Assembly (NCBI GenBank): GCA_963980225.1
Contig: CAXBYW010000001.1
Coordinates: 99,301-163,300 of the forward strand
Reading direction: 5' to 3'
Source: an uncultured bacterium
GTDB lineage: Bacteria; Patescibacteriota; Microgenomatia; UBA1400; MFAQ01
Length of the DNA: 64,000 nt
In this document: positions 1-64,000 of the stretch, piece after piece
How the letters are laid out: each line of letters begins with the position of its first letter
Numbering within the stretch: the stretch's first letter is position 1
Program-made: the position numbers and the translations under genes
Notes under the pieces: model-generated
The model's database searches: none
Told to the model about the DNA's origin: nothing
What the model saw: only the letters and a program-made list of their open reading frames with translations

Positions 1-233
1 ACTGGCCCAGACCACAAGGTTTAGCTGTGGCTGGAAAGACAGGTACCGCTCAGATACCTATTGATGGAAAATACGATCAAGAAAAAACAATTACCAGTTT
101 TATTGGCTATTTTCCTGCCCGTAATCCAACCTACACAATGCTAGTTACATTAACAGAGCCCACCACCTCTCCTTGGGGCTCCGAAACCGCTGCTCCATTA
201 TGGTTTAGGATCTTGAGCCAACTAATCCTCTAA
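1..233 (+). CDS. penicillin-binding protein (transpeptidase) C-terminal fragment; 5-prime end lies outside the window
   Basis: Translation contains a KTG motif (GKTGTAQ) typical of PBP transpeptidase domains. The frame is open from position 1 with a stop at 231-233. It sits at the head of a dcw-like cluster. Confidence 0.6.
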   Translation, partial: WPRPQGLAVAGKTGTAQIPIDGKYDQEKTITSFIGYFPARNPTYTMLVTLTEPTTSPWGSETAAPLWFRILSQLIL

Positions 234-250
234 GTGTTAAAATATACCTT

Positions 251-613
251 GTGTCAATAATAAAGAAACACACCATTTCCTTTAAATACGCATTAAGCGG
301 CATCGCCTATACCTTTAGAACCCAACCGAACTTCAAGATTCATACCTTAGCTGCCATTACAGCTATCGCCGCAAGTTTTATCCTAAACATCTCTCAGACA
401 GAAAAAATAGTCATCGTCTTTACAATCTCCTTAGTCCTAATAGCAGAAATGATAAATACATCGATAGAGTCCGTGGTCGATCTTTTAACAGATAAGTTCC
501 ACCAAGAGGCTAAGATCGCCAAAGACGTTTCTGCTGGCATGGTTTTACTCTCTGCCATTGCTTCTATTTTTATTGCCTTTATTATTTTTGGTAAGTACCT
601 TATTAATATTTAA
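251..613 (+). CDS. diacylglycerol kinase / undecaprenol kinase family membrane protein
   Basis: 120 aa with 3 predicted TM segments. It has DgkA-like motifs (AEMINTSIESVVDL) and a GTG start. Confidence 0.55.
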   Translation: MSIIKKHTISFKYALSGIAYTFRTQPNFKIHTLAAITAIAASFILNISQTEKIVIVFTISLVLIAEMINTSIESVVDLLTDKFHQEAKIAKDVSAGMVLLSAIASIFIAFIIFGKYLINI

Positions 614-622
614 AACTTAAAA

Positions 623-1648
623 GTGTCCCTACTCCTTGGAATACTAATTTTCTCTTTCGCTCTCCACTCGCTGGCTATTGTTCCTTTTATTAACTACCTT
701 TACAAACTAAAGTTTTATAAAAACAAGTCGGCTATACTAGCCAGCAAAAAAGACACTGCTTCAGAACACATTCGTTCAAAAGCAAAAACACCAGAAGGTG
801 GTGGCTTCTTGATTTTAGTCATGGTCAGTCTGCTTTTTGCTCTGATTATTCCTCTTCTTAAACTACTGGGTATAGAAATCACTCATGTCTACCCACTAAA
901 TGAAGAGATAAACGTCATCTTTTTTACCTTCATTACTTTTGGGCTACTGGGTCTGTATGACGACGTAGTTGGTTTCTTCGAGTTGGATAGGCAGAGAGGT
1001 TACTCAGGGTTACGCACTAGTTACAAGTTTATTATCCAGATAACCTTGGGTTTAATTATTGGAGTCCTACTTAATATAAATCTGGGTATAGACATAATCA
1101 ACGTTCCGTTTTTAGGTGTCATCTCTTTTGGTCACTGGTTCATTCCACTAGCTGCTTTTTTGGTAGTCGTTTTTGCCAACTCAGTTAACATAACCGACGG
1201 TCTCGATGGGTTAGCTGGGGGACTGTTGATGATATCCTTATTCGGTTTCTTGTTACTGTCAGCTTCGATTCTAGACATACCTCTTTCCATCTTTATCGCC
1301 CTCCTTCTGGGTGGTCTAATCTCCTTTCTCTACTTTAACGTCTTTCCTGCTCGTATCTTCATGGGTGACGTTGGCGCTCTAGCTTTTGGTGCCACCTTCG
1401 CTACGGTCGGGCTGCTAACCGGTAAGATTTTTGCTTTAATCGTGGTCGGGTCTCCATTTTTGATAAATGGCTTTTCTAGTGTCCTGCAAATAGCTTGGGT
1501 CAAAATGTTTGGTAAACGAATTCTTCCCATAGCTCCAATCCACTACTGGCTGCTAAAAAAAGGCTGGACAGAACCAAAGATTGTCCAAAGGGCTTGGTTG
1601 ACCAGCATAATGCTAGTTATCGTCGGTCTCTGGCTCGCTTTAAGTTAA
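623..1648 (+). CDS. mraY: phospho-N-acetylmuramoyl-pentapeptide transferase
   Basis: Polytopic membrane protein carrying the MraY signature NSVNITDGLDGLAGG. It lies in dcw context between PBP and ftsW. Confidence 0.9.
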   Translation: MSLLLGILIFSFALHSLAIVPFINYLYKLKFYKNKSAILASKKDTASEHIRSKAKTPEGGGFLILVMVSLLFALIIPLLKLLGIEITHVYPLNEEINVIFFTFITFGLLGLYDDVVGFFELDRQRGYSGLRTSYKFIIQITLGLIIGVLLNINLGIDIINVPFLGVISFGHWFIPLAAFLVVVFANSVNITDGLDGLAGGLLMISLFGFLLLSASILDIPLSIFIALLLGGLISFLYFNVFPARIFMGDVGALAFGATFATVGLLTGKIFALIVVGSPFLINGFSSVLQIAWVKMFGKRILPIAPIHYWLLKKGWTEPKIVQRAWLTSIMLVIVGLWLALS

Positions 1649-1710
1649 CCTATATAGTATAATAAAGACATCTTACTAAGCTTACAGTACGTTGATATAC
1701 GGAGGTGACA

Positions 1711-2163
1711 ATGGGAGCTATAACAGGCGAAGGGGATTTTGTTTATTTAGGCGAACTCGCACAAGATAGAGCACTTGAAGCTATGCTCAAGAAAGCAGAA
1801 GAAATTGGCTTGGATAAAGGTGTGGCTTTTATCGTAGTCCAAAAGAAAGGCCAGCAGGTTCATAGGATTGCTTATACAGTGCTCGAGTTGGAGCGTGATC
1901 CTAATCTTGATAAAGCTGGAGACATTGGGAGAAACTACTTCGGCACAGTTATGTTAAAGCTAGCACAAATGCTAGCAACCTACGAAAATAGTGGTCCTTC
2001 GGATGATAGGCCTTTGAAAGCTGGTGAGGTTGACTACGAAGGTGGAATCGTGTTTGAACCAGACGATGATCATATAGTCTTGATTGGCTACAGTGGTGGT
2101 ACCGAAGAGGAGGATGTTGATATATCCTTGATCGGAAAAACCAAATTATTAAAACCTCTATGA
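1711..2163 (+). CDS. GlcG/HbpS-like (DUF336) family protein, putative
   Basis: 150 aa. C-terminal motif IVLIGYSGGTEEEDVDIS resembles the GlcG/DUF336 G-x-IGVSGG-x-DE signature. Canonical SD GGAGGTG sits 6 nt upstream of the ATG. Codon usage (GAA/GAG/GGC rich) differs from neighbours. It occupies the slot where murD normally sits. Confidence 0.35.
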   Translation: MGAITGEGDFVYLGELAQDRALEAMLKKAEEIGLDKGVAFIVVQKKGQQVHRIAYTVLELERDPNLDKAGDIGRNYFGTVMLKLAQMLATYENSGPSDDRPLKAGEVDYEGGIVFEPDDDHIVLIGYSGGTEEEDVDISLIGKTKLLKPL

Positions 2164-2338
2164 TCAGTTTTTAATCTCTCTTTTTTGAGTCAGGTAATGT
2201 CTTTTTTCAATAGACAAAACCTGGCTCTTTTTTTATCAGTAACCCACTAGTTGTTGTGATATATTGATCATATGACCGTGAAAAAAGAGAATCGAATTAG
2301 GCTCAAAAAAGTAATGTTAGCTGTAATATAACTCCCCA

Positions 2339-3409
2339 GTGTCAAGATCCAACACAAACCTCTCTGCTCGTATCTTTCTCTTAGGTTTGGGTATCTCACT
2401 TATCGGCTTAGTGGCAATCTATAACTCTTCGGCCATAGAAGGTTTTACAGATTTTCAAAATAAGTACCACTTTGTCAAAAACCAGTTAATCTGGTTAGTT
2501 TTAGGGATCACTCTATTTTTCATAATACAAAACATAAGTCTAGGTTTAATAAAAAAAATTACTCCAGCCCTGTTTTTTACCTCCCTATTTCTCATGCTCT
2601 TGGTTCTAATTCCAGGTGTCGGTAGCAAGCTTCAAGGAGCTAGAAGATGGTTGAGTTTAGGGCCAATCGGTATACAACCTTCTGAAATTTTTAAACTGTC
2701 AATTATCATGTATTTAGCCTCATGGTTGGAGAAACCGAAAGCGTTAAAAGCATTCCTTTTTCTTATTCTTTCTAGTCTTACTTTGGTCATGCTCCAGCCA
2801 GATTTGGGTACGGCCGCCGTTATCGTAACTTCTGCCTTTTCTCTCTACTACCTGTCTGGTGCCAATCTCAAGGATCTGTCTTACTTTTTTGTCTTACTTT
2901 CCACCTTAGTAGCAATGTTAATTTTTGCATCTCCCTACCGTCTTTTAAGACTAAAGACCTTTTTAGATCCTACCCAAGATCCACTGGGTTCCTCATACCA
3001 CATTAACCAGGTTCTAATCGGCTTGGGGTCTGGCGGCCTATCTGGTATGGGTTTGGGTAAATCTAGGCAAAAATATGCCTATCTCCCAGAATCTACGACA
3101 GATTCCATATTTGTGGTGATAGGGGAGGAGCTGGGCTTCATTGGTGGTGCAGTCTTAGTGGGCTTATTCACGGCCTTCATCCTTTCCGCATTTAATATTG
3201 CTCAACGTGCCACCACACACTACCACCGGCTACTCTCCTCAGGCTTAACTTTGTTGCTCCTGACCCAAATTTTTGTTAACCTTGGTGCTATGGTGGCTTT
3301 ACTTCCTTTGACGGGAATGCCCCTACCATTCATTTCTTATGGTGGGTCTTCCTTGATCACCACGTACATATCTTTAGGATTACTAGCAAACATAGCTAAA
3401 AACAAATGA
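2339..3409 (+). CDS. ftsW: SEDS-family peptidoglycan glycosyltransferase, FtsW-like
   Basis: 356 aa 10-TM protein with FtsW/RodA conserved C-terminal region (LPLTGMPLPFISYGGSS). It lies between mraY and murG. Confidence 0.8.
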   Translation: MSRSNTNLSARIFLLGLGISLIGLVAIYNSSAIEGFTDFQNKYHFVKNQLIWLVLGITLFFIIQNISLGLIKKITPALFFTSLFLMLLVLIPGVGSKLQGARRWLSLGPIGIQPSEIFKLSIIMYLASWLEKPKALKAFLFLILSSLTLVMLQPDLGTAAVIVTSAFSLYYLSGANLKDLSYFFVLLSTLVAMLIFASPYRLLRLKTFLDPTQDPLGSSYHINQVLIGLGSGGLSGMGLGKSRQKYAYLPESTTDSIFVVIGEELGFIGGAVLVGLFTAFILSAFNIAQRATTHYHRLLSSGLTLLLLTQIFVNLGAMVALLPLTGMPLPFISYGGSSLITTYISLGLLANIAKNK

Positions 3410-4479
3410 AAAAGAAAAAAATTATCTTTACCGGTGGCCATCACAACTCAGGCTTAGAAGTGGCCTTACTGGCCAAAAAAAATGGCTACGAGGTAGTCTG
3501 GGTAGGCCATAAATTCACTAGCAGAGGAGACAAAAGCCTATCAGCCGAATACAAAGAGATAACTAAAAATGATATTGAATTTCTAGAGTTAAAGACAGGT
3601 AGGGTTTACAAACAAAGTAACCCCCTAGAGTACTTAAAGGTTCTCTTGGGCTTTATCCAAGCTTTCTCCTATCTTTTAATGCACAAACCATCCTTGATTT
3701 TTTCTTCTGGTGGATTTATTGCCGTGCCAGTAGTTATTACCGGCTGGTTCTTCGGTATTCCTACCATCACCCATGAACAGACCGTGACTGCTGGTTGGGC
3801 TAACCGAGCGCTGTCTCCATTTGTTAAAAAAATCCTCCTTACTCATCAGTCTTCCAAAAAAAACTTCCCCAGCAAAAAAACAATCGTAGTGGGGCTACCT
3901 CTTAAGAAAAAACTACTAGACAGGGCTCCAAAGGTTCAGTTCAAACCCAAGCTTCTTTATATAACTTGTGGTAAGCAAGGCTCACATATTATTAACTCCA
4001 GCATCTTTCCTCTGATTCCCGAGTTAGTCAAAAAATACACAGTCGTCCATCAAACAGGAGCTAATACAAAGACTCAAGATATCAGTAAAGCCAGGAGAGT
4101 AAAAAAATCACTAGGCAAATACGCAAGTCGCTATATTCATGCACCATACTTTTTTGCCAACGAAGCTGCCAACTACTTAAGGTCCGCCCACTTGGTTATA
4201 AGTAGGGCAGGAGCCCACACCACTTACGAACTTTGCCTACTTGGTAAAAGAGCAATATTTATTCCCATCCCCTGGGTCTCTCATAATGAACAGTTTCTAA
4301 ATGCCGACCTAGCCATTAAGACTATCACCGGATCAATTATCCAGGAAAAAGATTTAAGTCCCAAAACAATGATGAAAACTATCAAGAAGATTGACAAGAA
4401 AAAACTAAAACCTGTTTCTAAAACCTTGATTACCGATGCTACTCAAAGAATAATAAAGATAATCAACCAGACAGTCTAA
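3406..4479 (+). CDS. murG: undecaprenyldiphospho-muramoylpentapeptide beta-N-acetylglucosaminyltransferase
   Basis: N-terminal IFTGGHHNSGLEVA glycine-rich loop and a C-terminal GT28 domain. It is translationally coupled to ftsW with a 4-bp overlap. Confidence 0.8.
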   Translation: MKKKKIIFTGGHHNSGLEVALLAKKNGYEVVWVGHKFTSRGDKSLSAEYKEITKNDIEFLELKTGRVYKQSNPLEYLKVLLGFIQAFSYLLMHKPSLIFSSGGFIAVPVVITGWFFGIPTITHEQTVTAGWANRALSPFVKKILLTHQSSKKNFPSKKTIVVGLPLKKKLLDRAPKVQFKPKLLYITCGKQGSHIINSSIFPLIPELVKKYTVVHQTGANTKTQDISKARRVKKSLGKYASRYIHAPYFFANEAANYLRSAHLVISRAGAHTTYELCLLGKRAIFIPIPWVSHNEQFLNADLAIKTITGSIIQEKDLSPKTMMKTIKKIDKKKLKPVSKTLITDATQRIIKIINQTV

Positions 4480-5102
4480 TGGGTTTTAAAAAAAGGACAA
4501 CCCGCCGTCATGGACAAAAAATCCAAAAACTGAAACAGGTGGCCATAGCTTCCATATTCATAATTCTCGCTTTACTAATCAATCAGTTAATCATTAAGTT
4601 CGATCTGTTTAAAAAACCAACTAAGGAAGTTGCCCAGACCCAACCGTTATCAATCTTGGTATATCTAAACTACCTAGAACCCACACTGTCCTTAAGTAGC
4701 TCACAGTCAGCTAGTTTAAGGTCTCCGGTCTTAGAGTTAGACAACTTTACTAGCTCCTTGTCTGCTCAAACATACAACTTGTTTCCAAATGGAGATCTGA
4801 TCCCCGGCGAAGATAACTCTACTAGTATAAAGCTGCTTTTTAGTGAAAAACCTCTTCAACAAAAACTAAAACAAATCTTTATACTGATTACCAGCGTTAA
4901 CCGCGCCTTACCAATAACCAAAGGGTATTTACTAAAAGATAGCTTGTATATCGCCACATCAAACTTACCAGACATTATAATGAAGTCAGACTACAAAGAA
5001 GAAGAACTATCAAAAGCTTTACAAGTGATCCCCTCACTAGCTAAAATCAAAGATAATACAAAAATAATAGATCTAAGATTCAATAATCCAACCATTCGAT
5101 AA
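4479..5102 (+). CDS. FtsQ/DivIB-like cell division protein (putative)
   Basis: Basic N-terminus plus a single TM followed by a periplasmic domain. Its position between murG and ftsA is the conserved place of ftsQ. Confidence 0.4.
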   Translation: MGFKKRTTRRHGQKIQKLKQVAIASIFIILALLINQLIIKFDLFKKPTKEVAQTQPLSILVYLNYLEPTLSLSSSQSASLRSPVLELDNFTSSLSAQTYNLFPNGDLIPGEDNSTSIKLLFSEKPLQQKLKQIFILITSVNRALPITKGYLLKDSLYIATSNLPDIIMKSDYKEEELSKALQVIPSLAKIKDNTKIIDLRFNNPTIR

Positions 5103-5104
5103 TA

Positions 5105-6379
5105 ATGACAAAAACAACGGGAGTAAACGCAATAGACATAGGAACAAGTAAGGTTACCTGTCTTATTACCAAACCCTCAACTGACTCAGAAAAAATCAAC
5201 GTAGTTGGCGTCGCCACCCTACCAAGTAGGGGAATGGGTAGAAGTAGAAACAATGCCGGTACAATTGTAAATATAGAAGAAGTTGCCGGTTCTATTACCG
5301 ACTGTGTCGAATCAGCTGAGCGAATGGCTGGTTTCAACATCAACTCTGCTCAGGTTTCCATATCCGGATCTCTAATAAAGTCCCAAAATAGCCAGGGAGT
5401 AGTTGCCGTCACCGAACCAGAGGGAGAGATTTCATCAGAGGATATATATAGAGCCATAGAAGCCGCCAGGGCAGTATCATTACCTTCTTCTCGTGAGATT
5501 ATGCACGTCTTGCCTCGTGAGTTCTCAGTAGACTCTCAAAAAGGTATAAAAGACCCCATCGGTATGTCTGGTATTAGGCTAGAAACAGAAGCTCACATCA
5601 TTACCGGTTCGACTACCGCCATCAAAAACACCACCAAAGTCATTAGCGAGATCGGTATCAATGTTCAAAATACCGTTTTCTCTGGTTTAGCATCTGCCCT
5701 GTCCACTCTTACTGACACAGAAAAAGAGCTAGGAGTTGTCTCTGTCGATATCGGAGCTGGTGTCACCAATGTAACCATCTTTGTCGACTCTGCTTGCAGC
5801 TACTCCAGCGTCATTCCTCTAGGAGCAAGAAAGATCACTGACGATATAGCCTTGGGTCTAATGGTCAGTCTAGACAGTGCCGAGAAAATAAAGCACCACA
5901 TATCTGTCTCAAAGAAAGATCTTGGGGAAAAAGACGAAATCAACCTAGCCAAGATAGGTGTCAAAGAGGAAATAAGGAATGTTTCCAGAAAAACACTATC
6001 AGAAGGCATTATTAGACCTAGACTAAATGAGATATTCACCTTAGTAGGAGGGGTAATTAGAAAATCTGGTTTTGCTGGTCAAGCCCCATCGGGAATTGTT
6101 CTTTCTGGTGGAGGTTCTCTAACTATCGGTGCCACAGAGTCATGTAAGCGTGTCCTACAACTACCTACCCGCTTAAGTACTCCAGTCGGCCTATCAGGTC
6201 TAACAGAAGAAATAGACTCTCCAGAATACGCTACAGCAGTCGGTCTAGTTCTTTATGGCTATCAACACAACGACTCATCCATTCCTACTAGCTTTAAAAT
6301 AGACAATGTCCTAAAAAAACTTCCTTTCAAAGAAATATCTAAAAAAGCTACAGACTTCTTTAAATCTCTCATGCCCTAG
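5105..6379 (+). CDS. ftsA: cell division protein FtsA
   Basis: Actin-like ATPase with N-terminal AIDIGTSKV phosphate-1 motif. It lies immediately upstream of ftsZ. Confidence 0.9.
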   Translation: MTKTTGVNAIDIGTSKVTCLITKPSTDSEKINVVGVATLPSRGMGRSRNNAGTIVNIEEVAGSITDCVESAERMAGFNINSAQVSISGSLIKSQNSQGVVAVTEPEGEISSEDIYRAIEAARAVSLPSSREIMHVLPREFSVDSQKGIKDPIGMSGIRLETEAHIITGSTTAIKNTTKVISEIGINVQNTVFSGLASALSTLTDTEKELGVVSVDIGAGVTNVTIFVDSACSYSSVIPLGARKITDDIALGLMVSLDSAEKIKHHISVSKKDLGEKDEINLAKIGVKEEIRNVSRKTLSEGIIRPRLNEIFTLVGGVIRKSGFAGQAPSGIVLSGGGSLTIGATESCKRVLQLPTRLSTPVGLSGLTEEIDSPEYATAVGLVLYGYQHNDSSIPTSFKIDNVLKKLPFKEISKKATDFFKSLMP

Positions 6380-6414
6380 TTGTCTTTTGTTTTAATATCT
6401 TGTAATATCCACTC

Positions 6415-7569
6415 ATGGCATTAGTTAGACCGGACATTAATTCATTCGCAAAAATCAAAGTTCTCGGTGTTGGTGGGGGTGGTAATAACGCAGTCAACTA
6501 CATGGTCACCGATGGTGAAATAAAAGGAGTAGAGTTCATTGCCATAAACACAGACATGCAGGCCTTACTAGCAAGTAACGCCGACATAAAGTTGCAAATT
6601 GGAGAAAAACTAACCAAAGGTTTGGGTTCTGGTTCTAATCCAGACATAGGTCAAGCTGCTGCTGAAGAATCAACCGAGAAAATCAAAAACCTTCTTACTG
6701 GTACAGACATGGTCTTCATTACTTGCGGAGAAGGTGGCGGAACAGGAACAGGAGCTGCCCCCGTTATTGCTAAAATTGCTAGAGACACAGGTGCCCTAAC
6801 AGTGGCTGTAGTCACCAAACCATTTCCTTTCGAAGGCGCTAGGCGTATGGTCAACGCAGAAGAAGGAGTCGACTCCTTAAAAGATTCAGTAGACACCTTA
6901 ATCGTAATCCCTAATGAAAAATTACTAGAAGTGGCTAAAAAAGATCTTCCTCTTACAGAAGCTTTCCATGTTGCCGACTCTGTCTTGGCTCAAGGTGTTC
7001 AAAGTATCTCAGACTTAATTACCATCCCTGGTTTAATAAACGTAGACTTTGCTGACGTCAAAGCCATCATGCTTAACGCAGGTACTGCTCTGATGGGTAT
7101 CGGTACTGCTTCAGGGGATAATAGGGCTCAAAAAGCCGCAGAGGAAGCAATCAACTCACCTTTGCTTGAAGTAAACATAGAGGGCGCTAGAGGCATACTC
7201 TTCAACATTACCGGTAGTAACGACCTGACCATGGGAGAGGTCAACAAAGCTGCCAACATCATAACTTCAGCTGCTGATCCAGATGCCAACATAATCTTTG
7301 GTGCCACAATCAACAAAGACATGAAAGACAGTGTAAAGATCTCTGTTATCGCCACTGGTTTTGATCAGTCAAGGAAAAGACTCCAAGACATCATGGGTCA
7401 GATAAATCAGCCGCCAAAAGAACTGGAAACAACTGAAGAATCAAAGAACAAAAAACCAGAGACAGAAACAACAATAAAAAGCTCTAAAGTAAACAAAATG
7501 GAAATAGAACATAGTGAGGTAGTTATAGAGGATGACCTGGACATTCCTGCCTTTCTCCGTAATAAATAA
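6415..7569 (+). CDS. ftsZ: cell division GTPase FtsZ
   Basis: Tubulin signature GGGTGTG ([16 protein letters not shown]). N-terminal [11 protein letters not shown] is present. Confidence 0.95.
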
Positions 7570-7613
7570 GCAAAACACCCATCTGGTCATAGATTTCTAG
7601 TAAAATTTAGAGA

Positions 7614-10532
7614 ATGGAAAGTAAATCACACAAGATAAAACCAGTCGACTCAAGACCAGACTTTGTAAAACTTGAAAAAGAACTGCTAGAAAAGTGGTAC
7701 AAAAATGGCGTCGTAGATAAATATCTAAAGAAGAATAATGCCAAAGAAAAAACGTTTTCTTTCATAGATGGGCCAATTACCGCCAACAATCCAATGGGTG
7801 TTCACCACGCCTGGGGACGTACATACAAAGACATGTGGCAACGTTACAAAAACATGCAGGGCTTTAAACAACGTTTTCAAAGTGGTTTTGACTGTCAAGG
7901 TCTCTGGGTAGAGGTAGAGGTCGAAAAAGACCTGGGTTTTAGGTTCAAAAAAGACATCGAGGATTACGGAATAGAAAAATTTGTTCAAAAATGTAAAGAC
8001 AGGGTAATGAAGTATTCTGCGATCCAAACAGATCAAAGTAAGCGCTTAGGTTACTTCATGGACTGGGACAACTCTTACTTCACCATGTCTAATGACAACA
8101 ACTACATGATCTGGAACTTCCTCAAGGTCTGTCACAAAAATGGTTGGTTGTATAAAGGTAATGACTCCGTTCCTTGGTGTCCCAGATGTCAAACGGCTAT
8201 TAGCCAACATGAAATATTAACAGAGGACTATAAAGAAGTTGTCCATGACTCAATTTACTTAAACTTCCCTTTACTGGACCATGATAATGAATACCTGCTT
8301 GTCTGGACCACAACTCCTTGGACTATTCCAGCTAATATAGCTGTTGCTGTTGATCCAAAAATAAAGTACGTCTTAGTTCAAAAAGGACCCAGTAGTTACT
8401 GGGTAGCCAAAGACTTAAAGGACAAGATTTTTGACACAGAAGATAAGGTGGTAAGAACAGTCTTGGGTCAGGAGTTAGTCGGTTTAAAATATAAAGGACC
8501 TTTTGACTCTTTACCAGCCGCTAAAAAAGTAGCCCAAGAAAACAAGGAAAAATTCCACACAGTAATAGCCACTGATCCTTTAATCATGCCAATCATCATG
8601 ACAGAGGGTACAGGTTTGGTTCACACTGCAGTTTCGGCTGGTACCGAGGACTTTAAATTGGGTAAAAAGTACGGTCTACCCATGATACCTGTGATTGCAG
8701 ATGACGCTAGCTACCTAGAAGGCCTAGGTTTCTTAACTGGTCAAAACGCCAAGAAACACCCCGAGCTGATCCTGGACTATCTAAAAGAGCAAGATGAAAA
8801 GGGAGACAACTGGGTATTCAAGATCTATCCATACAAGCACAGATACCCTGGTTGTTGGCGCTGTAAAAAAGAACTAGTCTGGAAAGTAACCGACGAGTGG
8901 TATATCGCCATGGACAAAGGTAAGCCAAGTCTTCGTCAACGAATGCAGGCTGTGACTAAGAAAACAAAGTGGATTCCCAAGTTCGGCTTAGATAGAGAGC
9001 TAGACTGGTTAACCAACATGCATGACTGGTTAATATCAAAGAAAAATAGGTACTGGGGTCTTTGTTTACCAATCTGGGAATGTGACTGTGGCAACTTTGA
9101 AGTAATTGGTGGAGAAAAAGAGTTAGAGAAAAAAGCAGTCAAAGGTTGGGATAAGTTTAAAGGACACACTCCCCACAAACCTTTTATGGATGAGATAAAA
9201 ATTAAGTGTAGTAAGTGTAGCAAGGTAATCTCACGAGTTGAGCCAGTAGGTAGTCCTTGGCTGGATGCCGGCATAGTTCCTTTTTCCACCTTAGTAGATC
9301 CAGACACGGGCAAACCAAGCTATACATCAGACCAGAAGTACTTTAAAAAGTGGTTCCCAGCAGACTTTATTACAGAGTCTTTCCCCGGTCAGTTCAAAAA
9401 CTGGTTCTACTCTTTAATTGCCATGAGTACTGTTTTAGAGGATAAAAATCCATTTGAAAATGTCTTGGGATTTGCCACCGCTCTAGCAGAAAATGGTAAA
9501 GAAATGCACAAGTCAGATGGCACTTCCATAGAATTCAATAAGGCAGCTGATGAAATAGGGGTAGACGTTATGCGCTGGCTTTATGCTAGACAAAACCCAG
9601 AAAGAAACTTACTTTTTGGATACAACAGCACCAACGAAGTTAAACGACAGTTCCATATGTTCTTGTGGAACTCTTATCGCTTTTTTGTTAACTACGCTGC
9701 TCTAGAAGACTGGAAGCCTAAAAAAGAACTGCTAAATCCAACTATTTTAGATAAATGGATATTGTCTCGCTTGGACCAAACAGTTCTTAAGGTAACTTCA
9801 AGTCTTGATAAATTTAATGCCCATTCTGGAACCAAAGCGATAGAAGAATTCACTAGTGATTTCTCTACCTGGTATATCCGTCGCAGTAGAGACCGTGTCG
9901 GTCCAGGTGCTTCAAAAGGCAAAGACAAAGAGGTTTGTTACCAAACATTCTTTACAGTACTGGAAACACTCTCAAGGCTTCTCATGCCTTACACACCATT
10001 CCTAGCAGATGCCATCTACACCAACCTCACTGGAAATGAGTCTGTTAACCTAGCTGACTGGCCTAAAAAACCAAAGTCCAAAGATATAAACAAGGAACTT
10101 TTAAACCAAATGGCTTTGGTTAGAAAAATCTGTGAGCAAGCACACGCCCAACGAAAAATAAATGAACTAGCAGTCAAGCAACCTTTAAGTAGTGTTACTG
10201 TAGAAATAAGTGACTCTCTTGCTTTAGAAGAAAATAAAGACTTCTTACAGTTAATTAAAGAAGAGATTAACGTAGAAAAAGTCATCTTTAAGAAAGGGGA
10301 GGCTCTGTCTGTAGAGCTAGATACGGAGCTAACCGCAGATCTAGTTAAAAAACGTCAAACTAGAGAGGTGATAAGGTTAATTCAACAAAAACGAAAAGAC
10401 GCAGGCTGCAAACTAGATGAAATAGTGGACGTAACCTTACCAAGCTGGCCAAAAGAGTATGAAGACGTAATTAAAGCAAAGACTTTGGTAGGTAAAATTA
10501 CCAAGGGTAAAGAAGTTACTATAAAAAAATAA
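7614..10532 (+). CDS. ileS: isoleucyl-tRNA synthetase (type 2, archaeal/eukaryote-like)
   Basis: Class I aaRS with a HIGH-type motif (HHAWGRT) and KMSKS-like EMHKSDG. Zn-finger CPRC and the editing domain match the IleRS architecture. Confidence 0.85.
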   Translation: MESKSHKIKPVDSRPDFVKLEKELLEKWYKNGVVDKYLKKNNAKEKTFSFIDGPITANNPMGVHHAWGRTYKDMWQRYKNMQGFKQRFQSGFDCQGLWVEVEVEKDLGFRFKKDIEDYGIEKFVQKCKDRVMKYSAIQTDQSKRLGYFMDWDNSYFTMSNDNNYMIWNFLKVCHKNGWLYKGNDSVPWCPRCQTAISQHEILTEDYKEVVHDSIYLNFPLLDHDNEYLLVWTTTPWTIPANIAVAVDPKIKYVLVQKGPSSYWVAKDLKDKIFDTEDKVVRTVLGQELVGLKYKGPFDSLPAAKKVAQENKEKFHTVIATDPLIMPIIMTEGTGLVHTAVSAGTEDFKLGKKYGLPMIPVIADDASYLEGLGFLTGQNAKKHPELILDYLKEQDEKGDNWVFKIYPYKHRYPGCWRCKKELVWKVTDEWYIAMDKGKPSLRQRMQAVTKKTKWIPKFGLDRELDWLTNMHDWLISKKNRYWGLCLPIWECDCGNFEVIGGEKELEKKAVKGWDKFKGHTPHKPFMDEIKIKCSKCSKVISRVEPVGSPWLDAGIVPFSTLVDPDTGKPSYTSDQKYFKKWFPADFITESFPGQFKNWFYSLIAMSTVLEDKNPFENVLGFATALAENGKEMHKSDGTSIEFNKAADEIGVDVMRWLYARQNPERNLLFGYNSTNEVKRQFHMFLWNSYRFFVNYAALEDWKPKKELLNPTILDKWILSRLDQTVLKVTSSLDKFNAHSGTKAIEEFTSDFSTWYIRRSRDRVGPGASKGKDKEVCYQTFFTVLETLSRLLMPYTPFLADAIYTNLTGNESVNLADWPKKPKSKDINKELLNQMALVRKICEQAHAQRKINELAVKQPLSSVTVEISDSLALEENKDFLQLIKEEINVEKVIFKKGEALSVELDTELTADLVKKRQTREVIRLIQQKRKDAGCKLDEIVDVTLPSWPKEYEDVIKAKTLVGKITKGKEVTIKK

Positions 10533-11560
10533 TGGGAACCGCCCGTTCCAAGACACTGATCTCCATAGGAATAATCCTTATTTTTAGTCTTATCACTATC
10601 TGGAGTACTGTCCCCAACTTATTTCTCTACCAACTTTCCTTCTTAGTTACCGGTGCCATCATCATGTATTACTTCTCGAAGTTAGATTTAAGGCTGATTT
10701 TAGGGTTATCAACCCCTCTTTATGCTCTCTCTGTCCTACTCTTACTATTAACCTTGTTTTTTGGGGAGAACATAAGAGGCTCAACCCGTTGGTTGAACCT
10801 AGGGCTATTCTCACTGCAAACGTCAGAGGTCGTTAAGGTGTTCTTAATATTTTTCTACGCTAACTTCTTGGCAAGTAAACAAAAGATATCTACGTACTTC
10901 CTGCTTGCTTTGGTTCCCTTTTTGTTGGTTTTAAAACAACCAGATCTAGGCTCGGCTCTTGTATTGCTTGCCATTCCCTTGGTTTTGTATGTTTCCAGCC
11001 GTTTCAACCCAAAAACCTTACTCATTCTGCTTATCTCAGCCATTGTCTTGGTTCCTGTGGGCTTAAAATTTGCCAAGCCATATCAGCTAGAAAGAATAGA
11101 AAGCTTTCTAAATCCATACTCTGACACAGCTGGTGGGGGATACAACGTCATCCAGTCTATTATCACCATAGGTTCGGGTAGGTTCATGGGTAAAGGGGTG
11201 AGTCTGGGTACTCAATCTCATCTAAATTTCCTACCAGAAAGACACACAGACTTTATCTTTGCCTCTTTTGTAGAAGAATTTGGCTTACTAGGTAGTATTC
11301 TCGTTCTTGCTAGCTTCTTTATGCTACTTCAGACCATGCTAAATACAGCCTCAAAACTTAAAGATACGGGTCTGTATCTAGCGCAAATTGCTATATTTAC
11401 CATTTTTGCCTTCCAGGCATTTGTAAACATCGGCATGAACTTGGGGTTAATGCCTGTAACAGGTATTACTCTTCCTTTGTTCTCCTATGGAGGTAGTTCT
11501 CTAATTAGCTCCTTAGCCTTGTTGGGTATCCAGTTAAAGCTAATTGATATAGCTGCTTAG
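10532..11560 (+). CDS. rodA: SEDS-family protein, RodA-like (second copy)
   Basis: 342 aa 10-TM paralog of the FtsW-like gene above. Conserved QPDLGSAL and LPLFSYGGSS motifs are present. Confidence 0.75.
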   Translation: MGTARSKTLISIGIILIFSLITIWSTVPNLFLYQLSFLVTGAIIMYYFSKLDLRLILGLSTPLYALSVLLLLLTLFFGENIRGSTRWLNLGLFSLQTSEVVKVFLIFFYANFLASKQKISTYFLLALVPFLLVLKQPDLGSALVLLAIPLVLYVSSRFNPKTLLILLISAIVLVPVGLKFAKPYQLERIESFLNPYSDTAGGGYNVIQSIITIGSGRFMGKGVSLGTQSHLNFLPERHTDFIFASFVEEFGLLGSILVLASFFMLLQTMLNTASKLKDTGLYLAQIAIFTIFAFQAFVNIGMNLGLMPVTGITLPLFSYGGSSLISSLALLGIQLKLIDIAA

Positions 11561-11567
11561 TCCGTAA

Positions 11568-12467
11568 TCACTTCAGCACCTTGGCAACAAACTGAGTAGG
11601 TGTTTGTAAGTCTAAGCTTAAGTGTAGACGACGATTGTTGTAGTAATCAAGGTACTCCTTTAGATCTTTCCTGATTGTCTCTTCTTTGGGAAGCCTGCCT
11701 TGGAAACACTCATCTTGGATGGTTCTGTTAAAGCGTTCAATGTGGGCGTTGTCATTAGGTTTCCTGATTCTTGAGTATCTCAAGTTAATCTGGCTACGGC
11801 CTAGATCTGCCTGGAAACCATCTCTAAACTCCAAACCATTGTCAGTTTGTACCATGTTGAACTTGAACCCCAGTCTTTCTTGAGCACGGGATATCACTCT
11901 AAAACTGTACTTTTGTAGGAGGCGAGGATAGTACTCTGCATGAGCTAGACGAGAGTAAAGATCAATCACTGTATATATGTAGAAGCGAACATTGTTAGCC
12001 TTGACCAGATGAATGGTATCCATCTGCACTAAGTCTCCAGGAGCCAGTACCCTCGGTCTTGGTAGTGGAGAGTAGTACTTTGGTTGTTTTCTTCTCTTTC
12101 TAGTCAGACCCTGGCGTCTAAGGGTTCTCTCAACCGAAGACAGGCTAACCTTCACCCCTTCAAGTCTTAGGTGTTCATGAATCACCGGGGCACACCTGTC
12201 TCGAAGATTCTTTCTCAACTCAATGATCCTAGCCACAATCTCGGATTTAAGTTGATTGGGATGGCTGTGTGGAGCAGAAGGTAATGTCCACAAGAAGGTA
12301 TTGCCATACAACTTTCGCTCCTCCACCTTACGTATCCACCTCCACACAGTAGACCGATGTACTCCGTACTTAACAGCCGCCTCAGAAACCGTCAGTCTTC
12401 CCCAGACAACGTCGTTTCTGGCCTGCATTCTTGCTTTTGGAGCAAAAGGATTGGTAGTATATGACAT
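11568..12467 (-). CDS. IS481-family transposase (HTH + rve DDE integrase core)
   Basis: 299 aa. N-terminal HTH (VHRSTVWRWIRK). The catalytic core contains LVQMDTIHL, DNGLEFRD and NDNAHIERFNRTIQDE motifs typical of retroviral-integrase-fold DDE transposases. Confidence 0.8.
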   Translation of the reverse strand: MSYTTNPFAPKARMQARNDVVWGRLTVSEAAVKYGVHRSTVWRWIRKVEERKLYGNTFLWTLPSAPHSHPNQLKSEIVARIIELRKNLRDRCAPVIHEHLRLEGVKVSLSSVERTLRRQGLTRKRRKQPKYYSPLPRPRVLAPGDLVQMDTIHLVKANNVRFYIYTVIDLYSRLAHAEYYPRLLQKYSFRVISRAQERLGFKFNMVQTDNGLEFRDGFQADLGRSQINLRYSRIRKPNDNAHIERFNRTIQDECFQGRLPKEETIRKDLKEYLDYYNNRRLHLSLDLQTPTQFVAKVLK

Positions 12468-12550
12468 AGGTAGGTGTTTTAATTACTAAAGCCTTCAAAC
12501 TTAAGTTTAAACACCTACCTACTGGTTTTGTAAAAAGTGTTGCCAAGGTA
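11568..12550 (-). mobile_element. IS481-family insertion sequence, approximately 1 kb, with imperfect terminal inverted repeats
   Basis: Perfect 12-bp IR ACCTTGGCAACA at 11578-11589 with its reverse complement at 12538-12549. Imperfect matches continue inward for about 45 bp (GTAGGTGTTT / AAGCTTAAG motifs at both ends). A single HTH+DDE transposase ORF lies inside. Confidence 0.6.
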
Positions 12551-12577
12551 TTGACGTATTGCTAGTCATCCTATAAC

Positions 12578-12606
12578 TTGACTTTTAGGGTATGGTTTGG
12601 TATATT
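12578..12606 (+). promoter_or_regulatory. candidate sigma70-type promoter (TTGACT-17-TATATT)
   Basis: -35 TTGACT at 12578-12583 and -10 TATATT at 12601-12606 with a 17-bp spacer. It lies 60 bp upstream of the small-gene trio. Confidence 0.3.
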
Positions 12607-12665
12607 AGATACATTATTCTCTCGCAAATTTACAATTCAATTTTATAGCCAAAGGAGGCTTGCTC

Positions 12666-13013
12666 ATGATACGTATCCAAACTTGTAATACGGCGTATGC
12701 CATCACTGCCACATTAATAGATGACATTGTAATGCTCTCTGTTGGGTTTGATGGTTCGCCACCAATAGCAGTTCAAGTACCCTGGAAGTTTTTGTGGAAC
12801 TGTTTATTTATGCCGGCCAATGGTGTAAAAAGGCACGACGTTGACAATTTAGAAAAAGTTGTTCATGATTCTTATGATGGAGTGCCAAGCATAGAACTCT
12901 GGCTCATTCCAGATAATGTAGATGACGCTAATCTCGTAATTGTTACATGGAAAGACATGAGAACAGCTCTTTTGGAAATCAAACCAACCAAAAGTGAGGT
13001 AAAAAATGACTGA
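12666..13013 (+). CDS. hypothetical protein
   Basis: 116 aa ORF preceded by SD AAAGGAGG at 12651-12658 (part of the repeated motif TATAGCCAAAGGAGGCT at 12643-12659). No recognisable domain. Confidence 0.4.
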   Translation: MIRIQTCNTAYAITATLIDDIVMLSVGFDGSPPIAVQVPWKFLWNCLFMPANGVKRHDVDNLEKVVHDSYDGVPSIELWLIPDNVDDANLVIVTWKDMRTALLEIKPTKSEVKND

Positions 13014-13299
13014 TCAAGTAAATCAATCGATTGATTATACTAAGCTTTCTTCCGAAGACCTTGCAGAGCTAGCTCAAATTGAGACTGGTGCCGCTTGGGA
13101 ATACCTAGATCGTCAGAAAGAGCAAGAAAGACGCCGTGAAACAGAGCAGGAAATAGAACGTTTGGAAGCACAAGGATGTTCTCCAGATAGTGAGGGTATT
13201 TGCAACTGCGACTTTTGTGTTCACGGAGTCGAAGATGATGATCAGCCTCGCCAATACTGGCACACAGAACCTCCCGGTGGGCACAACAGCTGGGAATAG
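13006..13299 (+). CDS. hypothetical acidic protein with C-terminal Cys cluster
   Basis: 97 aa. SD GAGGT upstream; 8-bp overlap with the preceding ORF. CSPDSEGICNCDFCVHG suggests a small zinc-binding motif. Confidence 0.4.
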   Translation: MTDQVNQSIDYTKLSSEDLAELAQIETGAAWEYLDRQKEQERRRETEQEIERLEAQGCSPDSEGICNCDFCVHGVEDDDQPRQYWHTEPPGGHNSWE

Positions 13300-13330
13300 T
13301 TCCTTCTACTCTTATAGCCAAGGGAGGCTA

Positions 13331-13477
13331 AATGTTCAACAAGAATTTTACTAAAATAACCCTTCCGATAAGCTCCTTTATCATCTCAATCATCTCGTTT
13401 ATGATATTTTGGAAACTTTTCCAAAAACATCGTCATCTAGAGATAGAAGGTTACGATCATCGGATCGAAAACTCTTA
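13331..13477 (+). CDS. hypothetical small membrane protein (48 aa)
   Basis: Not in the ORF track because it is under 60 aa. Preceded by CTTATAGCCAAGGGAGGCT, a near-identical copy of the RBS context of the ORF at 12666. One hydrophobic helix. Confidence 0.25.
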
Positions 13478-13588
13478 AGTAGACTTCAAAATAGACTCAA
13501 TAAGAGAAACAACCACTCAAGGAATCACAGAATACTTCTGTTGATAACCTTGGGTGGCTTTTTTTATGTAAATTTTGCTTTGTAATCC

Positions 13589-13618
13589 TTGCTTTTTCAC
13601 GCCCCTACGGGCTATAAT
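13589..13618 (+). promoter_or_regulatory. candidate promoter for rplU operon (TTGCTT-18-TATAAT)
   Basis: -35 TTGCTT at 13589-13594 and -10 TATAAT at 13613-13618. It lies directly upstream of rplU. Confidence 0.35.
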
Positions 13619-13626
13619 CAACCACG

Positions 13627-13956
13627 ATGGCAACCAAAAAACTTAAATCAGTAGCAGTAATCGAAATCTCTCCACGACAGTTTCTAGTCAAAGAGGGAGA
13701 TATCTTGGTTGTAAACAACCTACACCTTAAAGAAAAAGAAGTTATTACCCCTGAAGTTCTTCTAACCTTCGATGGTGAAAAGACCAAGATAGGCCAACCT
13801 TTCATTAAGGGTGCCGTAGTTAAACTAGAGCACATAGAAACTAAAAAGGGTGAAAAAATCAGAGTCTCAAGATTCAAAGCTAAATCAAGATATAGAAAAG
13901 TAAAAGGTAGCCGACAACTACAGACACATCTAAAGGTCAAAACCGTCAAAATCTAA
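13627..13956 (+). CDS. rplU: 50S ribosomal protein L21
   Basis: 109 aa with the L21 N-terminal pattern (MATKK...AVIEISPRQFLVKEGD). It is followed by rpmA in the conserved arrangement. Confidence 0.9.
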   Translation: MATKKLKSVAVIEISPRQFLVKEGDILVVNNLHLKEKEVITPEVLLTFDGEKTKIGQPFIKGAVVKLEHIETKKGEKIRVSRFKAKSRYRKVKGSRQLQTHLKVKTVKI

Positions 13957-13961
13957 ATAAA

Positions 13962-14816
13962 ATGGACTTCGTCTTCCACCTAGGCTTCAATGAAGAGCTA
14001 GCCAAGCTTGAGTTAGAAACAGCTCTAGGTAAGTCCGTTACTAAAATAGCCACCCGACAGTATCTCGTAAAAGTAGATAATTTCTCCACTCTAAACACCT
14101 TAGCTCATCGTCTGGGTGGTTTAGTAGAAGTCAGAGGTGAAACGAGCGACAAACTTGTCTGGCGTCATCAGGCCAAGGCTTGGTACAAGCGAGACCGCTT
14201 AAAACCTTTTGCAGATGGAAGAAAAGGTATGTTACCTCCTAAGGTTGCTCGTATTATGGTCAACTTAGCCTTAGGGAAAGACTACAAAAAAGACCAGGTC
14301 TTACTCGACCCATTCTGTGGTTCAGGTAACATTCTTATGGAAGCCGGAATGCTAAAGATCAAACTTATTGGTGTAGATATCAACGAGGAACAGCTAGAAG
14401 GTACTAGAAAAAACCTAAACTGGTTAGAAATTAAAAGCTTTAATCTGTTCAAGTTAGACGCCACTCAGCTATCAAAACACTTAAAGACCAAGATAGACTA
14501 CATAGTCACTGAACCTTTTATGGGTAAGCCTAACTTAAGGCCAGACAGAATAAAATACGTTGCCAAAGGGCTCCACAAGCTATATTTAGGTGTTCTAAAA
14601 AATTGGTTACATATTCTTAACCCAGGGGGTACGGTCTGTATGGTTTTTCCCGTTTTCCAAGACGAGAAGAAAACTTACCATTTAAGTGATGTAATTGACG
14701 ATAAATCCCTGGTAGGTTACAATATTAAAACTAGAGGATTAATTTACTCAAGACCGCACTCTAAATTAAAAAGAGAGATCGTGGTTCTAAAGAAAAAAAT
14801 AACTAAAAATGTCTAA
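13962..14816 (+). CDS. SAM-dependent RNA methyltransferase (N2-guanine/N6-adenine class), putative
   Basis: SAM-binding motif [11 protein letters not shown] and a TEPFMG (NPPY-like) motif IV. It sits between rplU and rpmA. Confidence 0.5.
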
Positions 14817-15069
14817 AGTAAAATCAGGTGGAGCAGTCCGACAACATTCCCAAAAGAAACGACACGGTAAAAGTCTTGGTGTAAAGTTGTTTGGTGGCCA
14901 AGCCGTAAAAACAGGTCAGATCATTGCTCGCCAACGTGGATCTAAGTTTCATGCTGGTGACAACACCAAGCAAGGTAAGGACTTTACTTTATTTGCTATG
15001 CAAGACGGCTTCGTAAAATTCAAGAAACGACACGGTAAAAATTATGTAGACGTAGTAACTCAAGAATAA
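14809..15069 (+). CDS. rpmA: 50S ribosomal protein L27
   Basis: 86 aa with the conserved L27 N-terminus ([25 protein letters not shown]). Confidence 0.9.
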
Positions 15070-16112
15070 TGGCCGACCCAGGAGTCATTCGTCTACCTAT
15101 AACCAATCTCCAACCAAATCCGTTACAACCTCGTGGAGTGATCACTCCCGATTCTCTATCCGAGCTAGTAGACTCCATAAAAAAACATGGGGTTCTCCAA
15201 CCATTAACTGTTGCTCACACTCCTGCAGGTCACCAGATTATTGCTGGTGAAAGACGATGGAGAGCTTCCAAGATAGCTGGACTTACCGAGGTACCTGTTA
15301 ACATAGTCAAGACCACTCCTCAGGGAATGCTAGAAATGGCTATCGTTGAAAATGTCCAAAGAACCGATCTAAATCCAGTAGATAGAGCCAAGTCATTCGA
15401 TCGCTTAATCAGCGAGTTCGGTTTATCAAACTCCGAGATTGCCGGTCGTGTTTCCAAAAGCCCAGCTTTTGTAAGTAACTCCCTAAGATTGTTAGAGTTA
15501 CCAGATGCTTTAAAAGACGGCCTTATCTCCAATGTCATTTCCGAGGGTCATGCCAGAGCCTTAGCCGCTATACCCGACACTCAAGCAATGATAGAGGCTT
15601 ACAAGATGATTCTTAAAGAAGGTGGTTCTGTAAGAAGAGCAGAAGCTCTAGCTAGAATCTTTAAAAGCAAATTAGAAAAACCAACCGCTACCCAAAATTC
15701 ATCTAAAGCAAAAATAGTAAATGAGCTGATTGCCGAGATGGCCAACAGTCTACAAAGCTCTCTAGGTAAAAACACTAGCGTCAAGATGCGTCGCTCCAGA
15801 GTAGAAACCGCTATCCAGATCGTCTTAAAAGGCACACCAGAAGAAACAGAGAGTCAACTAGAAAAAATATATAAATCACTATCCAACAAAACATCTAAAC
15901 CTACTAAAGTTAAGGAAACTCCAAAACCAGCTCCAAAAGTAACCCCAGAGCCAGCCGTAGAACCAAAACCCGTTAAGGCAGCTCCTATTCCAGAGCCAGT
16001 CAAACCTCCAGAACCAGTTAAAGCTCCAGAATACTCCAACCCATTTGAACCTCTCACCGCAGAAGATACACCAAAAGTTGCAGATGACAAAGCAGAGTTT
16101 CCCGACTACTAA
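15069..16112 (+). CDS. parB: ParB/Spo0J-like partition protein with proline/lysine-rich C-terminal tail
   Basis: ParB N-terminal domain with GERRWRA, plus an HTH region. The last ~90 aa are low-complexity PxxP/KP repeats. Confidence 0.7.
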   Translation: MADPGVIRLPITNLQPNPLQPRGVITPDSLSELVDSIKKHGVLQPLTVAHTPAGHQIIAGERRWRASKIAGLTEVPVNIVKTTPQGMLEMAIVENVQRTDLNPVDRAKSFDRLISEFGLSNSEIAGRVSKSPAFVSNSLRLLELPDALKDGLISNVISEGHARALAAIPDTQAMIEAYKMILKEGGSVRRAEALARIFKSKLEKPTATQNSSKAKIVNELIAEMANSLQSSLGKNTSVKMRRSRVETAIQIVLKGTPEETESQLEKIYKSLSNKTSKPTKVKETPKPAPKVTPEPAVEPKPVKAAPIPEPVKPPEPVKAPEYSNPFEPLTAEDTPKVADDKAEFPDY

Positions 16113-16669
16113 AGATTAGGATTCGTAATTGTTCCAATAGTTTCAGAAGGCCAGTATCTAAAGAATGCTCTACCTACAATATTCTCATATGGTACAGGTC
16201 CCCAGTCTCTACTATCTGAAGAGTGGTCGCGATTATCTCCAATGGCGATTATTGTAGAGTCTTGCACCAAGTACTCCATTCCATCCCTTAAAAATCGTCC
16301 TCCAGAAGTTGTGTAATCATTGGGTAAATATGGTTCCTCTAGTTTTTCTCCATTTAGGTAAACATATCCTCCTTGAATTAGGATTGTGTCACCCGGAACT
16401 GCCAGTACTCGCTTAATAAAGTCAAAGTTTTCATCTAATGGGGACTTGAACACAATCACATCACCTCTTGCGGGGTCTCGTCTCTTTAGGGTCACCTTGT
16501 CTGTTAAGAGATACTGTCCAGTTTCAAAGGTGGGGAACATAGAGCTTCCTTTTACTTGATGTGGTTGCATCAAAAAAAGATAAACTACCACAAACACAGA
16601 TGCCGAGACCACAAAAGCCTCAATCATCTCATAAACAATCTTAAATATTTTCTTTACAACACTCACCAC
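16109..16669 (-). CDS. lepB: signal peptidase I (S26)
   Basis: N-terminal TM, catalytic Ser region and GDNRDHSSDSRDWG box E motif. Confidence 0.85.
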   Translation of the reverse strand: MVSVVKKIFKIVYEMIEAFVVSASVFVVVYLFLMQPHQVKGSSMFPTFETGQYLLTDKVTLKRRDPARGDVIVFKSPLDENFDFIKRVLAVPGDTILIQGGYVYLNGEKLEEPYLPNDYTTSGGRFLRDGMEYLVQDSTIIAIGDNRDHSSDSRDWGPVPYENIVGRAFFRYWPSETIGTITNPNL

Positions 16670-16706
16670 TCAAGTCTACGCTGGTTGATATAATTATGCA
16701 ATAAAA

Positions 16707-16780
16707 GGACTCGTAGCTCAGCTGGTCAGAGCGCGGCATTCACATTGCCGAGGTCACAGGTTCGAAACCTGTCGAGTCCA
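16707..16780 (+). tRNA. tRNA-Val (anticodon CAC)
   Basis: 74-nt cloverleaf folded by hand: acceptor GGACTCG/CGAGTCC, anticodon loop TTCACAT, T-loop TTCGAAA. Confidence 0.85.
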
Positions 16781-16910
16781 CACGAATTTATTATTAAGAG
16801 GAAGGTGAAACCTCATCACTCTATCAGTAAAAATATTATAGACCAATTTGCTTTTACTACAATATTTTAAGCAATTTCATTGTCTTTTGATCTATCTTCA
16901 CTATTATCGT

Positions 16911-17360
16911 TTACTTTTTTGATTTTTTACTCAGTAGGTAAGATGTCACAGCAATTATCGATGCCCAAGTAATGAAACTATTTCCTGTTTGACCTGAAGA
17001 TTTATTTGTCCCCTTAACTTCTCCTTTTCTGGGAGAGAGACTTAACTTAAGTGATGGAGTTGGTGTAATTTTCTTGATGCATGAATTACCAACTTCTTTA
17101 TATCCAGAATTACACATCCAGGTGTCTGAATTACTATTCACAGCATATGCATTTAAAGGAACCTTTACGCAATAACTCCTATTTACTGAAACCGTATAGC
17201 CGCCATTACATGAACATTTTCCTGTCCCAGAATCATATACGGAATTAGCCGGGCAACGAACACTGGTTCTTTTTGGAGGAGTATAGCTTGGAGGAGTATA
17301 GCCACCATTGTGGTAATGATATGTTCCAGCACATGATCCGACGTTACAATTCATCAACAA
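16911..17360 (-). CDS. cysteine-rich protein with C-terminal transmembrane anchor (tail-anchored or surface)
   Basis: 149 aa with 12 Cys in repeated C-x-C/GGYT-like spacing. C-terminal hydrophobic helix followed by KKSKK. Flanked by AT-rich noncoding DNA and tRNA-Val. Confidence 0.45.
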   Translation of the reverse strand: MLMNCNVGSCAGTYHYHNGGYTPPSYTPPKRTSVRCPANSVYDSGTGKCSCNGGYTVSVNRSYCVKVPLNAYAVNSNSDTWMCNSGYKEVGNSCIKKITPTPSLKLSLSPRKGEVKGTNKSSGQTGNSFITWASIIAVTSYLLSKKSKK

Positions 17361-17572
17361 TATTTATAGTTGCATAGGGGATCCAACTTGACTTTTATTC
17401 AATGGCTTACGGCAAACGACATATCAATATTTTTTACGTATACTCAGAGCGTCTCTTCCAAGAAGGAAGCCAAAGGATCAAATCTCATCAATTTCGCAGA
17501 GAAAGTTTAAGGTAATTAAAAAATTAGCTTGATAGTCACGTATCTATTAGATAATCAAATATAATGGTATGT

Positions 17573-18718
17573 ATGTCAAAAGAAAAAAAGCTTAAAATAG
17601 CAATCTTTCATAATTTACCTCAGGGTGGAGCTAAAAGATATTTATATGAGATTACAAGGAGGTTGTCAGAAAAATATGATATTGATGAATACAAAATAGA
17701 TACGGCTTCTCCTTATTTAGATTTATCACAAATCGTACAATCTTCAAAATCTTATCATTACCGTGGTGGAAGTGGAATAACGTCGATGGTTCGATCAATT
17801 GTAAAGTTACCTAAAGTTCATAAGCAAATAAGTGATGATGTCAATCTTGGTCAATATGACTTAGTTATTACAAATCACGATTATTTCACCAAAAGTCCAT
17901 ATCTACATAGATATTTAAGCGTACCGTGTGTATATATATGTCACGAGCCTCAAAGGGAGTTTTATGAAAAACAAAGTATTCATGCTCCCAGGTTTAGAGA
18001 AAAATTAGTGAACATATTAAGATATCCAATAAAATATATAGACATAATCAATACGAAAGCAGCATGTAATCTAATAGCTAATTCAAAATACTCACAAAAA
18101 TATTTAAAAAAAGTCTATGGATTAAGATCAAGCATGGTATATCCAGGTGTTGATAGTAAAGAATTTCTTTCTTCAGATAAAAAAGAAAACTTTGTTTTGG
18201 CTATCGGAAGCCTAAGTCCAATCAAAGGGCACGATTTTATTATCAAATCTCTTGGAAAGATTGAGAAACAACACAGACCATCCTTGACTGTTGTTGGTAG
18301 GTCTAATCAATATTACAAAGAAAAATTAGTTAAAATATCAAAAATAAATGGCGTTAAGCTCAGAACTCTAAGTCAAGTCTCTGACGTACAACTAAAAAAG
18401 ATGCTTTCATCTTCTTTAGCATATGTGTCTGGTGCTTACAGAGAACCATTTGGTTTGTGTATTTTAGAAGCCATGGCTTCTCAGACACCAGCTATAGTCG
18501 TTGAAGGAGGTGGAGCTGGTGAGCAGATAAAAAATGGTATTGATGGTTTTATAGTAAAACGAGACGAAGGTGAATTTGCTGATAAGCTTCTCATCATTAT
18601 AAAAAATAAAAAGAAAAGATCTATGGGGATAAAGGCTAAGGAAAGTATGAGGGATTGGACTTGGGAGCAATCAGCTAAAAAGTTAGATGAAATAATTAAA
18701 AAGAAAATCAAGCAATGA
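17573..18718 (+). CDS. glycosyltransferase family 4 (GT-B)
   Basis: C-terminal E-x7-E type motif REPFGLCILEAMASQTPAIVVEGGGAGE. Start taken at ATG 17573; the ORF track begins at GTG 17564. Confidence 0.75.
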   Translation: MSKEKKLKIAIFHNLPQGGAKRYLYEITRRLSEKYDIDEYKIDTASPYLDLSQIVQSSKSYHYRGGSGITSMVRSIVKLPKVHKQISDDVNLGQYDLVITNHDYFTKSPYLHRYLSVPCVYICHEPQREFYEKQSIHAPRFREKLVNILRYPIKYIDIINTKAACNLIANSKYSQKYLKKVYGLRSSMVYPGVDSKEFLSSDKKENFVLAIGSLSPIKGHDFIIKSLGKIEKQHRPSLTVVGRSNQYYKEKLVKISKINGVKLRTLSQVSDVQLKKMLSSSLAYVSGAYREPFGLCILEAMASQTPAIVVEGGGAGEQIKNGIDGFIVKRDEGEFADKLLIIIKNKKKRSMGIKAKESMRDWTWEQSAKKLDEIIKKKIKQ

Positions 18719-19800
18719 AAATTTCAGTTATCCGAGGAGCATTTTTGAACCCATTTGAGTTGCAAAACTACTACCCACTAGCCAAACGCCATAATGTCCA
18801 AGCAGTTTCTTCTTTAACGCCAATAAGCTCACAAATTAAACTGCCACTTAAAAAACTTTTAAGCCCCACTGATCTATGTGAATTCCCTTACAAATACTCT
18901 GTCCTTAACCGCGTCTTCAAAGATGCCCACTATCTCTTTGGTCTAGAAAAAGTAATAAAAGGGTCTGACATAGTTCACGTAGCCGAAACCTACTACAACT
19001 ATACCCTTCAAGCAATCAAGGCCAAAAGAAAGGGTTTAGTAAAGAAAGTAATCAGCACAGTTTGGGAGGTAATTCCTTTTAACAACGAAAGCTTGTCTGG
19101 CAGACGAGGAATAAAAAAGATTGCAAGAAAAGAGATAGACCACTTCATTACTCCCACCAACTTAGCCAAAAAAGCTTTACTTAAAGAAGGAATCTCTGCA
19201 AAAAAAATAACTGTAATACCTATGGGAATAGACCTTGATAGGTTCAAGCCTACCACCTCTGGTTCGAAGGTCAAGGGAGAAGTAACCATTCTCTTTATCG
19301 GTCGACTAGAAGAATCAAAAGGTGCAGACAATCTAGTTAAGGCTTTCATTAAGTTAAGCAAAAGTATTCTCAACCTGAAATTAAACTTAGTAGGGCAGGG
19401 GACACTAGAAGAAAAAATCACCACCTATAAAAACATCTCTCTAAAAACCGTCCACTACGACAAAATCCACTTAGAGTACCAAAAAGCAGACATCTTTTGT
19501 CTGCCAAGCCAAAATACTCCTACCTGGCAAGAGCAATATGGCATGGTCTTAGTAGAAGCCATGGCGAGTGGTCTGTCCATACTCACTACCGATACGGGAG
19601 CCATTAAAGAGGTCTGTGAGTCTGCCGCCGTTTACACAAAAGGATCTGTTCAAGCTTTGCATGATGGTTTAAAAAAACTTGTCTTGGATCATAAGAAAAG
19701 AAAGGAATTGGCAATAAAGGCCCGTCAACGTGCTGTTTCAAGGTACAATTCCCTAGATACGGCCAAGAAGATAGCCAAGGTATACAAAGATGTCTATTAA
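18715..19800 (+). CDS. glycosyltransferase family 4 (GT-B)
   Basis: QEQYGMVLVEAMASGLSILTTDTGAIKEV motif. It overlaps the previous GT gene by 4 bp. Confidence 0.75.
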   Translation: MKISVIRGAFLNPFELQNYYPLAKRHNVQAVSSLTPISSQIKLPLKKLLSPTDLCEFPYKYSVLNRVFKDAHYLFGLEKVIKGSDIVHVAETYYNYTLQAIKAKRKGLVKKVISTVWEVIPFNNESLSGRRGIKKIARKEIDHFITPTNLAKKALLKEGISAKKITVIPMGIDLDRFKPTTSGSKVKGEVTILFIGRLEESKGADNLVKAFIKLSKSILNLKLNLVGQGTLEEKITTYKNISLKTVHYDKIHLEYQKADIFCLPSQNTPTWQEQYGMVLVEAMASGLSILTTDTGAIKEVCESAAVYTKGSVQALHDGLKKLVLDHKKRKELAIKARQRAVSRYNSLDTAKKIAKVYKDVY

Positions 19801-21094
19801 AAAAACTCTACTAAAAAACAGCTCAATCAACCTTATTGGTTACGGCTATGTTCTAATCTTAAGTTTTTTCTCGATTCCCCTTCTTCTAAAAAACCTAGGC
19901 GTAAATATGTTTGGTGTCTACTTAATATTTGCTGGCATGGTATCTCTAGCTTCTACTTTCAACCTAGGGTTAACCAACGCCCTTGTCAGGTATCTATCCT
20001 TACCCACCGTCTCTAAAAGCAACAAGCTTCGTTACTGGCAAACCTGCTTCAGTCAGTTTATTGTTTTAAGTATTGTTGTATTTTTTCTATCTCTGCTGGT
20101 AAATCTTTTGGTCGTAAGTAAGCTAAATCTTGGCCACTTGTTACCTCAAAGCTCAATACTGGCCACCAGTCTTTTGATCTCACTCATTATTTTTGTCAAT
20201 CATCTGATCCAGCCCATGCTGGTTCTTCCTCAGGTAGATCAAAAATTTGTCTTTTTTAACTTAAGAAACTTGATCATCGGTTCAGGCACGACTCTCTTAA
20301 CTGCTTTTCTATCTAGCTACTATCCATCCTTACCCCACCTCTTTGCCTTCCAGCTTGTTTTGTATATCATTGCCGCTTCTATTTTCCTAAAATATGCAGT
20401 CAACAAGTTTACCTTTGCCAAAGTCTGGCCCAAGTTTCACAAAGACAAAGCTAAAAAACTAACAAACTTTGGCCTTAGAAGCTTCGTTGGTAACGTAGCA
20501 AATCAACTAAGAAACCAATCGTCTAGGTTTGTCCTGGCCGGCATGTTAAACCCTCAAGCCGTTACCATTTTTAGTATTCCGCAAAACATCGTCATGAAGA
20601 TCCTTGGAGGCATCTCTCAACTTACTCTCTCGTTTTTCCCCTTAAGTGCCTCGTTGTCTAGCAAAGAAAGAATAGGTAAGCTGCAAAAGCTAATACTGGG
20701 GATCCAGGGCCTGGTTCTTGTCTTGGGTATCTTCCAGGTCTATCTGGTTTACCAGTTCGGGTTCCAGTTTCTTATCTTTTGGCTAAAAGACATCACTTTG
20801 GCTGCCCAAGCGTTCTCCGTCCTAAAGATTCTGTCGATCTTCTTCTTGTTTACCGGTTTAACACCAATTCCTAGCGTCGTCTTAGATGGTATAAACAAAC
20901 CTCAAATTCCTTCCATGTTTGCAGTCTTCACCGCCATACTAGACATAGCTTTAATCTTTTTATTAACTCCCCAGTACGGGTTTTTGGGTCCTGCCTACGC
21001 TGCCACCATTAGTAGTATAGTTGCCACAGTATTGTTTTTAATTTCTTTTACAATCATTTTTACTCGTTACAAATACAAGCTGACTCATGACTAA
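19790..21094 (+). CDS. polysaccharide flippase (Wzx/MOP superfamily)
   Basis: 434 aa with about 12-14 TM helices. Its position between GT genes and the size/topology match oligosaccharide flippases. Confidence 0.65.
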   Translation: MSIKKTLLKNSSINLIGYGYVLILSFFSIPLLLKNLGVNMFGVYLIFAGMVSLASTFNLGLTNALVRYLSLPTVSKSNKLRYWQTCFSQFIVLSIVVFFLSLLVNLLVVSKLNLGHLLPQSSILATSLLISLIIFVNHLIQPMLVLPQVDQKFVFFNLRNLIIGSGTTLLTAFLSSYYPSLPHLFAFQLVLYIIAASIFLKYAVNKFTFAKVWPKFHKDKAKKLTNFGLRSFVGNVANQLRNQSSRFVLAGMLNPQAVTIFSIPQNIVMKILGGISQLTLSFFPLSASLSSKERIGKLQKLILGIQGLVLVLGIFQVYLVYQFGFQFLIFWLKDITLAAQAFSVLKILSIFFLFTGLTPIPSVVLDGINKPQIPSMFAVFTAILDIALIFLLTPQYGFLGPAYAATISSIVATVLFLISFTIIFTRYKYKLTHD

Positions 21095-21914
21095 AGTATT
21101 CATAATTATCCTAAACTACAACAAGCACGAGGACACAACCAACTGCATCAATCATCTTCATAAATCCGATCTTCCTTCTGGCACAGAAATCATCATCGTC
21201 GACAACTCTCAAACCGATGAGTCAAAGAAAGTTTTAAGTAAGGCTTTTCCAAAAATAAAATTGATCAAAGCTAAAGAGAACAAAGGTTTTGCTAACGGTA
21301 ATAACTTAGGCATACGTTTTGCTCTTAAAAACAAAGCCAGTCACATAATGATCATCAACCCCGACGTCACCGTCGGCAAATCTTTCTTGAAACCACTTTT
21401 AGAAACCTTTAACTCAAAGCCAAAAGCTGGCCTGATATCTCCAATCCACTCCCATCAACAAAACAAACAAACCTTTTTTGGACTGGGAGGCAAGATCAAC
21501 TGGCAAACAACCAAATGCGAGCACTTAAATACAAACAAGTTAACTTTAAAAGAAGCAACCAAATATCAGTTCGTTTCTTTTGCCTGTGTGCTGATTAAAA
21601 AAGAAGTCTTTGAAAAAACTGGCCTGCTAAACGAGCTCTACTTTATGTATCTAGAAGACGTTGACTACTGTCTTACAGCCGGCCAGTCAGGCTTTGACTG
21701 TCTGATCGAACCCAAGGTAAAGATACACCACGATACCTCTTCCTCTTTTGCTATTCCTACTCAGAAACTCAAGATTAGTTTCGTTAGCCAGCTAAAGTTT
21801 ATTAAAAGATGGCTTAAATTCCCCAAGTCCACATATGCCTATATCTACATGATCTTTTTCTACTCCTATCTCTACCTTCTCTGGACATACCATTACTACA
21901 AGAAACGTAAATGA
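21087..21914 (+). CDS. glycosyltransferase family 2
   Basis: N-terminal IIILNYN...IIIVDNSQTDES (GT-A DxD region). Confidence 0.7.
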   Translation: MTKVFIIILNYNKHEDTTNCINHLHKSDLPSGTEIIIVDNSQTDESKKVLSKAFPKIKLIKAKENKGFANGNNLGIRFALKNKASHIMIINPDVTVGKSFLKPLLETFNSKPKAGLISPIHSHQQNKQTFFGLGGKINWQTTKCEHLNTNKLTLKEATKYQFVSFACVLIKKEVFEKTGLLNELYFMYLEDVDYCLTAGQSGFDCLIEPKVKIHHDTSSSFAIPTQKLKISFVSQLKFIKRWLKFPKSTYAYIYMIFFYSYLYLLWTYHYYKKRK

Positions 21915-22666
21915 AACTAACCGCCATTATTCTAAATCACCTGCCTAGAAAAATAATCGAGCCAACTCTTAAGTCAATATCTTTTGCGGACAAGATAATT
22001 ATTATCCACGACTCAAACTCTCCATACGATTCTCCAAAATCAACCAAGTCAGTCGAGGTCATTACTAAACCTTTAAGTAGTTTTGCCACTCAAAGAAACT
22101 TCGCCATAGGCAAAGCCAAAACAGACTGGGTCTTGTTTGTAGACTCAGACGAGATAATAAGTAGCTCCTTAAGACTAGAGATAAAAAAAACCATTAAGAG
22201 AGACGACTATCAAGGTTACTATTTACCTAGGCAAGACATTATCTTAGGGCAAACACTAAAGTACGGAGAAACAGGTTCAATCAAGCTTTTAAGACTAGCT
22301 AAAAAATCTGCCGGTAAGTTCTCAAGATCCGTCCACGAAACCTGGAATATTAAAGGTAGGGTAGGGGAGTTGACCTCTCCAATACTGCACCTTAAGAAAG
22401 AATTTACTAATCCGTTCTTAGGTAAAATAAGCCAGTACGGTTTGCTGGATAGTAAAGAACTTGTCAGTGAAAACAAGCCTTTTTCATTTTTCAGGTTTTT
22501 ATTTTTCCCCATTGGTAAGTTTATTAATAACTACATTATGCGACGTGGACTACTAGACGGTCTCTTAGGGTTATTCCATGCATATATGATGAGCGTCCAG
22601 TCTCTTTCTGTTAGGGTCTTCCAGTGGCAAGCTAGCCACCTACCATCAAAACCTGCTAAACTTTAA
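21911..22666 (+). CDS. glycosyltransferase family 2-like
   Basis: LTAIILNH, IIIIHDSNS and VLFVDSDEI (DxD) motifs. Confidence 0.65.
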   Translation: MKLTAIILNHLPRKIIEPTLKSISFADKIIIIHDSNSPYDSPKSTKSVEVITKPLSSFATQRNFAIGKAKTDWVLFVDSDEIISSSLRLEIKKTIKRDDYQGYYLPRQDIILGQTLKYGETGSIKLLRLAKKSAGKFSRSVHETWNIKGRVGELTSPILHLKKEFTNPFLGKISQYGLLDSKELVSENKPFSFFRFLFFPIGKFINNYIMRRGLLDGLLGLFHAYMMSVQSLSVRVFQWQASHLPSKPAKL

Positions 22667-22671
22667 ATATT

Positions 22672-23541
22672 ATGTCACCAGACAAATATACTGCCACCTG
22701 GGTTTCCCACTCCTCCATATCAGATTTTTTAAACTGCCCTAGAGCTTACTACTTAAAAAACGTCTACAAAGACCCAAAGACCAACCATAAAATACAGATA
22801 ATGACTCCACCGCTAGCCTTAGGCTCTGCGGTCCATGAAGTAATCGAGTCTCTCTCTACCATTCCCACCGACAGTCGGTTTAACAAGCCTTTAGCTCCCA
22901 AGTTTGAAAAAGTCTGGAAAGAGAAGTTTACCGGTAAAAAAGGTGGGTTTTTTGATAAAGACTCGGAAGAGAAGTCTTTTAACCAAGGAATAGAGATGAT
23001 AAAAAGGGTAGTAGACCACCCGGGCCCCTTATCAAACCTAGCCGTGAAAATAACCATGGAGCTTCCCTACTTCTGGCTATCAGAAGAAGACAACATCATT
23101 CTTTGTGGCAAGGTTGACTGGTTAGAGTACTTAAAGGAAAAAGACGCCGTCCACATTATCGACTTTAAAACAGGTAAGTCTGCAGAGGACCCAAAGTCTC
23201 TCCAACTTCCCATCTACCACTTACTAGTAACCGAAACTCAAAAAAGAAAGGTAGCTAAGGCTAGTTACTGGTACCTACAAAGAAAAAACAAACCAGAAGA
23301 GCAAAAACTACCTGACCTAAAAAAGGCACACAAACAAGTGCTAGAGATAGCCAAGAAAATAAAACTTGCTAGACAACTAAATAGGTTCAAGTGCCCTCAT
23401 GATGGCTGTGTCAGATGTAAAGACTTCGAGACAGTTCTAGAGGGTGGGGCAGAGCTAGTTGGAGTCAACGACTTCGGTAATGACGTGTATGTTATTAAAA
23501 AATCTTCATCAAGCAATAACCAAGAAAGCATCATTCTCTAA
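22672..23541 (+). CDS. PD-(D/E)XK nuclease superfamily protein with 4-Cys cluster (Cas4/AddB-nuclease-like)
   Basis: N-terminal Cys (FLNCPRAYY). Core IIDFKTGK (D-x-K) preceded by acidic residues. C-terminal C-x4-C-x2-C (CPHDGCVRC). Confidence 0.55.
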   Translation: MSPDKYTATWVSHSSISDFLNCPRAYYLKNVYKDPKTNHKIQIMTPPLALGSAVHEVIESLSTIPTDSRFNKPLAPKFEKVWKEKFTGKKGGFFDKDSEEKSFNQGIEMIKRVVDHPGPLSNLAVKITMELPYFWLSEEDNIILCGKVDWLEYLKEKDAVHIIDFKTGKSAEDPKSLQLPIYHLLVTETQKRKVAKASYWYLQRKNKPEEQKLPDLKKAHKQVLEIAKKIKLARQLNRFKCPHDGCVRCKDFETVLEGGAELVGVNDFGNDVYVIKKSSSSNNQESIIL

Positions 23542-24577
23542 ATATCTTCTGCTTTTGTGGCCGCTTTACCAACTAAGTCGACTTCCTTTTTCTAGGATCT
23601 ATCTACTTGATCTAGCTGTATCCTTAGCTATTATCCTGCAAATTAAAAAAATCAAACTAAACCATCCCTTACTTAAACCTTTAGTAATCTTTCTTTCTGC
23701 TAGCACCCTTTCTCTTTTAGTTGTCTTTATATCAGGCTCCGGTTCCTTAACAGCCGTTCTTTATCTGCTTAGGCTGTTCCTTTATTCCTTTCTCTTGTTC
23801 ATCTATCTACCTAAAGACGCATCATCTCTGTTAAAAATCTCATTTTTTACCATCCCTATCCTAGGTATACTGCAATATATTTTCTTTCCAGACCTTAGAT
23901 TTTTAAAGCTAATAGGTTACGATGACCACTACTTCAGGCTGACCTTTCCCTTCCTAGACCCCAACTACACAGGGGCCATTCTAAGTTTCACCTTTCTCTA
24001 CTCTATAAAAAATATTAAGAAAAAATCAAACAAAATACTACTAGGTCTTTCTTTGATTGCCTTGGCTCTTACCTTTTCCCGTATCAGCTTCTTAGGTTTA
24101 TTAATAGGCTCAGCCTATCTAGTCTTTAGAAAGAAAAAACTCCAACCTCTTATCATCCTTGTCCAGCTGGGGTTAATATTTTTAGTCGCTATCTCTCCTA
24201 AACCTTTCGGCGAGGGTGTCAATCTAAAAAGAACCTTCTCGATTACCGCCCGTGTAGACAACTTCAAAAAAGGCCTAGATCTTTTTATTGCTCACCCAGT
24301 TACTGGAGTAGGTTACAACACCCTGCCGTTCTCCTTGTCTAAGCACTCAAGCGCGGGGCTAGATAACTCACTTCTCTTTATTCTTGCTACTACAGGCATG
24401 CTGGGGTTCACTAGTTTTGTCTATCTAGTATTTAAGATAAATAGTTTTGTACAGGATCCATACCTAAAAGCAGCCCTAATTTCCTTAGTTATCCACAGTC
24501 TAAGTAACAACACTCTTTTCTATGCTCCAGTAACCATCCTTATCTTTTTGTCTTTAAACCTTAGCGCACGTACTTAA
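23459..24577 (+). CDS. O-antigen ligase/polymerase-like membrane protein (Wzy_C-like)
   Basis: Multi-TM protein with a large loop and GYNT/LPF motifs. The ORF-track start overlaps the upstream gene by 83 bp. The true start may be TTG at 23555, giving MWPLYQL. Confidence 0.45.
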   Translation: MESTTSVMTCMLLKNLHQAITKKASFSKYLLLLWPLYQLSRLPFSRIYLLDLAVSLAIILQIKKIKLNHPLLKPLVIFLSASTLSLLVVFISGSGSLTAVLYLLRLFLYSFLLFIYLPKDASSLLKISFFTIPILGILQYIFFPDLRFLKLIGYDDHYFRLTFPFLDPNYTGAILSFTFLYSIKNIKKKSNKILLGLSLIALALTFSRISFLGLLIGSAYLVFRKKKLQPLIILVQLGLIFLVAISPKPFGEGVNLKRTFSITARVDNFKKGLDLFIAHPVTGVGYNTLPFSLSKHSSAGLDNSLLFILATTGMLGFTSFVYLVFKINSFVQDPYLKAALISLVIHSLSNNTLFYAPVTILIFLSLNLSART

Positions 24578-25262
24578 CCTTTACTATCTTCTCAGTTACA
24601 TTCCCTGCTTTATCTGTGACCAAAAACTTAATCTCATTATCTCCCTCATTAAGTCTAAGTTGTTGATTAAATAATCCATTGCTGTCCAGTCTAATATATG
24701 TATTATTAATCCTTAAGTCTACATCTGTCTCAGACACGTCTCCAGAGACAGAGATGGTCTGTTTTTGTTGACCAAAGAACTCCTGACCTTCAGTTGGAGA
24801 ACTTACCGTAATTTCTGGGTTTTTAAAGTCATAGATTACATTAATAGACTTGGAAGTGCTCTCATTTCCTGCCTCATCTTTAGCCACAACTTTAATTAAG
24901 TTACTACCTTCCTCGAGACTCAAAGACGTTTCGTAAAATCCAATATCGTCAGTTCTCTCGGTAATAATCCGTCTATTATTAATAAAATACTCTACGTCTA
25001 CATTTGCTTCTGTATAACCTTGAACTTTCAGTACAGCACTATTGGTAGCTTCTGGTAGGGCAGAAATAACCGGGGTTTGTGGAGGCACCAAATCTTCAAC
25101 CTGACTAGTCTGGACTCCAGTACCACCAGTTTTTCCGATAACTTCAATCAAAAAGGAAAATCCCCACTTAAACATTACAAAGGTCAAAACCAAAACAAGC
25201 AACAAGTAACCACGAGATAAACTTTTTTTCTTTCTACTTCGATAAGCCCCTCTTCCTGCCAT
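24561..25262 (-). CDS. membrane-anchored protein with bacterial Ig-like (Big) domains
   Basis: N-terminal basic segment plus one TM, then beta-rich repeats (VKVKYV, INVIYDF) typical of Big-fold surface proteins. Confidence 0.4.
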   Translation of the reverse strand: MAGRGAYRSRKKKSLSRGYLLLVLVLTFVMFKWGFSFLIEVIGKTGGTGVQTSQVEDLVPPQTPVISALPEATNSAVLKVQGYTEANVDVEYFINNRRIITERTDDIGFYETSLSLEEGSNLIKVVAKDEAGNESTSKSINVIYDFKNPEITVSSPTEGQEFFGQQKQTISVSGDVSETDVDLRINNTYIRLDSNGLFNQQLRLNEGDNEIKFLVTDKAGNVTEKIVKVKYVR

Positions 25263-25320
25263 GACCCTAGTGTATCAAAAAAACTATTGATATAATGAAC
25301 CACGTTCAAGTAGGGACTAA

Positions 25321-25393
25321 GCGGGAATAGCTCAGTTGGTAGAGCATCTGCTTCCCAAGCAGAAGGTCGAGAGTTCAAACCTCTTTTCCCGCT
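25321..25393 (+). tRNA. tRNA-Gly (anticodon CCC)
   Basis: 73-nt cloverleaf: acceptor GCGGGAA/TTCCCGC, anticodon loop TTCCCAA, T-loop TTCAAAC. Confidence 0.8.
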
Positions 25394-25416
25394 CAAAATT
25401 ACTAAATAAAGAAACC

Positions 25417-26202
25417 ATGCCACACAATCAATACAGACAAAGACAAAGAAATCTTTATCAACCAGGGCAAAAGGAGCCTTTTAATGTCTCCCGTTCAAAA
25501 ATAGACATGTTCATGAGCTGTCCTCGCTGCTTCTATATGGACAGAAGGCTGGGGCTAGGTAAGCCCAGTATGCCTGCCTTTACCCTAAACTCCGCTGTGG
25601 ATAACTTATTCAAAAACGAGTTTGACCTACTAAGAAAAAAGGGAGAGGCTCACGAGCTAATGAAGCAGTACAAGATAGATGCCGTTCCTTTTAAGCACAA
25701 AGACTTACCTGCCTGGAGAGATGACTACTACAGGTACTTGGGAGCCAACGTCATCCATAAGCCTACCAACTTACGTATCGCCGGTATCATAGACGATATC
25801 TGGGAAGATCCAAAAGGCAACCTTTTAATAGTTGACTACAAATCTACCTGCACCACTAAGGAAATAAATCTAAATGACAAGTGGAAGCAAGGCTACAAAA
25901 AACAAATGGAAATCTATCAGTGGATCTTTAGGGCACTAGGCTTTACAGTTTCCGATACTGGCTACTTTGTCTTTGCCAACGGTCAAAGGAATAACCCCAG
26001 ATTTGACGGCAAGCTAGAGTTCACACTTTCCATTATTTCCTATAAAGGCTCGGACAGCTGGATAGAACAGGTACTGCTAGATATCAAAGAATGTCTAGAG
26101 TCAGACACAATCCCAAAGCCCGGAGTAGATGACCAGGGGATTACCTGTGAACACTGCACCTACAAAAAGCTTTCCGCTCAAACAGTCGCCAAGCTTTCTT
26201 AA
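25417..26202 (+). CDS. PD-(D/E)XK nuclease superfamily protein with 4-Cys cluster (paralog of 22672..23541)
   Basis: MSCPRCFY N-terminal Cys pair, LIVDYKST (D-x-K) and C-terminal ITCEHC. Start moved to ATG 25417 because the ORF-track start (25336) overlaps tRNA-Gly. Confidence 0.55.
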   Translation: MPHNQYRQRQRNLYQPGQKEPFNVSRSKIDMFMSCPRCFYMDRRLGLGKPSMPAFTLNSAVDNLFKNEFDLLRKKGEAHELMKQYKIDAVPFKHKDLPAWRDDYYRYLGANVIHKPTNLRIAGIIDDIWEDPKGNLLIVDYKSTCTTKEINLNDKWKQGYKKQMEIYQWIFRALGFTVSDTGYFVFANGQRNNPRFDGKLEFTLSIISYKGSDSWIEQVLLDIKECLESDTIPKPGVDDQGITCEHCTYKKLSAQTVAKLS

Positions 26203-27248
26203 TGGTCTCTATCTAACACGAAATGAACAAGTTTTAACAGATTACTTCTTGCTGGTTCTTCTTTCAAAAACCCTAGATTTTTCTCAAAATACTCCAAAGC
26301 CAACTGTTTGTACTCCTTGGCCTTATTTCTTGCGTAAGTAATGCTTCCCAACTCCTCCATCTTCTTCGTCACCCAGGCTATCTCTGTCTTGGTTTTTTTC
26401 TCTTGAGGCTTGCCTAGTACTGTCAGTAGTTTCTTTCTATCCTCACCCTTAATCTGTTCTAGTAAGTGGCCAAGTATCAGCGTGCGCTTACTTTCCTTTA
26501 TATCTCCACCCTTATCCTTTAAACCGCCAAAATCTCCGGTCACATCCAAAAGATCATCCACTAACTGAAAACACCTACCTAAATACAGTCCAAAGTGAGT
26601 CAGCTTATTAAGTTCATCATTACTTGCTCCTGCGATCATAGCTCCTAGTCTTAGAGGCGCCACAATGCTGTAGTAAGCCGTCTTACCATCGGCAATGAAT
26701 AACCAATCATCTTCTGTTACTTCAAGCTTAGAAGAGGCTACCCAGTCCATCTCTACACCTTGTCCAAGGGCCGTCCGCATCAAGACAGTGTTTAACTCTC
26801 TTATGATCCTAAAGGTAAGTTCGTCTCCTAAGATTTCTTTGTTATCAAACAAAACCCTCCACATAATCATATGCAGCATGTCACCAGCATTCAAAGCTTC
26901 TCCTAAACCATATTTTTTATGTAAACACGCCTCACCTCGTCTTTTTAGTGAGTTGTCCTCGATATCATCATGGATCAAAAGCCACTCTTCAGAAATCTGT
27001 ACAGCCGCAGCTGTCTTCAAAGCTTTTTTTGGGTCTCCTCCCAAAGCTTCACAGCAAAGCATGAGTAGGCTTGGTCTTAAGTACTTACCCTGCCTCTTGG
27101 GGTACTCACTAACTGTCTGCCAAACTCTTTTTGTCTCACCACGAAATCTACCATCGACTTTAAATAGTTCATGGTACTCGGGGTCGACTAAATAGTCTTT
27201 AACCTCTTTCCAAACTTTGGTCTTGTATCCGTTAAGTATTCCTAACAT
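26199..27248 (-). CDS. polyprenyl diphosphate synthase (trans-isoprenyl diphosphate synthase family)
   Basis: First Asp-rich motif DDIEDNSLKRRG and second FQLVDDLLD. Start set at the internal Met (27248) because the ORF-track N-terminus overlaps tRNA-Thr. Confidence 0.8.
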   Translation of the reverse strand: MLGILNGYKTKVWKEVKDYLVDPEYHELFKVDGRFRGETKRVWQTVSEYPKRQGKYLRPSLLMLCCEALGGDPKKALKTAAAVQISEEWLLIHDDIEDNSLKRRGEACLHKKYGLGEALNAGDMLHMIMWRVLFDNKEILGDELTFRIIRELNTVLMRTALGQGVEMDWVASSKLEVTEDDWLFIADGKTAYYSIVAPLRLGAMIAGASNDELNKLTHFGLYLGRCFQLVDDLLDVTGDFGGLKDKGGDIKESKRTLILGHLLEQIKGEDRKKLLTVLGKPQEKKTKTEIAWVTKKMEELGSITYARNKAKEYKQLALEYFEKNLGFLKEEPARSNLLKLVHFVLDRDH

Positions 27249-27277
27249 AAAGCAAGTATAATTATACTTGAATATTA

Positions 27278-27350
27278 GCCTGCGTAGCTCATCTGGTAGA
27301 GCAGCGGTATCGTAAACCGCAGGTAGTCGGTTCAAGTCCGACCGCAGGCT
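27278..27350 (+). tRNA. tRNA-Thr (anticodon CGT)
   Basis: 73-nt cloverleaf: acceptor GCCTGCG/CGCAGGC, anticodon loop ATCGTAA, T-loop TTCAAGT. Confidence 0.85.
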
Positions 27351-27386
27351 CAAGTTTTCTTAAACTAGTCCCTTTGGGGCTCTGTT

Positions 27387-27959
27387 TTATCTAGGTAAAC
27401 TTAAGGTTATTCCTTTATAAAGCATGCTCGGATTAGGTCCAATTAGCTCTTTGTTTGCCTGGTAAATACTTACCCAAGCGAAACCGTCGCCATAGGCTCT
27501 TACAGCTATATCCCAAAGATAATCACCAGCTACAGTAGTGTAGCTATCAGACTCTATGGTGTTTACCAACGTGGTGTCTTCTACGGTAATTTTTCTAACT
27601 GCTACTTGTGGAATAACTAGCTCTTGGCCTACTTCTATTAGTCCAGGGTCTGTGATCAAGTTAGCCTCAGCTATGTCTACAAAATTGTAGCCAGATTTAT
27701 AAAATCTTTCAGCAATACTCCATAAGTGATCTCCTTTTTCTACTATATAGGTATCAGGTAGGTGATCTGGTTTCTCTCCTTCTGTGACTTCGATAATCTT
27801 AACTGGGTCGGTCAATGTACCTTTGTCGTTATCAATAGACTTAAAGTAGTTGAACATTAAAACAGCCACAATCACCACAACCACTCCGCCCATTAATGTG
27901 CTTATAGTTGTCTCGTTAATCTTAAGCGCTTTTAATAAATTCTTTAATTTTTTTTCCAT
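27387..27959 (-). CDS. LysM-domain membrane-anchored protein (two LysM repeats)
   Basis: Two YIVEKGDHLWSIAERF / YTTVAGDYLWDIAVRAYG LysM motifs after an N-terminal TM. Start chosen at MEKKLKN (27959), which has the strong SD AAGGAGGTGA 8 nt upstream. Confidence 0.7.
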   Translation of the reverse strand: MEKKLKNLLKALKINETTISTLMGGVVVVIVAVLMFNYFKSIDNDKGTLTDPVKIIEVTEGEKPDHLPDTYIVEKGDHLWSIAERFYKSGYNFVDIAEANLITDPGLIEVGQELVIPQVAVRKITVEDTTLVNTIESDSYTTVAGDYLWDIAVRAYGDGFAWVSIYQANKELIGPNPSMLYKGITLSLPR

Positions 27960-28097
27960 TATTAATCTCACCTCCTTTTGACCCATCTTATATATCCAAA
28001 CTATCTACGTCAAGATCTAAAAAGCTCAAAACACTAGCAATTTCTTATAAGATCAGTCAAGCAACCGATGAGTTATTCCTTGTCAGGTCTGTACTTA

Positions 28098-28189
28098 CCC
28101 GGGGATTTTTTTATACCTAAAACCACAAGCATGAAACTATATCAAACTACATCTGCAGGGTATACGGGACCATTTTCGAACTTTTTACC
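28098..28189 (+). repeat. repeat module copy R1 (T-run + ATACCTAAAACC linker + tRNA-Asp-3-prime-like core)
   Basis: GGGGATTTTTTTATACCTAAAACC ... ATCAAACTACATCTGCAGGGTATACGGGACCATTTTCGAACTTTTTACC. It shares a TCAAACTAYNTCTGCRGGG segment with the flank and end of the genuine tRNA-Asp at 32005. Confidence 0.5.
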
Positions 28190-28218
28190 ATAGAATTTTC
28201 CTTTGATATAATTTCTGT

Positions 28219-28710
28219 ATGAAGACTTCTCAACAAGTATATCAAGATGCAAAATCTTTACTTGAAAATACTGAAATAATTGATTTGTTTAATGATCTAG
28301 GAACAGTACATATTGTCGGATCATACGCAGCTAATTTAATGTGGGACCCAGACATTGATATTGTTGTGGTAACAGATAATCCACAAGAATCTGCTATAAA
28401 GGCAATCAATGGTCTTGCAAGAAAAGAAAAATTTCAAAAACTTGAATTTGGAGATTTTAAAAACCATCCTAAGAAAAATAGACCAGAATCCTTTATTGTA
28501 AACGCGCGTAAAGAGTGGAAGGGTGAAAAATGGGAAATAGAAACATGGTTTGTTACAGAATTAGGTGATAACTTAGAGGTTATTGAAAAACTCAAAAATC
28601 TGAATAACAAAGATAAGGAAGCTATTATAGAAAAAAAGAAACAACGTTCTTTGTCTGGAAATACAAAACATGAGTTATCGTCATGGAAAATATATCAAGA
28701 TTTTATATAA
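28219..28710 (+). CDS. nucleotidyltransferase-fold protein (minimal NTase, pol-beta superfamily)
   Basis: GSYAANLMWDPDIDIVVV matches the GS-x(n)-DxD NTase motif. 163 aa. A TATAAT box sits 7 nt upstream of the ATG with no SD, suggesting a possibly leaderless transcript. Confidence 0.45.
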   Translation: MKTSQQVYQDAKSLLENTEIIDLFNDLGTVHIVGSYAANLMWDPDIDIVVVTDNPQESAIKAINGLARKEKFQKLEFGDFKNHPKKNRPESFIVNARKEWKGEKWEIETWFVTELGDNLEVIEKLKNLNNKDKEAIIEKKKQRSLSGNTKHELSSWKIYQDFI

Positions 28711-28772
28711 GTCCCAAAACTCGTGCGGGGTATACGGGACGACGTTCGAACTTTTTATCTGATTATTTAACC
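28711..28772 (+). repeat. repeat module copy R2
   Basis: GTCCCAAAACTCGTGCGGGGTATACGGGACGACGTTCGAACTTTTTATCTGATTATTTAACC. Confidence 0.5.
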
Positions 28773-29440
28773 AAATCTATTTCTCCCAAAACCTTTGTTT
28801 TATTTGGGGTCAAAAACTCATCATTTATAGAAACTCTTACAGTGTCCACAGTTAAGTCGCTAGTAATGGGTTTTAAATCCATTAGTTCTCTTATCAAGTC
28901 ATCTGGAATCTCTTTCTTAAATCTAACCAAACTCATCCATGCTAATCCATAAGCTCCTTCGGGGATTCCAATTTTCCAGTCCTGTTCTTGCCATATACTT
29001 CCCAGCTTATTTCTCATGTTCACTAGGTGATTTGCATTTTCTGCATTAAATATTCCGAACAAATTCTTCTTCCCTAGTAGGGGATAAATCATTTTTCCTT
29101 TTATCGCATCTTCCGTGTTTAAACTAGATTTAATACTATCCACCAAGGTCTCTAGATCCATGCCTTTCAAGTTTTCCTTTAGTACCCATTGAACTGAGAA
29201 GTGATAACCTTCCCAAGGCTGCCAAACTACATATTCATTTAGTCGTTCTGGTAACGCGTCTCGCATTTTTTCATTAATTGTTTTTCTATCGTCTAAGCTA
29301 GGTAGTAGAACTACACTTAATGTTATCGTTTCTACTTCCTTTTCAGTTAGGAGTACAACTCCGTTTTCTTCGACAAACTGCCGTTGTCCTTCTAAATTAT
29401 TTCTCCAGCCTTCAGGTATCTTTGAACTCAGTATCTCCAT
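28763..29440 (-). CDS. hypothetical protein
   Basis: 225 aa ORF with no recognisable motif. It has no SD and lies between repeat copies R2 and R3. Confidence 0.4.
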   Translation of the reverse strand: MEILSSKIPEGWRNNLEGQRQFVEENGVVLLTEKEVETITLSVVLLPSLDDRKTINEKMRDALPERLNEYVVWQPWEGYHFSVQWVLKENLKGMDLETLVDSIKSSLNTEDAIKGKMIYPLLGKKNLFGIFNAENANHLVNMRNKLGSIWQEQDWKIGIPEGAYGLAWMSLVRFKKEIPDDLIRELMDLKPITSDLTVDTVRVSINDEFLTPNKTKVLGEIDLVK

Positions 29441-29480
29441 AGTTCGATTCTAGCATCATAGATTAAAAAGAACCAATTGT

Positions 29481-29543
29481 GTCAAACTATGTCTGCGGGG
29501 CATACGGGACGATGTTCGAACTTTTTATTTGACTATTTAAACA
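29481..29543 (+). repeat. repeat module copy R3
   Basis: GTCAAACTATGTCTGCGGGGCATACGGGACGATGTTCGAACTTTTTATTTGACTATTTAAAC. Confidence 0.5.
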
Positions 29544-29562
29544 ATAAAACATGCACTCCCTA

Positions 29563-30054
29563 TTATTCTTCAAGAATGTCCAGTTGCAATAAAGCTGGGT
29601 CCCACGTTCCTTCAGCTACAATAGTATTATTCTCTACATAATAATTTAACCACCCACCATATTCTGAAAAAAAGCGTGACGCTGAGTATATTCCCATTCC
29701 ACCAATTCCTGGTTTTCCTTCATCGTCTAGTCTAGTAGTTTTTGGTTTTCCTGAATCCCTTATTGCAATTATTGCTTTTAAAACTGCCTCTGGATCATCA
29801 TACTCAAAATCATCCTTTATCGTTAACTTGCCAACTTCAAAACTAATCCAAACATTACTTGCACCTTCATCGCTTCCTGGAATCCTATTTTCCACACAGT
29901 TATTTATCAACTCAGCCACTTTTCCCCAAATTGCATCTCTTAAATCTCCACCATGATCGGCTGGTATCTCACCATCAAAATGAGCATCAACTTGATAGTG
30001 TTTTTCATATCCTTCAATAAGGTTAATATGGGGAATGCGTTCAGGAACAGCCAT
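29563..30054 (-). CDS. hypothetical acidic protein
   Basis: 163 aa ORF with no recognised domain. Confidence 0.4.
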   Translation of the reverse strand: MAVPERIPHINLIEGYEKHYQVDAHFDGEIPADHGGDLRDAIWGKVAELINNCVENRIPGSDEGASNVWISFEVGKLTIKDDFEYDDPEAVLKAIIAIRDSGKPKTTRLDDEGKPGIGGMGIYSASRFFSEYGGWLNYYVENNTIVAEGTWDPALLQLDILEE

Positions 30055-30210
30055 AATTTAACGGAATTATATATTAAACAAAAACAAGAATCCTTTATTT
30101 GGTAGAAAATGACAGATAATTATCTTATAAGTGATACAATGTGGGTTGTTCATTGAAATAGTTACCGTATCTCACATTCAATATTTTAATTTCATTCAAG
30201 GAGGTAAATC

Positions 30211-30360
30211 ATGAGTGATGAAGTTCTTATTTCTCCATGTCACAAGGAAGCACTTGTTCCCATACGTCGGGACGGAGAGATAATCTTTGTATGTGGCTAT
30301 TCACATTGTGATCGTGTGATAGCTGTAGATCTGTGTAGTGAAAATGTTTCTGCAGATTAA
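30211..30360 (+). CDS. small Cys/His-rich protein (49 aa), putative zinc-binding
   Basis: ATG at 30211 with the strong SD CAAGGAGGT 7 nt upstream. C-H...C-x4-HC...C pattern. Below the ORF-track size cutoff. Confidence 0.35.
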   Translation: MSDEVLISPCHKEALVPIRRDGEIIFVCGYSHCDRVIAVDLCSENVSAD

Positions 30361-30406
30361 ATATTAACTTGCTTAATTTTTAGTGCTATGCACAAGGAGA
30401 TCAATT

Positions 30407-30556
30407 ATGCGTAAAGTTTTCTTTATCATTCTTGCTTTTGTACTTGCAACCCTTTTTAGAAACTTACTGTTATCTGTTTTTAATATAGATATAGACTGGC
30501 TATCTACACTCATATTCTTAAGCGCTGGTTTTTTGGTTGGACGGATGAAGGATTAG
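30407..30556 (+). CDS. small hydrophobic protein (49 aa)
   Basis: ATG at 30407 with SD AAGGAGA upstream. Two predicted TM helices. Followed by an intrinsic terminator. Confidence 0.3.
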   Translation: MRKVFFIILAFVLATLFRNLLLSVFNIDIDWLSTLIFLSAGFLVGRMKD

Positions 30557-30587
30557 CCCACTTTTATATTTTTAGATCACAAACTTT

Positions 30588-30620
30588 CCTCTCAGAAAAA
30601 CTTCTGAGGGGATTTTTTAT
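30588..30620 (+). terminator. rho-independent terminator (CCTCTCAGAA-AAAC-TTCTGAGGGG + T-run)
   Basis: 10-bp stem with one G-U pair, a 4-nt loop, then ATTTTTTAT. It is part of the 80-bp module duplicated at 31611. Confidence 0.6.
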
Positions 30621-30682
30621 GCCTAAAAACCGTTGCGGGGTATACGGGATGATGTTCGAACTTTTTACACAACTATTTAGCC
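30621..30682 (+). repeat. repeat module copy R4
   Basis: GCCTAAAAACCGTTGCGGGGTATACGGGATGATGTTCGAACTTTTTACACAACTATTTAGCC. Confidence 0.5.
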
Positions 30683-30795
30683 TTAAACTAAGGTTTGAAT
30701 GACCCATAAGTTGTATTTTAAGTATAAATTTGGTATATTAAGCACATATTTACACTGGCACTTTAATATTGTTTTCTTAGTCAAGGAGGCTTAAA

Positions 30796-31266
30796 ATGGA
30801 TTATTTCACGATAGTTGAAGTCAAAAATGGGCCAGAGATCAGTAAGGCAATTTACGGCAACGACTTACCTGTTGATGATAATACAGTACATGAGTTAGTT
30901 CAAATACTCGCAGGCAATGATCCTTGTTCCCAAATAGCACTTTGTCCTGTAACGAATGAAAAATCTGTGCCCGCATTAGCCAGTGCTCAGCACACAATGA
31001 TCCTCGCATTTACAAACATGCTTGAAGATGGAATTTATGGCATTATAGAGTGGGTCTGCACGATTCTTGATCCTGCAATGCCAAAAGGATGGGGAGCGGC
31101 TCTTACACAACCAACCTTCTTTGATAGTGTTTTGATCTCTAGCAAAGAACCTATCTATTTGATAGTCCTTTCACCAATGGATCGCTCCAAAACAAGCCCC
31201 ATTACTCATTTTATGATGGGTGACCCGCATTGTGATGAATGCCCAACTCTTATTCCCATGGCATAA
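30796..31266 (+). CDS. hypothetical protein
   Basis: 156 aa. SD AAGGAGG 7 nt upstream. Cys-containing with a C-terminal HCDEC motif. Confidence 0.45.
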   Translation: MDYFTIVEVKNGPEISKAIYGNDLPVDDNTVHELVQILAGNDPCSQIALCPVTNEKSVPALASAQHTMILAFTNMLEDGIYGIIEWVCTILDPAMPKGWGAALTQPTFFDSVLISSKEPIYLIVLSPMDRSKTSPITHFMMGDPHCDECPTLIPMA

Positions 31267-31288
31267 CCAACAACCTTAGGAGGTTAAA

Positions 31289-31576
31289 GTGAACCTAGTA
31301 TTTTATTTAGTAATACAAATAACCCTAATAATGATCGGTACGTTCATATTGTCACGATTATCAGACAATCTTAAAACCTTTTCCAAGAAACAAAAGGTTG
31401 CATATTTCGCTTCAACAATCACACTCTTCTTTATCGCTGTTCTAATCGAGCCAAAGGAAATCGGTAATTGGTATGATCCACCCATTATCGTAGCAGATCT
31501 AATCCTTGCTATGGTGGTTGCAGGCATAATTTACTTATTTATGCTTTGGTATAACAACAAAACAGCCAAAAAATAA
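31289..31576 (+). CDS. hypothetical membrane protein (3 TM)
   Basis: 95 aa. GTG start with SD TAGGAGGT upstream. Confidence 0.4.
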   Translation: MNLVFYLVIQITLIMIGTFILSRLSDNLKTFSKKQKVAYFASTITLFFIAVLIEPKEIGNWYDPPIIVADLILAMVVAGIIYLFMLWYNNKTAKK

Positions 31577-31610
31577 AGCTTAAATTACAGTGAAAATACA
31601 TAAAAACTTT

Positions 31611-31641
31611 CCCTTCAGAAAACTTCTGGAGGGATTTTTTT
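31611..31641 (+). terminator. rho-independent terminator (CCCTTCAGAA-AAC-TTCTGGAGGG + T-run), near-identical to 30588
   Basis: Hairpin plus a run of seven T. It follows the plus-strand gene ending at 31576. Confidence 0.6.
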
Positions 31642-31690
31642 GTCTCAAAAACCTCTGCGGGGTATATGGGACGACGTTCGAACTTTTACT
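31642..31690 (+). repeat. repeat module copy R5
   Basis: TCTCAAAAACCTCTGCGGGGTATATGGGACGACGTTCGAACTTTTACT. It lies 315 bp from the genuine tRNA-Asp. Confidence 0.5.
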
Positions 31691-31949
31691 TATCTTTAAA
31701 TAGAATGATTTCTCCCTTGGTCAGTTTGTAAACTACTTCTGAATTGATGGATTCAATGGCTTTAAAACGTAAACCCGCCCCGTTTTGTGGTGCAAACAAA
31801 ATGTTGTGGTCAGGATATTGAGAAGCAAGAGATTTTTTAATTCTTGTGATTTCCTCGCCACATAAAGGCTCTTCAACAAGGTATCCACCAAAACAATCAT
31901 GTTCTATGGGGCAATCATCATAGCAAGGTGTTTTCTCTCGTTCTTTCAT
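31686..31949 (-). CDS. hypothetical small acidic Cys-containing protein
   Basis: 87 aa with CYDDCPIEHDC...C. No SD. Confidence 0.35.
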   Translation of the reverse strand: MKEREKTPCYDDCPIEHDCFGGYLVEEPLCGEEITRIKKSLASQYPDHNILFAPQNGAGLRFKAIESINSEVVYKLTKGEIILFKDK

Positions 31950-32004
31950 GTCTGGATCATATCACATGATATTCACACTCACTAAACACATCAAACTATC
32001 TCTG

Positions 32005-32079
32005 CGGGGCTGACCGGACTCGAACCGGCGACCTCTTCCGTGACAGGGAAGCGCTCTAACCAAACTGAGCTACAGCCCC
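32005..32079 (-). tRNA. tRNA-Asp (anticodon GTC)
   Basis: 75-nt cloverleaf on the minus strand: GGGGCTG...CTTCC-CTGTCAC-GGAAG...GCCGG-TTCGAGT-CCGGT-CAGCCCC-G. Confidence 0.85.
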
Positions 32080-32154
32080 AAAGCTGAGCTAATTTTATCA
32101 CGACCTAGGGTCAATATGCTAAACTAATTGATAGTTATTAGTCACACTCTATCT

Positions 32155-32742
32155 ATGGAATTTTTGTACTTAATTATCGCTGTCTCATTATTCTTAGGTC
32201 TTTACATTATTTCTACATATAACTGGTTCCAGACCAGCCTAGTTAGGATAAAAGCTAGTATCCAGGATATTGGTAACCAATTAAAAAGACAGGCCTCGTT
32301 AATTCCTAATCTAGAATCATCCGCCAAAGGCTATCTAAAGCACGAAAAGGGTATATTTAAATCTCTAACCGACGCTAGAAAAGCAGTCGATACAGCTGCT
32401 AAGTCAGGCAACATGAAAGACATTACCAAAGCTTCTGACAGCTTAAGTAAGGTTCTTCCTAAGATCCAAGTACTAGTGGAGAGCAACCCTGAGATAAAAG
32501 GGGAGAAGGTAGTAACAAAATTAATGAGTGAGTTGCGTGATACGTCAGACAAACTAATGTACGCCAGAAGGACTCTCATAGACCTATCTGCTGATTTCAA
32601 CCAGAAGCTCTTAGTCTTCCCCTCAAACTTAGTAGGTAATATGTTTAAGTTTAAGGCACAAAAAGGTCTGGGTACCCCAGATAGCGGGGCTCACCTAGAG
32701 GTAACCACAACGGAAACCAAAGACCCTAAAGTCTCTCTGTAG
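32155..32742 (+). CDS. LemA family protein
   Basis: N-terminal TM then a LemA-like helical domain (WFQ..LV...A.I.DIG.QLKRQA.LIPNL). Start placed at MEFLYL. Confidence 0.7.
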   Translation: MEFLYLIIAVSLFLGLYIISTYNWFQTSLVRIKASIQDIGNQLKRQASLIPNLESSAKGYLKHEKGIFKSLTDARKAVDTAAKSGNMKDITKASDSLSKVLPKIQVLVESNPEIKGEKVVTKLMSELRDTSDKLMYARRTLIDLSADFNQKLLVFPSNLVGNMFKFKAQKGLGTPDSGAHLEVTTTETKDPKVSL

Positions 32743-32752
32743 AACTTTTTAA

Positions 32753-33646
32753 ATGAAAAACATATACGAGCTAGCAGATATAAACAAGAGAAAAAGTGCG
32801 CTGGTTATCTTCCTCTTCATTGCTTTTATTACCCTAGCAAGTTACTTCTTGGCTTACAGTTTTGGCTACGATCTAAGCCTAGTTGGTTTCGTCTTAATCT
32901 TTTCCGGCATAATTTCGTTCGCTAGCTACTACTACTCGGACAGGATAATCCTAAGTATCTCTAGTGCTACTCCAGCCATCAGAGAAGACCATTTTGAGTT
33001 CTACACCGTTACTGAAAATCTAGTTAGAGTTGCTAGAATTCCCCAACCTAGACTTTTTGTCATAAAAGACACTGCTATGAACGCTTTTGCTACCGGCAGG
33101 GATCCACAACACGCGGTTGTAGTCGTTACTACCGGGCTACTAAGTAAGTTAAACCGTACAGAACTAGAGGGAGTTGTGGCCCACGAACTAAGCCACATTA
33201 GAAACTTTGACATTCGTCTTATGGGGATAGTGACCGTCTTAGTGGGAATGTTAACCTTACTAGCAGACATCCTTTTAAGATCAAGATTCAGAAGTAGCAG
33301 AGGTAAGAACGACTCAGGACAGATAGGTATCATTATCTTCATAGTAGGAGTTGCCCTAGCTCTTCTTTCTCCGCTAATAGCTAACTTAATCAAACTTGCC
33401 ATATCCAGAAGACGAGAGTTCTTAGCCGACGCTTCTGCGGTCAAGTTAACTAGGTACCCAGCCGGATTGGCTAGTGCCCTAAAGAAGATAAGTAAAGATA
33501 CTGAACCACTAGAGGCAGCTAACAAGGCCACTGCCCACCTATACATCTCTAACCCGCTTAAAAATACTCACAGCGCCATTGGCTGGTTTGCCAAGGCCTT
33601 TAACACTCATCCCCCAATAGGGGAGCGCATTAAGGCTCTTTCCTGA
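32753..33646 (+). CDS. htpX: M48 family zinc metalloprotease (HtpX-like)
   Basis: HELSH (HExxH) plus a downstream glutamate ligand, and 4 TM segments. It is paired with LemA as commonly seen. Confidence 0.8.
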   Translation: MKNIYELADINKRKSALVIFLFIAFITLASYFLAYSFGYDLSLVGFVLIFSGIISFASYYYSDRIILSISSATPAIREDHFEFYTVTENLVRVARIPQPRLFVIKDTAMNAFATGRDPQHAVVVVTTGLLSKLNRTELEGVVAHELSHIRNFDIRLMGIVTVLVGMLTLLADILLRSRFRSSRGKNDSGQIGIIIFIVGVALALLSPLIANLIKLAISRRREFLADASAVKLTRYPAGLASALKKISKDTEPLEAANKATAHLYISNPLKNTHSAIGWFAKAFNTHPPIGERIKALS

Positions 33647-33659
33647 TAAGATATATTAA

Positions 33660-35201
33660 ATGACTAGTGTAAAAGACATCGCCAAACTTGCCCATTTAAC
33701 TTTAACCGAAGAAGAGTTAAAGCTTTACTCAAAGCAGTTTGAGGCCATCTTAGGCTACATCGACCAGCTAAATAAAGTAGATACCAAAGGTGTAACACCA
33801 ACATTCCAGACAATAGACGACACCACCAATATTTTTAGAGAAGACAAAGTTCTCCCTGGACTAACTCAAGACCAAGCTCTTTCTGCTGCCAAAAAAACCC
33901 ACGATGGTTATTTTATAGCAGACCACGTCTTTGATCCCAAAGTAACTAAAAAAGCGGTCACTCATACTCCAAGAGAAAAACAAGACAACCTTGGTGCCAT
34001 CTTAACCAAGGTAGACCCAAAGGGAACCGTTGGTCACAAAGATCTCTTTTGTACTAAGGGTGTAGAGACAAGCGCTGGTTCAAATGTCCTGTCTGGCTAC
34101 ATTCCTCAGTACTCTGCTACCTTGGTCAATCAGTTTGAAGAAATAGGTTTAAAAACCAAGTACAAGTTAAACCAGGACGCTTGGGGTCATGGTTCAAGTG
34201 GTGAAAACTCCGACTTTTTCCCCACCCAAAATCCTTGGGACAAAAAAAGAGTTGCTGGTGGATCATCTAGCGGTAGTGGCGCAGCTGTTGCCGCAGGTGA
34301 AGTAGATATATCAACCGGTACCGATACTTGCGGTTCCATCAGGATGCCTTCAGCTTACTGTAACCTGACTGGTCTAAAACCTACCTATGGTGCTCTAAGT
34401 AGATACGGAGTCATTGCTTTTGCTAGTAGCCTAGACTGCCCTGGCATAATGACTACCTCGGCCGAGAAACTTAAAAAAACATTCAAGTCAGTTACTAAAA
34501 AAGACTCATTAGACGCTACCAGCCAGAGCTCCATTAGAGATAATGTCGAAACCAAGACAATTAAAACCATCGGTATACCTAAAGAATTTCTATCAGAAGG
34601 AATCGATAAGGAGATCAAGGAAATCACCTTAAAAGCCAGTAAGGATCTTGAGAAGGCAGGCTTCAAAGTAAAATACGTATCCTTACCCCACGCTGAACTT
34701 GCTATCGCTGCCTACTATATTATCGCTCCAGTAGAAGCTTCAAGTAACCTAGCTAGATACGATGGAGTCAGGTATGGTAATGATAGAACTCATTTCGGTC
34801 CAGAAGCTAAAAGAAGAATAATGTTAGGTACTTTTGCTTCCTCTGCTGGCTATGCAGACAAGTATTACGAGCAGGCTGCCAAGGTTCGTACTTTAATAAT
34901 CAACGACTTTAAAAAGGCTTTTGAGTCAGTCGATGCTATCTTAGCGCCAGTCTCACCAACAGTCCCCTTCCTTCTAGGTGAAAAGGTAGATGATCCTCTA
35001 AAACTATATCTAATGGACATCTACACCGCTCCAGCCAGTCTTGCTGGTGTTCCATCACTATCTCTTCCTTGTGGTTTCTCACAAGAACTACCTGTGGGCA
35101 TGCAGTTAATCGCACCACGCTGGAATGATCTAAAACTTCTTGAGTTGGCAGAAAAATATCAAGAGTTAACCGACTGGCACAAGAAGAAACCAAACATATG
35201 A
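33660..35201 (+). CDS. gatCA: GatC-GatA fusion: aspartyl/glutamyl-tRNA amidotransferase subunit C fused to the subunit A amidase
   Basis: The first ~95 aa match GatC (IAKLAHLTLTEEELKLYSKQFEAILGYIDQLNKVDTKGVTP). The remainder is the amidase-signature enzyme (GGSSSGSGAAVAAGEVDISTGTDTCGSIRMP). gatB follows with a 4-bp overlap. Confidence 0.75.
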   Translation: MTSVKDIAKLAHLTLTEEELKLYSKQFEAILGYIDQLNKVDTKGVTPTFQTIDDTTNIFREDKVLPGLTQDQALSAAKKTHDGYFIADHVFDPKVTKKAVTHTPREKQDNLGAILTKVDPKGTVGHKDLFCTKGVETSAGSNVLSGYIPQYSATLVNQFEEIGLKTKYKLNQDAWGHGSSGENSDFFPTQNPWDKKRVAGGSSSGSGAAVAAGEVDISTGTDTCGSIRMPSAYCNLTGLKPTYGALSRYGVIAFASSLDCPGIMTTSAEKLKKTFKSVTKKDSLDATSQSSIRDNVETKTIKTIGIPKEFLSEGIDKEIKEITLKASKDLEKAGFKVKYVSLPHAELAIAAYYIIAPVEASSNLARYDGVRYGNDRTHFGPEAKRRIMLGTFASSAGYADKYYEQAAKVRTLIINDFKKAFESVDAILAPVSPTVPFLLGEKVDDPLKLYLMDIYTAPASLAGVPSLSLPCGFSQELPVGMQLIAPRWNDLKLLELAEKYQELTDWHKKKPNI

Positions 35202-36496
35202 AGAAACAACCAATCATCGGTATGGAGATCCATGTCGAGCTATCCACCAACTCCAAGATGTTCTGCTCTTGCCCGGCTGATCACTTTGCCAAAACTCCTA
35301 ACTCCCAGACCTGTCCAGTCTGTCTAGGACTACCAGGAGCCATGCCAGTACCAAATAAAAAAGCCATAGACGACGTCATTACCATCGGTCTTGCACTAAA
35401 CTGCAAAGTCAACCAGTTATCAAAGTTTGACAGGAAACACTATTTCTATCCAGATCTCCCCAAGGGCTACCAGATCAGCCAATACGACCAGCCTTTTAGC
35501 GAAAATGGCTATCTTGTCTTAGATTCTGGTAAAAAAGTCGGTATCACCCGTGTTCACCTAGAGGAAGACACTGCCAAGTTGATTCACAAGAAAATAGATG
35601 GCAAACAAGTCAGTCTAGTAGACTTTAATCGTTCCGGTGTCCCATTAGTGGAGATAGTTACCGAACCAGATCTTGAGACTCCAGAAGAGACAAAAGAATT
35701 CCTAAAAAAGATTCATCACCTAATAAAGACTTTGGGTGTATCAAACGCAGATATGGAAAAAGGCTCCATGCGCTTAGAAGCCAACATCTCCATTGGTGAC
35801 CCAGACAATCTACCCGACTACAAGGTGGAGATAAAAAATGTCAACTCTTTTAGGTACATTACCAACGCCATCAACTACGAAATCAAAAGACAGACTGAAC
35901 TACTAAAACAAAACGAAACTCCTGTTCAAGAAACCAGAGGTTGGGACAGAATCAAAGGTTTAACTTTCTCTCAAAGAAAAAAGGAGTCAGAAGACGACTA
36001 CAGATACTTCCCTGAGCCAGACATACCTCCAATAAAGCTAGAAAAAGAACAAATAGAGGCATTAAGAAGTAAATTACCCAAGCTTCCACAAGAGATAATC
36101 AGTGGTTTAATCGACTTAGAAATAAAGCCAGAATTTGCCAAATTAATCGGTAAAGACAAAAAACTAGTCGATTTACTTAGTGAGCTAATCAAAGACAAAG
36201 ATGTAGATCCAAACAAGCTGGCCAGTTTCTTTGTAAACGGCAGACTTGACCCTAATGGCTCCATTGGCTCGATTAGAGACAGTTATCTTGAACAAACTAA
36301 AACGGGCATTACCGACTCTGACTTAATTGGTAATCTGGTTACAAAGATAATAAAAGAAAACGAAAAGGCCGTTACCGCTTATAAACAAGGTAATCAAAAC
36401 GCCATAGGCCCTCTCATTGGCCAGGTAATTGCTTTAAGTAAAGGTCAAGCAGACCCTGTTACTGTCCGTCAGGTGTTAACCAAAAAACTTAAATGA
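35198..36496 (+). CDS. gatB: aspartyl/glutamyl-tRNA amidotransferase subunit B
   Basis: N-terminal IGMEIHVEL...CSCP...CPVCLGLPGAMPV and a C-terminal GatB_Yqey-like helical domain. Confidence 0.85.
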   Translation: MKKQPIIGMEIHVELSTNSKMFCSCPADHFAKTPNSQTCPVCLGLPGAMPVPNKKAIDDVITIGLALNCKVNQLSKFDRKHYFYPDLPKGYQISQYDQPFSENGYLVLDSGKKVGITRVHLEEDTAKLIHKKIDGKQVSLVDFNRSGVPLVEIVTEPDLETPEETKEFLKKIHHLIKTLGVSNADMEKGSMRLEANISIGDPDNLPDYKVEIKNVNSFRYITNAINYEIKRQTELLKQNETPVQETRGWDRIKGLTFSQRKKESEDDYRYFPEPDIPPIKLEKEQIEALRSKLPKLPQEIISGLIDLEIKPEFAKLIGKDKKLVDLLSELIKDKDVDPNKLASFFVNGRLDPNGSIGSIRDSYLEQTKTGITDSDLIGNLVTKIIKENEKAVTAYKQGNQNAIGPLIGQVIALSKGQADPVTVRQVLTKKLK

Positions 36497-39400
36497 GTAA
36501 CTTTACCCACTTACACGTCCACTCAGAATACTCCTTACTAGACGGTCTCTCAAAAATATCAAAAATAATTAAAAAAACTAAAGAATTCGGTCAGTCAGCT
36601 GTGGCTCTTACCGACCATGGAGGTATGTATGGCGCCATAGACTTTTATAAAAAAGCTACCAAAGAAGACATAAAACCTATCATCGGTTGTGAAGTCTATG
36701 TGGCCACTAAAAGTAGATTAGACAGACAAAGGCAGGACGCTAGTCACCTGGTGCTGTTAGCCAAAGACTACCAGGGTTACCAAAACTTAATGAAACTATC
36801 TACTCTAGCTCACACAGAAGGTTTCTACTACAAACCCAGAGTAGACAAGGAGCTTTTAGAAAAATACCACCAAGGTCTCATCGCCACTACCGCTTGTCTT
36901 GGCAGTAGGGTCAATAAATTAATAGTTGGTGGGGAGCTAAAAGAGGCCAAAAAAGAAGTACAAGAACTAGAGCAAATATTTGGATCAGACAACCTCTATA
37001 TAGAGCTACAAAGACACCATTTCGACCAATACAGTAAAGATCCTAAAGTACCTAAAGAAATAAAAGGAGAGTTGCTAGAGATGTACGGAAAAGAGCAAAA
37101 GGCAGAAAAAGAACTAATAAAACTAAGTAGGGAACTAGGTATTCCCCTTATCGCCACCAACGATGCTCACTATATAACTAAAGAAGATGCTAGAGCTCAA
37201 GACGCTATTGTCTGTATCCAAACCGGCAAATTAACCTCCGACATAAACAGATTAAGGTTTGTAGATACCCCAGACTTCTATTTAAAGTCTCCTAAAGAAA
37301 TGGAGAAAGAATTCGAAGACCTACCAGAAGCCATAACAAACACTGGCAAAATCGCCGATAAAGTAGATATAAGAATCTCACTCGGTAAATGGTGCTTCCC
37401 TAAAATAGATCTTCCTAAAGGAAAAACCGCTACAGAGGCCTTAAAAGACATGGCATACGCCGGTGCTAAAGAAAAGTTCCCTAAGATGACCCAGCAGATA
37501 AAAAAAAGAATCGATTACGAGTTAGGAGTCATCGATGAAAAAGGCTACTCAGCTTACTTCTTGCTCTACGCTGACTTAGTTGAGTACTGTGAGAGTGCCG
37601 GCATATATACCAATACCAGAGGATCAGCCGCTGGTTCTTTTGTGTCTTACTGTTGCAACATCACTACAGTTGACCCATTAAGATTCAAACTTCCATTCGA
37701 AAGATTCTTAAATCCATTTAGACCATCACCTCCAGATATCGACTTAGACGTATCAGACGATAGACGTGACCAAGTAATAGATTACCTAAAAGAAAAGTAT
37801 GGTGAAGAAAAAGTAGCCCAGATCTGCACCTTTGGAACCATGAAGGCCAGAGCCGCCATAAGAGACATGGGTAGGGTTCAAGGTATACCTTACTCAGAGG
37901 TGGACAAAATCTCAAAATTAGTCCCCATGGGCTCTCAAGGTTTCCCCATGACCATAGACAAGGCTCTAGAGATTACTCCTGAGCTAAAGCAAATTCAAAA
38001 CTCCGACCCAAAGATTAAAGACTTACTAGACCTATCTAAAAAAGTAGAAGGTAACACACGCCATATCTCAGTACACGCTGCTGCAGTGGTCGTCTCCCCA
38101 GATGAATTAACCGAGTTTTCTCCACTACAGTTTGAACCAGGAGGGGACGAGAAAATAATTACCCAGTATGAAATGCACGCTTGCGAAGACGTTGGTCTAA
38201 TTAAATTAGATATCTTGGGTATTAGAAACCTATCAATCCTTGCTAATGCCATAAAATTAATCAAGATTCTTCACAAAAAAGAGATCGACATTCACACCAT
38301 CCCCTTGGACGACAAGAAAACCTTCGAGATCCTCTGCGATGGTGAGACCTTTGGCATCTTCCAGCTTGCTAGTAGTGGTATGACCAAGTATCTAATGGAA
38401 CTAAAACCGGAAAAGATAGACGACATCATGGCCATGGTTGCCCTATACCGCCCAGGTCCTATGTCTTTCATCCCTGAGTACATCAAAAGGAAACATAACC
38501 CTAAGCTGATCAAGTACTTCGATCCTCGAATGGAAGAGTTTTTAAAATCAAGTTACGGAATCATTACCTACCAGGATGACGTCTTGTACATCGCGATTAA
38601 CTTAGCTGGATATAACTGGGAAGAAGCAGACAAGTTCAGAAAAGCCATTGGTAAAAAGATTCCAGAAGAAATGGAGAAGCAGCATGCTAAGTTTGTAGAT
38701 GGGGCTGTAGAAAATGGCATGACCAAGAAAAGAGCAGAAGATCTCTTTAGTCAGATCGAAACTTTTGCTGCGTACGGATTTAACCAGGCTCACGCCGCTA
38801 GTTACGGAGTCTTGGCTTACTGGACAGCCTACACAAAGGCTCACTACCCAGTCGAGTACATGACCGCACTAATGAGTGCAGAGGCCACTCACACAGACAA
38901 ACTAACAGAAGCAATAAACGAGTGTGAAGTGTTAGGTATCAAGGTCTTACCACCAGACATAAACGAGTCTTTAACAGACTTTACTGTGGTAGATATAGGT
39001 AAAGAACAGGCTTTACCTGCTGGTAGAGTTAAAGATGGAGGTAAGGCCATTCGCTTTGGTCTAAATGCCATAAAAAACGTCGGTGCTGCAGCTCTAGAAT
39101 TCATCTTGAAAGCTAGGAAAGACGAGCCATTCAGCTCATTCTCAGATTTCCTAAACAAAGTTAACCTACAAAAAGTCAACAAAAAAGTCATTGAATCTCT
39201 AATTAAAGTAGGTGCCTTCGACCGCTTTGGGCAACGAACAGCTCTTCTAGCCTATCTACCTCAAGCTAGAGACGCTGCTACTAAACTCGCAAAAGAAAGG
39301 CTTTCAGGCCAAACCAGTCTGTTTGGATCAGCCGAAAAAAGCATAAAAGACCTAAAAGACAATGTTCCAGAAGTAGAAGAAGCTCCGCTATCAGAGATCC

Positions 39401-39984
39401 TAAAAAATGAAAAAGAACTTCTAGGTGTCTACCTTACTGGCCACCCAATCAAGGCTTTAAGTGCTCAAATTAGAAACCGTCTAACACATAAACTAAATCA
39501 ACTAGACAAGAACATGAATGGGCAGAGTGTCTCTGTGGCAGGTATTATCGCTTCTTTAAGATTGGTAAATACCAAAAAGAACAACTCACGGATGGCTTTT
39601 GCCGCTCTAGAAGACGAGTTGGGTAGAGTAGACATAGTCATCTTCCCCAAGCTATTCAAAGACACAGCCGATATCTGGAAAGAAGACAGCCCTGTTCTTG
39701 TTTCCGGTAGGTTAGACAACAAAGACGATGAGCTTTCCTTAATCGTAGAAGAGGTAGAAGAAGTAAATAGTGAGTTTTTAGCCGGACAACCAGTTACTCT
39801 AGAGATCCCCAGAGGCACAGACAAAAAAGTTATGCAGACAATCAGCCAGCTATTACAGGAAAACCCAGGAAACCTTTCTGTGGAGATAATTATCAAAAAC
39901 GGTGGAGCAGACAAGAGAATCAACCTTCCTTACAAAGTAAACCTAAACGATTCACTAAGAAAGAAAATAGCCTCTCTTTTGTGA
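36493..39984 (+). CDS. dnaE: DNA polymerase III alpha subunit
   Basis: 1163 aa. N-terminal PHP domain (HLHVHSEYSLLDG), polymerase core and a C-terminal OB fold. Confidence 0.9.
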   Translation: MSNFTHLHVHSEYSLLDGLSKISKIIKKTKEFGQSAVALTDHGGMYGAIDFYKKATKEDIKPIIGCEVYVATKSRLDRQRQDASHLVLLAKDYQGYQNLMKLSTLAHTEGFYYKPRVDKELLEKYHQGLIATTACLGSRVNKLIVGGELKEAKKEVQELEQIFGSDNLYIELQRHHFDQYSKDPKVPKEIKGELLEMYGKEQKAEKELIKLSRELGIPLIATNDAHYITKEDARAQDAIVCIQTGKLTSDINRLRFVDTPDFYLKSPKEMEKEFEDLPEAITNTGKIADKVDIRISLGKWCFPKIDLPKGKTATEALKDMAYAGAKEKFPKMTQQIKKRIDYELGVIDEKGYSAYFLLYADLVEYCESAGIYTNTRGSAAGSFVSYCCNITTVDPLRFKLPFERFLNPFRPSPPDIDLDVSDDRRDQVIDYLKEKYGEEKVAQICTFGTMKARAAIRDMGRVQGIPYSEVDKISKLVPMGSQGFPMTIDKALEITPELKQIQNSDPKIKDLLDLSKKVEGNTRHISVHAAAVVVSPDELTEFSPLQFEPGGDEKIITQYEMHACEDVGLIKLDILGIRNLSILANAIKLIKILHKKEIDIHTIPLDDKKTFEILCDGETFGIFQLASSGMTKYLMELKPEKIDDIMAMVALYRPGPMSFIPEYIKRKHNPKLIKYFDPRMEEFLKSSYGIITYQDDVLYIAINLAGYNWEEADKFRKAIGKKIPEEMEKQHAKFVDGAVENGMTKKRAEDLFSQIETFAAYGFNQAHAASYGVLAYWTAYTKAHYPVEYMTALMSAEATHTDKLTEAINECEVLGIKVLPPDINESLTDFTVVDIGKEQALPAGRVKDGGKAIRFGLNAIKNVGAAALEFILKARKDEPFSSFSDFLNKVNLQKVNKKVIESLIKVGAFDRFGQRTALLAYLPQARDAATKLAKERLSGQTSLFGSAEKSIKDLKDNVPEVEEAPLSEILKNEKELLGVYLTGHPIKALSAQIRNRLTHKLNQLDKNMNGQSVSVAGIIASLRLVNTKKNNSRMAFAALEDELGRVDIVIFPKLFKDTADIWKEDSPVLVSGRLDNKDDELSLIVEEVEEVNSEFLAGQPVTLEIPRGTDKKVMQTISQLLQENPGNLSVEIIIKNGGADKRINLPYKVNLNDSLRKKIASLL

Positions 39985-40004
39985 TAAAATACTTAACCTA
40001 GATC

Positions 40005-40544
40005 ATGAATAGAACAAAATGGAACAACCAGGTGACTTTTAACGTCGGCGACACAATTAAGGTCCACCAAAATATTACAGAAGGTGAAAAGAGCCGTACT
40101 CAGATTTTTCAGGGTATTGTTATTCGCATTAAAGGCCATGAAGGCTTAACTTCCTTCACCGTCAGGAAGATCACAGCTTCCGGTGTTGGTGTAGAGAGAA
40201 TCTATCCTTTAAAAGCTCCAATCATCCTTAAAATTGAAGTGGTTAAAAAAGGTAAGGTCAAAAGAGCCAAACTTTACTACTTAAGAGACAGAGTTGGTAA
40301 GAAAGCCAAGATCCAGGATAGCTTTGTAAAGAAACAGGACATCGAAGAGATCACACCAGTAGTGGAGGAACCAAAGGTCAAACCAAAAGAAGACAAAGAG
40401 GAAAAAGAAGAAGTTAGAGAGAAAAAGGAAGTCAAACCTTTAGAGGCAAGCAACAAATCAGAACTTAAAGCAGCAGCTAGGGCCAGAAGAAAGGCTAAGA
40501 AAAAAGGAAAAGTAGAAAGAAAAGAGAGAAAAGACGCCAGATAA
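40005..40544 (+). CDS. rplS: 50S ribosomal protein L19 with ~65-aa Lys/Glu-rich C-terminal extension
   Basis: The first ~115 aa are canonical L19 (GDTIKVH...RIYPL.SP.I..IEV). The tail is KEDKEEKEEVREKKEVK...KKKGKVERKERK. Confidence 0.85.
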   Translation: MNRTKWNNQVTFNVGDTIKVHQNITEGEKSRTQIFQGIVIRIKGHEGLTSFTVRKITASGVGVERIYPLKAPIILKIEVVKKGKVKRAKLYYLRDRVGKKAKIQDSFVKKQDIEEITPVVEEPKVKPKEDKEEKEEVREKKEVKPLEASNKSELKAAARARRKAKKKGKVERKERKDAR

Positions 40545-40576
40545 TTTCAATAGATGTTAAAATATACATAAGCTAC

Positions 40577-40650
40577 GGGTCCGTAGCTCAGTCGGTTAGA
40601 GCACCTGCCTTTTAAGCAGGGTGTCGTGGGTTCGAATCCCACCGGACCCA
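40577..40650 (+). tRNA. tRNA-Lys (anticodon TTT)
   Basis: 74-nt cloverleaf: acceptor GGGTCCG/CGGACCC, anticodon loop CTTTTAA, T-loop TTCGAAT. Confidence 0.85.
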
Positions 40651-40691
40651 CAACAAGTAACGGTTAAATTATTAATTTCAAATAAAACATT

Positions 40692-41030
40692 ATGAAATTT
40701 AACATCAGACTCCTTTACCTCTATTTATTCTCCTTCGTCGGGTTACTAATTACCATCATTGGTGCAACCAACCTGGTTAGCCTAGGCTTAAAGGTTTACG
40801 TGTTTGATAACGCAGACATTCAAGACACCAAGATCATGGCTCCACGCTTAGTAGAGGGTGAAAAGCTAGCAATAGAAGATCAAGTCTCAGATGAAGAAAG
40901 AGAGGCAAGTCTTTTAAAAGAAAATATCAAGAGACGTCAAAGAGAGGTTTCTAACTCACTTTCTATGATTATTGTAGGAGTGCCTTTATACCTCTATCAC
41001 TGGAGAACCATAAAAAGAGAAAAGAAATAA
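40692..41030 (+). CDS. hypothetical small membrane protein
   Basis: 112 aa with N- and C-terminal hydrophobic helices. It sits between two tRNAs. Confidence 0.35.
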   Translation: MKFNIRLLYLYLFSFVGLLITIIGATNLVSLGLKVYVFDNADIQDTKIMAPRLVEGEKLAIEDQVSDEEREASLLKENIKRRQREVSNSLSMIIVGVPLYLYHWRTIKREKK

Positions 41031-41100
41031 CAAATATTCTCTCCTCCATCCGTTAAAATTTGATAAAATAGGAGATAGGCTCCAAAGCCAAGTTCGTCTT

Positions 41101-41173
41101 GGCCCCGTCGTCTAGCGGTTAGGACACCAGGTTTTCATCCTGGAGATCGCGGGTTCAAATCCCGCCGGGGTCA
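41101..41173 (+). tRNA. tRNA-Glu (anticodon TTC)
   Basis: 73-nt cloverleaf: acceptor GGCCCCG/CGGGGTC, anticodon loop TTTTCAT, T-loop TTCAAAT. Confidence 0.85.
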
Positions 41174-41261
41174 CACTTAATAAATAGATTGGTATATCCA
41201 GTTATTTTGTTGTATCTATATCTTCTCATAACATAAGCTGGTTAATGATAAAATTCTATTT

Positions 41262-41828
41262 ATGAAAACTGCAATTATCCTTCATGGAATGCCGTCAAAG
41301 ACTGGCTACTATGATCCAGACCGAGAGTCTCAATCTAATGAGCACTGGTTACCTTGGCTACAACATGAGTTGATCATTAGAGATGTCCTGACACAAACAC
41401 CTGAGCTACCCAAACCTTATGATCCTACTTATGAAGAATGGTTGGATGTCTTTCGCCGGTTCCAGGTGGATGAAGACTCAGTTCTTGTTGGGCACAGTTT
41501 GGGTGGTGGCTTCTTAGTGCGTTGGTTGAGCGAATCTGATGTGAGGATTAACAAACTAATATTAGTTGCTCCCTGGATTGATCCTGATGGGAAAATTAAG
41601 AATGGATTCTTTAACTTCAAGATAGACGGTCAATTAGAAGAAAAGGTTAATGAGCTTCACATCCTCCACTCAAAGGATGATGACAAGGGTGTTAGGGAGA
41701 GTGTCAAGACGCTTAGAAATACCATAAAAGATCACAAATATCATGAGTTTGAAAAACACGGTCATTTTTGTTTTGGAGACATGAAGACGAGAGAATTTCC
41801 CGAACTGTTAAAACTAATACTTGATTAG
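41262..41828 (+). CDS. serine hydrolase family (YdeN/RBBP9-like alpha/beta hydrolase)
   Basis: GHSLGG nucleophile elbow with downstream Asp and His (HGHF). 188 aa, typical of PF06821-type esterases. Confidence 0.55.
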   Translation: MKTAIILHGMPSKTGYYDPDRESQSNEHWLPWLQHELIIRDVLTQTPELPKPYDPTYEEWLDVFRRFQVDEDSVLVGHSLGGGFLVRWLSESDVRINKLILVAPWIDPDGKIKNGFFNFKIDGQLEEKVNELHILHSKDDDKGVRESVKTLRNTIKDHKYHEFEKHGHFCFGDMKTREFPELLKLILD

Positions 41829-42029
41829 TTTCTATTACCCAATAGGTAAGGTATGTAAGTGTGTTGTAGGCACGGTAGATTCTTGTGGTGGTTGGGTTTG
41901 GAGAAATGAGTATTGTCTCTCTAGGCTAGAGTAAATTGAGTTCCAGTTTGAGGACAGATAGTTCACATTCACTTTATATGACCATGTGACATTTACACTT
42001 CTGACTTTGCTTTTTGTTTTGGTGGACAT

Positions 42030-42260
42030 TTAGTATCTGCGTATGAGCAAAAAACACAACAGTCTCCTTTTTTTTGGAGTAACTATTTCATTGCAGTTAT
42101 TACATTTATAAAAATGTTGACAGGCATTTGTGGGCATTTCCTCTAAATACTTAGTGTCACATTCTGGACATTTTATTACCGCCTTAAGTTTAATATCTTT
42201 ATATGCTTTCACAGTCTTATCTCGCAAATTTTTCTGGTGATTGGTTTTTGTACGTGTCAA
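42030..42260 (-). CDS. small zinc-ribbon protein (putative)
   Basis: CPEC...C..H..YKCNNC pattern. 76 aa. It overlaps the upstream gene by 44 bp, so the start is uncertain. Confidence 0.3.
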   Translation of the reverse strand: MTRTKTNHQKNLRDKTVKAYKDIKLKAVIKCPECDTKYLEEMPTNACQHFYKCNNCNEIVTPKKRRLLCFLLIRRY

Positions 42261-42855
42261 TATACTTTTGAATCAAAGCTCTATCTATTGACTCAATCTT
42301 CATCATTCTTCCCCAGGAAGCAATCACGATCCTACCATCATTACTAGGTCTAGGAGATACGACAGTGCTTTGTGAATTTTGCTTACCAATTTCTTTCAAG
42401 ATAGCTATCTCCTCATCACTAATATCTTTGTATGAGATCCAGATCCCACCGTGCTCCATATTATGAACCGCAGCTTTATCATCAATTTCCTTACGATAAA
42501 CACCCCAGTTTCCTGCTTGCGCCAAGTGTCCACCTGAGGTAGGTGGGTTAGTTTGATACTCAACATTTGTCCCAGCTGGGACATGAGCGCTCCCTTCGAT
42601 TGGAAACTCCTCAATCTTTCCATCTAGTGAAACCACTTCAAGTTGTTGTTCAAACTCAATTTCTTCAGGACTTTTCTTTGACAACTGTACATACCCAATA
42701 ACCGCAACGACAGAAAGAGCGGTTACTAAGGACCAATTACGAATCTTTTTGACAAGCTCGTCTCTTTGCTCACGTTCTCTTCTCAACTGTTTAAGTTTTT
42801 TCCTACGTTCGTGTTTTGGTAAATTGTTCCACTCTTCAGGATAATCCATACTCAA
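42217..42855 (-). CDS. DUF3105-like membrane-anchored protein
   Basis: Basic N-terminus plus a TM. Periplasmic domain with TSGGH and HNMEHGG motifs reminiscent of DUF3105. Confidence 0.4.
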   Translation of the reverse strand: MSMDYPEEWNNLPKHERRKKLKQLRREREQRDELVKKIRNWSLVTALSVVAVIGYVQLSKKSPEEIEFEQQLEVVSLDGKIEEFPIEGSAHVPAGTNVEYQTNPPTSGGHLAQAGNWGVYRKEIDDKAAVHNMEHGGIWISYKDISDEEIAILKEIGKQNSQSTVVSPRPSNDGRIVIASWGRMMKIESIDRALIQKYIDTYKNQSPEKFAR

Positions 42856-43394
42856 CTCGTCCTTTCTACCTTACATACAAATGGTTGGTTAATTTTTTTA
42901 ATAGTCAAATTCGTAGCATATAGTAAGATTGCGATTCCAATAAACCCAAACTCTTGCCCTCTAAATGGTAAGAATCCGAGAATTGCAGTGGTTGACCCTA
43001 AGCCAATTAATGAAGTTAAAATCACCGAACCACAAGATGCACAACCAATTCCAAACATACTACTCACGATCCCTATCAAAGACACCCCCATTGATCGCTG
43101 TAATTTGGCTGTTTGGCGTAAGTAGTAGGTAGCCAGGCTTATCTGTAGTCCGGCAAGTACAGCAGTCACAATAGTGACCAAACGTGATAAGGCAGTAAAA
43201 TTTGTTTGTAGTGAACCTAGTAAGCTTGCCAGTAAATTTGTTTTCTGCCACAAGCTCATCGTAGAGTTAGTCATCACACTAGAAATTAGATGTAGGTTAG
43301 GTAGCCAAGCAGCAAAAGCCAGTATCATCAAGGACACCAATACCAATAGTAATAGGTACTTGGGTTTGGTCATTATCTTAATAATGGTTGCCAT
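42852..43394 (-). CDS. polytopic membrane protein with intramembrane CxxC (GCASCG), candidate disulfide-bond oxidoreductase partner
   Basis: About 5 TM helices. A CASC motif lies at a helix boundary. It is co-directional and translationally coupled with the DsbA-like gene upstream and the DUF3105 gene downstream. Confidence 0.35.
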   Translation of the reverse strand: MATIIKIMTKPKYLLLLVLVSLMILAFAAWLPNLHLISSVMTNSTMSLWQKTNLLASLLGSLQTNFTALSRLVTIVTAVLAGLQISLATYYLRQTAKLQRSMGVSLIGIVSSMFGIGCASCGSVILTSLIGLGSTTAILGFLPFRGQEFGFIGIAILLYATNLTIKKINQPFVCKVERTS

Positions 43395-43399
43395 GATTC

Positions 43400-44146
43400 T
43401 TAAAGTAGAGAGTCAATCACTACTTCGAAGGTAGCATATGGTTGTGCCCCAACTAACAACTCACCATCAATCTCTCCATTAGGAGTCGATTTGCCGATTA
43501 TAAACGTCGGTGTACCACTAGCACCAGCCTTTCCTGCATCAACCAGGTCTTTCTTGACCTCATCTTCTTGAGCGGTGTCTAGAAGACAGCTATTAAAAGA
43601 ACTTATATTTAACCCTGTATCCACGGCTATAGTAGTCAAATCATTCTCTGACAGTCCATTGCCATTTGAGATTGTTCTAGTAAATATTTCATCATGATAC
43701 TGGAAGTACTTAGCATCTCCACCTTGTTCCCCTGCACAGTTAGCAGCAATCGCTTCCTTAGTCGCCATGGGATCGTGGAATGATAATGGTAGATCTCTAA
43801 ACACGATCTTGACCTTACCTGTATCAACATAGTTCTGAATTAGTTTGGGAAGTGTTTCATCAAAATGACGTTTACAGAATGGGCACTCATAATCTGAAAA
43901 TTCAATAATAGTTACAGGAGCATCCTTGTCACCTAAAACAGGGTCATCATCAACAGAAGCAACGCCTTTAGTTGGCTGTTGTGGTTGAGCAGCAGCTTGT
44001 TTTTGGTTTTGGCCTGAGTCAATATCTTTTTCCAGCATCTGAACCTTGGTATATAAAGACCCAATAAAGAAAGCTGCAGCTATCAGTGATAGTGTCAACA
44101 AAGGTGTTAATTTGTTGGAAAAAGGATTGGTTTTTGTTTTGCTCAT
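43400..44146 (-). CDS. DsbA-like thiol:disulfide oxidoreductase (thioredoxin fold), membrane-anchored
   Basis: N-terminal TM, a Gln-rich linker, then a thioredoxin domain with CPFC active site (EFSDYECPFCKRH). Confidence 0.7.
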   Translation of the reverse strand: MSKTKTNPFSNKLTPLLTLSLIAAAFFIGSLYTKVQMLEKDIDSGQNQKQAAAQPQQPTKGVASVDDDPVLGDKDAPVTIIEFSDYECPFCKRHFDETLPKLIQNYVDTGKVKIVFRDLPLSFHDPMATKEAIAANCAGEQGGDAKYFQYHDEIFTRTISNGNGLSENDLTTIAVDTGLNISSFNSCLLDTAQEDEVKKDLVDAGKAGASGTPTFIIGKSTPNGEIDGELLVGAQPYATFEVVIDSLL

Positions 44147-44166
44147 ATAATTTCTCAGTAAGTTAA

Positions 44167-44778
44167 TTAATTTTTTAATTTAGAGTATCTTTTTTCAATT
44201 TTGTCCCAATCAACTATCTGCCAAAAAGCATAGATATAGTCTGGTCTGCGATTTTGATATTTCAAGTAATATGCGTGTTCCCATAAGTCCAGGGCTAAAA
44301 GTGGTACCTGACCATTTGATACGGGGCTATCTTGATTGGGAGTAGTAGTGATAACTAACTTACCCTTATCCTTCACCAACCATGTCCAACCACTACCGAA
44401 AAGAGAGCTTGCTTTTAAATTAAATTCTTCTTTAAAGTTCTGGAAAGTACCAAAAGTCTTTGTTATCTCTTCTGCAAGTTTTCCTTTGGGTTCTCCGCCA
44501 CCATTGGGGGATAAGATTTCCCAGAACAGAGAGTGATTGAAATGGCCTCCAGCAGTGTTTCTAATCGCTTTAGATGCTTTTGCTGGCAAACTATCAAGGT
44601 TGGTTAGAAGCTCTTCTAATGACTTACCTTGAAGCTCAGAATTTGCTTCTATTGTCTCATTCAGTTTGTTTATATAGCCTTGGTGATGTTTACCGTGGTG
44701 AATCTCCATTGTCTCCTTATCTATATGTGGCTCAAGAGCGTCAAGGGAATGGTTTAGTTTTGGTAAAGTAAATGACAT
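44167..44778 (-). CDS. sodA: Fe/Mn superoxide dismutase
   Basis: HHGKHH, the DLWEHAYY motif, and start MSFTLPKL. The ORF track extends 67 aa further upstream over ruvC and is treated as a spurious extension. Confidence 0.85.
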
Positions 44779-44863
44779 GAACATCATTATACATTTATAC
44801 ATCCACCATGCAAGTCTAAGTTTAAATAGGATTGATATTAATGAGGTATAGTTAGACTCATAT

Positions 44864-45346
44864 ATGAAGGTACTAGGAATTGATCCAGGAACAGGTAGGA
44901 TGGGCTGGGCTATTGTAGAAAAACTTAAGGGTAAAGAAAGCTTAATCGAATGTGGTTGTCTGGAAACACCTCCACACACACCCTTACCAATCAGGCTAGA
45001 AAAGATTCATTCATTTTTAAATGAAATCATAACTAAACATAAACCCCAGTCAGCTTCAATTGAAGATCTGTTCTTTGCTAAAAATAGAAAGACCGTTATG
45101 TCGGTAGGTGCAGCTAGGGGAGTGATCATCTTAGCCTGTAAGCAAGCCAAGCTAGATATCAATCTATATACCCCGCTACAAATAAAGTCTTCAGTCACTG
45201 GTTACGGGCAGGCAGACAAGAAACAGGTGCAGTTCATGGTGCAAAATATCTTGAAGACAAAAGAGATCCCACAGTTAGATGACGCCATAGATGCCGTGGC
45301 TGCTGCCTTGACTCACCTGTCAAGAACTCCAAGTGTTACAATCTAA
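44864..45346 (+). CDS. ruvC: Holliday junction resolvase RuvC
   Basis: [20 protein letters not shown]-terminus (RNase H-like fold) and catalytic acidic residues. Confidence 0.85.
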
Positions 45347-45348
45347 GC

Positions 45349-45903
45349 ATGATTGGTTTTCTTTCGGGTAAAATAACAAACTCAAAAAACGACTCAATAA
45401 TACTAGACGTTAACGGAGTTGGGTATCTAATATCCACAGTAAAGGTAAACCAAGTCAGTTCCAGTAAAGTTAGCTTTTTCATCCATACTCACGTCAAAGA
45501 AGACGAGATCTCTCTCTTTGGATTCAAGACCCAAGAAGAGCTCGAGCTATTCAAAAACCTAATCTCTGTCTCTGGTGTTGGCCCTAGGATTGCTCTATCA
45601 ATCTTAGCTTCCGGTACAGAAGTTGATATCGTCTCCGCCATTAAAAATAGTTCGGTAGACTTTTTCTCTGCTGTGCCAGGTATTGGCAAGAAAACCGCTC
45701 AAAAACTAATCATCGACCTAAAGTCTAAATTAGATAACTCGTTTGCCGATCTTGCAATGTTAAACCAAGACTCTAGTTTGGTAGAAGGTTTGTTGGGCTT
45801 AGGCTTCGCCAAAAAAGAAATTCAAAAGATAGCTCCTAAGATTAAACCTGACTTAAAATTAGCAGAACAAATCAAACTAGCCCTTAAATTACTAAACCAA
45901 TGA
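45349..45903 (+). CDS. ruvA: Holliday junction DNA helicase RuvA
   Basis: MIGFLSGKI...DVNGVGY OB domain, then HhH motifs (LISVSGVGPRIALSIL). Confidence 0.85.
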   Translation: MIGFLSGKITNSKNDSIILDVNGVGYLISTVKVNQVSSSKVSFFIHTHVKEDEISLFGFKTQEELELFKNLISVSGVGPRIALSILASGTEVDIVSAIKNSSVDFFSAVPGIGKKTAQKLIIDLKSKLDNSFADLAMLNQDSSLVEGLLGLGFAKKEIQKIAPKIKPDLKLAEQIKLALKLLNQ

Positions 45904-46859
45904 CTTTAAAAAAAGCCAACCTTAGACCAACAGACTGGAGCAGTTTTACCGGCCAAGAAAACACAGTTAAGTCAATCCAAATAGCCATCAAGGCCAGTCA
46001 AAAAAGAAAGGAACCACTAGAGCACGTCCTACTCTACGGGCCACCAGGTTTGGGTAAAACAACCCTAGCTAACATCATCGCCAAGAATCTAAACACCAAC
46101 ATAAAGATTACCTCGGGACCTGCCTTAACCCGTTCTGGTGATTTAGCTTCTATTCTTACCTCACTAGAGCCAGGCGATATCTTGTTCATCGATGAGATCC
46201 ACAGATTAAACAAGAATGTAGAAGAAGCCCTCTACCCAGCTATGGAGGACTTCAACCTAGACATCGTCTTGGGTAAAGGACCTGGTGCTAGAACTCTGCG
46301 TCTTGACCTTAACCCATTCACCATTATTGGTGCTACTACTAAGGCAGGAGCCATCTCCAGTCCCTTAAGGGATCGCTTTGGCCTGGTTCACCGTCTGACC
46401 TACTACTCAGCAAATGATCTAGAGAAGATCATAAAAGATGCTTCTACCGTCTTAGGTATTAAGTTAGATACCGACTCTGCCAAGGAAATAGCTAAAAGAT
46501 CTAGAGGTACAGCTAGAATTGCCCTAAAACTCCTCCGACGTGTCAGAGACTACTGTCTCATCGAACACGAGAGCAAGCCTAATTTAGACTTAACTCAAAA
46601 ATGTCTTAAGTTCTATCAAGTCGATGACGCTGGTCTAGATGAAACAGACAGGGCTCTTTTGGAAGCCATAATTAAACTACATAATGGTGGGCCTGTTGGC
46701 CTACAAACCTTAGCTTCATTAATTTCAGAGGATTTAGAAACCATAACCGACGTCAACGAGCCATTCCTTTTACAAACAGGCTTTTTAATGAAAACCTCAC
46801 GGGGTAGGGTAGCCACCCCTAAGGCTTATCAACACCTAAACTTGAAAAAAAATGCCTAA
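45900..46859 (+). CDS. ruvB: Holliday junction DNA helicase RuvB
   Basis: AAA+ Walker A (GPPGLGKTTLA), Walker B (LFIDEIHRL) and sensor motifs. Confidence 0.9.
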   Translation: MTLKKANLRPTDWSSFTGQENTVKSIQIAIKASQKRKEPLEHVLLYGPPGLGKTTLANIIAKNLNTNIKITSGPALTRSGDLASILTSLEPGDILFIDEIHRLNKNVEEALYPAMEDFNLDIVLGKGPGARTLRLDLNPFTIIGATTKAGAISSPLRDRFGLVHRLTYYSANDLEKIIKDASTVLGIKLDTDSAKEIAKRSRGTARIALKLLRRVRDYCLIEHESKPNLDLTQKCLKFYQVDDAGLDETDRALLEAIIKLHNGGPVGLQTLASLISEDLETITDVNEPFLLQTGFLMKTSRGRVATPKAYQHLNLKKNA

Positions 46860-47253
46860 GTTAGACTTCACTAAAGCCCCAGACATAGAAAAAGAGATCA
46901 AAAAAATCGTCAAAAACCTAGACTTAAAACACATAGATGCAAGCAATGTCAGTGCCTTTAGGTCAACCGGTTCCAAAGCCAGAGCTAGAGCGAGAATCTA
47001 CGCCATGCCTCGAATCTGGCAACAGGCCTTAAAGGTTGGCCCCCATTACTGTATAGAGTTTCTCTGTGAACATTTTGACAACTTAAAGTGGTCTCACCAG
47101 CAAAGAGTAATAATCCACGAGCTTTTACATATCCCCAAGACATTTTCAGGAGCCTTAGTCCCCCATAGGGGTAGGGGACGATCTCATCAAGTCACTCATG
47201 GAGTAGTTGAAAGACTGTACAAAAGATACAAAAAAACACTAAAAGAAAAATGA
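46852..47253 (+). CDS. small HExxH protein, putative zinc metallopeptidase-like
   Basis: 133 aa with IIHELLHI. It overlaps ruvB and the holA-like gene by 8 and 4 bp respectively. Confidence 0.35.
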   Translation: MPKLDFTKAPDIEKEIKKIVKNLDLKHIDASNVSAFRSTGSKARARARIYAMPRIWQQALKVGPHYCIEFLCEHFDNLKWSHQQRVIIHELLHIPKTFSGALVPHRGRGRSHQVTHGVVERLYKRYKKTLKEK

Positions 47254-47927
47254 TCGTTATTCACGGGACAGATCAAGTTTCCATTCAAAACAAACTAGAC
47301 GAGCTTTTAAGCACGGCTAGAGACAAAGGTCTTGAAATAGAAAAACAAGAAGCCAAAGATCTTTCTCCTGCTACTCTTTCCCAAGGTCTGACTCCTTCAA
47401 GTCTTTTTTCAAATTCTCGACTCATTGTAATCAACTCTCTTTTATCACTCCCTCAGTCAAACATCAAAAAAAAACTCATCGACATACTAAAAAAGACAAG
47501 CAACAAAGAACTACTTCTTTACGAAACAAAAAATGTTCACCCTGCCACCTTAAAGTCCCTTCCTACTACTCAAGTTTTTCACTTTAAAGAAAGCCCGCTG
47601 ATATTTAAGTTTTTAGATGAGATTAAACCAAACAATCCTCAACGAGCTATCGACACTTTAAGAGAAATAGTAAAAAATAGGCAACCACTAGGAATGCTTT
47701 TTTTTATGCTGACAAGACATGTGAGGCAGCTCATTCAAATAAAGACTCCTGGATCACTAAGATTAGCTCCGTGGCAACTAGGTAAGATAACTAAACAATC
47801 CTCTCTTTTTACCACCGATCAGCTAATTAGCCTACATAAAAAACTTTACGAAATTGACAAGAGACAAAAACTTTCACAAGTTAAGAGCCTGGAAACAGAG
47901 TTAGAGCACCTTCTTCTTTCTTTGTAG
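47250..47927 (+). CDS. holA: DNA polymerase III delta subunit-like (short)
   Basis: N-terminal MIVIHGTDQVSIQNKLDEL resembles the clamp-loader delta N-terminus. 225 aa, shorter than the usual ~330. Confidence 0.45.
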   Translation: MIVIHGTDQVSIQNKLDELLSTARDKGLEIEKQEAKDLSPATLSQGLTPSSLFSNSRLIVINSLLSLPQSNIKKKLIDILKKTSNKELLLYETKNVHPATLKSLPTTQVFHFKESPLIFKFLDEIKPNNPQRAIDTLREIVKNRQPLGMLFFMLTRHVRQLIQIKTPGSLRLAPWQLGKITKQSSLFTTDQLISLHKKLYEIDKRQKLSQVKSLETELEHLLLSL

Positions 47928-47986
47928 AGACTTCCAATAGATCTATTTTACATCGAAAAACCGGGGTCATAAATCAAGGTTTTTGC

Positions 47987-49177
47987 TTACTGCCATCTTT
48001 TATCTTGTCTAACCAAAAGGTCCTTTGCTTTCGTTTTGTCGAGCATTAACTCACAAACAATTTTCTCCATTCTATAAAATTGAGACCCTTTTACGTATAT
48101 TGTTTGATTATTTAGTTTGGCTATGTAGTTTTCAGAATTAGCAATTTTTTGGTATTTCTTTTTTAAGTATCTACTATATAGATTTTCCTCATCTCCCACT
48201 AACACCAGCGTAGACTCAACTTTATTTAAAAATTCTGCGATCCTCTTATGCTGATCCTTTTTACTTTTTCCAGTTTCTCGTAGTGGTGATAAGAAAATAG
48301 TTAATCTTGTTTTTCGTTCTTTACTTAATCTTGTTGCATACTCTATGCCTCGGATCACACTTTCATCACAAACTGCATTATACGAATCATCAACAATCAA
48401 GCATTTCTCAGCACCTTGAATAAGCTTAAGCCTACCCTTAAGTTTTTTTATTTTCCTTAACCCTTGTATAAAATCTTTTTTGGAAAAATCAAAATGATCC
48501 CGAACGATCTTATAAATCCCCGCTAGGTAGTCTTGGTCATGTTTTGGTAGACCAAGATCATTTATTATTTTCTTTAAGTCATCTGTCAGATCATCAAGAC
48601 TATAGTAAATAATTTCCCCTACCTTCTTGGTCATTAGCTCTTTATCATCACTATTTACATAGCCTAGTTTTCTATTAGAGTTCCTGATAGCAATCAAGTT
48701 TTCTCCGATCACATTATCTATATTTTTTAGAAACTGCAAGTGTTCTTTTTCTAACTTGGTTAACATAACAAAATCTGGTTTTAGAAAGTCTGTCACTTCT
48801 TTCATCTCCCCAAGCTTGTCAATTCCTAGCTCAGCCACCATTATGTTTTGATCAGTTAAGTTATTCACAATATTTAAAGATAACCCCAACTTGGTATTCA
48901 AGGTTCCTTCAAGCACTCTTTTTTTAGTAGAAAGTATTTGGGTCAAATAAGCTCTAGCAGTAGACTTACCTACACTACCTGCAACCCCCACAATAACGGG
49001 TTTAGTTTTTCTCAACTGCTTTTGCGCTAATTTATAGAACTTTTTTTCTTCTAAGATTCCCGCCGCACCCGCATCTATAGCTGCGTCAATAAAGTCATAT
49101 CCATCAAAATGTATTCCCTTGATGGGCACAAAGTAATCTCCTGCCCTAATCAGTCTACTGTCTAAACAAACTTTCAT
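47987..49177 (-). CDS. murF: Mur ligase family protein, MurF-like
   Basis: N-terminal CLDSRLIRAGDYFVPIKGIHFDGYDFIDAAIDAGAAGIL matches the MurF substrate-binding domain. P-loop GVAGSVGKST. 396 aa. Confidence 0.6.
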   Translation of the reverse strand: MKVCLDSRLIRAGDYFVPIKGIHFDGYDFIDAAIDAGAAGILEEKKFYKLAQKQLRKTKPVIVGVAGSVGKSTARAYLTQILSTKKRVLEGTLNTKLGLSLNIVNNLTDQNIMVAELGIDKLGEMKEVTDFLKPDFVMLTKLEKEHLQFLKNIDNVIGENLIAIRNSNRKLGYVNSDDKELMTKKVGEIIYYSLDDLTDDLKKIINDLGLPKHDQDYLAGIYKIVRDHFDFSKKDFIQGLRKIKKLKGRLKLIQGAEKCLIVDDSYNAVCDESVIRGIEYATRLSKERKTRLTIFLSPLRETGKSKKDQHKRIAEFLNKVESTLVLVGDEENLYSRYLKKKYQKIANSENYIAKLNNQTIYVKGSQFYRMEKIVCELMLDKTKAKDLLVRQDKRWQ

Positions 49178-49935
49178 GTTGTCTTTTCATTAACATAAAT
49201 AGCAGTTCCATAACCACTAAATTCCATTTCACAAAATGCTCGAGTTGGTTGCAAGAAAACCACTTTAGACTCAGTCTTAGAGTAAGGATCAACTATGTAG
49301 TACCAATCTTCATTTTTAAAATGAATAACATCTGTTAATAAAACCACATGAGTAGGTGGCGCTCCTTTATTGGGCTCCCAGGCAGTCACAGAACTTTTAA
49401 CCGAGGCCATAAATACCCCTCCCTCCTTAAGGATGTGCGTCAACCTCTTTTCTGATAGTTTGTCTTTAGGGTCTCCTAATTTCTCTGCTTTTATTCCAAA
49501 TTCAGCAAACAAAGCTAGTGAGCCTCGGTGATCATAACCTGTGTTTAGGGAAAAAACAGGTTTGTATTGGTTATCATTATTTTTATTTACAGATAAAAGT
49601 TGCAAATTATTATCCTTTTCTATGTTCTCCATCATGTTTTTGCGAATATTTGTACCAACCGGTATCACAATTTTTTGTTTATCATATGTTGCTTGGACCC
49701 AATAGTTCTTGTCGTGTTTAGGAACCTGGTGAAGGTTGCATGCCACACTCAAAACGTCTAAAGGTAAAACATTTTGATGTTTTAGTGATATCGCCATAGT
49801 CGCTGTTGTAATCCCACAAGTGACTTTCGTTACAACATTCCAAGGAAAACTGTGCAGTTGTGAGTAATATTTAAGTGAGTCTGCTTGAAGCGGGCGTTTT
49901 AACACACTCTCATTTTTTAGTTCTTGTTTACTCAT
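49174..49935 (-). CDS. peptidase C39-like (papain-fold) domain protein
   Basis: VTCGITTATMAI (Cys nucleophile in a CGxxxxAM context) and PTHVVLLTDV (His). It overlaps the murF-like gene by 4 bp. Confidence 0.4.
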   Translation of the reverse strand: MSKQELKNESVLKRPLQADSLKYYSQLHSFPWNVVTKVTCGITTATMAISLKHQNVLPLDVLSVACNLHQVPKHDKNYWVQATYDKQKIVIPVGTNIRKNMMENIEKDNNLQLLSVNKNNDNQYKPVFSLNTGYDHRGSLALFAEFGIKAEKLGDPKDKLSEKRLTHILKEGGVFMASVKSSVTAWEPNKGAPPTHVVLLTDVIHFKNEDWYYIVDPYSKTESKVVFLQPTRAFCEMEFSGYGTAIYVNEKTT

Positions 49936-50031
49936 TTATTTTACAAGTATACCTTTCTGGTAGCGAAATAGTCCAGATAACTCATTTTTTTCTTGATAAT
50001 CTTGTGTATACTTAAAACATACTTTCTGCCC

Positions 50032-51120
50032 ATGAAACATATACTTGACCAAGAAAAGACCTTAAAGAAACTTGACCCCGACAAGGTCTATGACTCAATC
50101 ACCATGTTCCCTGTACAGCTTAAAGAAGCTTGGGAAGAAGCTAGTATTCAAACTATTAAAGGTAAATTTACCGGGATAAATAAAGTCTGTATTGTTGGCA
50201 TGGGTGGCTCTGCTTTAGCCGGAAGAATAATTGAACACTTAAGCCCAGCCTTAACCAGCCTACCTGTCTTTGTCTCAAGCAACTACCGTCTTCCCGCTTG
50301 GGTTGACTCCAGCACACTAGTAATGGTCTCTAGCTACTCCGGAAACACGGAGGAAACAGTTTCCTCATTCCAGGATGCCATAGTTAGAAAAGCCAAAATA
50401 TTTGTTATTGCATCAGGTGGTAAATTAGAACAACTTGCTATAAAAAACAACTTAAACATATTCCGCTTAGACACTAAAAGAAATCCTAGTGGCATGCCTA
50501 GACTAGCTCTAGGATCATCTCTAGGAGCCCATTTAGGCCTATTACAGAGGCTAAATGTATTAAAAGGAAGCGAGTTAGACATTGATTCAATCTCAGGTTC
50601 ATTAAACAACATGGCCTCATGCCTATCAAACCAGAAAAACATAAAAAACAATCCTGCTAAGATCTTGGCTAATAAAACCAAGGGTAAGTCTATCGTCATT
50701 TTTTCTGCCAACCACCTAAACGGCTCTGCTTACGCAGCCAAAAACCAGATCAACGAGTCAGCCAAAACCTTTAGCGTTAACTTTCACTTACCAGATATAA
50801 ACCATCACTTACTAGAGGGATTATCTCTACCTAAACCATTTAAACAACTAACACATTTTATTTTACTAAACTCTGAAAGCTATCCTCAAAAAATCAAGGA
50901 TCGTTTATTAATAACCAAAGAGGTTCTAACCAAACAAGGTTATCCTGTCACCATCATCAAGCCAGAATCAACCTCTATGGTAGATCAGGCCCTAGAAACA
51001 ATTCTTTTCTTTGAATACTTTAGTTTCTACCTAGCTATGGTTAGTAATGTAAACCCCGGACCCATTCCTTGGGTTGACTACTTTAAAAAAAGACTGGAAA
51101 GTCCTCTCCAAATCAAGTAA
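50032..51120 (+). CDS. bifunctional phosphoglucose/phosphomannose isomerase (SIS-domain, archaeal type)
   Basis: Two SIS domains with GMGGSALAGR and SYSGNTEET. Start placed at MKHILDQEK. Confidence 0.6.
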   Translation: MKHILDQEKTLKKLDPDKVYDSITMFPVQLKEAWEEASIQTIKGKFTGINKVCIVGMGGSALAGRIIEHLSPALTSLPVFVSSNYRLPAWVDSSTLVMVSSYSGNTEETVSSFQDAIVRKAKIFVIASGGKLEQLAIKNNLNIFRLDTKRNPSGMPRLALGSSLGAHLGLLQRLNVLKGSELDIDSISGSLNNMASCLSNQKNIKNNPAKILANKTKGKSIVIFSANHLNGSAYAAKNQINESAKTFSVNFHLPDINHHLLEGLSLPKPFKQLTHFILLNSESYPQKIKDRLLITKEVLTKQGYPVTIIKPESTSMVDQALETILFFEYFSFYLAMVSNVNPGPIPWVDYFKKRLESPLQIK

Positions 51121-51130
51121 TATAACTAAA

Positions 51131-52465
51131 ATGAAATCACTTTTTGGCACCAGCGGAATTAGAGGGAAAGTAATAGAAGTTTTTACTAACCAGTTTTGCT
51201 TTGACATGGGTAGAACTTTCGCCAAATTCCTAGACAACCACGATCAACCAGGTTTGGTTGCTATGGGCATCGACTCCAGAGAAAGTAGTCCTAGAATCTC
51301 CAAGTACGTAATAGAGGGTTTAAAGTCATCAGGACGTCAAGTTTCATATCACGGAGCCGTTCCCGTTCCTGCCTGCCACAATACCATTCTCTCGACTCCT
51401 GCTGTAGGTAGTGTTATGGTCACCGGCTCACACATCGATCTTGAGTCAAACGGGGTCAAGTTCTTTGCCTTCAAGGAAGAAATCAGTAAAGAAAACGAGC
51501 AGGAAATTACCAATATCTACTACCAACTAAAAGACCAGGTTGCTTGTCCCACCAATGATCCAGAGCAACTACCACTAGATCCAGCTGGTTTAAAAAACTA
51601 CATCGACCTACTTATCTCTTTGTCAAAAAATACATCTAAAAAAAGCTATAAAATCGTAGCCGATCCAGGTAACGGCGTTCAGACAGAGGTCTTACGTACC
51701 GTCCTACCTAAACTAGGCCATGAACTAATAATGATAAATGGTGATCTTAAAAAAGAGCTTTTAAGCCGAGACACAGAAGCAGATGGTTCCTTTAAAGATC
51801 TCCAAGACGCAGTCATAAAGAATAAAGCTGATCTAGGCATGGGTTTTGATACCGACGGTGACCGGGTTATCTTCATCGACCATCTAGGTAACTTCATTCC
51901 CGGGGACTACTCCGGCACCTTAATCGCCAAAAACCATCCCAGCGACACTATAGTCACTCCTGTAAACGTAAGTAATGTAATAGAAAGTATTGGTAAGAAG
52001 ATCATCAGAACCAAGGTCGGTTCACCTTTTGTCGTCGCTGCCATGAAAGATAATCAGGCTGGTTTCGGTTTTGAAAGCAATGGTGGGGGAGTATATAAAG
52101 ACGTCATGTTAAGTAGAGATGCCGGAAACAGCGTGATAAGTATCTTAAACATATTAAGTTCTTCCAAGAAGACTTTGTCAGAGCTAGTCTCAGAGTTACC
52201 TAAGTACTACATTAGAAAACAAAAATTCGACTGTCCCACAGAGAAAAATAGTCTGATTCTAGAAAAGGCCAAAGATTTTACTTCAACAAAATCAGTCGAC
52301 ACTACCGACGGACTTAAATTAATCATTGACGATCATAACTGGGTTCTTTTTAGACCGTCAAGTAACGCTCCAGAGTTCAGGGTCTTTGTAGAAGCAGACT
52401 CACAGCAAAAAGCAGACAAGCTTCTATCTGATGCCCTTGAGTACGCAAAAAACTTGATCAAGTAG
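51131..52465 (+). CDS. phosphoglucomutase/phosphomannomutase family protein
   Basis: GTSGIRG N-terminus, active-site Ser loop (TGSHIDLESNG) and GFDTDGDR metal-binding loop. Confidence 0.75.
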   Translation: MKSLFGTSGIRGKVIEVFTNQFCFDMGRTFAKFLDNHDQPGLVAMGIDSRESSPRISKYVIEGLKSSGRQVSYHGAVPVPACHNTILSTPAVGSVMVTGSHIDLESNGVKFFAFKEEISKENEQEITNIYYQLKDQVACPTNDPEQLPLDPAGLKNYIDLLISLSKNTSKKSYKIVADPGNGVQTEVLRTVLPKLGHELIMINGDLKKELLSRDTEADGSFKDLQDAVIKNKADLGMGFDTDGDRVIFIDHLGNFIPGDYSGTLIAKNHPSDTIVTPVNVSNVIESIGKKIIRTKVGSPFVVAAMKDNQAGFGFESNGGGVYKDVMLSRDAGNSVISILNILSSSKKTLSELVSELPKYYIRKQKFDCPTEKNSLILEKAKDFTSTKSVDTTDGLKLIIDDHNWVLFRPSSNAPEFRVFVEADSQQKADKLLSDALEYAKNLIK

Positions 52466-52489
52466 ATTATTTAAGAAAAAACTTGTTGA

Positions 52490-52702
52490 TTACTCCAATT
52501 CTGGAATATCTTCTCCGCGAAGGACAGCCGTTACAATCGATACGGCATCTTCATCCAACTCTATCCCTTCAAATTCGCCATTCTCCAACATATTGGCTAA
52601 ATCCAAGAATTTTTCTTCTGTGGGAGTAGGTGTTTCAGAGGTTACTGCAATTAAGGTTGGTACTAAAAGGTCTCCCTTTATTTTTTTTAATTTAGGTTCC
52701 AT
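52490..52702 (-). CDS. hypothetical small acidic protein
   Basis: 70 aa ORF antisense to the flanking genes' direction. No motif, so weak support. Confidence 0.2.
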   Translation of the reverse strand: MEPKLKKIKGDLLVPTLIAVTSETPTPTEEKFLDLANMLENGEFEGIELDEDAVSIVTAVLRGEDIPELE

Positions 52703-52798
52703 GTTGATAGGAGTATATTTAGCCAGAGAAATAATGTCAAGGAAATAAATTTAGTATTCAAAACATGTTTAGAGGTCATATGTAACAAATAGGATTTT

Positions 52799-55108
52799 GT
52801 GTATACTGTTTGTATGCCTCCTGCCCTGGTACTGCCATTCAAAAAAATTGATAAAAATGATATCCCATTAGTCGGTGGTAAGGCTGCCAATTTAGGTGAG
52901 ATGGTTCAAGCAGGTTTTCCTGTTCCTAATGGTTTCTGTGTAACTTCATACAGTTACCAACTGCTAATAAAGGAAAACAATCTTTTAGAGACGATTAAAG
53001 GTATCTTAAAAGTTACCGATATTCACAATAGTGGACAGCTTCAAAAAGCGAGCAATAAAATCATGGCTTTAATAAAAAAAGCCAAGATTCCTCAGGAACT
53101 TTCCACTGAAATATTCAAGTCCTACAAAACTTTAACTAAAGACAACAAAAACCCTTTAGTTGCTGTCAGATCTTCAGCAACAGCTGAAGACTTACCTGAT
53201 GCTTCTTTTGCTGGACAACAAGACTCATTTTTAAATATAAAGGGGGAGGCTAATCTGATCCAGACCATTAGAGACGCTTGGGCCTCACTTTTTGGTGCCA
53301 GGGCCATTTTTTACCGGGCAACCAAGGGTTTTGACCACTTTAAAGTCAGTTTAGCGGTACCTGTCCAACTAATGGTGCAGTCAGACATCTCAGGTGTAGC
53401 TTTCTCGATCAACCCTGTCACCAACAACAAGAACCAGATAATCATTGAGGCTGGCTGGGGTTTGGGAGACTATATTGTCCAAGGCGTTGTCACTCCCGAC
53501 CACTATATCGTCAACAAAGACACCCTTACCATTCACTCTCGTCAAGTAATTCCTCAAAAAGTGATGGAGGTCTACAAATACCCTAGTGGAGTTAAAAAAC
53601 AAAAGGTAAAGAAATCAAACATTCCTTTACAAAAACTACCGGATACGTTAATTGTCAAATTGGCCAAAATAGTGGATAGTATCCAAAAGCACTACTACTT
53701 CCCTCAAGACATTGAGTGGGCTCTAGAAAAAGGCAATCTATACATCACCCAATCTAGGCCGATTACTACCATCTCAGTTGCCACTAACTCTAAAGCAAAG
53801 TATCAAACCTCAGATCTCAGTAAACTTAAGATAATTCTTCAAGGTCAAGCAGCCTCCCCGGGTGTTGGTGTTGGTAAGGTAGTCAAAGTAAAAGGTTCCA
53901 AAGATCTCGGTAAAATCAAGACAGGAGACATCCTCGTAGCAGAAATGACCTCACCAGACTTCGTCCCTGCTATGAAAAAAGCTGCTGGTATCATCACTGA
54001 TAAAGGTGGTCAGACTAGTCATGCAGCCATCGTTTCAAGAGAACTTGGAGTTCCAGCCATAGTCGGCACCACTACAGGAATGGCTACGCTTAAAGTCTCT
54101 CAGCTGCTGACCATAGATGGTTCTACTGGTAATATTTATGACGGTAAGCCTAAAAGTGAACCACGTATACTGAAAAAAAAGTCCACCAAAAAAGTATCTA
54201 AACTTGGCGTAGAACCTATTAAGACAGCCACCAAGATATACGTCAACTTAGCTGAGCCAGACTTGGCTGGAACCATTGCTGCCAAAAACTCTGATGGAGT
54301 AGGACTGTTAAGAGCAGAGTTCATGATTGCTCAGATAGGTACTCACCCCAAGAAACTAATTGCCGACAAAAAAGGCTATGTATTCACCGAACAACTTACT
54401 CAAGGGTTGCTAAAATTCACCCAAAGTTTTGGTGATCGTCCAGTTGTCTATCGCACCACTGACTTTAAAACTAACGAATACAGAAACCTACTTGGCGGAG
54501 AAGCATTTGAGCCTCAAGAAGCCAACCCCATGATTGGCTACCGGGGTGTTCACAGATATCTCCATGATCAATCAGTCTTCGAGCTAGAATTAGAAGCCAT
54601 TAAAAGAGTTAGAAATAAATATGGCTACAAAAATCTCCACCTAATGCTTCCTTTTGTTCGTACAGTAGATCAACTGATCAAGGCCAAGAGTCTTATCTCC
54701 TCCGTGGGACTTAATCGCTCACCTAGCTTCAAACTTTGGATGATGGTAGAGATTCCTTCAAATGTAATACTACTAGATGAATTCATTAAAGTCGGCATAG
54801 ATGGGGTGTCCATTGGCACCAACGACCTAACAATGTTAATTCTAGGAACAGATAGAGACAATGAAACTGTTGCTGACGTCTACGACGAAAGAAACCCAGC
54901 CGTTCTTTGGGCCTTAGAAAAAATCATAAAGACCGCCAACAAACACGGTATTACTTCTAGCATTTGTGGCCAAGCTCCTAGCCTGTATCCTGACCTAACT
55001 GCCAAACTGGTAGAGTGGGGGATTACTTCAGTTTCCGTCTCTCCAGACATGCTAGACAGAACTCATGAAATTGTATCTCTATCAGAAAAAAGACTACTAA
55101 AAAAATAA
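52799..55108 (+). CDS. ppsA: phosphoenolpyruvate synthase / PEP-utilising enzyme
   Basis: N-terminal PPDK_N ATP-grasp (GGKAANLGEM), phospho-His mobile domain (GGQTSHAAIVSRELGVPAIVG) and a C-terminal PEP-utilisers TIM barrel. Confidence 0.8.
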   Translation: MYTVCMPPALVLPFKKIDKNDIPLVGGKAANLGEMVQAGFPVPNGFCVTSYSYQLLIKENNLLETIKGILKVTDIHNSGQLQKASNKIMALIKKAKIPQELSTEIFKSYKTLTKDNKNPLVAVRSSATAEDLPDASFAGQQDSFLNIKGEANLIQTIRDAWASLFGARAIFYRATKGFDHFKVSLAVPVQLMVQSDISGVAFSINPVTNNKNQIIIEAGWGLGDYIVQGVVTPDHYIVNKDTLTIHSRQVIPQKVMEVYKYPSGVKKQKVKKSNIPLQKLPDTLIVKLAKIVDSIQKHYYFPQDIEWALEKGNLYITQSRPITTISVATNSKAKYQTSDLSKLKIILQGQAASPGVGVGKVVKVKGSKDLGKIKTGDILVAEMTSPDFVPAMKKAAGIITDKGGQTSHAAIVSRELGVPAIVGTTTGMATLKVSQLLTIDGSTGNIYDGKPKSEPRILKKKSTKKVSKLGVEPIKTATKIYVNLAEPDLAGTIAAKNSDGVGLLRAEFMIAQIGTHPKKLIADKKGYVFTEQLTQGLLKFTQSFGDRPVVYRTTDFKTNEYRNLLGGEAFEPQEANPMIGYRGVHRYLHDQSVFELELEAIKRVRNKYGYKNLHLMLPFVRTVDQLIKAKSLISSVGLNRSPSFKLWMMVEIPSNVILLDEFIKVGIDGVSIGTNDLTMLILGTDRDNETVADVYDERNPAVLWALEKIIKTANKHGITSSICGQAPSLYPDLTAKLVEWGITSVSVSPDMLDRTHEIVSLSEKRLLKK

Positions 55109-55109
55109 A

Positions 55110-56411
55110 ATGGCCATAATAAAAGCAGTTAGAGCCAGAGAAATACTAGACTCGCGAGGTAACCCTACAATAGAGACAAGTGTCTGGTCAGGTGATATTG
55201 GAGCTACGGCCACCATTCCTTCTGGTGCATCAGTGGGAGACAAAGAAGCATTAGAGTTAAGAGACAAGGATCCTAGTAGGTTTCAAGGTAAGGGTGTCTT
55301 AAAAGCCGTCCAACTAGTCAACCAAACCATAAGCAAGTATCTAATCGGACAAGATCCAACTAAACAGAATGCCATCGACCAAATGCTCATAAATCTAGAT
55401 GGTACTAAAAATAAATCCAAACTTGGTGCCAACACCATCCTTTCCGTTTCACAAGCTGTCTTTGAGCTAGGAGCTAGAATTTCTTCAATGCAAACATATC
55501 AATACGTTCAAGCCAAATATGGATTACATCAACCAACCGCCGCTAGTCTCCCAACACCAATGTTTAACATAATAAATGGGGGCAAGCATGGAGACGGCAA
55601 CCTAGACTTTCAGGAATATCATGTCATTCCATCAAGTAAACTAGACTTTAAACAATCACTAAGAATAGGTGATGAAATCTACCACAAACTAAAACAACTT
55701 TTAATATCAAAAAACGCTAACTACTCTGTCGGCGACGAAGGCGGTTTTACCCCCAATCTCAATCAGAACGTAGATGCCATAAGTTTGATAATGGAAGCTA
55801 TTCAAGCCACACCTTATCAGCTAAATCAGGAAGTGTTCATGGGGTTAGACATAGCTGCCTCCGAATTTTTTAAGTCAGGTCAATATAAAATTAAGGACCG
55901 CAAAGAATCTTACTCACCAGAAGACTTTGTGAAATACTTGTTAGATCTCAAAAGTAAATTCGGTCACATCTTACTCGAAGATCCACTTGATCAAGATAGC
56001 TGGGCAGACTGGAAAGCACTTACAGGTTTTATCGGCAGCGATACCCTTATAGTAGGAGACGATCTTCTTGTTACCCATCCAGCTCTACTAAAAAAAGCCA
56101 TAGATGAAAAAGCTTGCAACGCCGTAATAATAAAACCTAACCAAGTCGGTACGATCTCAGAAGCAGCTTCGGTAATCAAGATGGCCAAAGCAAACAATAT
56201 ATCTTGCATCGTCTCTCATCGTTCTGGTGACACCAACGAAGATTTCTTAGCCGACTTTGCTGTTGGAGTTGGTGCCGACTACGTTAAGTTTGGTGCACCT
56301 GTTAGGGGTGAGAGAACCAGCAAGTACAACCGCCTATCACTAATTCAAGAATATCTTACCTTAGGAGCTTCTCCTTCTCCAAACGCCACAAAAGCACCAG
56401 CTCGCCCTTAA
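55110..56411 (+). CDS. eno: enolase
   Basis: AREILDSRGNPTIE N-terminus, SHRSGDTNED and the catalytic Lys/Glu context. Confidence 0.9.
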   Translation: MAIIKAVRAREILDSRGNPTIETSVWSGDIGATATIPSGASVGDKEALELRDKDPSRFQGKGVLKAVQLVNQTISKYLIGQDPTKQNAIDQMLINLDGTKNKSKLGANTILSVSQAVFELGARISSMQTYQYVQAKYGLHQPTAASLPTPMFNIINGGKHGDGNLDFQEYHVIPSSKLDFKQSLRIGDEIYHKLKQLLISKNANYSVGDEGGFTPNLNQNVDAISLIMEAIQATPYQLNQEVFMGLDIAASEFFKSGQYKIKDRKESYSPEDFVKYLLDLKSKFGHILLEDPLDQDSWADWKALTGFIGSDTLIVGDDLLVTHPALLKKAIDEKACNAVIIKPNQVGTISEAASVIKMAKANNISCIVSHRSGDTNEDFLADFAVGVGADYVKFGAPVRGERTSKYNRLSLIQEYLTLGASPSPNATKAPARP

Positions 56412-57072
56412 CTCCTTTTTCTCTAATCTTATCTATCACTTCACTAGCCTTTCCTCTTATAATCTCCTCAAACTTTTTTGTTAGCTCTCTAGCAATGACT
56501 ACATCAACCTCACCAAACTCACCTTTAATCTCTTCTAGTGTCTTACTTACACTTCTGGCTGGTTCATAAATTGCCAAAGTCATTCCCATTGATGTAAAAG
56601 ACTTGGCTGCAGTCCAGTATCTTTCTCTTTTTGACTTCTTTTTAGGTAAAAACCCCAAAAACAATAACTTATCAGTAGATAATCCAGATAAACAAACAGC
56701 TGTTGTCAAGGCTGTTGGCCCTGGCACACTACTTATCTCTCCTCCCATACCAACAACTTCTTTCACCAATCTAAATCCTGGATCAGAGATACTTGGCATA
56801 CCTGCGTCACTTACCAACAAAACCTCATCAAAATTTTGAATCTCTCCAATTAGTTCAAGTGCTTTTTTCTTCTCATTGAAATCATTTATCACCTCTAGTT
56901 TTCCTGAAAACTCCCCTGTTAAATATCCCAAACTCACTAGTTTTAACCATAGTTTTCTGAACACTCTAGTATCCTCACATATCACAAATTTAGCTTGACT
57001 TAAGGCCCTAATAGCCCTTAAAGAGATGTCTTCTATGTTTCCTAGGGGTAGGCCTACCAACAACAATCTCAT
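56356..57072 (-). CDS. rsmI: 16S rRNA (cytidine1402-2-prime-O)-methyltransferase RsmI-like
   Basis: MRLLLVGLPLGN...FVICEDTRVFRKL tetrapyrrole-methylase-fold N-terminus. Start placed at M11 of the ORF-track product. Confidence 0.65.
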   Translation of the reverse strand: MRLLLVGLPLGNIEDISLRAIRALSQAKFVICEDTRVFRKLWLKLVSLGYLTGEFSGKLEVINDFNEKKKALELIGEIQNFDEVLLVSDAGMPSISDPGFRLVKEVVGMGGEISSVPGPTALTTAVCLSGLSTDKLLFLGFLPKKKSKRERYWTAAKSFTSMGMTLAIYEPARSVSKTLEEIKGEFGEVDVVIARELTKKFEEIIRGKASEVIDKIREKGVKGELVLLWRLEKEKLLR

Positions 57073-57074
57073 TT

Positions 57075-57692
57075 TTAGTACTTTCTTACCACTCCAACAC
57101 ACCTACCTTGAATTTTTACATTAGTAGCAAAAATAGGGGACATAGAAGAGTTGGCTGGCTCCAATCTAATTCTAGTTTTTTCTCTAAAGTATCTTTTTAA
57201 AGTTGCCAGCCCATTTTCAAGTAAAGCCACTACGATATCTCCGTTTGTCACATCATCACTTTCTGTCTCTTCTATTATTACAAAGTCTCTATCAAAGATA
57301 CCTTCCTCAATCATGGAGTCTCCTTTTACCTGCAACACAAAAGACCTTTTTTTACTACTCACCATGCTAGGTGGAATTCGAAAACTAGCATCTGGGTCTG
57401 TGTATGGTTCAATTGGTCTTCCTGCAGCGATAAAACCCATGATGGGTAGTTCCAAGGTATTAAGCTGGGACATTTTTTCATCAATAATCTCTAAACCTCT
57501 CACTGCTCCTTCAAACTTTCTAATTACTTTTTTCTTAACCAGAGCCTGTAGATGTTCATGTACGGTAGCCAAGCTTGAAACACCAATCGCGCTTGCTATC
57601 TCTTGTAGGGTGGGTGAGTATCCATTCCTCTGGATAAACTGTTTAATAAAATCAACTATCTGTCTTTGTCTTCTGTATAAAGTTACTGCCAT
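57075..57692 (-). CDS. lexA: LexA repressor (S24 peptidase)
   Basis: N-terminal winged HTH (GYSPTLQEIASAIGVSS), the AAG cleavage site (FIAAGRPIE) and Ser/Lys dyad region (GDSM...IVVAL). Confidence 0.8.
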   Translation of the reverse strand: MAVTLYRRQRQIVDFIKQFIQRNGYSPTLQEIASAIGVSSLATVHEHLQALVKKKVIRKFEGAVRGLEIIDEKMSQLNTLELPIMGFIAAGRPIEPYTDPDASFRIPPSMVSSKKRSFVLQVKGDSMIEEGIFDRDFVIIEETESDDVTNGDIVVALLENGLATLKRYFREKTRIRLEPANSSMSPIFATNVKIQGRCVGVVRKY

Positions 57693-57783
57693 ACTCCATT
57701 TTTACACCAAACATTACCCAAAAGTCAACAGTATCTTTTTTAAAGAAAACACACCTTTTTGGATTTAAGCTATACTCTTTTCA

Positions 57784-59571
57784 ATGCGAAGGTTAATATT
57801 CTTAAGCCTACTTTTTCTTTTAGTTGCCAAACCAGTTACTGCTATCAGTCAATTTACTACCGACTACCAAATATCTTATGAAGTTAATGGATCAGGCAAG
57901 ACTCACGTAAAGTATCAGATTGATCAAACCAACAATCTCACTAGGGTATACGCTACCGAATTCAGTCTTAGTGTTAGTCACACCAACATAGAAAACCTGC
58001 AAGTAAAGGACTTCACTACTCAAATTGACCCTGACATAACTCTTATAGACAACATTACCAACATCAATTTTCCTTTTAAAAATAAGATTGTTGGCAAAGA
58101 CAAAACCCACAGCTTCTCCATAGAATACGATACCGACGACATTGCAACTAAAACAAGCTCTGTCTGGGAGGTAAATATACCTAAGATTACTACCAAGGAA
58201 AGTATAAACAATCTAGAGATCACCTTGAAAATCCCCACAGACTTTCCCAAGCTGGTCTTCATAGACCCAAAACCCACCAGGATACTAGACACCACCTACA
58301 CCTTCTCATCCAACTCACTGGCTAACAAACCCATCTCTGTCCTTTTTGGTGGTGAGCAATTTTTTCAACTAAACGCCAGCTATTATCTAAAAAACGAGTT
58401 TTCTGGCAGCGTAGACAAGACAATTGCATTACCTCCAAACACCAGCTACCAGGAAGTTTTCATCAAAAACATAAACCCAGCCCCCAACAACATTACCGTG
58501 GACACAGATGGTAACTGGCTAGCTACCTATACCTTAAAGGCTAAACAAGAACTAAATATACAACTAGAACAAATAATAAAACTACAATTTAATCCTCAAA
58601 AAAGTAGTCCTAAAAATCTATCAAGATACCTTGAGTCAACTAGTGTCTGGGACTTTAACACCCCAGAATTTCAAAAAATAAATACAGACGAAATAAAGGA
58701 TCCTCAACAAATCTTCAACTTTGTCACAAACTCATTGGTATATAACTACTCTCTTATTAACAAAGATCCCTTGGCCAGACAGCCGGCATCTTTCTCTTTG
58801 GAACACCCCACCCAAGCTATATGCACAAACTTTACCGATCTCTTTATTGCTCTTGCCAGGAAAAACAACGTCCCAGCTAGAGAAATTGAGGGCTTTGCTA
58901 TAAGTAAAAATGACAAGCTAAAACCTTTAAGTTTGTCTCAAGACGTTCTTCATGCATGGCCAGAATATTTTGATAAAACAAAAAACACCTGGATCCAAGT
59001 CGATCCCACTTGGAGCAACACAACTAATGGAGTTGATTACTTTAACAAACTAGACTTAAACCACATTACTTTTGTAACTCATGGTGGAGATACTAGAGAG
59101 CCTTTACCGGCAGGTTTTTATAAACGTCCAGGTAAAAACACCAAAGATATAAACATCCAAGATATTGATTCAATCATCTTTCCTCCAGCCAACGTACAAG
59201 TTAGTCTCACAGAGCAAAAAGGCAACACTCTTTTTATAACTTTAACCAACTCTGCAGGGACTGCTCTAGAAGCTGATTTAAAGGTAAATGCACCAAACAC
59301 CACCACCAAAACACTTCCTGTATATCTTCCACCGTTTTCTAATTACGACATAGAAATAGACCTAAACTCAAGGCCAATTATAGGTAAATCAACCAAAGTT
59401 ATAATATTAGAGCTGGCCGACACACAATACACCTTACCTGTAAATATCGAGCCTGTATTCCCGTTAAATACATTGTTAGTCATCTCTTTAGGTCTTCTGA
59501 TTTTGTTGTTATTAGTAATAAAGAAAGTTAAGAAAAATAACTCTGTTTTTCCAGTATCTATCAAAACTTGA
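57784..59571 (+). CDS. secreted, C-terminally anchored transglutaminase-like superfamily protein
   Basis: Signal peptide MRRLIFLSLLFLLVAKPVTA. Core Cys-His-Asp (CTNFTDLFIALAR ... HAWPEYF ... WIQVDPT). C-terminal TM plus KKVKKNN. Confidence 0.55.
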   Translation: MRRLIFLSLLFLLVAKPVTAISQFTTDYQISYEVNGSGKTHVKYQIDQTNNLTRVYATEFSLSVSHTNIENLQVKDFTTQIDPDITLIDNITNINFPFKNKIVGKDKTHSFSIEYDTDDIATKTSSVWEVNIPKITTKESINNLEITLKIPTDFPKLVFIDPKPTRILDTTYTFSSNSLANKPISVLFGGEQFFQLNASYYLKNEFSGSVDKTIALPPNTSYQEVFIKNINPAPNNITVDTDGNWLATYTLKAKQELNIQLEQIIKLQFNPQKSSPKNLSRYLESTSVWDFNTPEFQKINTDEIKDPQQIFNFVTNSLVYNYSLINKDPLARQPASFSLEHPTQAICTNFTDLFIALARKNNVPAREIEGFAISKNDKLKPLSLSQDVLHAWPEYFDKTKNTWIQVDPTWSNTTNGVDYFNKLDLNHITFVTHGGDTREPLPAGFYKRPGKNTKDINIQDIDSIIFPPANVQVSLTEQKGNTLFITLTNSAGTALEADLKVNAPNTTTKTLPVYLPPFSNYDIEIDLNSRPIIGKSTKVIILELADTQYTLPVNIEPVFPLNTLLVISLGLLILLLLVIKKVKKNNSVFPVSIKT

Positions 59572-59604
59572 CTCTCAAGGTATCTAAATTCTACAATTAA
59601 GGTA

Positions 59605-60009
59605 ATGAAAACCATTCTAAGACAAGTTGGAATAAACTATCTATCTCTTTATCTTAGCTTCAACATATTTCCTGGATTCTCCGTAAAGAATACTTTCCAG
59701 GTCATTCTTATTGCTAGCGTCGTCTGGCTTTTACTAAACAAAATAGTAAAACCAATTATCAAACTCTTATTACTTCCAATAAACTTAATTACCTTAGGAT
59801 TGTTTTCTTGGTTGGTCAGTGTCATCACCCTGTTTTTACTCCAGTTCTTGATAGTTGGCATCAGTCTTCAACCATATTTTTTCGCTGGTTTTTCATACCA
59901 GGGTTTCATTATTCCGGCTTTCCACATTAACATGCTGTTTTCATATATCATTACTTCAGCTTTAATAAATGGGATTCACTCAATTATCACCTGGCTAATT
60001 AATAAATAA
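59605..60009 (+). CDS. 4-TM small membrane protein (phage holin family 4-like, tentative)
   Basis: 134 aa, four hydrophobic helices, topology and size resembling the Phage_holin_4_2 family. Similarity judged by eye only. Confidence 0.3.
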   Translation: MKTILRQVGINYLSLYLSFNIFPGFSVKNTFQVILIASVVWLLLNKIVKPIIKLLLLPINLITLGLFSWLVSVITLFLLQFLIVGISLQPYFFAGFSYQGFIIPAFHINMLFSYIITSALINGIHSIITWLINK

Positions 60010-60016
60010 TCAAATC

Positions 60017-60229
60017 ATGAACGTACTTTTTATCTTTCAAATAATCATCTCTATCATCCTCGTGGCCTTAGTCATGCTCCAGTCCAAAGATAGTGGTCTA
60101 AGCAACCCTTTCGGAGCCACTCAAACAGGCTATCAAACCAAAACAGGCCCAGAAAAAGCAATTTACGTCCTTACTATTTTTGTGGTTATCATTTTCATTG
60201 TTGTTTCTATTCTCAATATCAGGTCTTAA
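60017..60229 (+). CDS. secG: preprotein translocase subunit SecG
   Basis: 70 aa with two TM segments and the LVMLQSKDSGLS motif matching the SecG consensus (L.VLLQ.GKGGGLS). Confidence 0.65.
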   Translation: MNVLFIFQIIISIILVALVMLQSKDSGLSNPFGATQTGYQTKTGPEKAIYVLTIFVVIIFIVVSILNIRS

Positions 60230-60232
60230 TCC

Positions 60233-61579
60233 ATGATAAAAAACATAAGAAAAAATCTTTGGTTCGTTAGCGCCTTTGCCTCAAAATACAAATACTTAAT
60301 CATTGTTGGGGTAATTCTCTCAATAGTCTTAGGGTTAATCTTAAATAAGATCCAAAAGGTTCTTCCTGGTCTGTCAAACAAAGACATTCATATTGGTCTA
60401 GTGGGCCAACACTCTGTCACTAATCTACCCACTCAGATTACTAAACTTCTAAATTCCGGCCTAACCACCCAAGGACCAGAACAAACAACCATTCTTAACC
60501 TGGCTAGTACTGAAGACATTGATGACTCTCAAAAAACATACACATATAAATTAAGTCCCAATCTCACCTGGTCAGATGGTAAGCCAATAAAGGCAGAGGA
60601 CATAAACATCTCCATTCCCAAAGTAGATATAGAAGCTCCTGACTCTGAAACCATTAAGTTTGTTCTGCCTGCTAAATTTGCTCCTTTTCCTTCTATCCTA
60701 AACTTTCCCATCACAAACCAGGAAGGACTTCTACCTGACCCATTTGAAATTAAACTCAAGCAAAGATCTTCCGGGGTTCTTACTCAAGTCGTTATAGACA
60801 ATGGTGAGTATAAAATATTTGTAAACATATACCCGACTTCATCTCAAGCTTTAACAGCATATAAACTTGGACAGATAGACGCCATTATAGATCTGCCTAT
60901 CACTAGTACCTCCCAAGATTTATCAGGTTTTGGAATCGCAAATGCATTTTTAAATAAACAAAAACTAATTCTTTTAGTTGTAAACCACAAAGATCCCAAT
61001 TTGAACGGTAAACCAACTAGGCAAGGATTAGCCTACAGTTTAGATCTAAATTACAACCAAACAAAAAAAGCCTTAACCACCATCAACCCAAGTTCCTGGG
61101 TCTACAATCCACTAGTCAAAGAGTATCAACCCAATCCTCAAAGAGCCAAGGAATTAATCAGCTCAGATCTTGAGTTAGAGATCTCTACTACTCCAGAACT
61201 TCTTTCAATAGCTGATGAAATAAAAAACTCCATAAACATACCCAACCTAAAGGTAAATATCAAGGTCGTTAGTGATACACCAGAAGATTTCCAGCTATTC
61301 TTAACCACCTTTACCATTCCTCAAGATCCCGATCAGTATCCTTTCTGGCACTCTACTCAACCAGGTAACGTTGGTGGCTCGGCTAGCGAAAAACTAGACA
61401 AGCTTTTAGAAGACGGTAGAACCACCTTAGACAACAACGAAAGAAAAGCTCTCTACCATGAGTTCCAAAGAGTTTTTGCAGAGGAGCTACCCGCCATTGT
61501 TTTGTTTCATCCTCAGCACGTTAATTTAGCCAGAAATCAAAAAATTTCCGATATAATAAACAACTACTGGGCTCGCTAA
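60233..61579 (+). CDS. solute-binding protein family 5-like (peptide/nickel type), membrane-anchored
   Basis: N-terminal TM. TYTYKLSPNLTWSDGKPIKAEDINIS matches the SBP_bac_5 tytfkLr.g.kwhDG.p.taeDv motif. Confidence 0.5.
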   Translation: MIKNIRKNLWFVSAFASKYKYLIIVGVILSIVLGLILNKIQKVLPGLSNKDIHIGLVGQHSVTNLPTQITKLLNSGLTTQGPEQTTILNLASTEDIDDSQKTYTYKLSPNLTWSDGKPIKAEDINISIPKVDIEAPDSETIKFVLPAKFAPFPSILNFPITNQEGLLPDPFEIKLKQRSSGVLTQVVIDNGEYKIFVNIYPTSSQALTAYKLGQIDAIIDLPITSTSQDLSGFGIANAFLNKQKLILLVVNHKDPNLNGKPTRQGLAYSLDLNYNQTKKALTTINPSSWVYNPLVKEYQPNPQRAKELISSDLELEISTTPELLSIADEIKNSINIPNLKVNIKVVSDTPEDFQLFLTTFTIPQDPDQYPFWHSTQPGNVGGSASEKLDKLLEDGRTTLDNNERKALYHEFQRVFAEELPAIVLFHPQHVNLARNQKISDIINNYWAR

Positions 61580-61582
61580 CCA

Positions 61583-61669
61583 GGGCAGATGGTGAAATTG
61601 GTAGACACGCAGCGTTCAGAACGCTGTGAGCTTATGCTCATGGAGGTTCAAGTCCTCTTCTGCCCACCA
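61583..61669 (+). tRNA. tRNA-Leu (anticodon CAG), CCA encoded
   Basis: Long-variable-arm tRNA: acceptor GGGCAGA/TCTGCCC, anticodon loop TTCAGAA, T-loop TTCAAGT, 3-prime ACCA. Confidence 0.85.
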
Positions 61670-61698
61670 TTAAGGTGTTAAAATATTCTTCTACACCT

Positions 61699-61782
61699 GC
61701 CGAGGTGCTGAAATTGGTAGACAGGCTACCTTGAGGTGGTAGTGCTCGCAAGAGCGTGGAGGTTCGATTCCTCTCCTCGGCA
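61699..61782 (+). tRNA. tRNA-Leu (anticodon GAG)
   Basis: Long-variable-arm tRNA: acceptor GCCGAGG/CCTCGGC, anticodon loop TTGAGGT, T-loop TTCGATT. Confidence 0.8.
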
Positions 61783-61817
61783 CAATCTTATAACAATTCA
61801 AGATATAATCCAGTAAC

Positions 61818-63827
61818 ATGAACTTCAAACTCAAGACTGACTTTAAACCTGCTGGAGACCAACCACAGGCAATAGAAAAGCTAGTTAACTCCATAAGTAA
61901 AGACAATCCACACCAAACCTTACTTGGTGTTACCGGCTCAGGTAAGACTTTTACCGTAGCTAATGTCATCCAAAAACTACAACTTCCCACCTTAATAATC
62001 TCCCACAACAAGACTTTAGCCAGCCAGCTCTATCAAGAATTTAGAGACTTCTTCCCAAAAAATGCCGTCTCTTACTTTGTTAGCTACTATGACTACTACC
62101 AGCCAGAGGCTTACATACCTCAAAGCGATACTTATATAGAGAAGGAAACCTCCATAAACCCAGAGATAGACAAGTTAAGACTTACTACCACCTCTAATCT
62201 CTTAACTCGACCAGACACCATAGTGGTAGCTAGCGTCTCTTGTATCTACGGTCTAGGATCACCAGACAGCCAAGAAGGCCAGCTCCTATACCTAACAGCC
62301 GGTCAAGTAATCGATCGCCGTACCCTTGTCTCCCACTTAATCTCTCTCCAGTATCAAAGAACATCTACTACCCTAACTAGAGCAACCTTTAGACTTACAG
62401 GTAATCATCTAGAAATCTACCCTTCTCAAGTCGATGTAGTCTACTCGATCAAACTAGAAGAGTTAAGAATAGAAAGCATCGAAGTTCTAGACCCCTTAAA
62501 CTTTACTCCAGTAGAAAAAGAAAAAATAATCACCATCTACCCAGCCAAACACTATTTGGCTAACCAAGACGACCAGAAAAAAGTCTTCAAGCAAATTCGC
62601 CAAGACCTAAAAGAACAGATCAAGTACTTTAAAGACAACAACATGCCACTAGAAGCTCATAGAATAGAACAGAAAGTAGAGTACGATCTACAAATGATCC
62701 AGGAGATGGGTTACGTCAATGGTATAGAAAACTACTCGAGATACTTTGATGGCAGACAACCAGGTACTCCACCTTCAACTTTAATAGACTATTTTCATTA
62801 CAACGTTAAAAAGTTCAAACAAAAAAACTTCCTTACCGTCATAGATGAAAGTCATATCAGTCTACCTCAGATCAGAGGTATGTATGCTGGTGATCAATCA
62901 AGAAAAACCAATCTGATTAATTTTGGTTTCAGACTCCCAGCCGCTCTAGATAACCGTCCTCTCACTTCCGTTGAGTTTAAGTCAAAAATTCCTCTCAATC
63001 TATACACCTCTGCTACCCCAGCAGACTACGAATTAAGTCTCTCAAAAACCAGCCAGATTCCTACCGTGGCAGAGCAAGTCATAAGACCCACTGGACTTTT
63101 AGATCCTGAAATCTTTGTCATGCCTACCAAAAACCAGATAGTAAACCTAACCAAAGAAATACTCAAGCGAAAAGAAAAAGGTGAAAGAGTTCTTGTTCTA
63201 ACCATCACCAAGAAAATGGCAGAGGAACTAGCTGAGTACATAAGTAAACAAAAAAACTCCATCAAAGCCGAGTACCTACACTCAGACATAAAAACACTAG
63301 ATAGGGGAGACATTTTAGATAACTTAAGAAAAGGGGACTTCGACTGTTTAATTGGAATCAACCTGCTAAGAGAAGGCCTGGACTTACCAGAAGTATCACT
63401 GATTGCCATTTTGGACGCAGACAAAGAAGGCTTCTTAAGAACCACCACTTCCTTAATCCAGATCATGGGTCGTGCTGCCAGACATATAAATGGTCAGGTA
63501 ATCCTATTTGCAGACAAAGTCTCAGATTCAATGAAGCGAGCCATGGACATAACTAAAGACAGACGAAAAATCCAAGAAAAATTTAATAAAGACAACAACA
63601 TTACCCCTAAATCAATTTCTAAACCGATTAGAGATAGGTTGCTAAAAAAAGAACTAGAGGAGAAAATCATTCTAGATCCAGAACTAAAAGTAGATCCTAG
63701 TGGTCTTACTCCTAAAGATAAAAAGAAGTTTGCCACAAGACTAAAAACTTTAATGAATCAGGCTGCCAAAGACTGGGAGTTCGAAAAAGCTGCCAAGTTA
63801 AGAGATAAGTTAAAAACCCTTGAATAA
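61818..63827 (+). CDS. uvrB: excinuclease ABC subunit B
   Basis: Walker A (GVTGSGKTFT), helicase motifs, beta-hairpin region and a C-terminal UVR domain. Confidence 0.9.
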   Translation: MNFKLKTDFKPAGDQPQAIEKLVNSISKDNPHQTLLGVTGSGKTFTVANVIQKLQLPTLIISHNKTLASQLYQEFRDFFPKNAVSYFVSYYDYYQPEAYIPQSDTYIEKETSINPEIDKLRLTTTSNLLTRPDTIVVASVSCIYGLGSPDSQEGQLLYLTAGQVIDRRTLVSHLISLQYQRTSTTLTRATFRLTGNHLEIYPSQVDVVYSIKLEELRIESIEVLDPLNFTPVEKEKIITIYPAKHYLANQDDQKKVFKQIRQDLKEQIKYFKDNNMPLEAHRIEQKVEYDLQMIQEMGYVNGIENYSRYFDGRQPGTPPSTLIDYFHYNVKKFKQKNFLTVIDESHISLPQIRGMYAGDQSRKTNLINFGFRLPAALDNRPLTSVEFKSKIPLNLYTSATPADYELSLSKTSQIPTVAEQVIRPTGLLDPEIFVMPTKNQIVNLTKEILKRKEKGERVLVLTITKKMAEELAEYISKQKNSIKAEYLHSDIKTLDRGDILDNLRKGDFDCLIGINLLREGLDLPEVSLIAILDADKEGFLRTTTSLIQIMGRAARHINGQVILFADKVSDSMKRAMDITKDRRKIQEKFNKDNNITPKSISKPIRDRLLKKELEEKIILDPELKVDPSGLTPKDKKKFATRLKTLMNQAAKDWEFEKAAKLRDKLKTLE

Positions 63828-63918
63828 CAAACAAGGGAAGTAAGAAATTACAGAATCGTAATTAGTTACTTCCCTTTCAACCTAGGTCGGTCGCACAAAA
63901 TAAAATAGATTATGAATC

Positions 63919-64000
63919 GATGTCTTACTTGAAACCAGTTGTTCTGCCTCCTTTAAGGGCAGTTCTGGGTACTCTTCTTGGGTTAGGTGATGGTTGGATT
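63919..64000 (+). CDS. possible 5-prime end of an unidentified gene (partial)
   Basis: ATG at 63919 opens a frame (MSYLKPVVLPPLRAVLG...) that runs to the window edge. No motif. Confidence 0.12.

Follow-up and report, generated by a model that had tools for sequence, protein, structure and literature searches.

An integrase-less array of small gene cassettes at the 3' end of tRNA-Asp in a Patescibacteria bacterium

We analyzed a 64-kb stretch of DNA (the window) from a tiny-genome bacterium of the Patescibacteria (Microgenomates-type). The features of the locus are listed in Table 1. An array of five cassettes, which are 348-1140 bp long and carry one to three genes each, occupies positions 28098-32003 and starts at the 3' terminus of a tRNA-Asp gene. 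Each cassette ends in a 34-nt site on the side away from tRNA-Asp. The GC content of the interval (0.34-0.38) is lower than that of the flanks (0.40-0.43). A reading made earlier from the letters alone (the sequence-only reading) had placed a tRNA-Asp at 32005-32079 on the minus strand, and this gene proved genuine: ARAGORN called it at 32004-32079 and the Rfam tRNA model at 32005-32079 (71 bits). That is, two tools call an intact gene, which was left whole by the insertion at its 3' end. The same reading had put lepB at the border of the array, but lepB actually lies 11 kb away (16109-16669). The motif GGTTTTAGGTATAAAAAAATCCCC in the array-end relic is also found after R4, after R5 and after the tRNA-Asp of relatives, and it probably survives from the flank that the tRNA had at first, or from an earlier junction.

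Table 1. Features of the tRNA-Asp locus (positions within the window)
Feature	Position	Strand	Description
LysM-domain gene	27387-27986	minus	conserved flank, side away from tRNA-Asp
Array-end relic	28098-28152	minus	beyond R1; AGATGTAGTTTGATATAG, then GGTTTTAGGTATAAAAAAATCCCC (28102-28124)
Cassette 1	28153-28722	minus	570 bp; furthest from tRNA; C1; ends in R1
R1	28153-28187	plus	35-nt consensus; most diverged of the five
Promoter-like site, cassette 1	28184-28212		TTTACC-17-TATAAT, TG before it
C1	28219-28710	plus	163 aa; minimal nucleotidyltransferase, borderline call
Cassette 2	28723-29492	minus	770 bp; C2; ends in R2
R2	28723-28757	plus	35-nt consensus
C2	28763-29440	minus	225 aa; 2H phosphoesterase fold
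Cassette 3	29493-30632	minus	1140 bp; C3, C4a, C4b; ends in R3
R3	29493-29527	plus	35-nt consensus
C3	29563-30054	minus	163 aa; stand-alone GHKL/histidine-kinase-type ATP-binding domain
C4a	30211-30360	plus	49 aa; Cys/His-rich
C4b	30383-30556	plus	57 aa; hydrophobic
Terminator hairpin, cassette 3	30587-30612
Cassette 4	30633-31654	minus	1022 bp; C5a, C5b; ends in R4
R4	30633-30667	plus	35-nt consensus
C5a	30796-31266	plus	156 aa; orphan
C5b	31289-31576	plus	95 aa; hydrophobic, probably membrane
Intrinsic-terminator hairpin, cassette 4	31610-31634
Cassette 5	31655-32002	minus	348 bp; nearest tRNA; C6; ends in R5
R5	31655-31689	plus	35-nt consensus
C6	31686-31949	minus	87 aa; Cys-rich orphan
Promoter-like site, cassette 5	31994-31966
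tRNA-Asp 3' terminus	32003-32012	plus	...CAGCCCCGCA; anchor, attB/attI-like; array start
tRNA-Asp(GTC)	32004-32079	minus	intact
LemA	32155-32742	plus	conserved flank 5' of tRNA-Asp (flank 32155-33646)
HtpX/M48 peptidase	32753-33646	plus	conserved flank 5' of tRNA-Asp

The genes of the cassettes point both ways and have promoter- or terminator-like signals of their own. The stop codon of C6 is formed by the TAA of TAAAAG in repeat R5. The proposal that C1 is a minimal nucleotidyltransferase held in so far as Pfam NTP_transf_2 matched it (E 3e-4), but the call is borderline, since its 21.5 bits barely exceed the cut-off of 21; C1 also gave weak matches to PADLOC and NCBIfam anti-phage NTase/cyclase models, far under their cut-offs. 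C3 was recognized from several sides. Its family alignment conserves E..N..N, DD and GGxGI, PDB profiles matched topo II, MutL and histidine kinases (E about 0.002-0.003), and its AF2 model (pLDDT 89) led Foldseek to the CA domains of histidine kinases (E 5e-6). For C5a, one distant homologue (35%) and one near-identical copy were the only ones found, and C6 had no family match in the Pfam, PADLOC, NCBIfam and PHROGs searches. Two cargo proteins have nucleotide-enzyme folds. The earlier idea of a defence or anti-defence islet gained nothing significant from the PADLOC, PHROGs and NCBIfam searches of the cargo, and a defence role for this set (nucleotidyltransferase, 2H phosphoesterase fold, GHKL ATPase fold and orphans) is offered here only as a suggestion.

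When the window was searched with the 35-nt consensus at 3 mismatches or fewer, exactly five copies were found, all on the plus strand, in agreement with the five same-orientation copies noticed earlier; shuffled sequences gave 0. Neither a more relaxed pattern for the core nor an nhmmer profile revealed further copies in the 64 kb. All five repeats lie 3' of tRNA-Asp as direct repeats in the orientation of the tRNA. Read in that orientation, each is 68-79% identical over 37-39 nt to the part of tRNA-Asp from the T-loop to the 3' end plus flank, where the sequence-only reading had expected more than 65%, and the likeness of R1 and R3 to the tRNA flank was also confirmed, as AGA.ATAGTTTGA is common to R1, R3 and tRNA-Asp. 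The exact match of the site to the resident tRNA-Asp covers the terminal 7-8 nt only. All five repeats have a 5-nt insertion relative to tRNA-Asp, and they are closer still to the type of tRNA-Asp found in a related locus (L085) than to the resident gene. One of the copies in L085 matches R2 at 35/35 positions, even though the identity of the tRNA is only 92%.

Fourteen strict copies from six organisms defined the site as a 34-nt block, on both sides of which the information falls sharply. In the orientation of the tRNA it reads TAAAAAG TTCGAAC.TCGTCCCGTATACCCCGCA. The site is a derived copy of tRNA-Asp from the T-loop to the 3' end, with the 5-nt insertion and a change of CAG to ATA, and it ends exactly at the tRNA end. 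The insertion and the CAG-to-ATA change occur in every copy, and the site is about 90-100% conserved across the six organisms. Between genomes with flanking proteins only 59-86% identical, the site is thus conserved at least as well as the tRNA. The opposite end of the cassettes also has a conserved motif, AGnGnTTTTTGAGA. The repeats had been read as att relics, two of them with a decayed T-arm. The derived characters in all copies and the conservation of about 90-100% show, however, that they did not arise by separate decay of the resident tRNA end. They are a cassette-borne site, attP/attC-like, which is propagated with the cassettes.

The comparison with relatives bore out the expectation that some of them would have the locus without the insert. 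In four more distant relatives (L002, L003, L006 and L021) the site is empty: the LysM orthologue directly follows the 3' end of tRNA-Asp, and LemA-HtpX lies on the opposite side. In the ancestral arrangement, tRNA-Asp and the LysM gene adjoin each other. Other relatives carry different cassettes. At the equivalent place of a syntenic 704-kb contig (L088) there is one cassette with one site, and two closer relatives also have cassettes of their own at tRNA-Asp: L082, which is 82% identical to the window at the nucleotide level in the LemA/tRNA stretch, and L122, which is 83% identical in the LysM/tRNA-Thr stretch and has at least 6 sites spanning at least 8.5 kb. The divergence of the window from the relatives' sequence begins directly after the tRNA-Asp end CCCCGCAG.

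Only one of the eight ORFs of the array, C2 in cassette 2, recurs in other arrays, and C2 and one more gene are the only ones common to any two arrays. The homology of shared cassettes stops exactly at ...CCCCGCA, the position of the tRNA 3' end; between L082 and L085, for example, it starts at the tRNA and stops exactly after CCCCGCA of the site. The minimal C2 cassette is present at different positions in three arrays (the window, L122 and L123). Its ends are the same in the window and in L122. In L123, a more distant relative that has true, exact partial tRNA copies instead of the derived site, the C2 cassette adjoins the tRNA, and a partial copy of tRNA-Asp, again a true one, comes after it. 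The window and L122 differ on both sides of the C2 cassette, the LysM side as well as the tRNA side, and simple accretion with the newest cassette next to the tRNA is therefore not the whole story.

Within the species, the array was structurally identical in 23/23 metagenome contigs (from about 55-60 sample blocks), and no gain or loss of a cassette was seen among the assembled conspecific contigs, so the array is not visibly active within the population. In one conspecific contig, the tRNA terminus is duplicated over 13 bp exactly at the joint of tRNA and array, with 15 bp of filler between the copies. Excised or circular cassettes were not seen.

The interval was said to lack an integrase, and this applies to the whole window: Pfam scans of all its ORFs of at least 90 aa detected neither a tyrosine or serine recombinase nor a Phage_integrase-type protein (IntI). 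No recombinase was found within 20 kb around the L088 array, nor in L122 and L123. Likewise, neither the 64 kb nor the related loci examined contained an autonomous partner element with a cognate integrase. At tRNA-Asp of a Shapirobacteria MAG from a related lineage (L011) lies an integrase-bearing element, which encodes a large serine recombinase and has a direct repeat of 31 bp. The site in the window shows no obvious dyad symmetry or hairpin, and the type of recombinase therefore cannot be guessed from it.

We think that the array arose by serial site-specific insertion at the 3' end of tRNA-Asp by a recombinase encoded elsewhere, to which we give a probability of about 0.58. The empty sites, the other cassettes in relatives and the non-dispersed nature of the repeats support the core of this explanation, which the sequence-only reading had already put forward as repeated insertion with tandem accretion. 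A circular cassette carrying the 34-nt site (attP/attC-like) would recombine with the 3' terminus of tRNA-Asp (attB/attI-like), the core common to both being CCCCGCA(G). The tRNA would be kept intact and the newest cassette would adjoin it. The recombinase would be supplied from elsewhere in the genome or from a helper element, and the turnover between species would follow if cassettes could be excised or replaced by way of any pair of sites.

It is also conceivable that the units were once full-size integrase-bearing elements at tRNA-Asp, which were whittled by deletion in a streamlined genome, that nothing is mobile now, and that the repeats are old attP-derived arms. The array fixed in the 23 conspecific contigs and the lack of a recombinase nearby agree with such an origin, as do the 4.6-kb element in L011 and the classical partial-tRNA duplications in L123. 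However, neither the five cassettes of the window nor the arrays of L122, L123, L082 and L088 contain an integrase fragment or pseudogene, and neutral relics should have decayed, whereas the site is conserved as well as the tRNA or better. Considering also that the minimal C2 cassette occupies different positions in three arrays, and that the cargo has been replaced almost completely between species 82-83% identical in the flanks, we regard this explanation as unlikely. Homologous recombination would need no dedicated recombinase, in line with the negative searches. The tRNA gene and the 34-nt repeats, first seeded by integrase events, would then act as portable homology anchors for RecA-dependent swap, loss and gain of cassettes after DNA uptake, for which Patescibacteria commonly encode the machinery. 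Double crossovers also fit homology blocks that start in the tRNA and stop at the repeat end, and it is in keeping with them that the window and L122 differ not just beside the tRNA but also where C2 faces LysM. Yet 34 nt lies at the lower limit for efficient RecA exchange, and this process leaves the constancy of the site, its sharp edges, the precise stop at the tRNA 3'-end position and the conserved motif at the other cassette end unexplained; we consider it quite improbable.

It is scarcely credible that the repeats are a dispersed REP/MITE-like family, or a tRNA-like signal that is transcribed and serves in regulation or RNA processing, clustered here by coincidence. They are indeed short, conserved and intergenic, and terminator hairpins adjoin R4 and R5. 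But these gene terminators are the only hairpins in the array, and the core of the site does not fold stably (z +1.3 to +1.7 against shuffles). All copies come from short contigs that resemble cassettes or from arrays on the 3' side of tRNA-Asp; there were none elsewhere in the 64 kb, in 20 kb of L088, where the copies lie only at tRNA-Asp, or in 80 related loci. The orientation of the site relative to tRNA-Asp is constant, whichever way the cassette genes point, and the repeat has neither an Rfam match nor terminal inverted repeats.

Serial insertion at tRNA-Asp has known parallels. Tandem-integration islands anchored at tRNA genes include the tycheposon islands of Prochlorococcus (bioRxiv 10.1101/2020.12.28.424599), and the ssrA-specific islands of Dehalococcoides (PMC3146451) are of the same type at the tmRNA gene. 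As in our locus, insertion takes place at the 3' end of the gene, which stays intact, partial copies of that end separate successive elements, newcomers push older elements outward, and the cargo varies between relatives. Their units, however, are several kb long and have their own tyrosine recombinase, whereas those described here measure 0.35-1.1 kb with no recombinase or fragment of one; and their separators are true partial tRNA copies, in contrast to our derived 34-nt site conserved across species.

Integron arrays are likewise built of very small, mostly one-gene units with one conserved recombination-type site at one end, and most of their cargo consists of orphan genes that vary from one relative to another; in CALINs (attC-site clusters with no integrase), as in our array, no integrase is adjacent. 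In integrons, attC sites are structured, imperfect palindromes of 60-140 bp that fold as hairpins. The site in the window has 34 nt, no imperfect-palindrome fold, and folds no better than shuffles. Our array has no IntI, attI or Pc, its anchor is a tRNA 3' end, and its genes face both ways with their own signals, unlike integron cassettes. No complete integron was found in the window, where the scans gave no Phage_integrase-type protein.

Cis-mobilizable elements (CIMEs) are flanked by att sites and lack recombination genes. They probably move with the help of an integrase acting in trans, and they accumulate one behind another at a conserved 3' end such as that of a tRNA gene. As a rule a CIME occurs singly, as a decay product next to a related ICE or IME with a known integrase. 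Each cassette in the window similarly lies between two sites without a recombinase, but the cassettes form an array of several units, the 64 kb contain no partner element, and members of the site family are found in more than one species. The concept of CIMEs and of their accretion with ICEs/IMEs in streptococci is taken from reviews (PMC5704250, PMC6323972). The L011 element shares with our array the target tRNA and the bacterial radiation, and its insert is bounded by the 31-bp direct repeat of tRNA 3' end plus flank; it differs in being a single element of 4.6 kb, not an array, with its own large serine recombinase, a Rep-like protein, an HTH protein and another repeat sequence. The present locus, an array of gene cassettes without an integrase, is a compact form of the well-known type of genomic island that is anchored at a tRNA gene.

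A pattern search of the window with the 35-nt repeat consensus gave exactly five + strand matches (R1 to R5), and the shuffled sequence gave 0. The repeats lie downstream of the 3' end of tRNA-Asp(GTC), read in tRNA orientation (minus strand), and run in the same direction as the tRNA. When they were compared with the T-loop-to-3'-end part of tRNA-Asp and its flank, the identity was 68-79% over 37-39 nt, and all five repeats shared a 5-nt insertion after GTTCGA relative to tRNA-Asp. The tRNA flank motif AGA.ATAGTTTGA was also present at R1 and R3. The sequence-only reading had described five same-orientation copies resembling a tRNA 3' end beside a genuine tRNA-Asp, with a flank likeness at R1 and R3; the pattern search, ARAGORN and Rfam agree on the former, and the common motif confirms the latter.

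Positions of the features in the window and in related loci (L-numbers)
Feature	Sequence	Position	Strand	Remarks
R1	window	28153-28187	+	35-nt consensus match
R2	window	28723-28757	+	35-nt consensus match
R3	window	29493-29527	+	35-nt consensus match
R4	window	30633-30667	+	35-nt consensus match
R5	window	31655-31689	+	35-nt consensus match
tRNA-Asp(GTC)	window	32004-32079	minus	ARAGORN; Rfam 71 bits
ORF C1	window	R1 to R2
ORF C2	window	R2 to R3
ORFs C3, C4a, C4b	window	R3 to R4
ORFs C5a, C5b	window	R4 to R5
ORF C6	window	R5 to tRNA
Place of 28-bp insertion in L116/L128	window	~32003-32015
Possible second accessory patch	window	11568-14816
DDE (rve) transposase	window	11568-12467	minus	IS-type
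Three small orphan ORFs	window	12660-13949
DNA/RNA methyltransferase	window	13962-14816
EGF_MSP1_1 protein	window	16911-17360		149 aa
GT4 glycosyltransferase pair	window	17000-19000		G+C 0.34
PD-(D/E)XK nuclease	window	22672-23541		Cas4/RecB-like
PD-(D/E)XK nuclease	window	25336-26202		Cas4/RecB-like
tRNA-Gly(CCC), tRNA-Thr(CGT)	window	25321-27351	+	order Gly, Thr
HtpX	window	32753-33646		297 aa
GatC-GatA fusion	window	33660-35201		513 aa
Putative phage metallopeptidase	window	46852-47253
Holin family (Phage_holin_4_2)	window	59605-60009
Region with C2 homologue	L123	2636-4330
Partial tRNA-Asp copy	L123	3483-3545		~55 nt
Partial tRNA-Asp copy	L123	4286-4330		~45 nt
Element at tRNA-Asp	L011	3579-8302		4.6 kb
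Large serine recombinase	L011	6777-8267
Recombinase C-terminus, duplicate	L011	3403-3654
tRNA-Ser(GGA) and 3'-end copy	L016	2206-2501
tRNA-Lys and 3'-end copy	L033	19571-19912
tRNA-Asp and 3'-end copy	L012	6335-6501

The units ending in the 34-nt conserved block of the repeat are referred to here as cassettes. One to three ORFs on either strand lie between successive repeats, and the G+C of the array interval was 0.34-0.38, compared with 0.40-0.43 in its surroundings. The + strand gene pairs end in strong terminator hairpins just before R4 and R5, and the best promoter-like site of the array region is at the R1/C1 border. C1 is a borderline minimal nucleotidyltransferase, C2 a protein of the 2H phosphoesterase fold and C3 a stand-alone GHKL ATP-binding domain. 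No recognisable family was found for C4a, C4b, C5a, C5b or C6 in Pfam, PADLOC, NCBIfam and PHROGs; C4b and C5b are hydrophobic. The annotated cargo of the window and related arrays thus comprises these three types, and further types when relatives are included, namely a NUDIX hydrolase, an HD-domain protein, a methyltransferase and a histidine phosphatase. Such enzymes are frequent in defence and counter-defence systems, and judged from the enzyme types a role of this kind is plausible for the cargo. The earlier suggestion of a defence or anti-defence islet is compatible with the enzyme types, but neither PADLOC nor NCBIfam found a system, and the nucleotidyltransferase gave matches below threshold only.

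The window itself is ordinary chromosome, with FtsW/MurG/FtsA/FtsZ, an aminoacyl-tRNA synthetase, ParB, LepB and glycosyltransferases, as well as GatCAB, DnaE, L19, RuvABC, enolase and UvrB. An identical C2 protein occurs in ~60 metagenome sample blocks, on contigs up to 526 kb, and the same population is abundant in metagenomes, with ERZ27245994, 3300028188/3300028189 and ERZ4200978 among the samples that contain it; an exact-match look-up of HtpX returned no record. The closest species-representative genomes are Microgenomates-type Patescibacteria MAGs (HtpX identity 54-64%), which lack the repeat and are informative for ancestral synteny only. On both sides of the array, the 704-kb contig L088 (Ga0272443_10000005) keeps the gene order of the window, namely PD-(D/E)XK nuclease, polyprenyl synthase and LysM, then tRNA-Asp, LemA, GatCAB, DnaE and L19. 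At tRNA-Asp it has a single cassette, different from those of the window. In more distant relatives the LysM orthologue adjoins the 3' end of tRNA-Asp and LemA-HtpX lies on the opposite side, as the sequence-only reading had expected of genomes without the insert. LysM is ~40 bp from tRNA-Asp in L002 and 120 bp in L021, and lies inside a Gly-Asp interval of ~680 bp in L003 and ~690 bp in L006; the distance from tRNA-Gly to tRNA-Asp is 57 bp in L005. Since LysM adjoins tRNA-Asp in the relatives, the 3.9 kb of the window is an insertion at the tRNA 3' end.

Several other features of the window were observed. A PD-(D/E)XK nuclease and a polyprenyl synthase gene lie between its tRNA-Gly and tRNA-Thr, and tRNA-Thr of L088 is also on the + strand next to the same two genes. 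In the more distant relatives compared (L002, L003 and L005), Thr, Gly and Asp form a minus-strand group, which in L005 takes up no more than 300 bp, and this difference in order and strand implies an inversion and gene gain in the window lineage. The two PD-(D/E)XK nuclease genes of the window are paralogous, with ~2 kb between them. One borders directly on tRNA-Gly, which the upstream extension of its listed ORF overlaps. GatC and GatA (GatC and Amidase domains in the contig annotations) form one ORF in the window and are separate in L088. HtpX has 189 aa in the gene calls of most near-identical contigs (L113 and L125 compared), a length difference that probably reflects the start choice of the gene caller rather than the sequence. 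The protein with an EGF_MSP1_1 Pfam match (E 1.5e-7), unusual for bacteria, adjoins the low-GC GT4 pair. The metallopeptidase-domain protein, between ruvB and a holA-like gene, and the holin-family protein are both in an otherwise housekeeping context.

The site also occurs outside this population. A metagenome scan using a degenerate form of the core matched six contigs, two identical to the window and four from other organisms. L082 has the LemA start and tRNA-Asp at 82% identity to the window, and beyond them two other cassettes with two sites. L085, which is the 704-kb contig L088, has tRNA-Asp, one cassette and one site, and in L084 and L083 the sites flank a methyltransferase, a histidine phosphatase and a 942-aa protein. 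L122, found via its C2 homologue (80% identity), matches the window at 83% in its LysM/tRNA-Thr end and has six or more sites spread over 8.5 kb or more; its cargo differs and includes the HD protein and the NUDIX hydrolase. The only genes common to any two arrays are C2 (window, L122 and L123) and the L082/L088 gene, and the distant homologues of the latter in L090, L092, L140 and L144 lie outside arrays of this kind. Scans of viral contigs for a phage or satellite carrier of the site gave no match or chance 16-mers, and PHROGs gave nothing.

From 14 strict copies of six organisms, the conserved 34-nt block reads tAAAAAG TTCGAAC.TCGTCCCGTATaCCCCGC A, and information content drops sharply on either side of it. 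The L085 site is identical to R2 at 35/35 positions, whereas the tRNA-Asp genes of L085 and the window are only 92% identical and the flanking proteins 59-73% identical. All site copies have the insertion and a CAG>ATA change relative to any tRNA-Asp, and therefore go back to one derived ancestor sequence travelling with the cassettes. Judged from these shared characters, the copies did not arise anew from the tRNA end of each host. That is, the proposal of tRNA-end relics holds as to derivation from a tRNA, but not as to decayed copies of the resident one.

The limits of the units were seen from shared cassettes. L082 and L085 share one cassette, whose gene measures 172-191 aa as ORFs. Their nucleotide homology begins at the tRNA 5' end, with unrelated DNA upstream, and stops exactly after ...CCCCGCA of the site; the DNA that comes next is another cassette in L082 and the end of a YfhO-like gene in L085. 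Alignment of the C2 cassette of the window with those of L122 and L123 starts ~60 nt ahead of the start codon and extends to the site. Therefore, each unit begins and ends at the position that corresponds to the 3' terminus of the tRNA, where site and tRNA are identical only in CCCCGCA(G). A crossover at this short core between the cassette-borne site and the tRNA end would produce such ends. One of two motifs, AGnGnTTTTTGAGA with a hairpin behind it or AGA.ATAGTTTGA, stands downstream of the core at most internal junctions and at the tRNAs of L082 and L085. Array-terminal sites have neither, a distribution that fits a conserved second cassette end.

As the sequence alone had suggested for the interval, a Pfam scan of every ORF of at least 90 aa found no tyrosine or serine recombinase there or elsewhere in the window. 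None was found near the L088, L122 or L123 arrays, and the large unannotated L122 ORFs (345 and 502 aa) were not recognisable as recombinases. Tn7-like or IS200/IS605-like insertion was set aside, with no transposase, terminal inverted repeats or subterminal hairpins at cassette ends judged by eye. The sole mobile-element gene in the window is an unrelated DDE transposase; it is followed by three small orphan ORFs and a methyltransferase gene, and this stretch may be a second small accessory patch.

Look-ups of identical C2 and LemA gave 23 contigs each, all colinear with the window, without strain-level gain or loss. The array structure was identical in conspecific contigs with one exception, L116 (= L128; ERZ4200978 NODE_2382, ~3.5x coverage), in which 28 bp are inserted precisely at the 3' end of tRNA-Asp. 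There CGGTCAGCCCCGC (13 bp) is directly duplicated, and a 15-bp filler, CCATTTGCGACTTGT, separates the two copies. The insert resembles a recombination footprint or a micro-insertion where the array docks, although an assembly error could also account for it. Turnover can thus be seen when species are compared, and not within the window population.

The reading that we prefer, with a rough probability of about 0.58, is serial site-specific insertion of mini-cassettes that lack a recombinase. The tRNA-Asp 3' terminus would be the point of insertion, the cassette-borne 34-nt mimic would mediate it by crossover at the short core, and the recombinase would be supplied in trans. Integration at this tRNA is known from other loci. 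In L123, a more distant relative from seawater (LemA 66% identical), the cassette nearest to tRNA-Asp holds the C2 homologue; a partial tRNA-Asp copy follows it, and another follows the second cassette, so that the separators are genuine partial tRNA copies in place of the derived 34-nt site. In L011, a Shapirobacteria MAG, the element at tRNA-Asp is bounded by a 31-bp direct repeat and encodes a Rep-like protein, an HTH protein and a large serine recombinase. The recombinase reading frame extends into the tRNA, and a second copy of the recombinase C-terminus is at the far repeat. So tRNA-Asp is a recurrent integration target in the radiation, and the window-type site resembles a compact form derived from att duplications of this kind. 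The window array could be the fossil remains of larger integrative elements, in which case it is an ordinary small genomic islet; with the derived site so well conserved across species, we consider this unlikely.

The repeats could also have been homology anchors for RecA-mediated exchange; we give this explanation still less weight than the fossil one. A dispersed-repeat or RNA element is very improbable. A looser core pattern and an nhmmer profile from the five copies revealed no further copy in the 64 kb, and as single-stranded DNA the core does not fold stably (z +1.3 to +1.7). ARAGORN and Rfam (E up to 1) reported real tRNAs only, with no functional or pseudo-tRNA or known RNA family at the repeats, and a repeat read as tRNA would have a T-loop of 12 nt owing to the insertion, which counts against that reading. 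Small insertions at tRNA ends appear common in Patescibacteria: tRNA-Ser(GGA) of L016 has a 40-bp 3'-end copy ~200 bp downstream, tRNA-Lys of L033 a 20-bp copy nearby, and tRNA-Asp of L012 a 22-bp copy ~70 bp downstream.

Beyond serial insertion, we tentatively raise a wider and rather doubtful possibility, namely a previously undescribed integron-like cassette-capture platform of Patescibacteria. In it the tRNA-Asp 3' terminus would be a fixed docking site, and the 34-bp mimic the sole mobility determinant of self-expressed mini-cassettes. A putative dedicated recombinase encoded at a distance would insert and excise them, and the cassettes would form a common accessory, possibly conflict-related, gene pool among related episymbionts. 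No prior description of such arrays in Patescibacteria was found within the literature searched full-text. Patescibacteria genomes are ~0.5-0.7 Mb, and to our knowledge their acquisition of accessory genes is little understood. A compact recombinase-free cassette array at a tRNA, if true, would be an economical route of gene flux for streamlined cells. The 34-nt site, with arrays from five other organisms already recovered, is a practical handle for cataloguing the cassette pool and tracing the recombinase by co-occurrence.

Among known systems, the integron attC reading was rejected because IntI is missing, the site does not form a hairpin and genes are found in both orientations, so that the array fails the defining tests of an integron (IntI and a folded attC). 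The logic of the array matches tRNA-anchored tandem accretion, as in tycheposons (bioRxiv 10.1101/2020.12.28.424599), CIMEs and ssrA islands. It differs from them in unit size, in the complete absence of recombinase genes and in its self-expressed cassettes in both orientations, and its units end in a derived site conserved across species rather than in true partial tRNAs.
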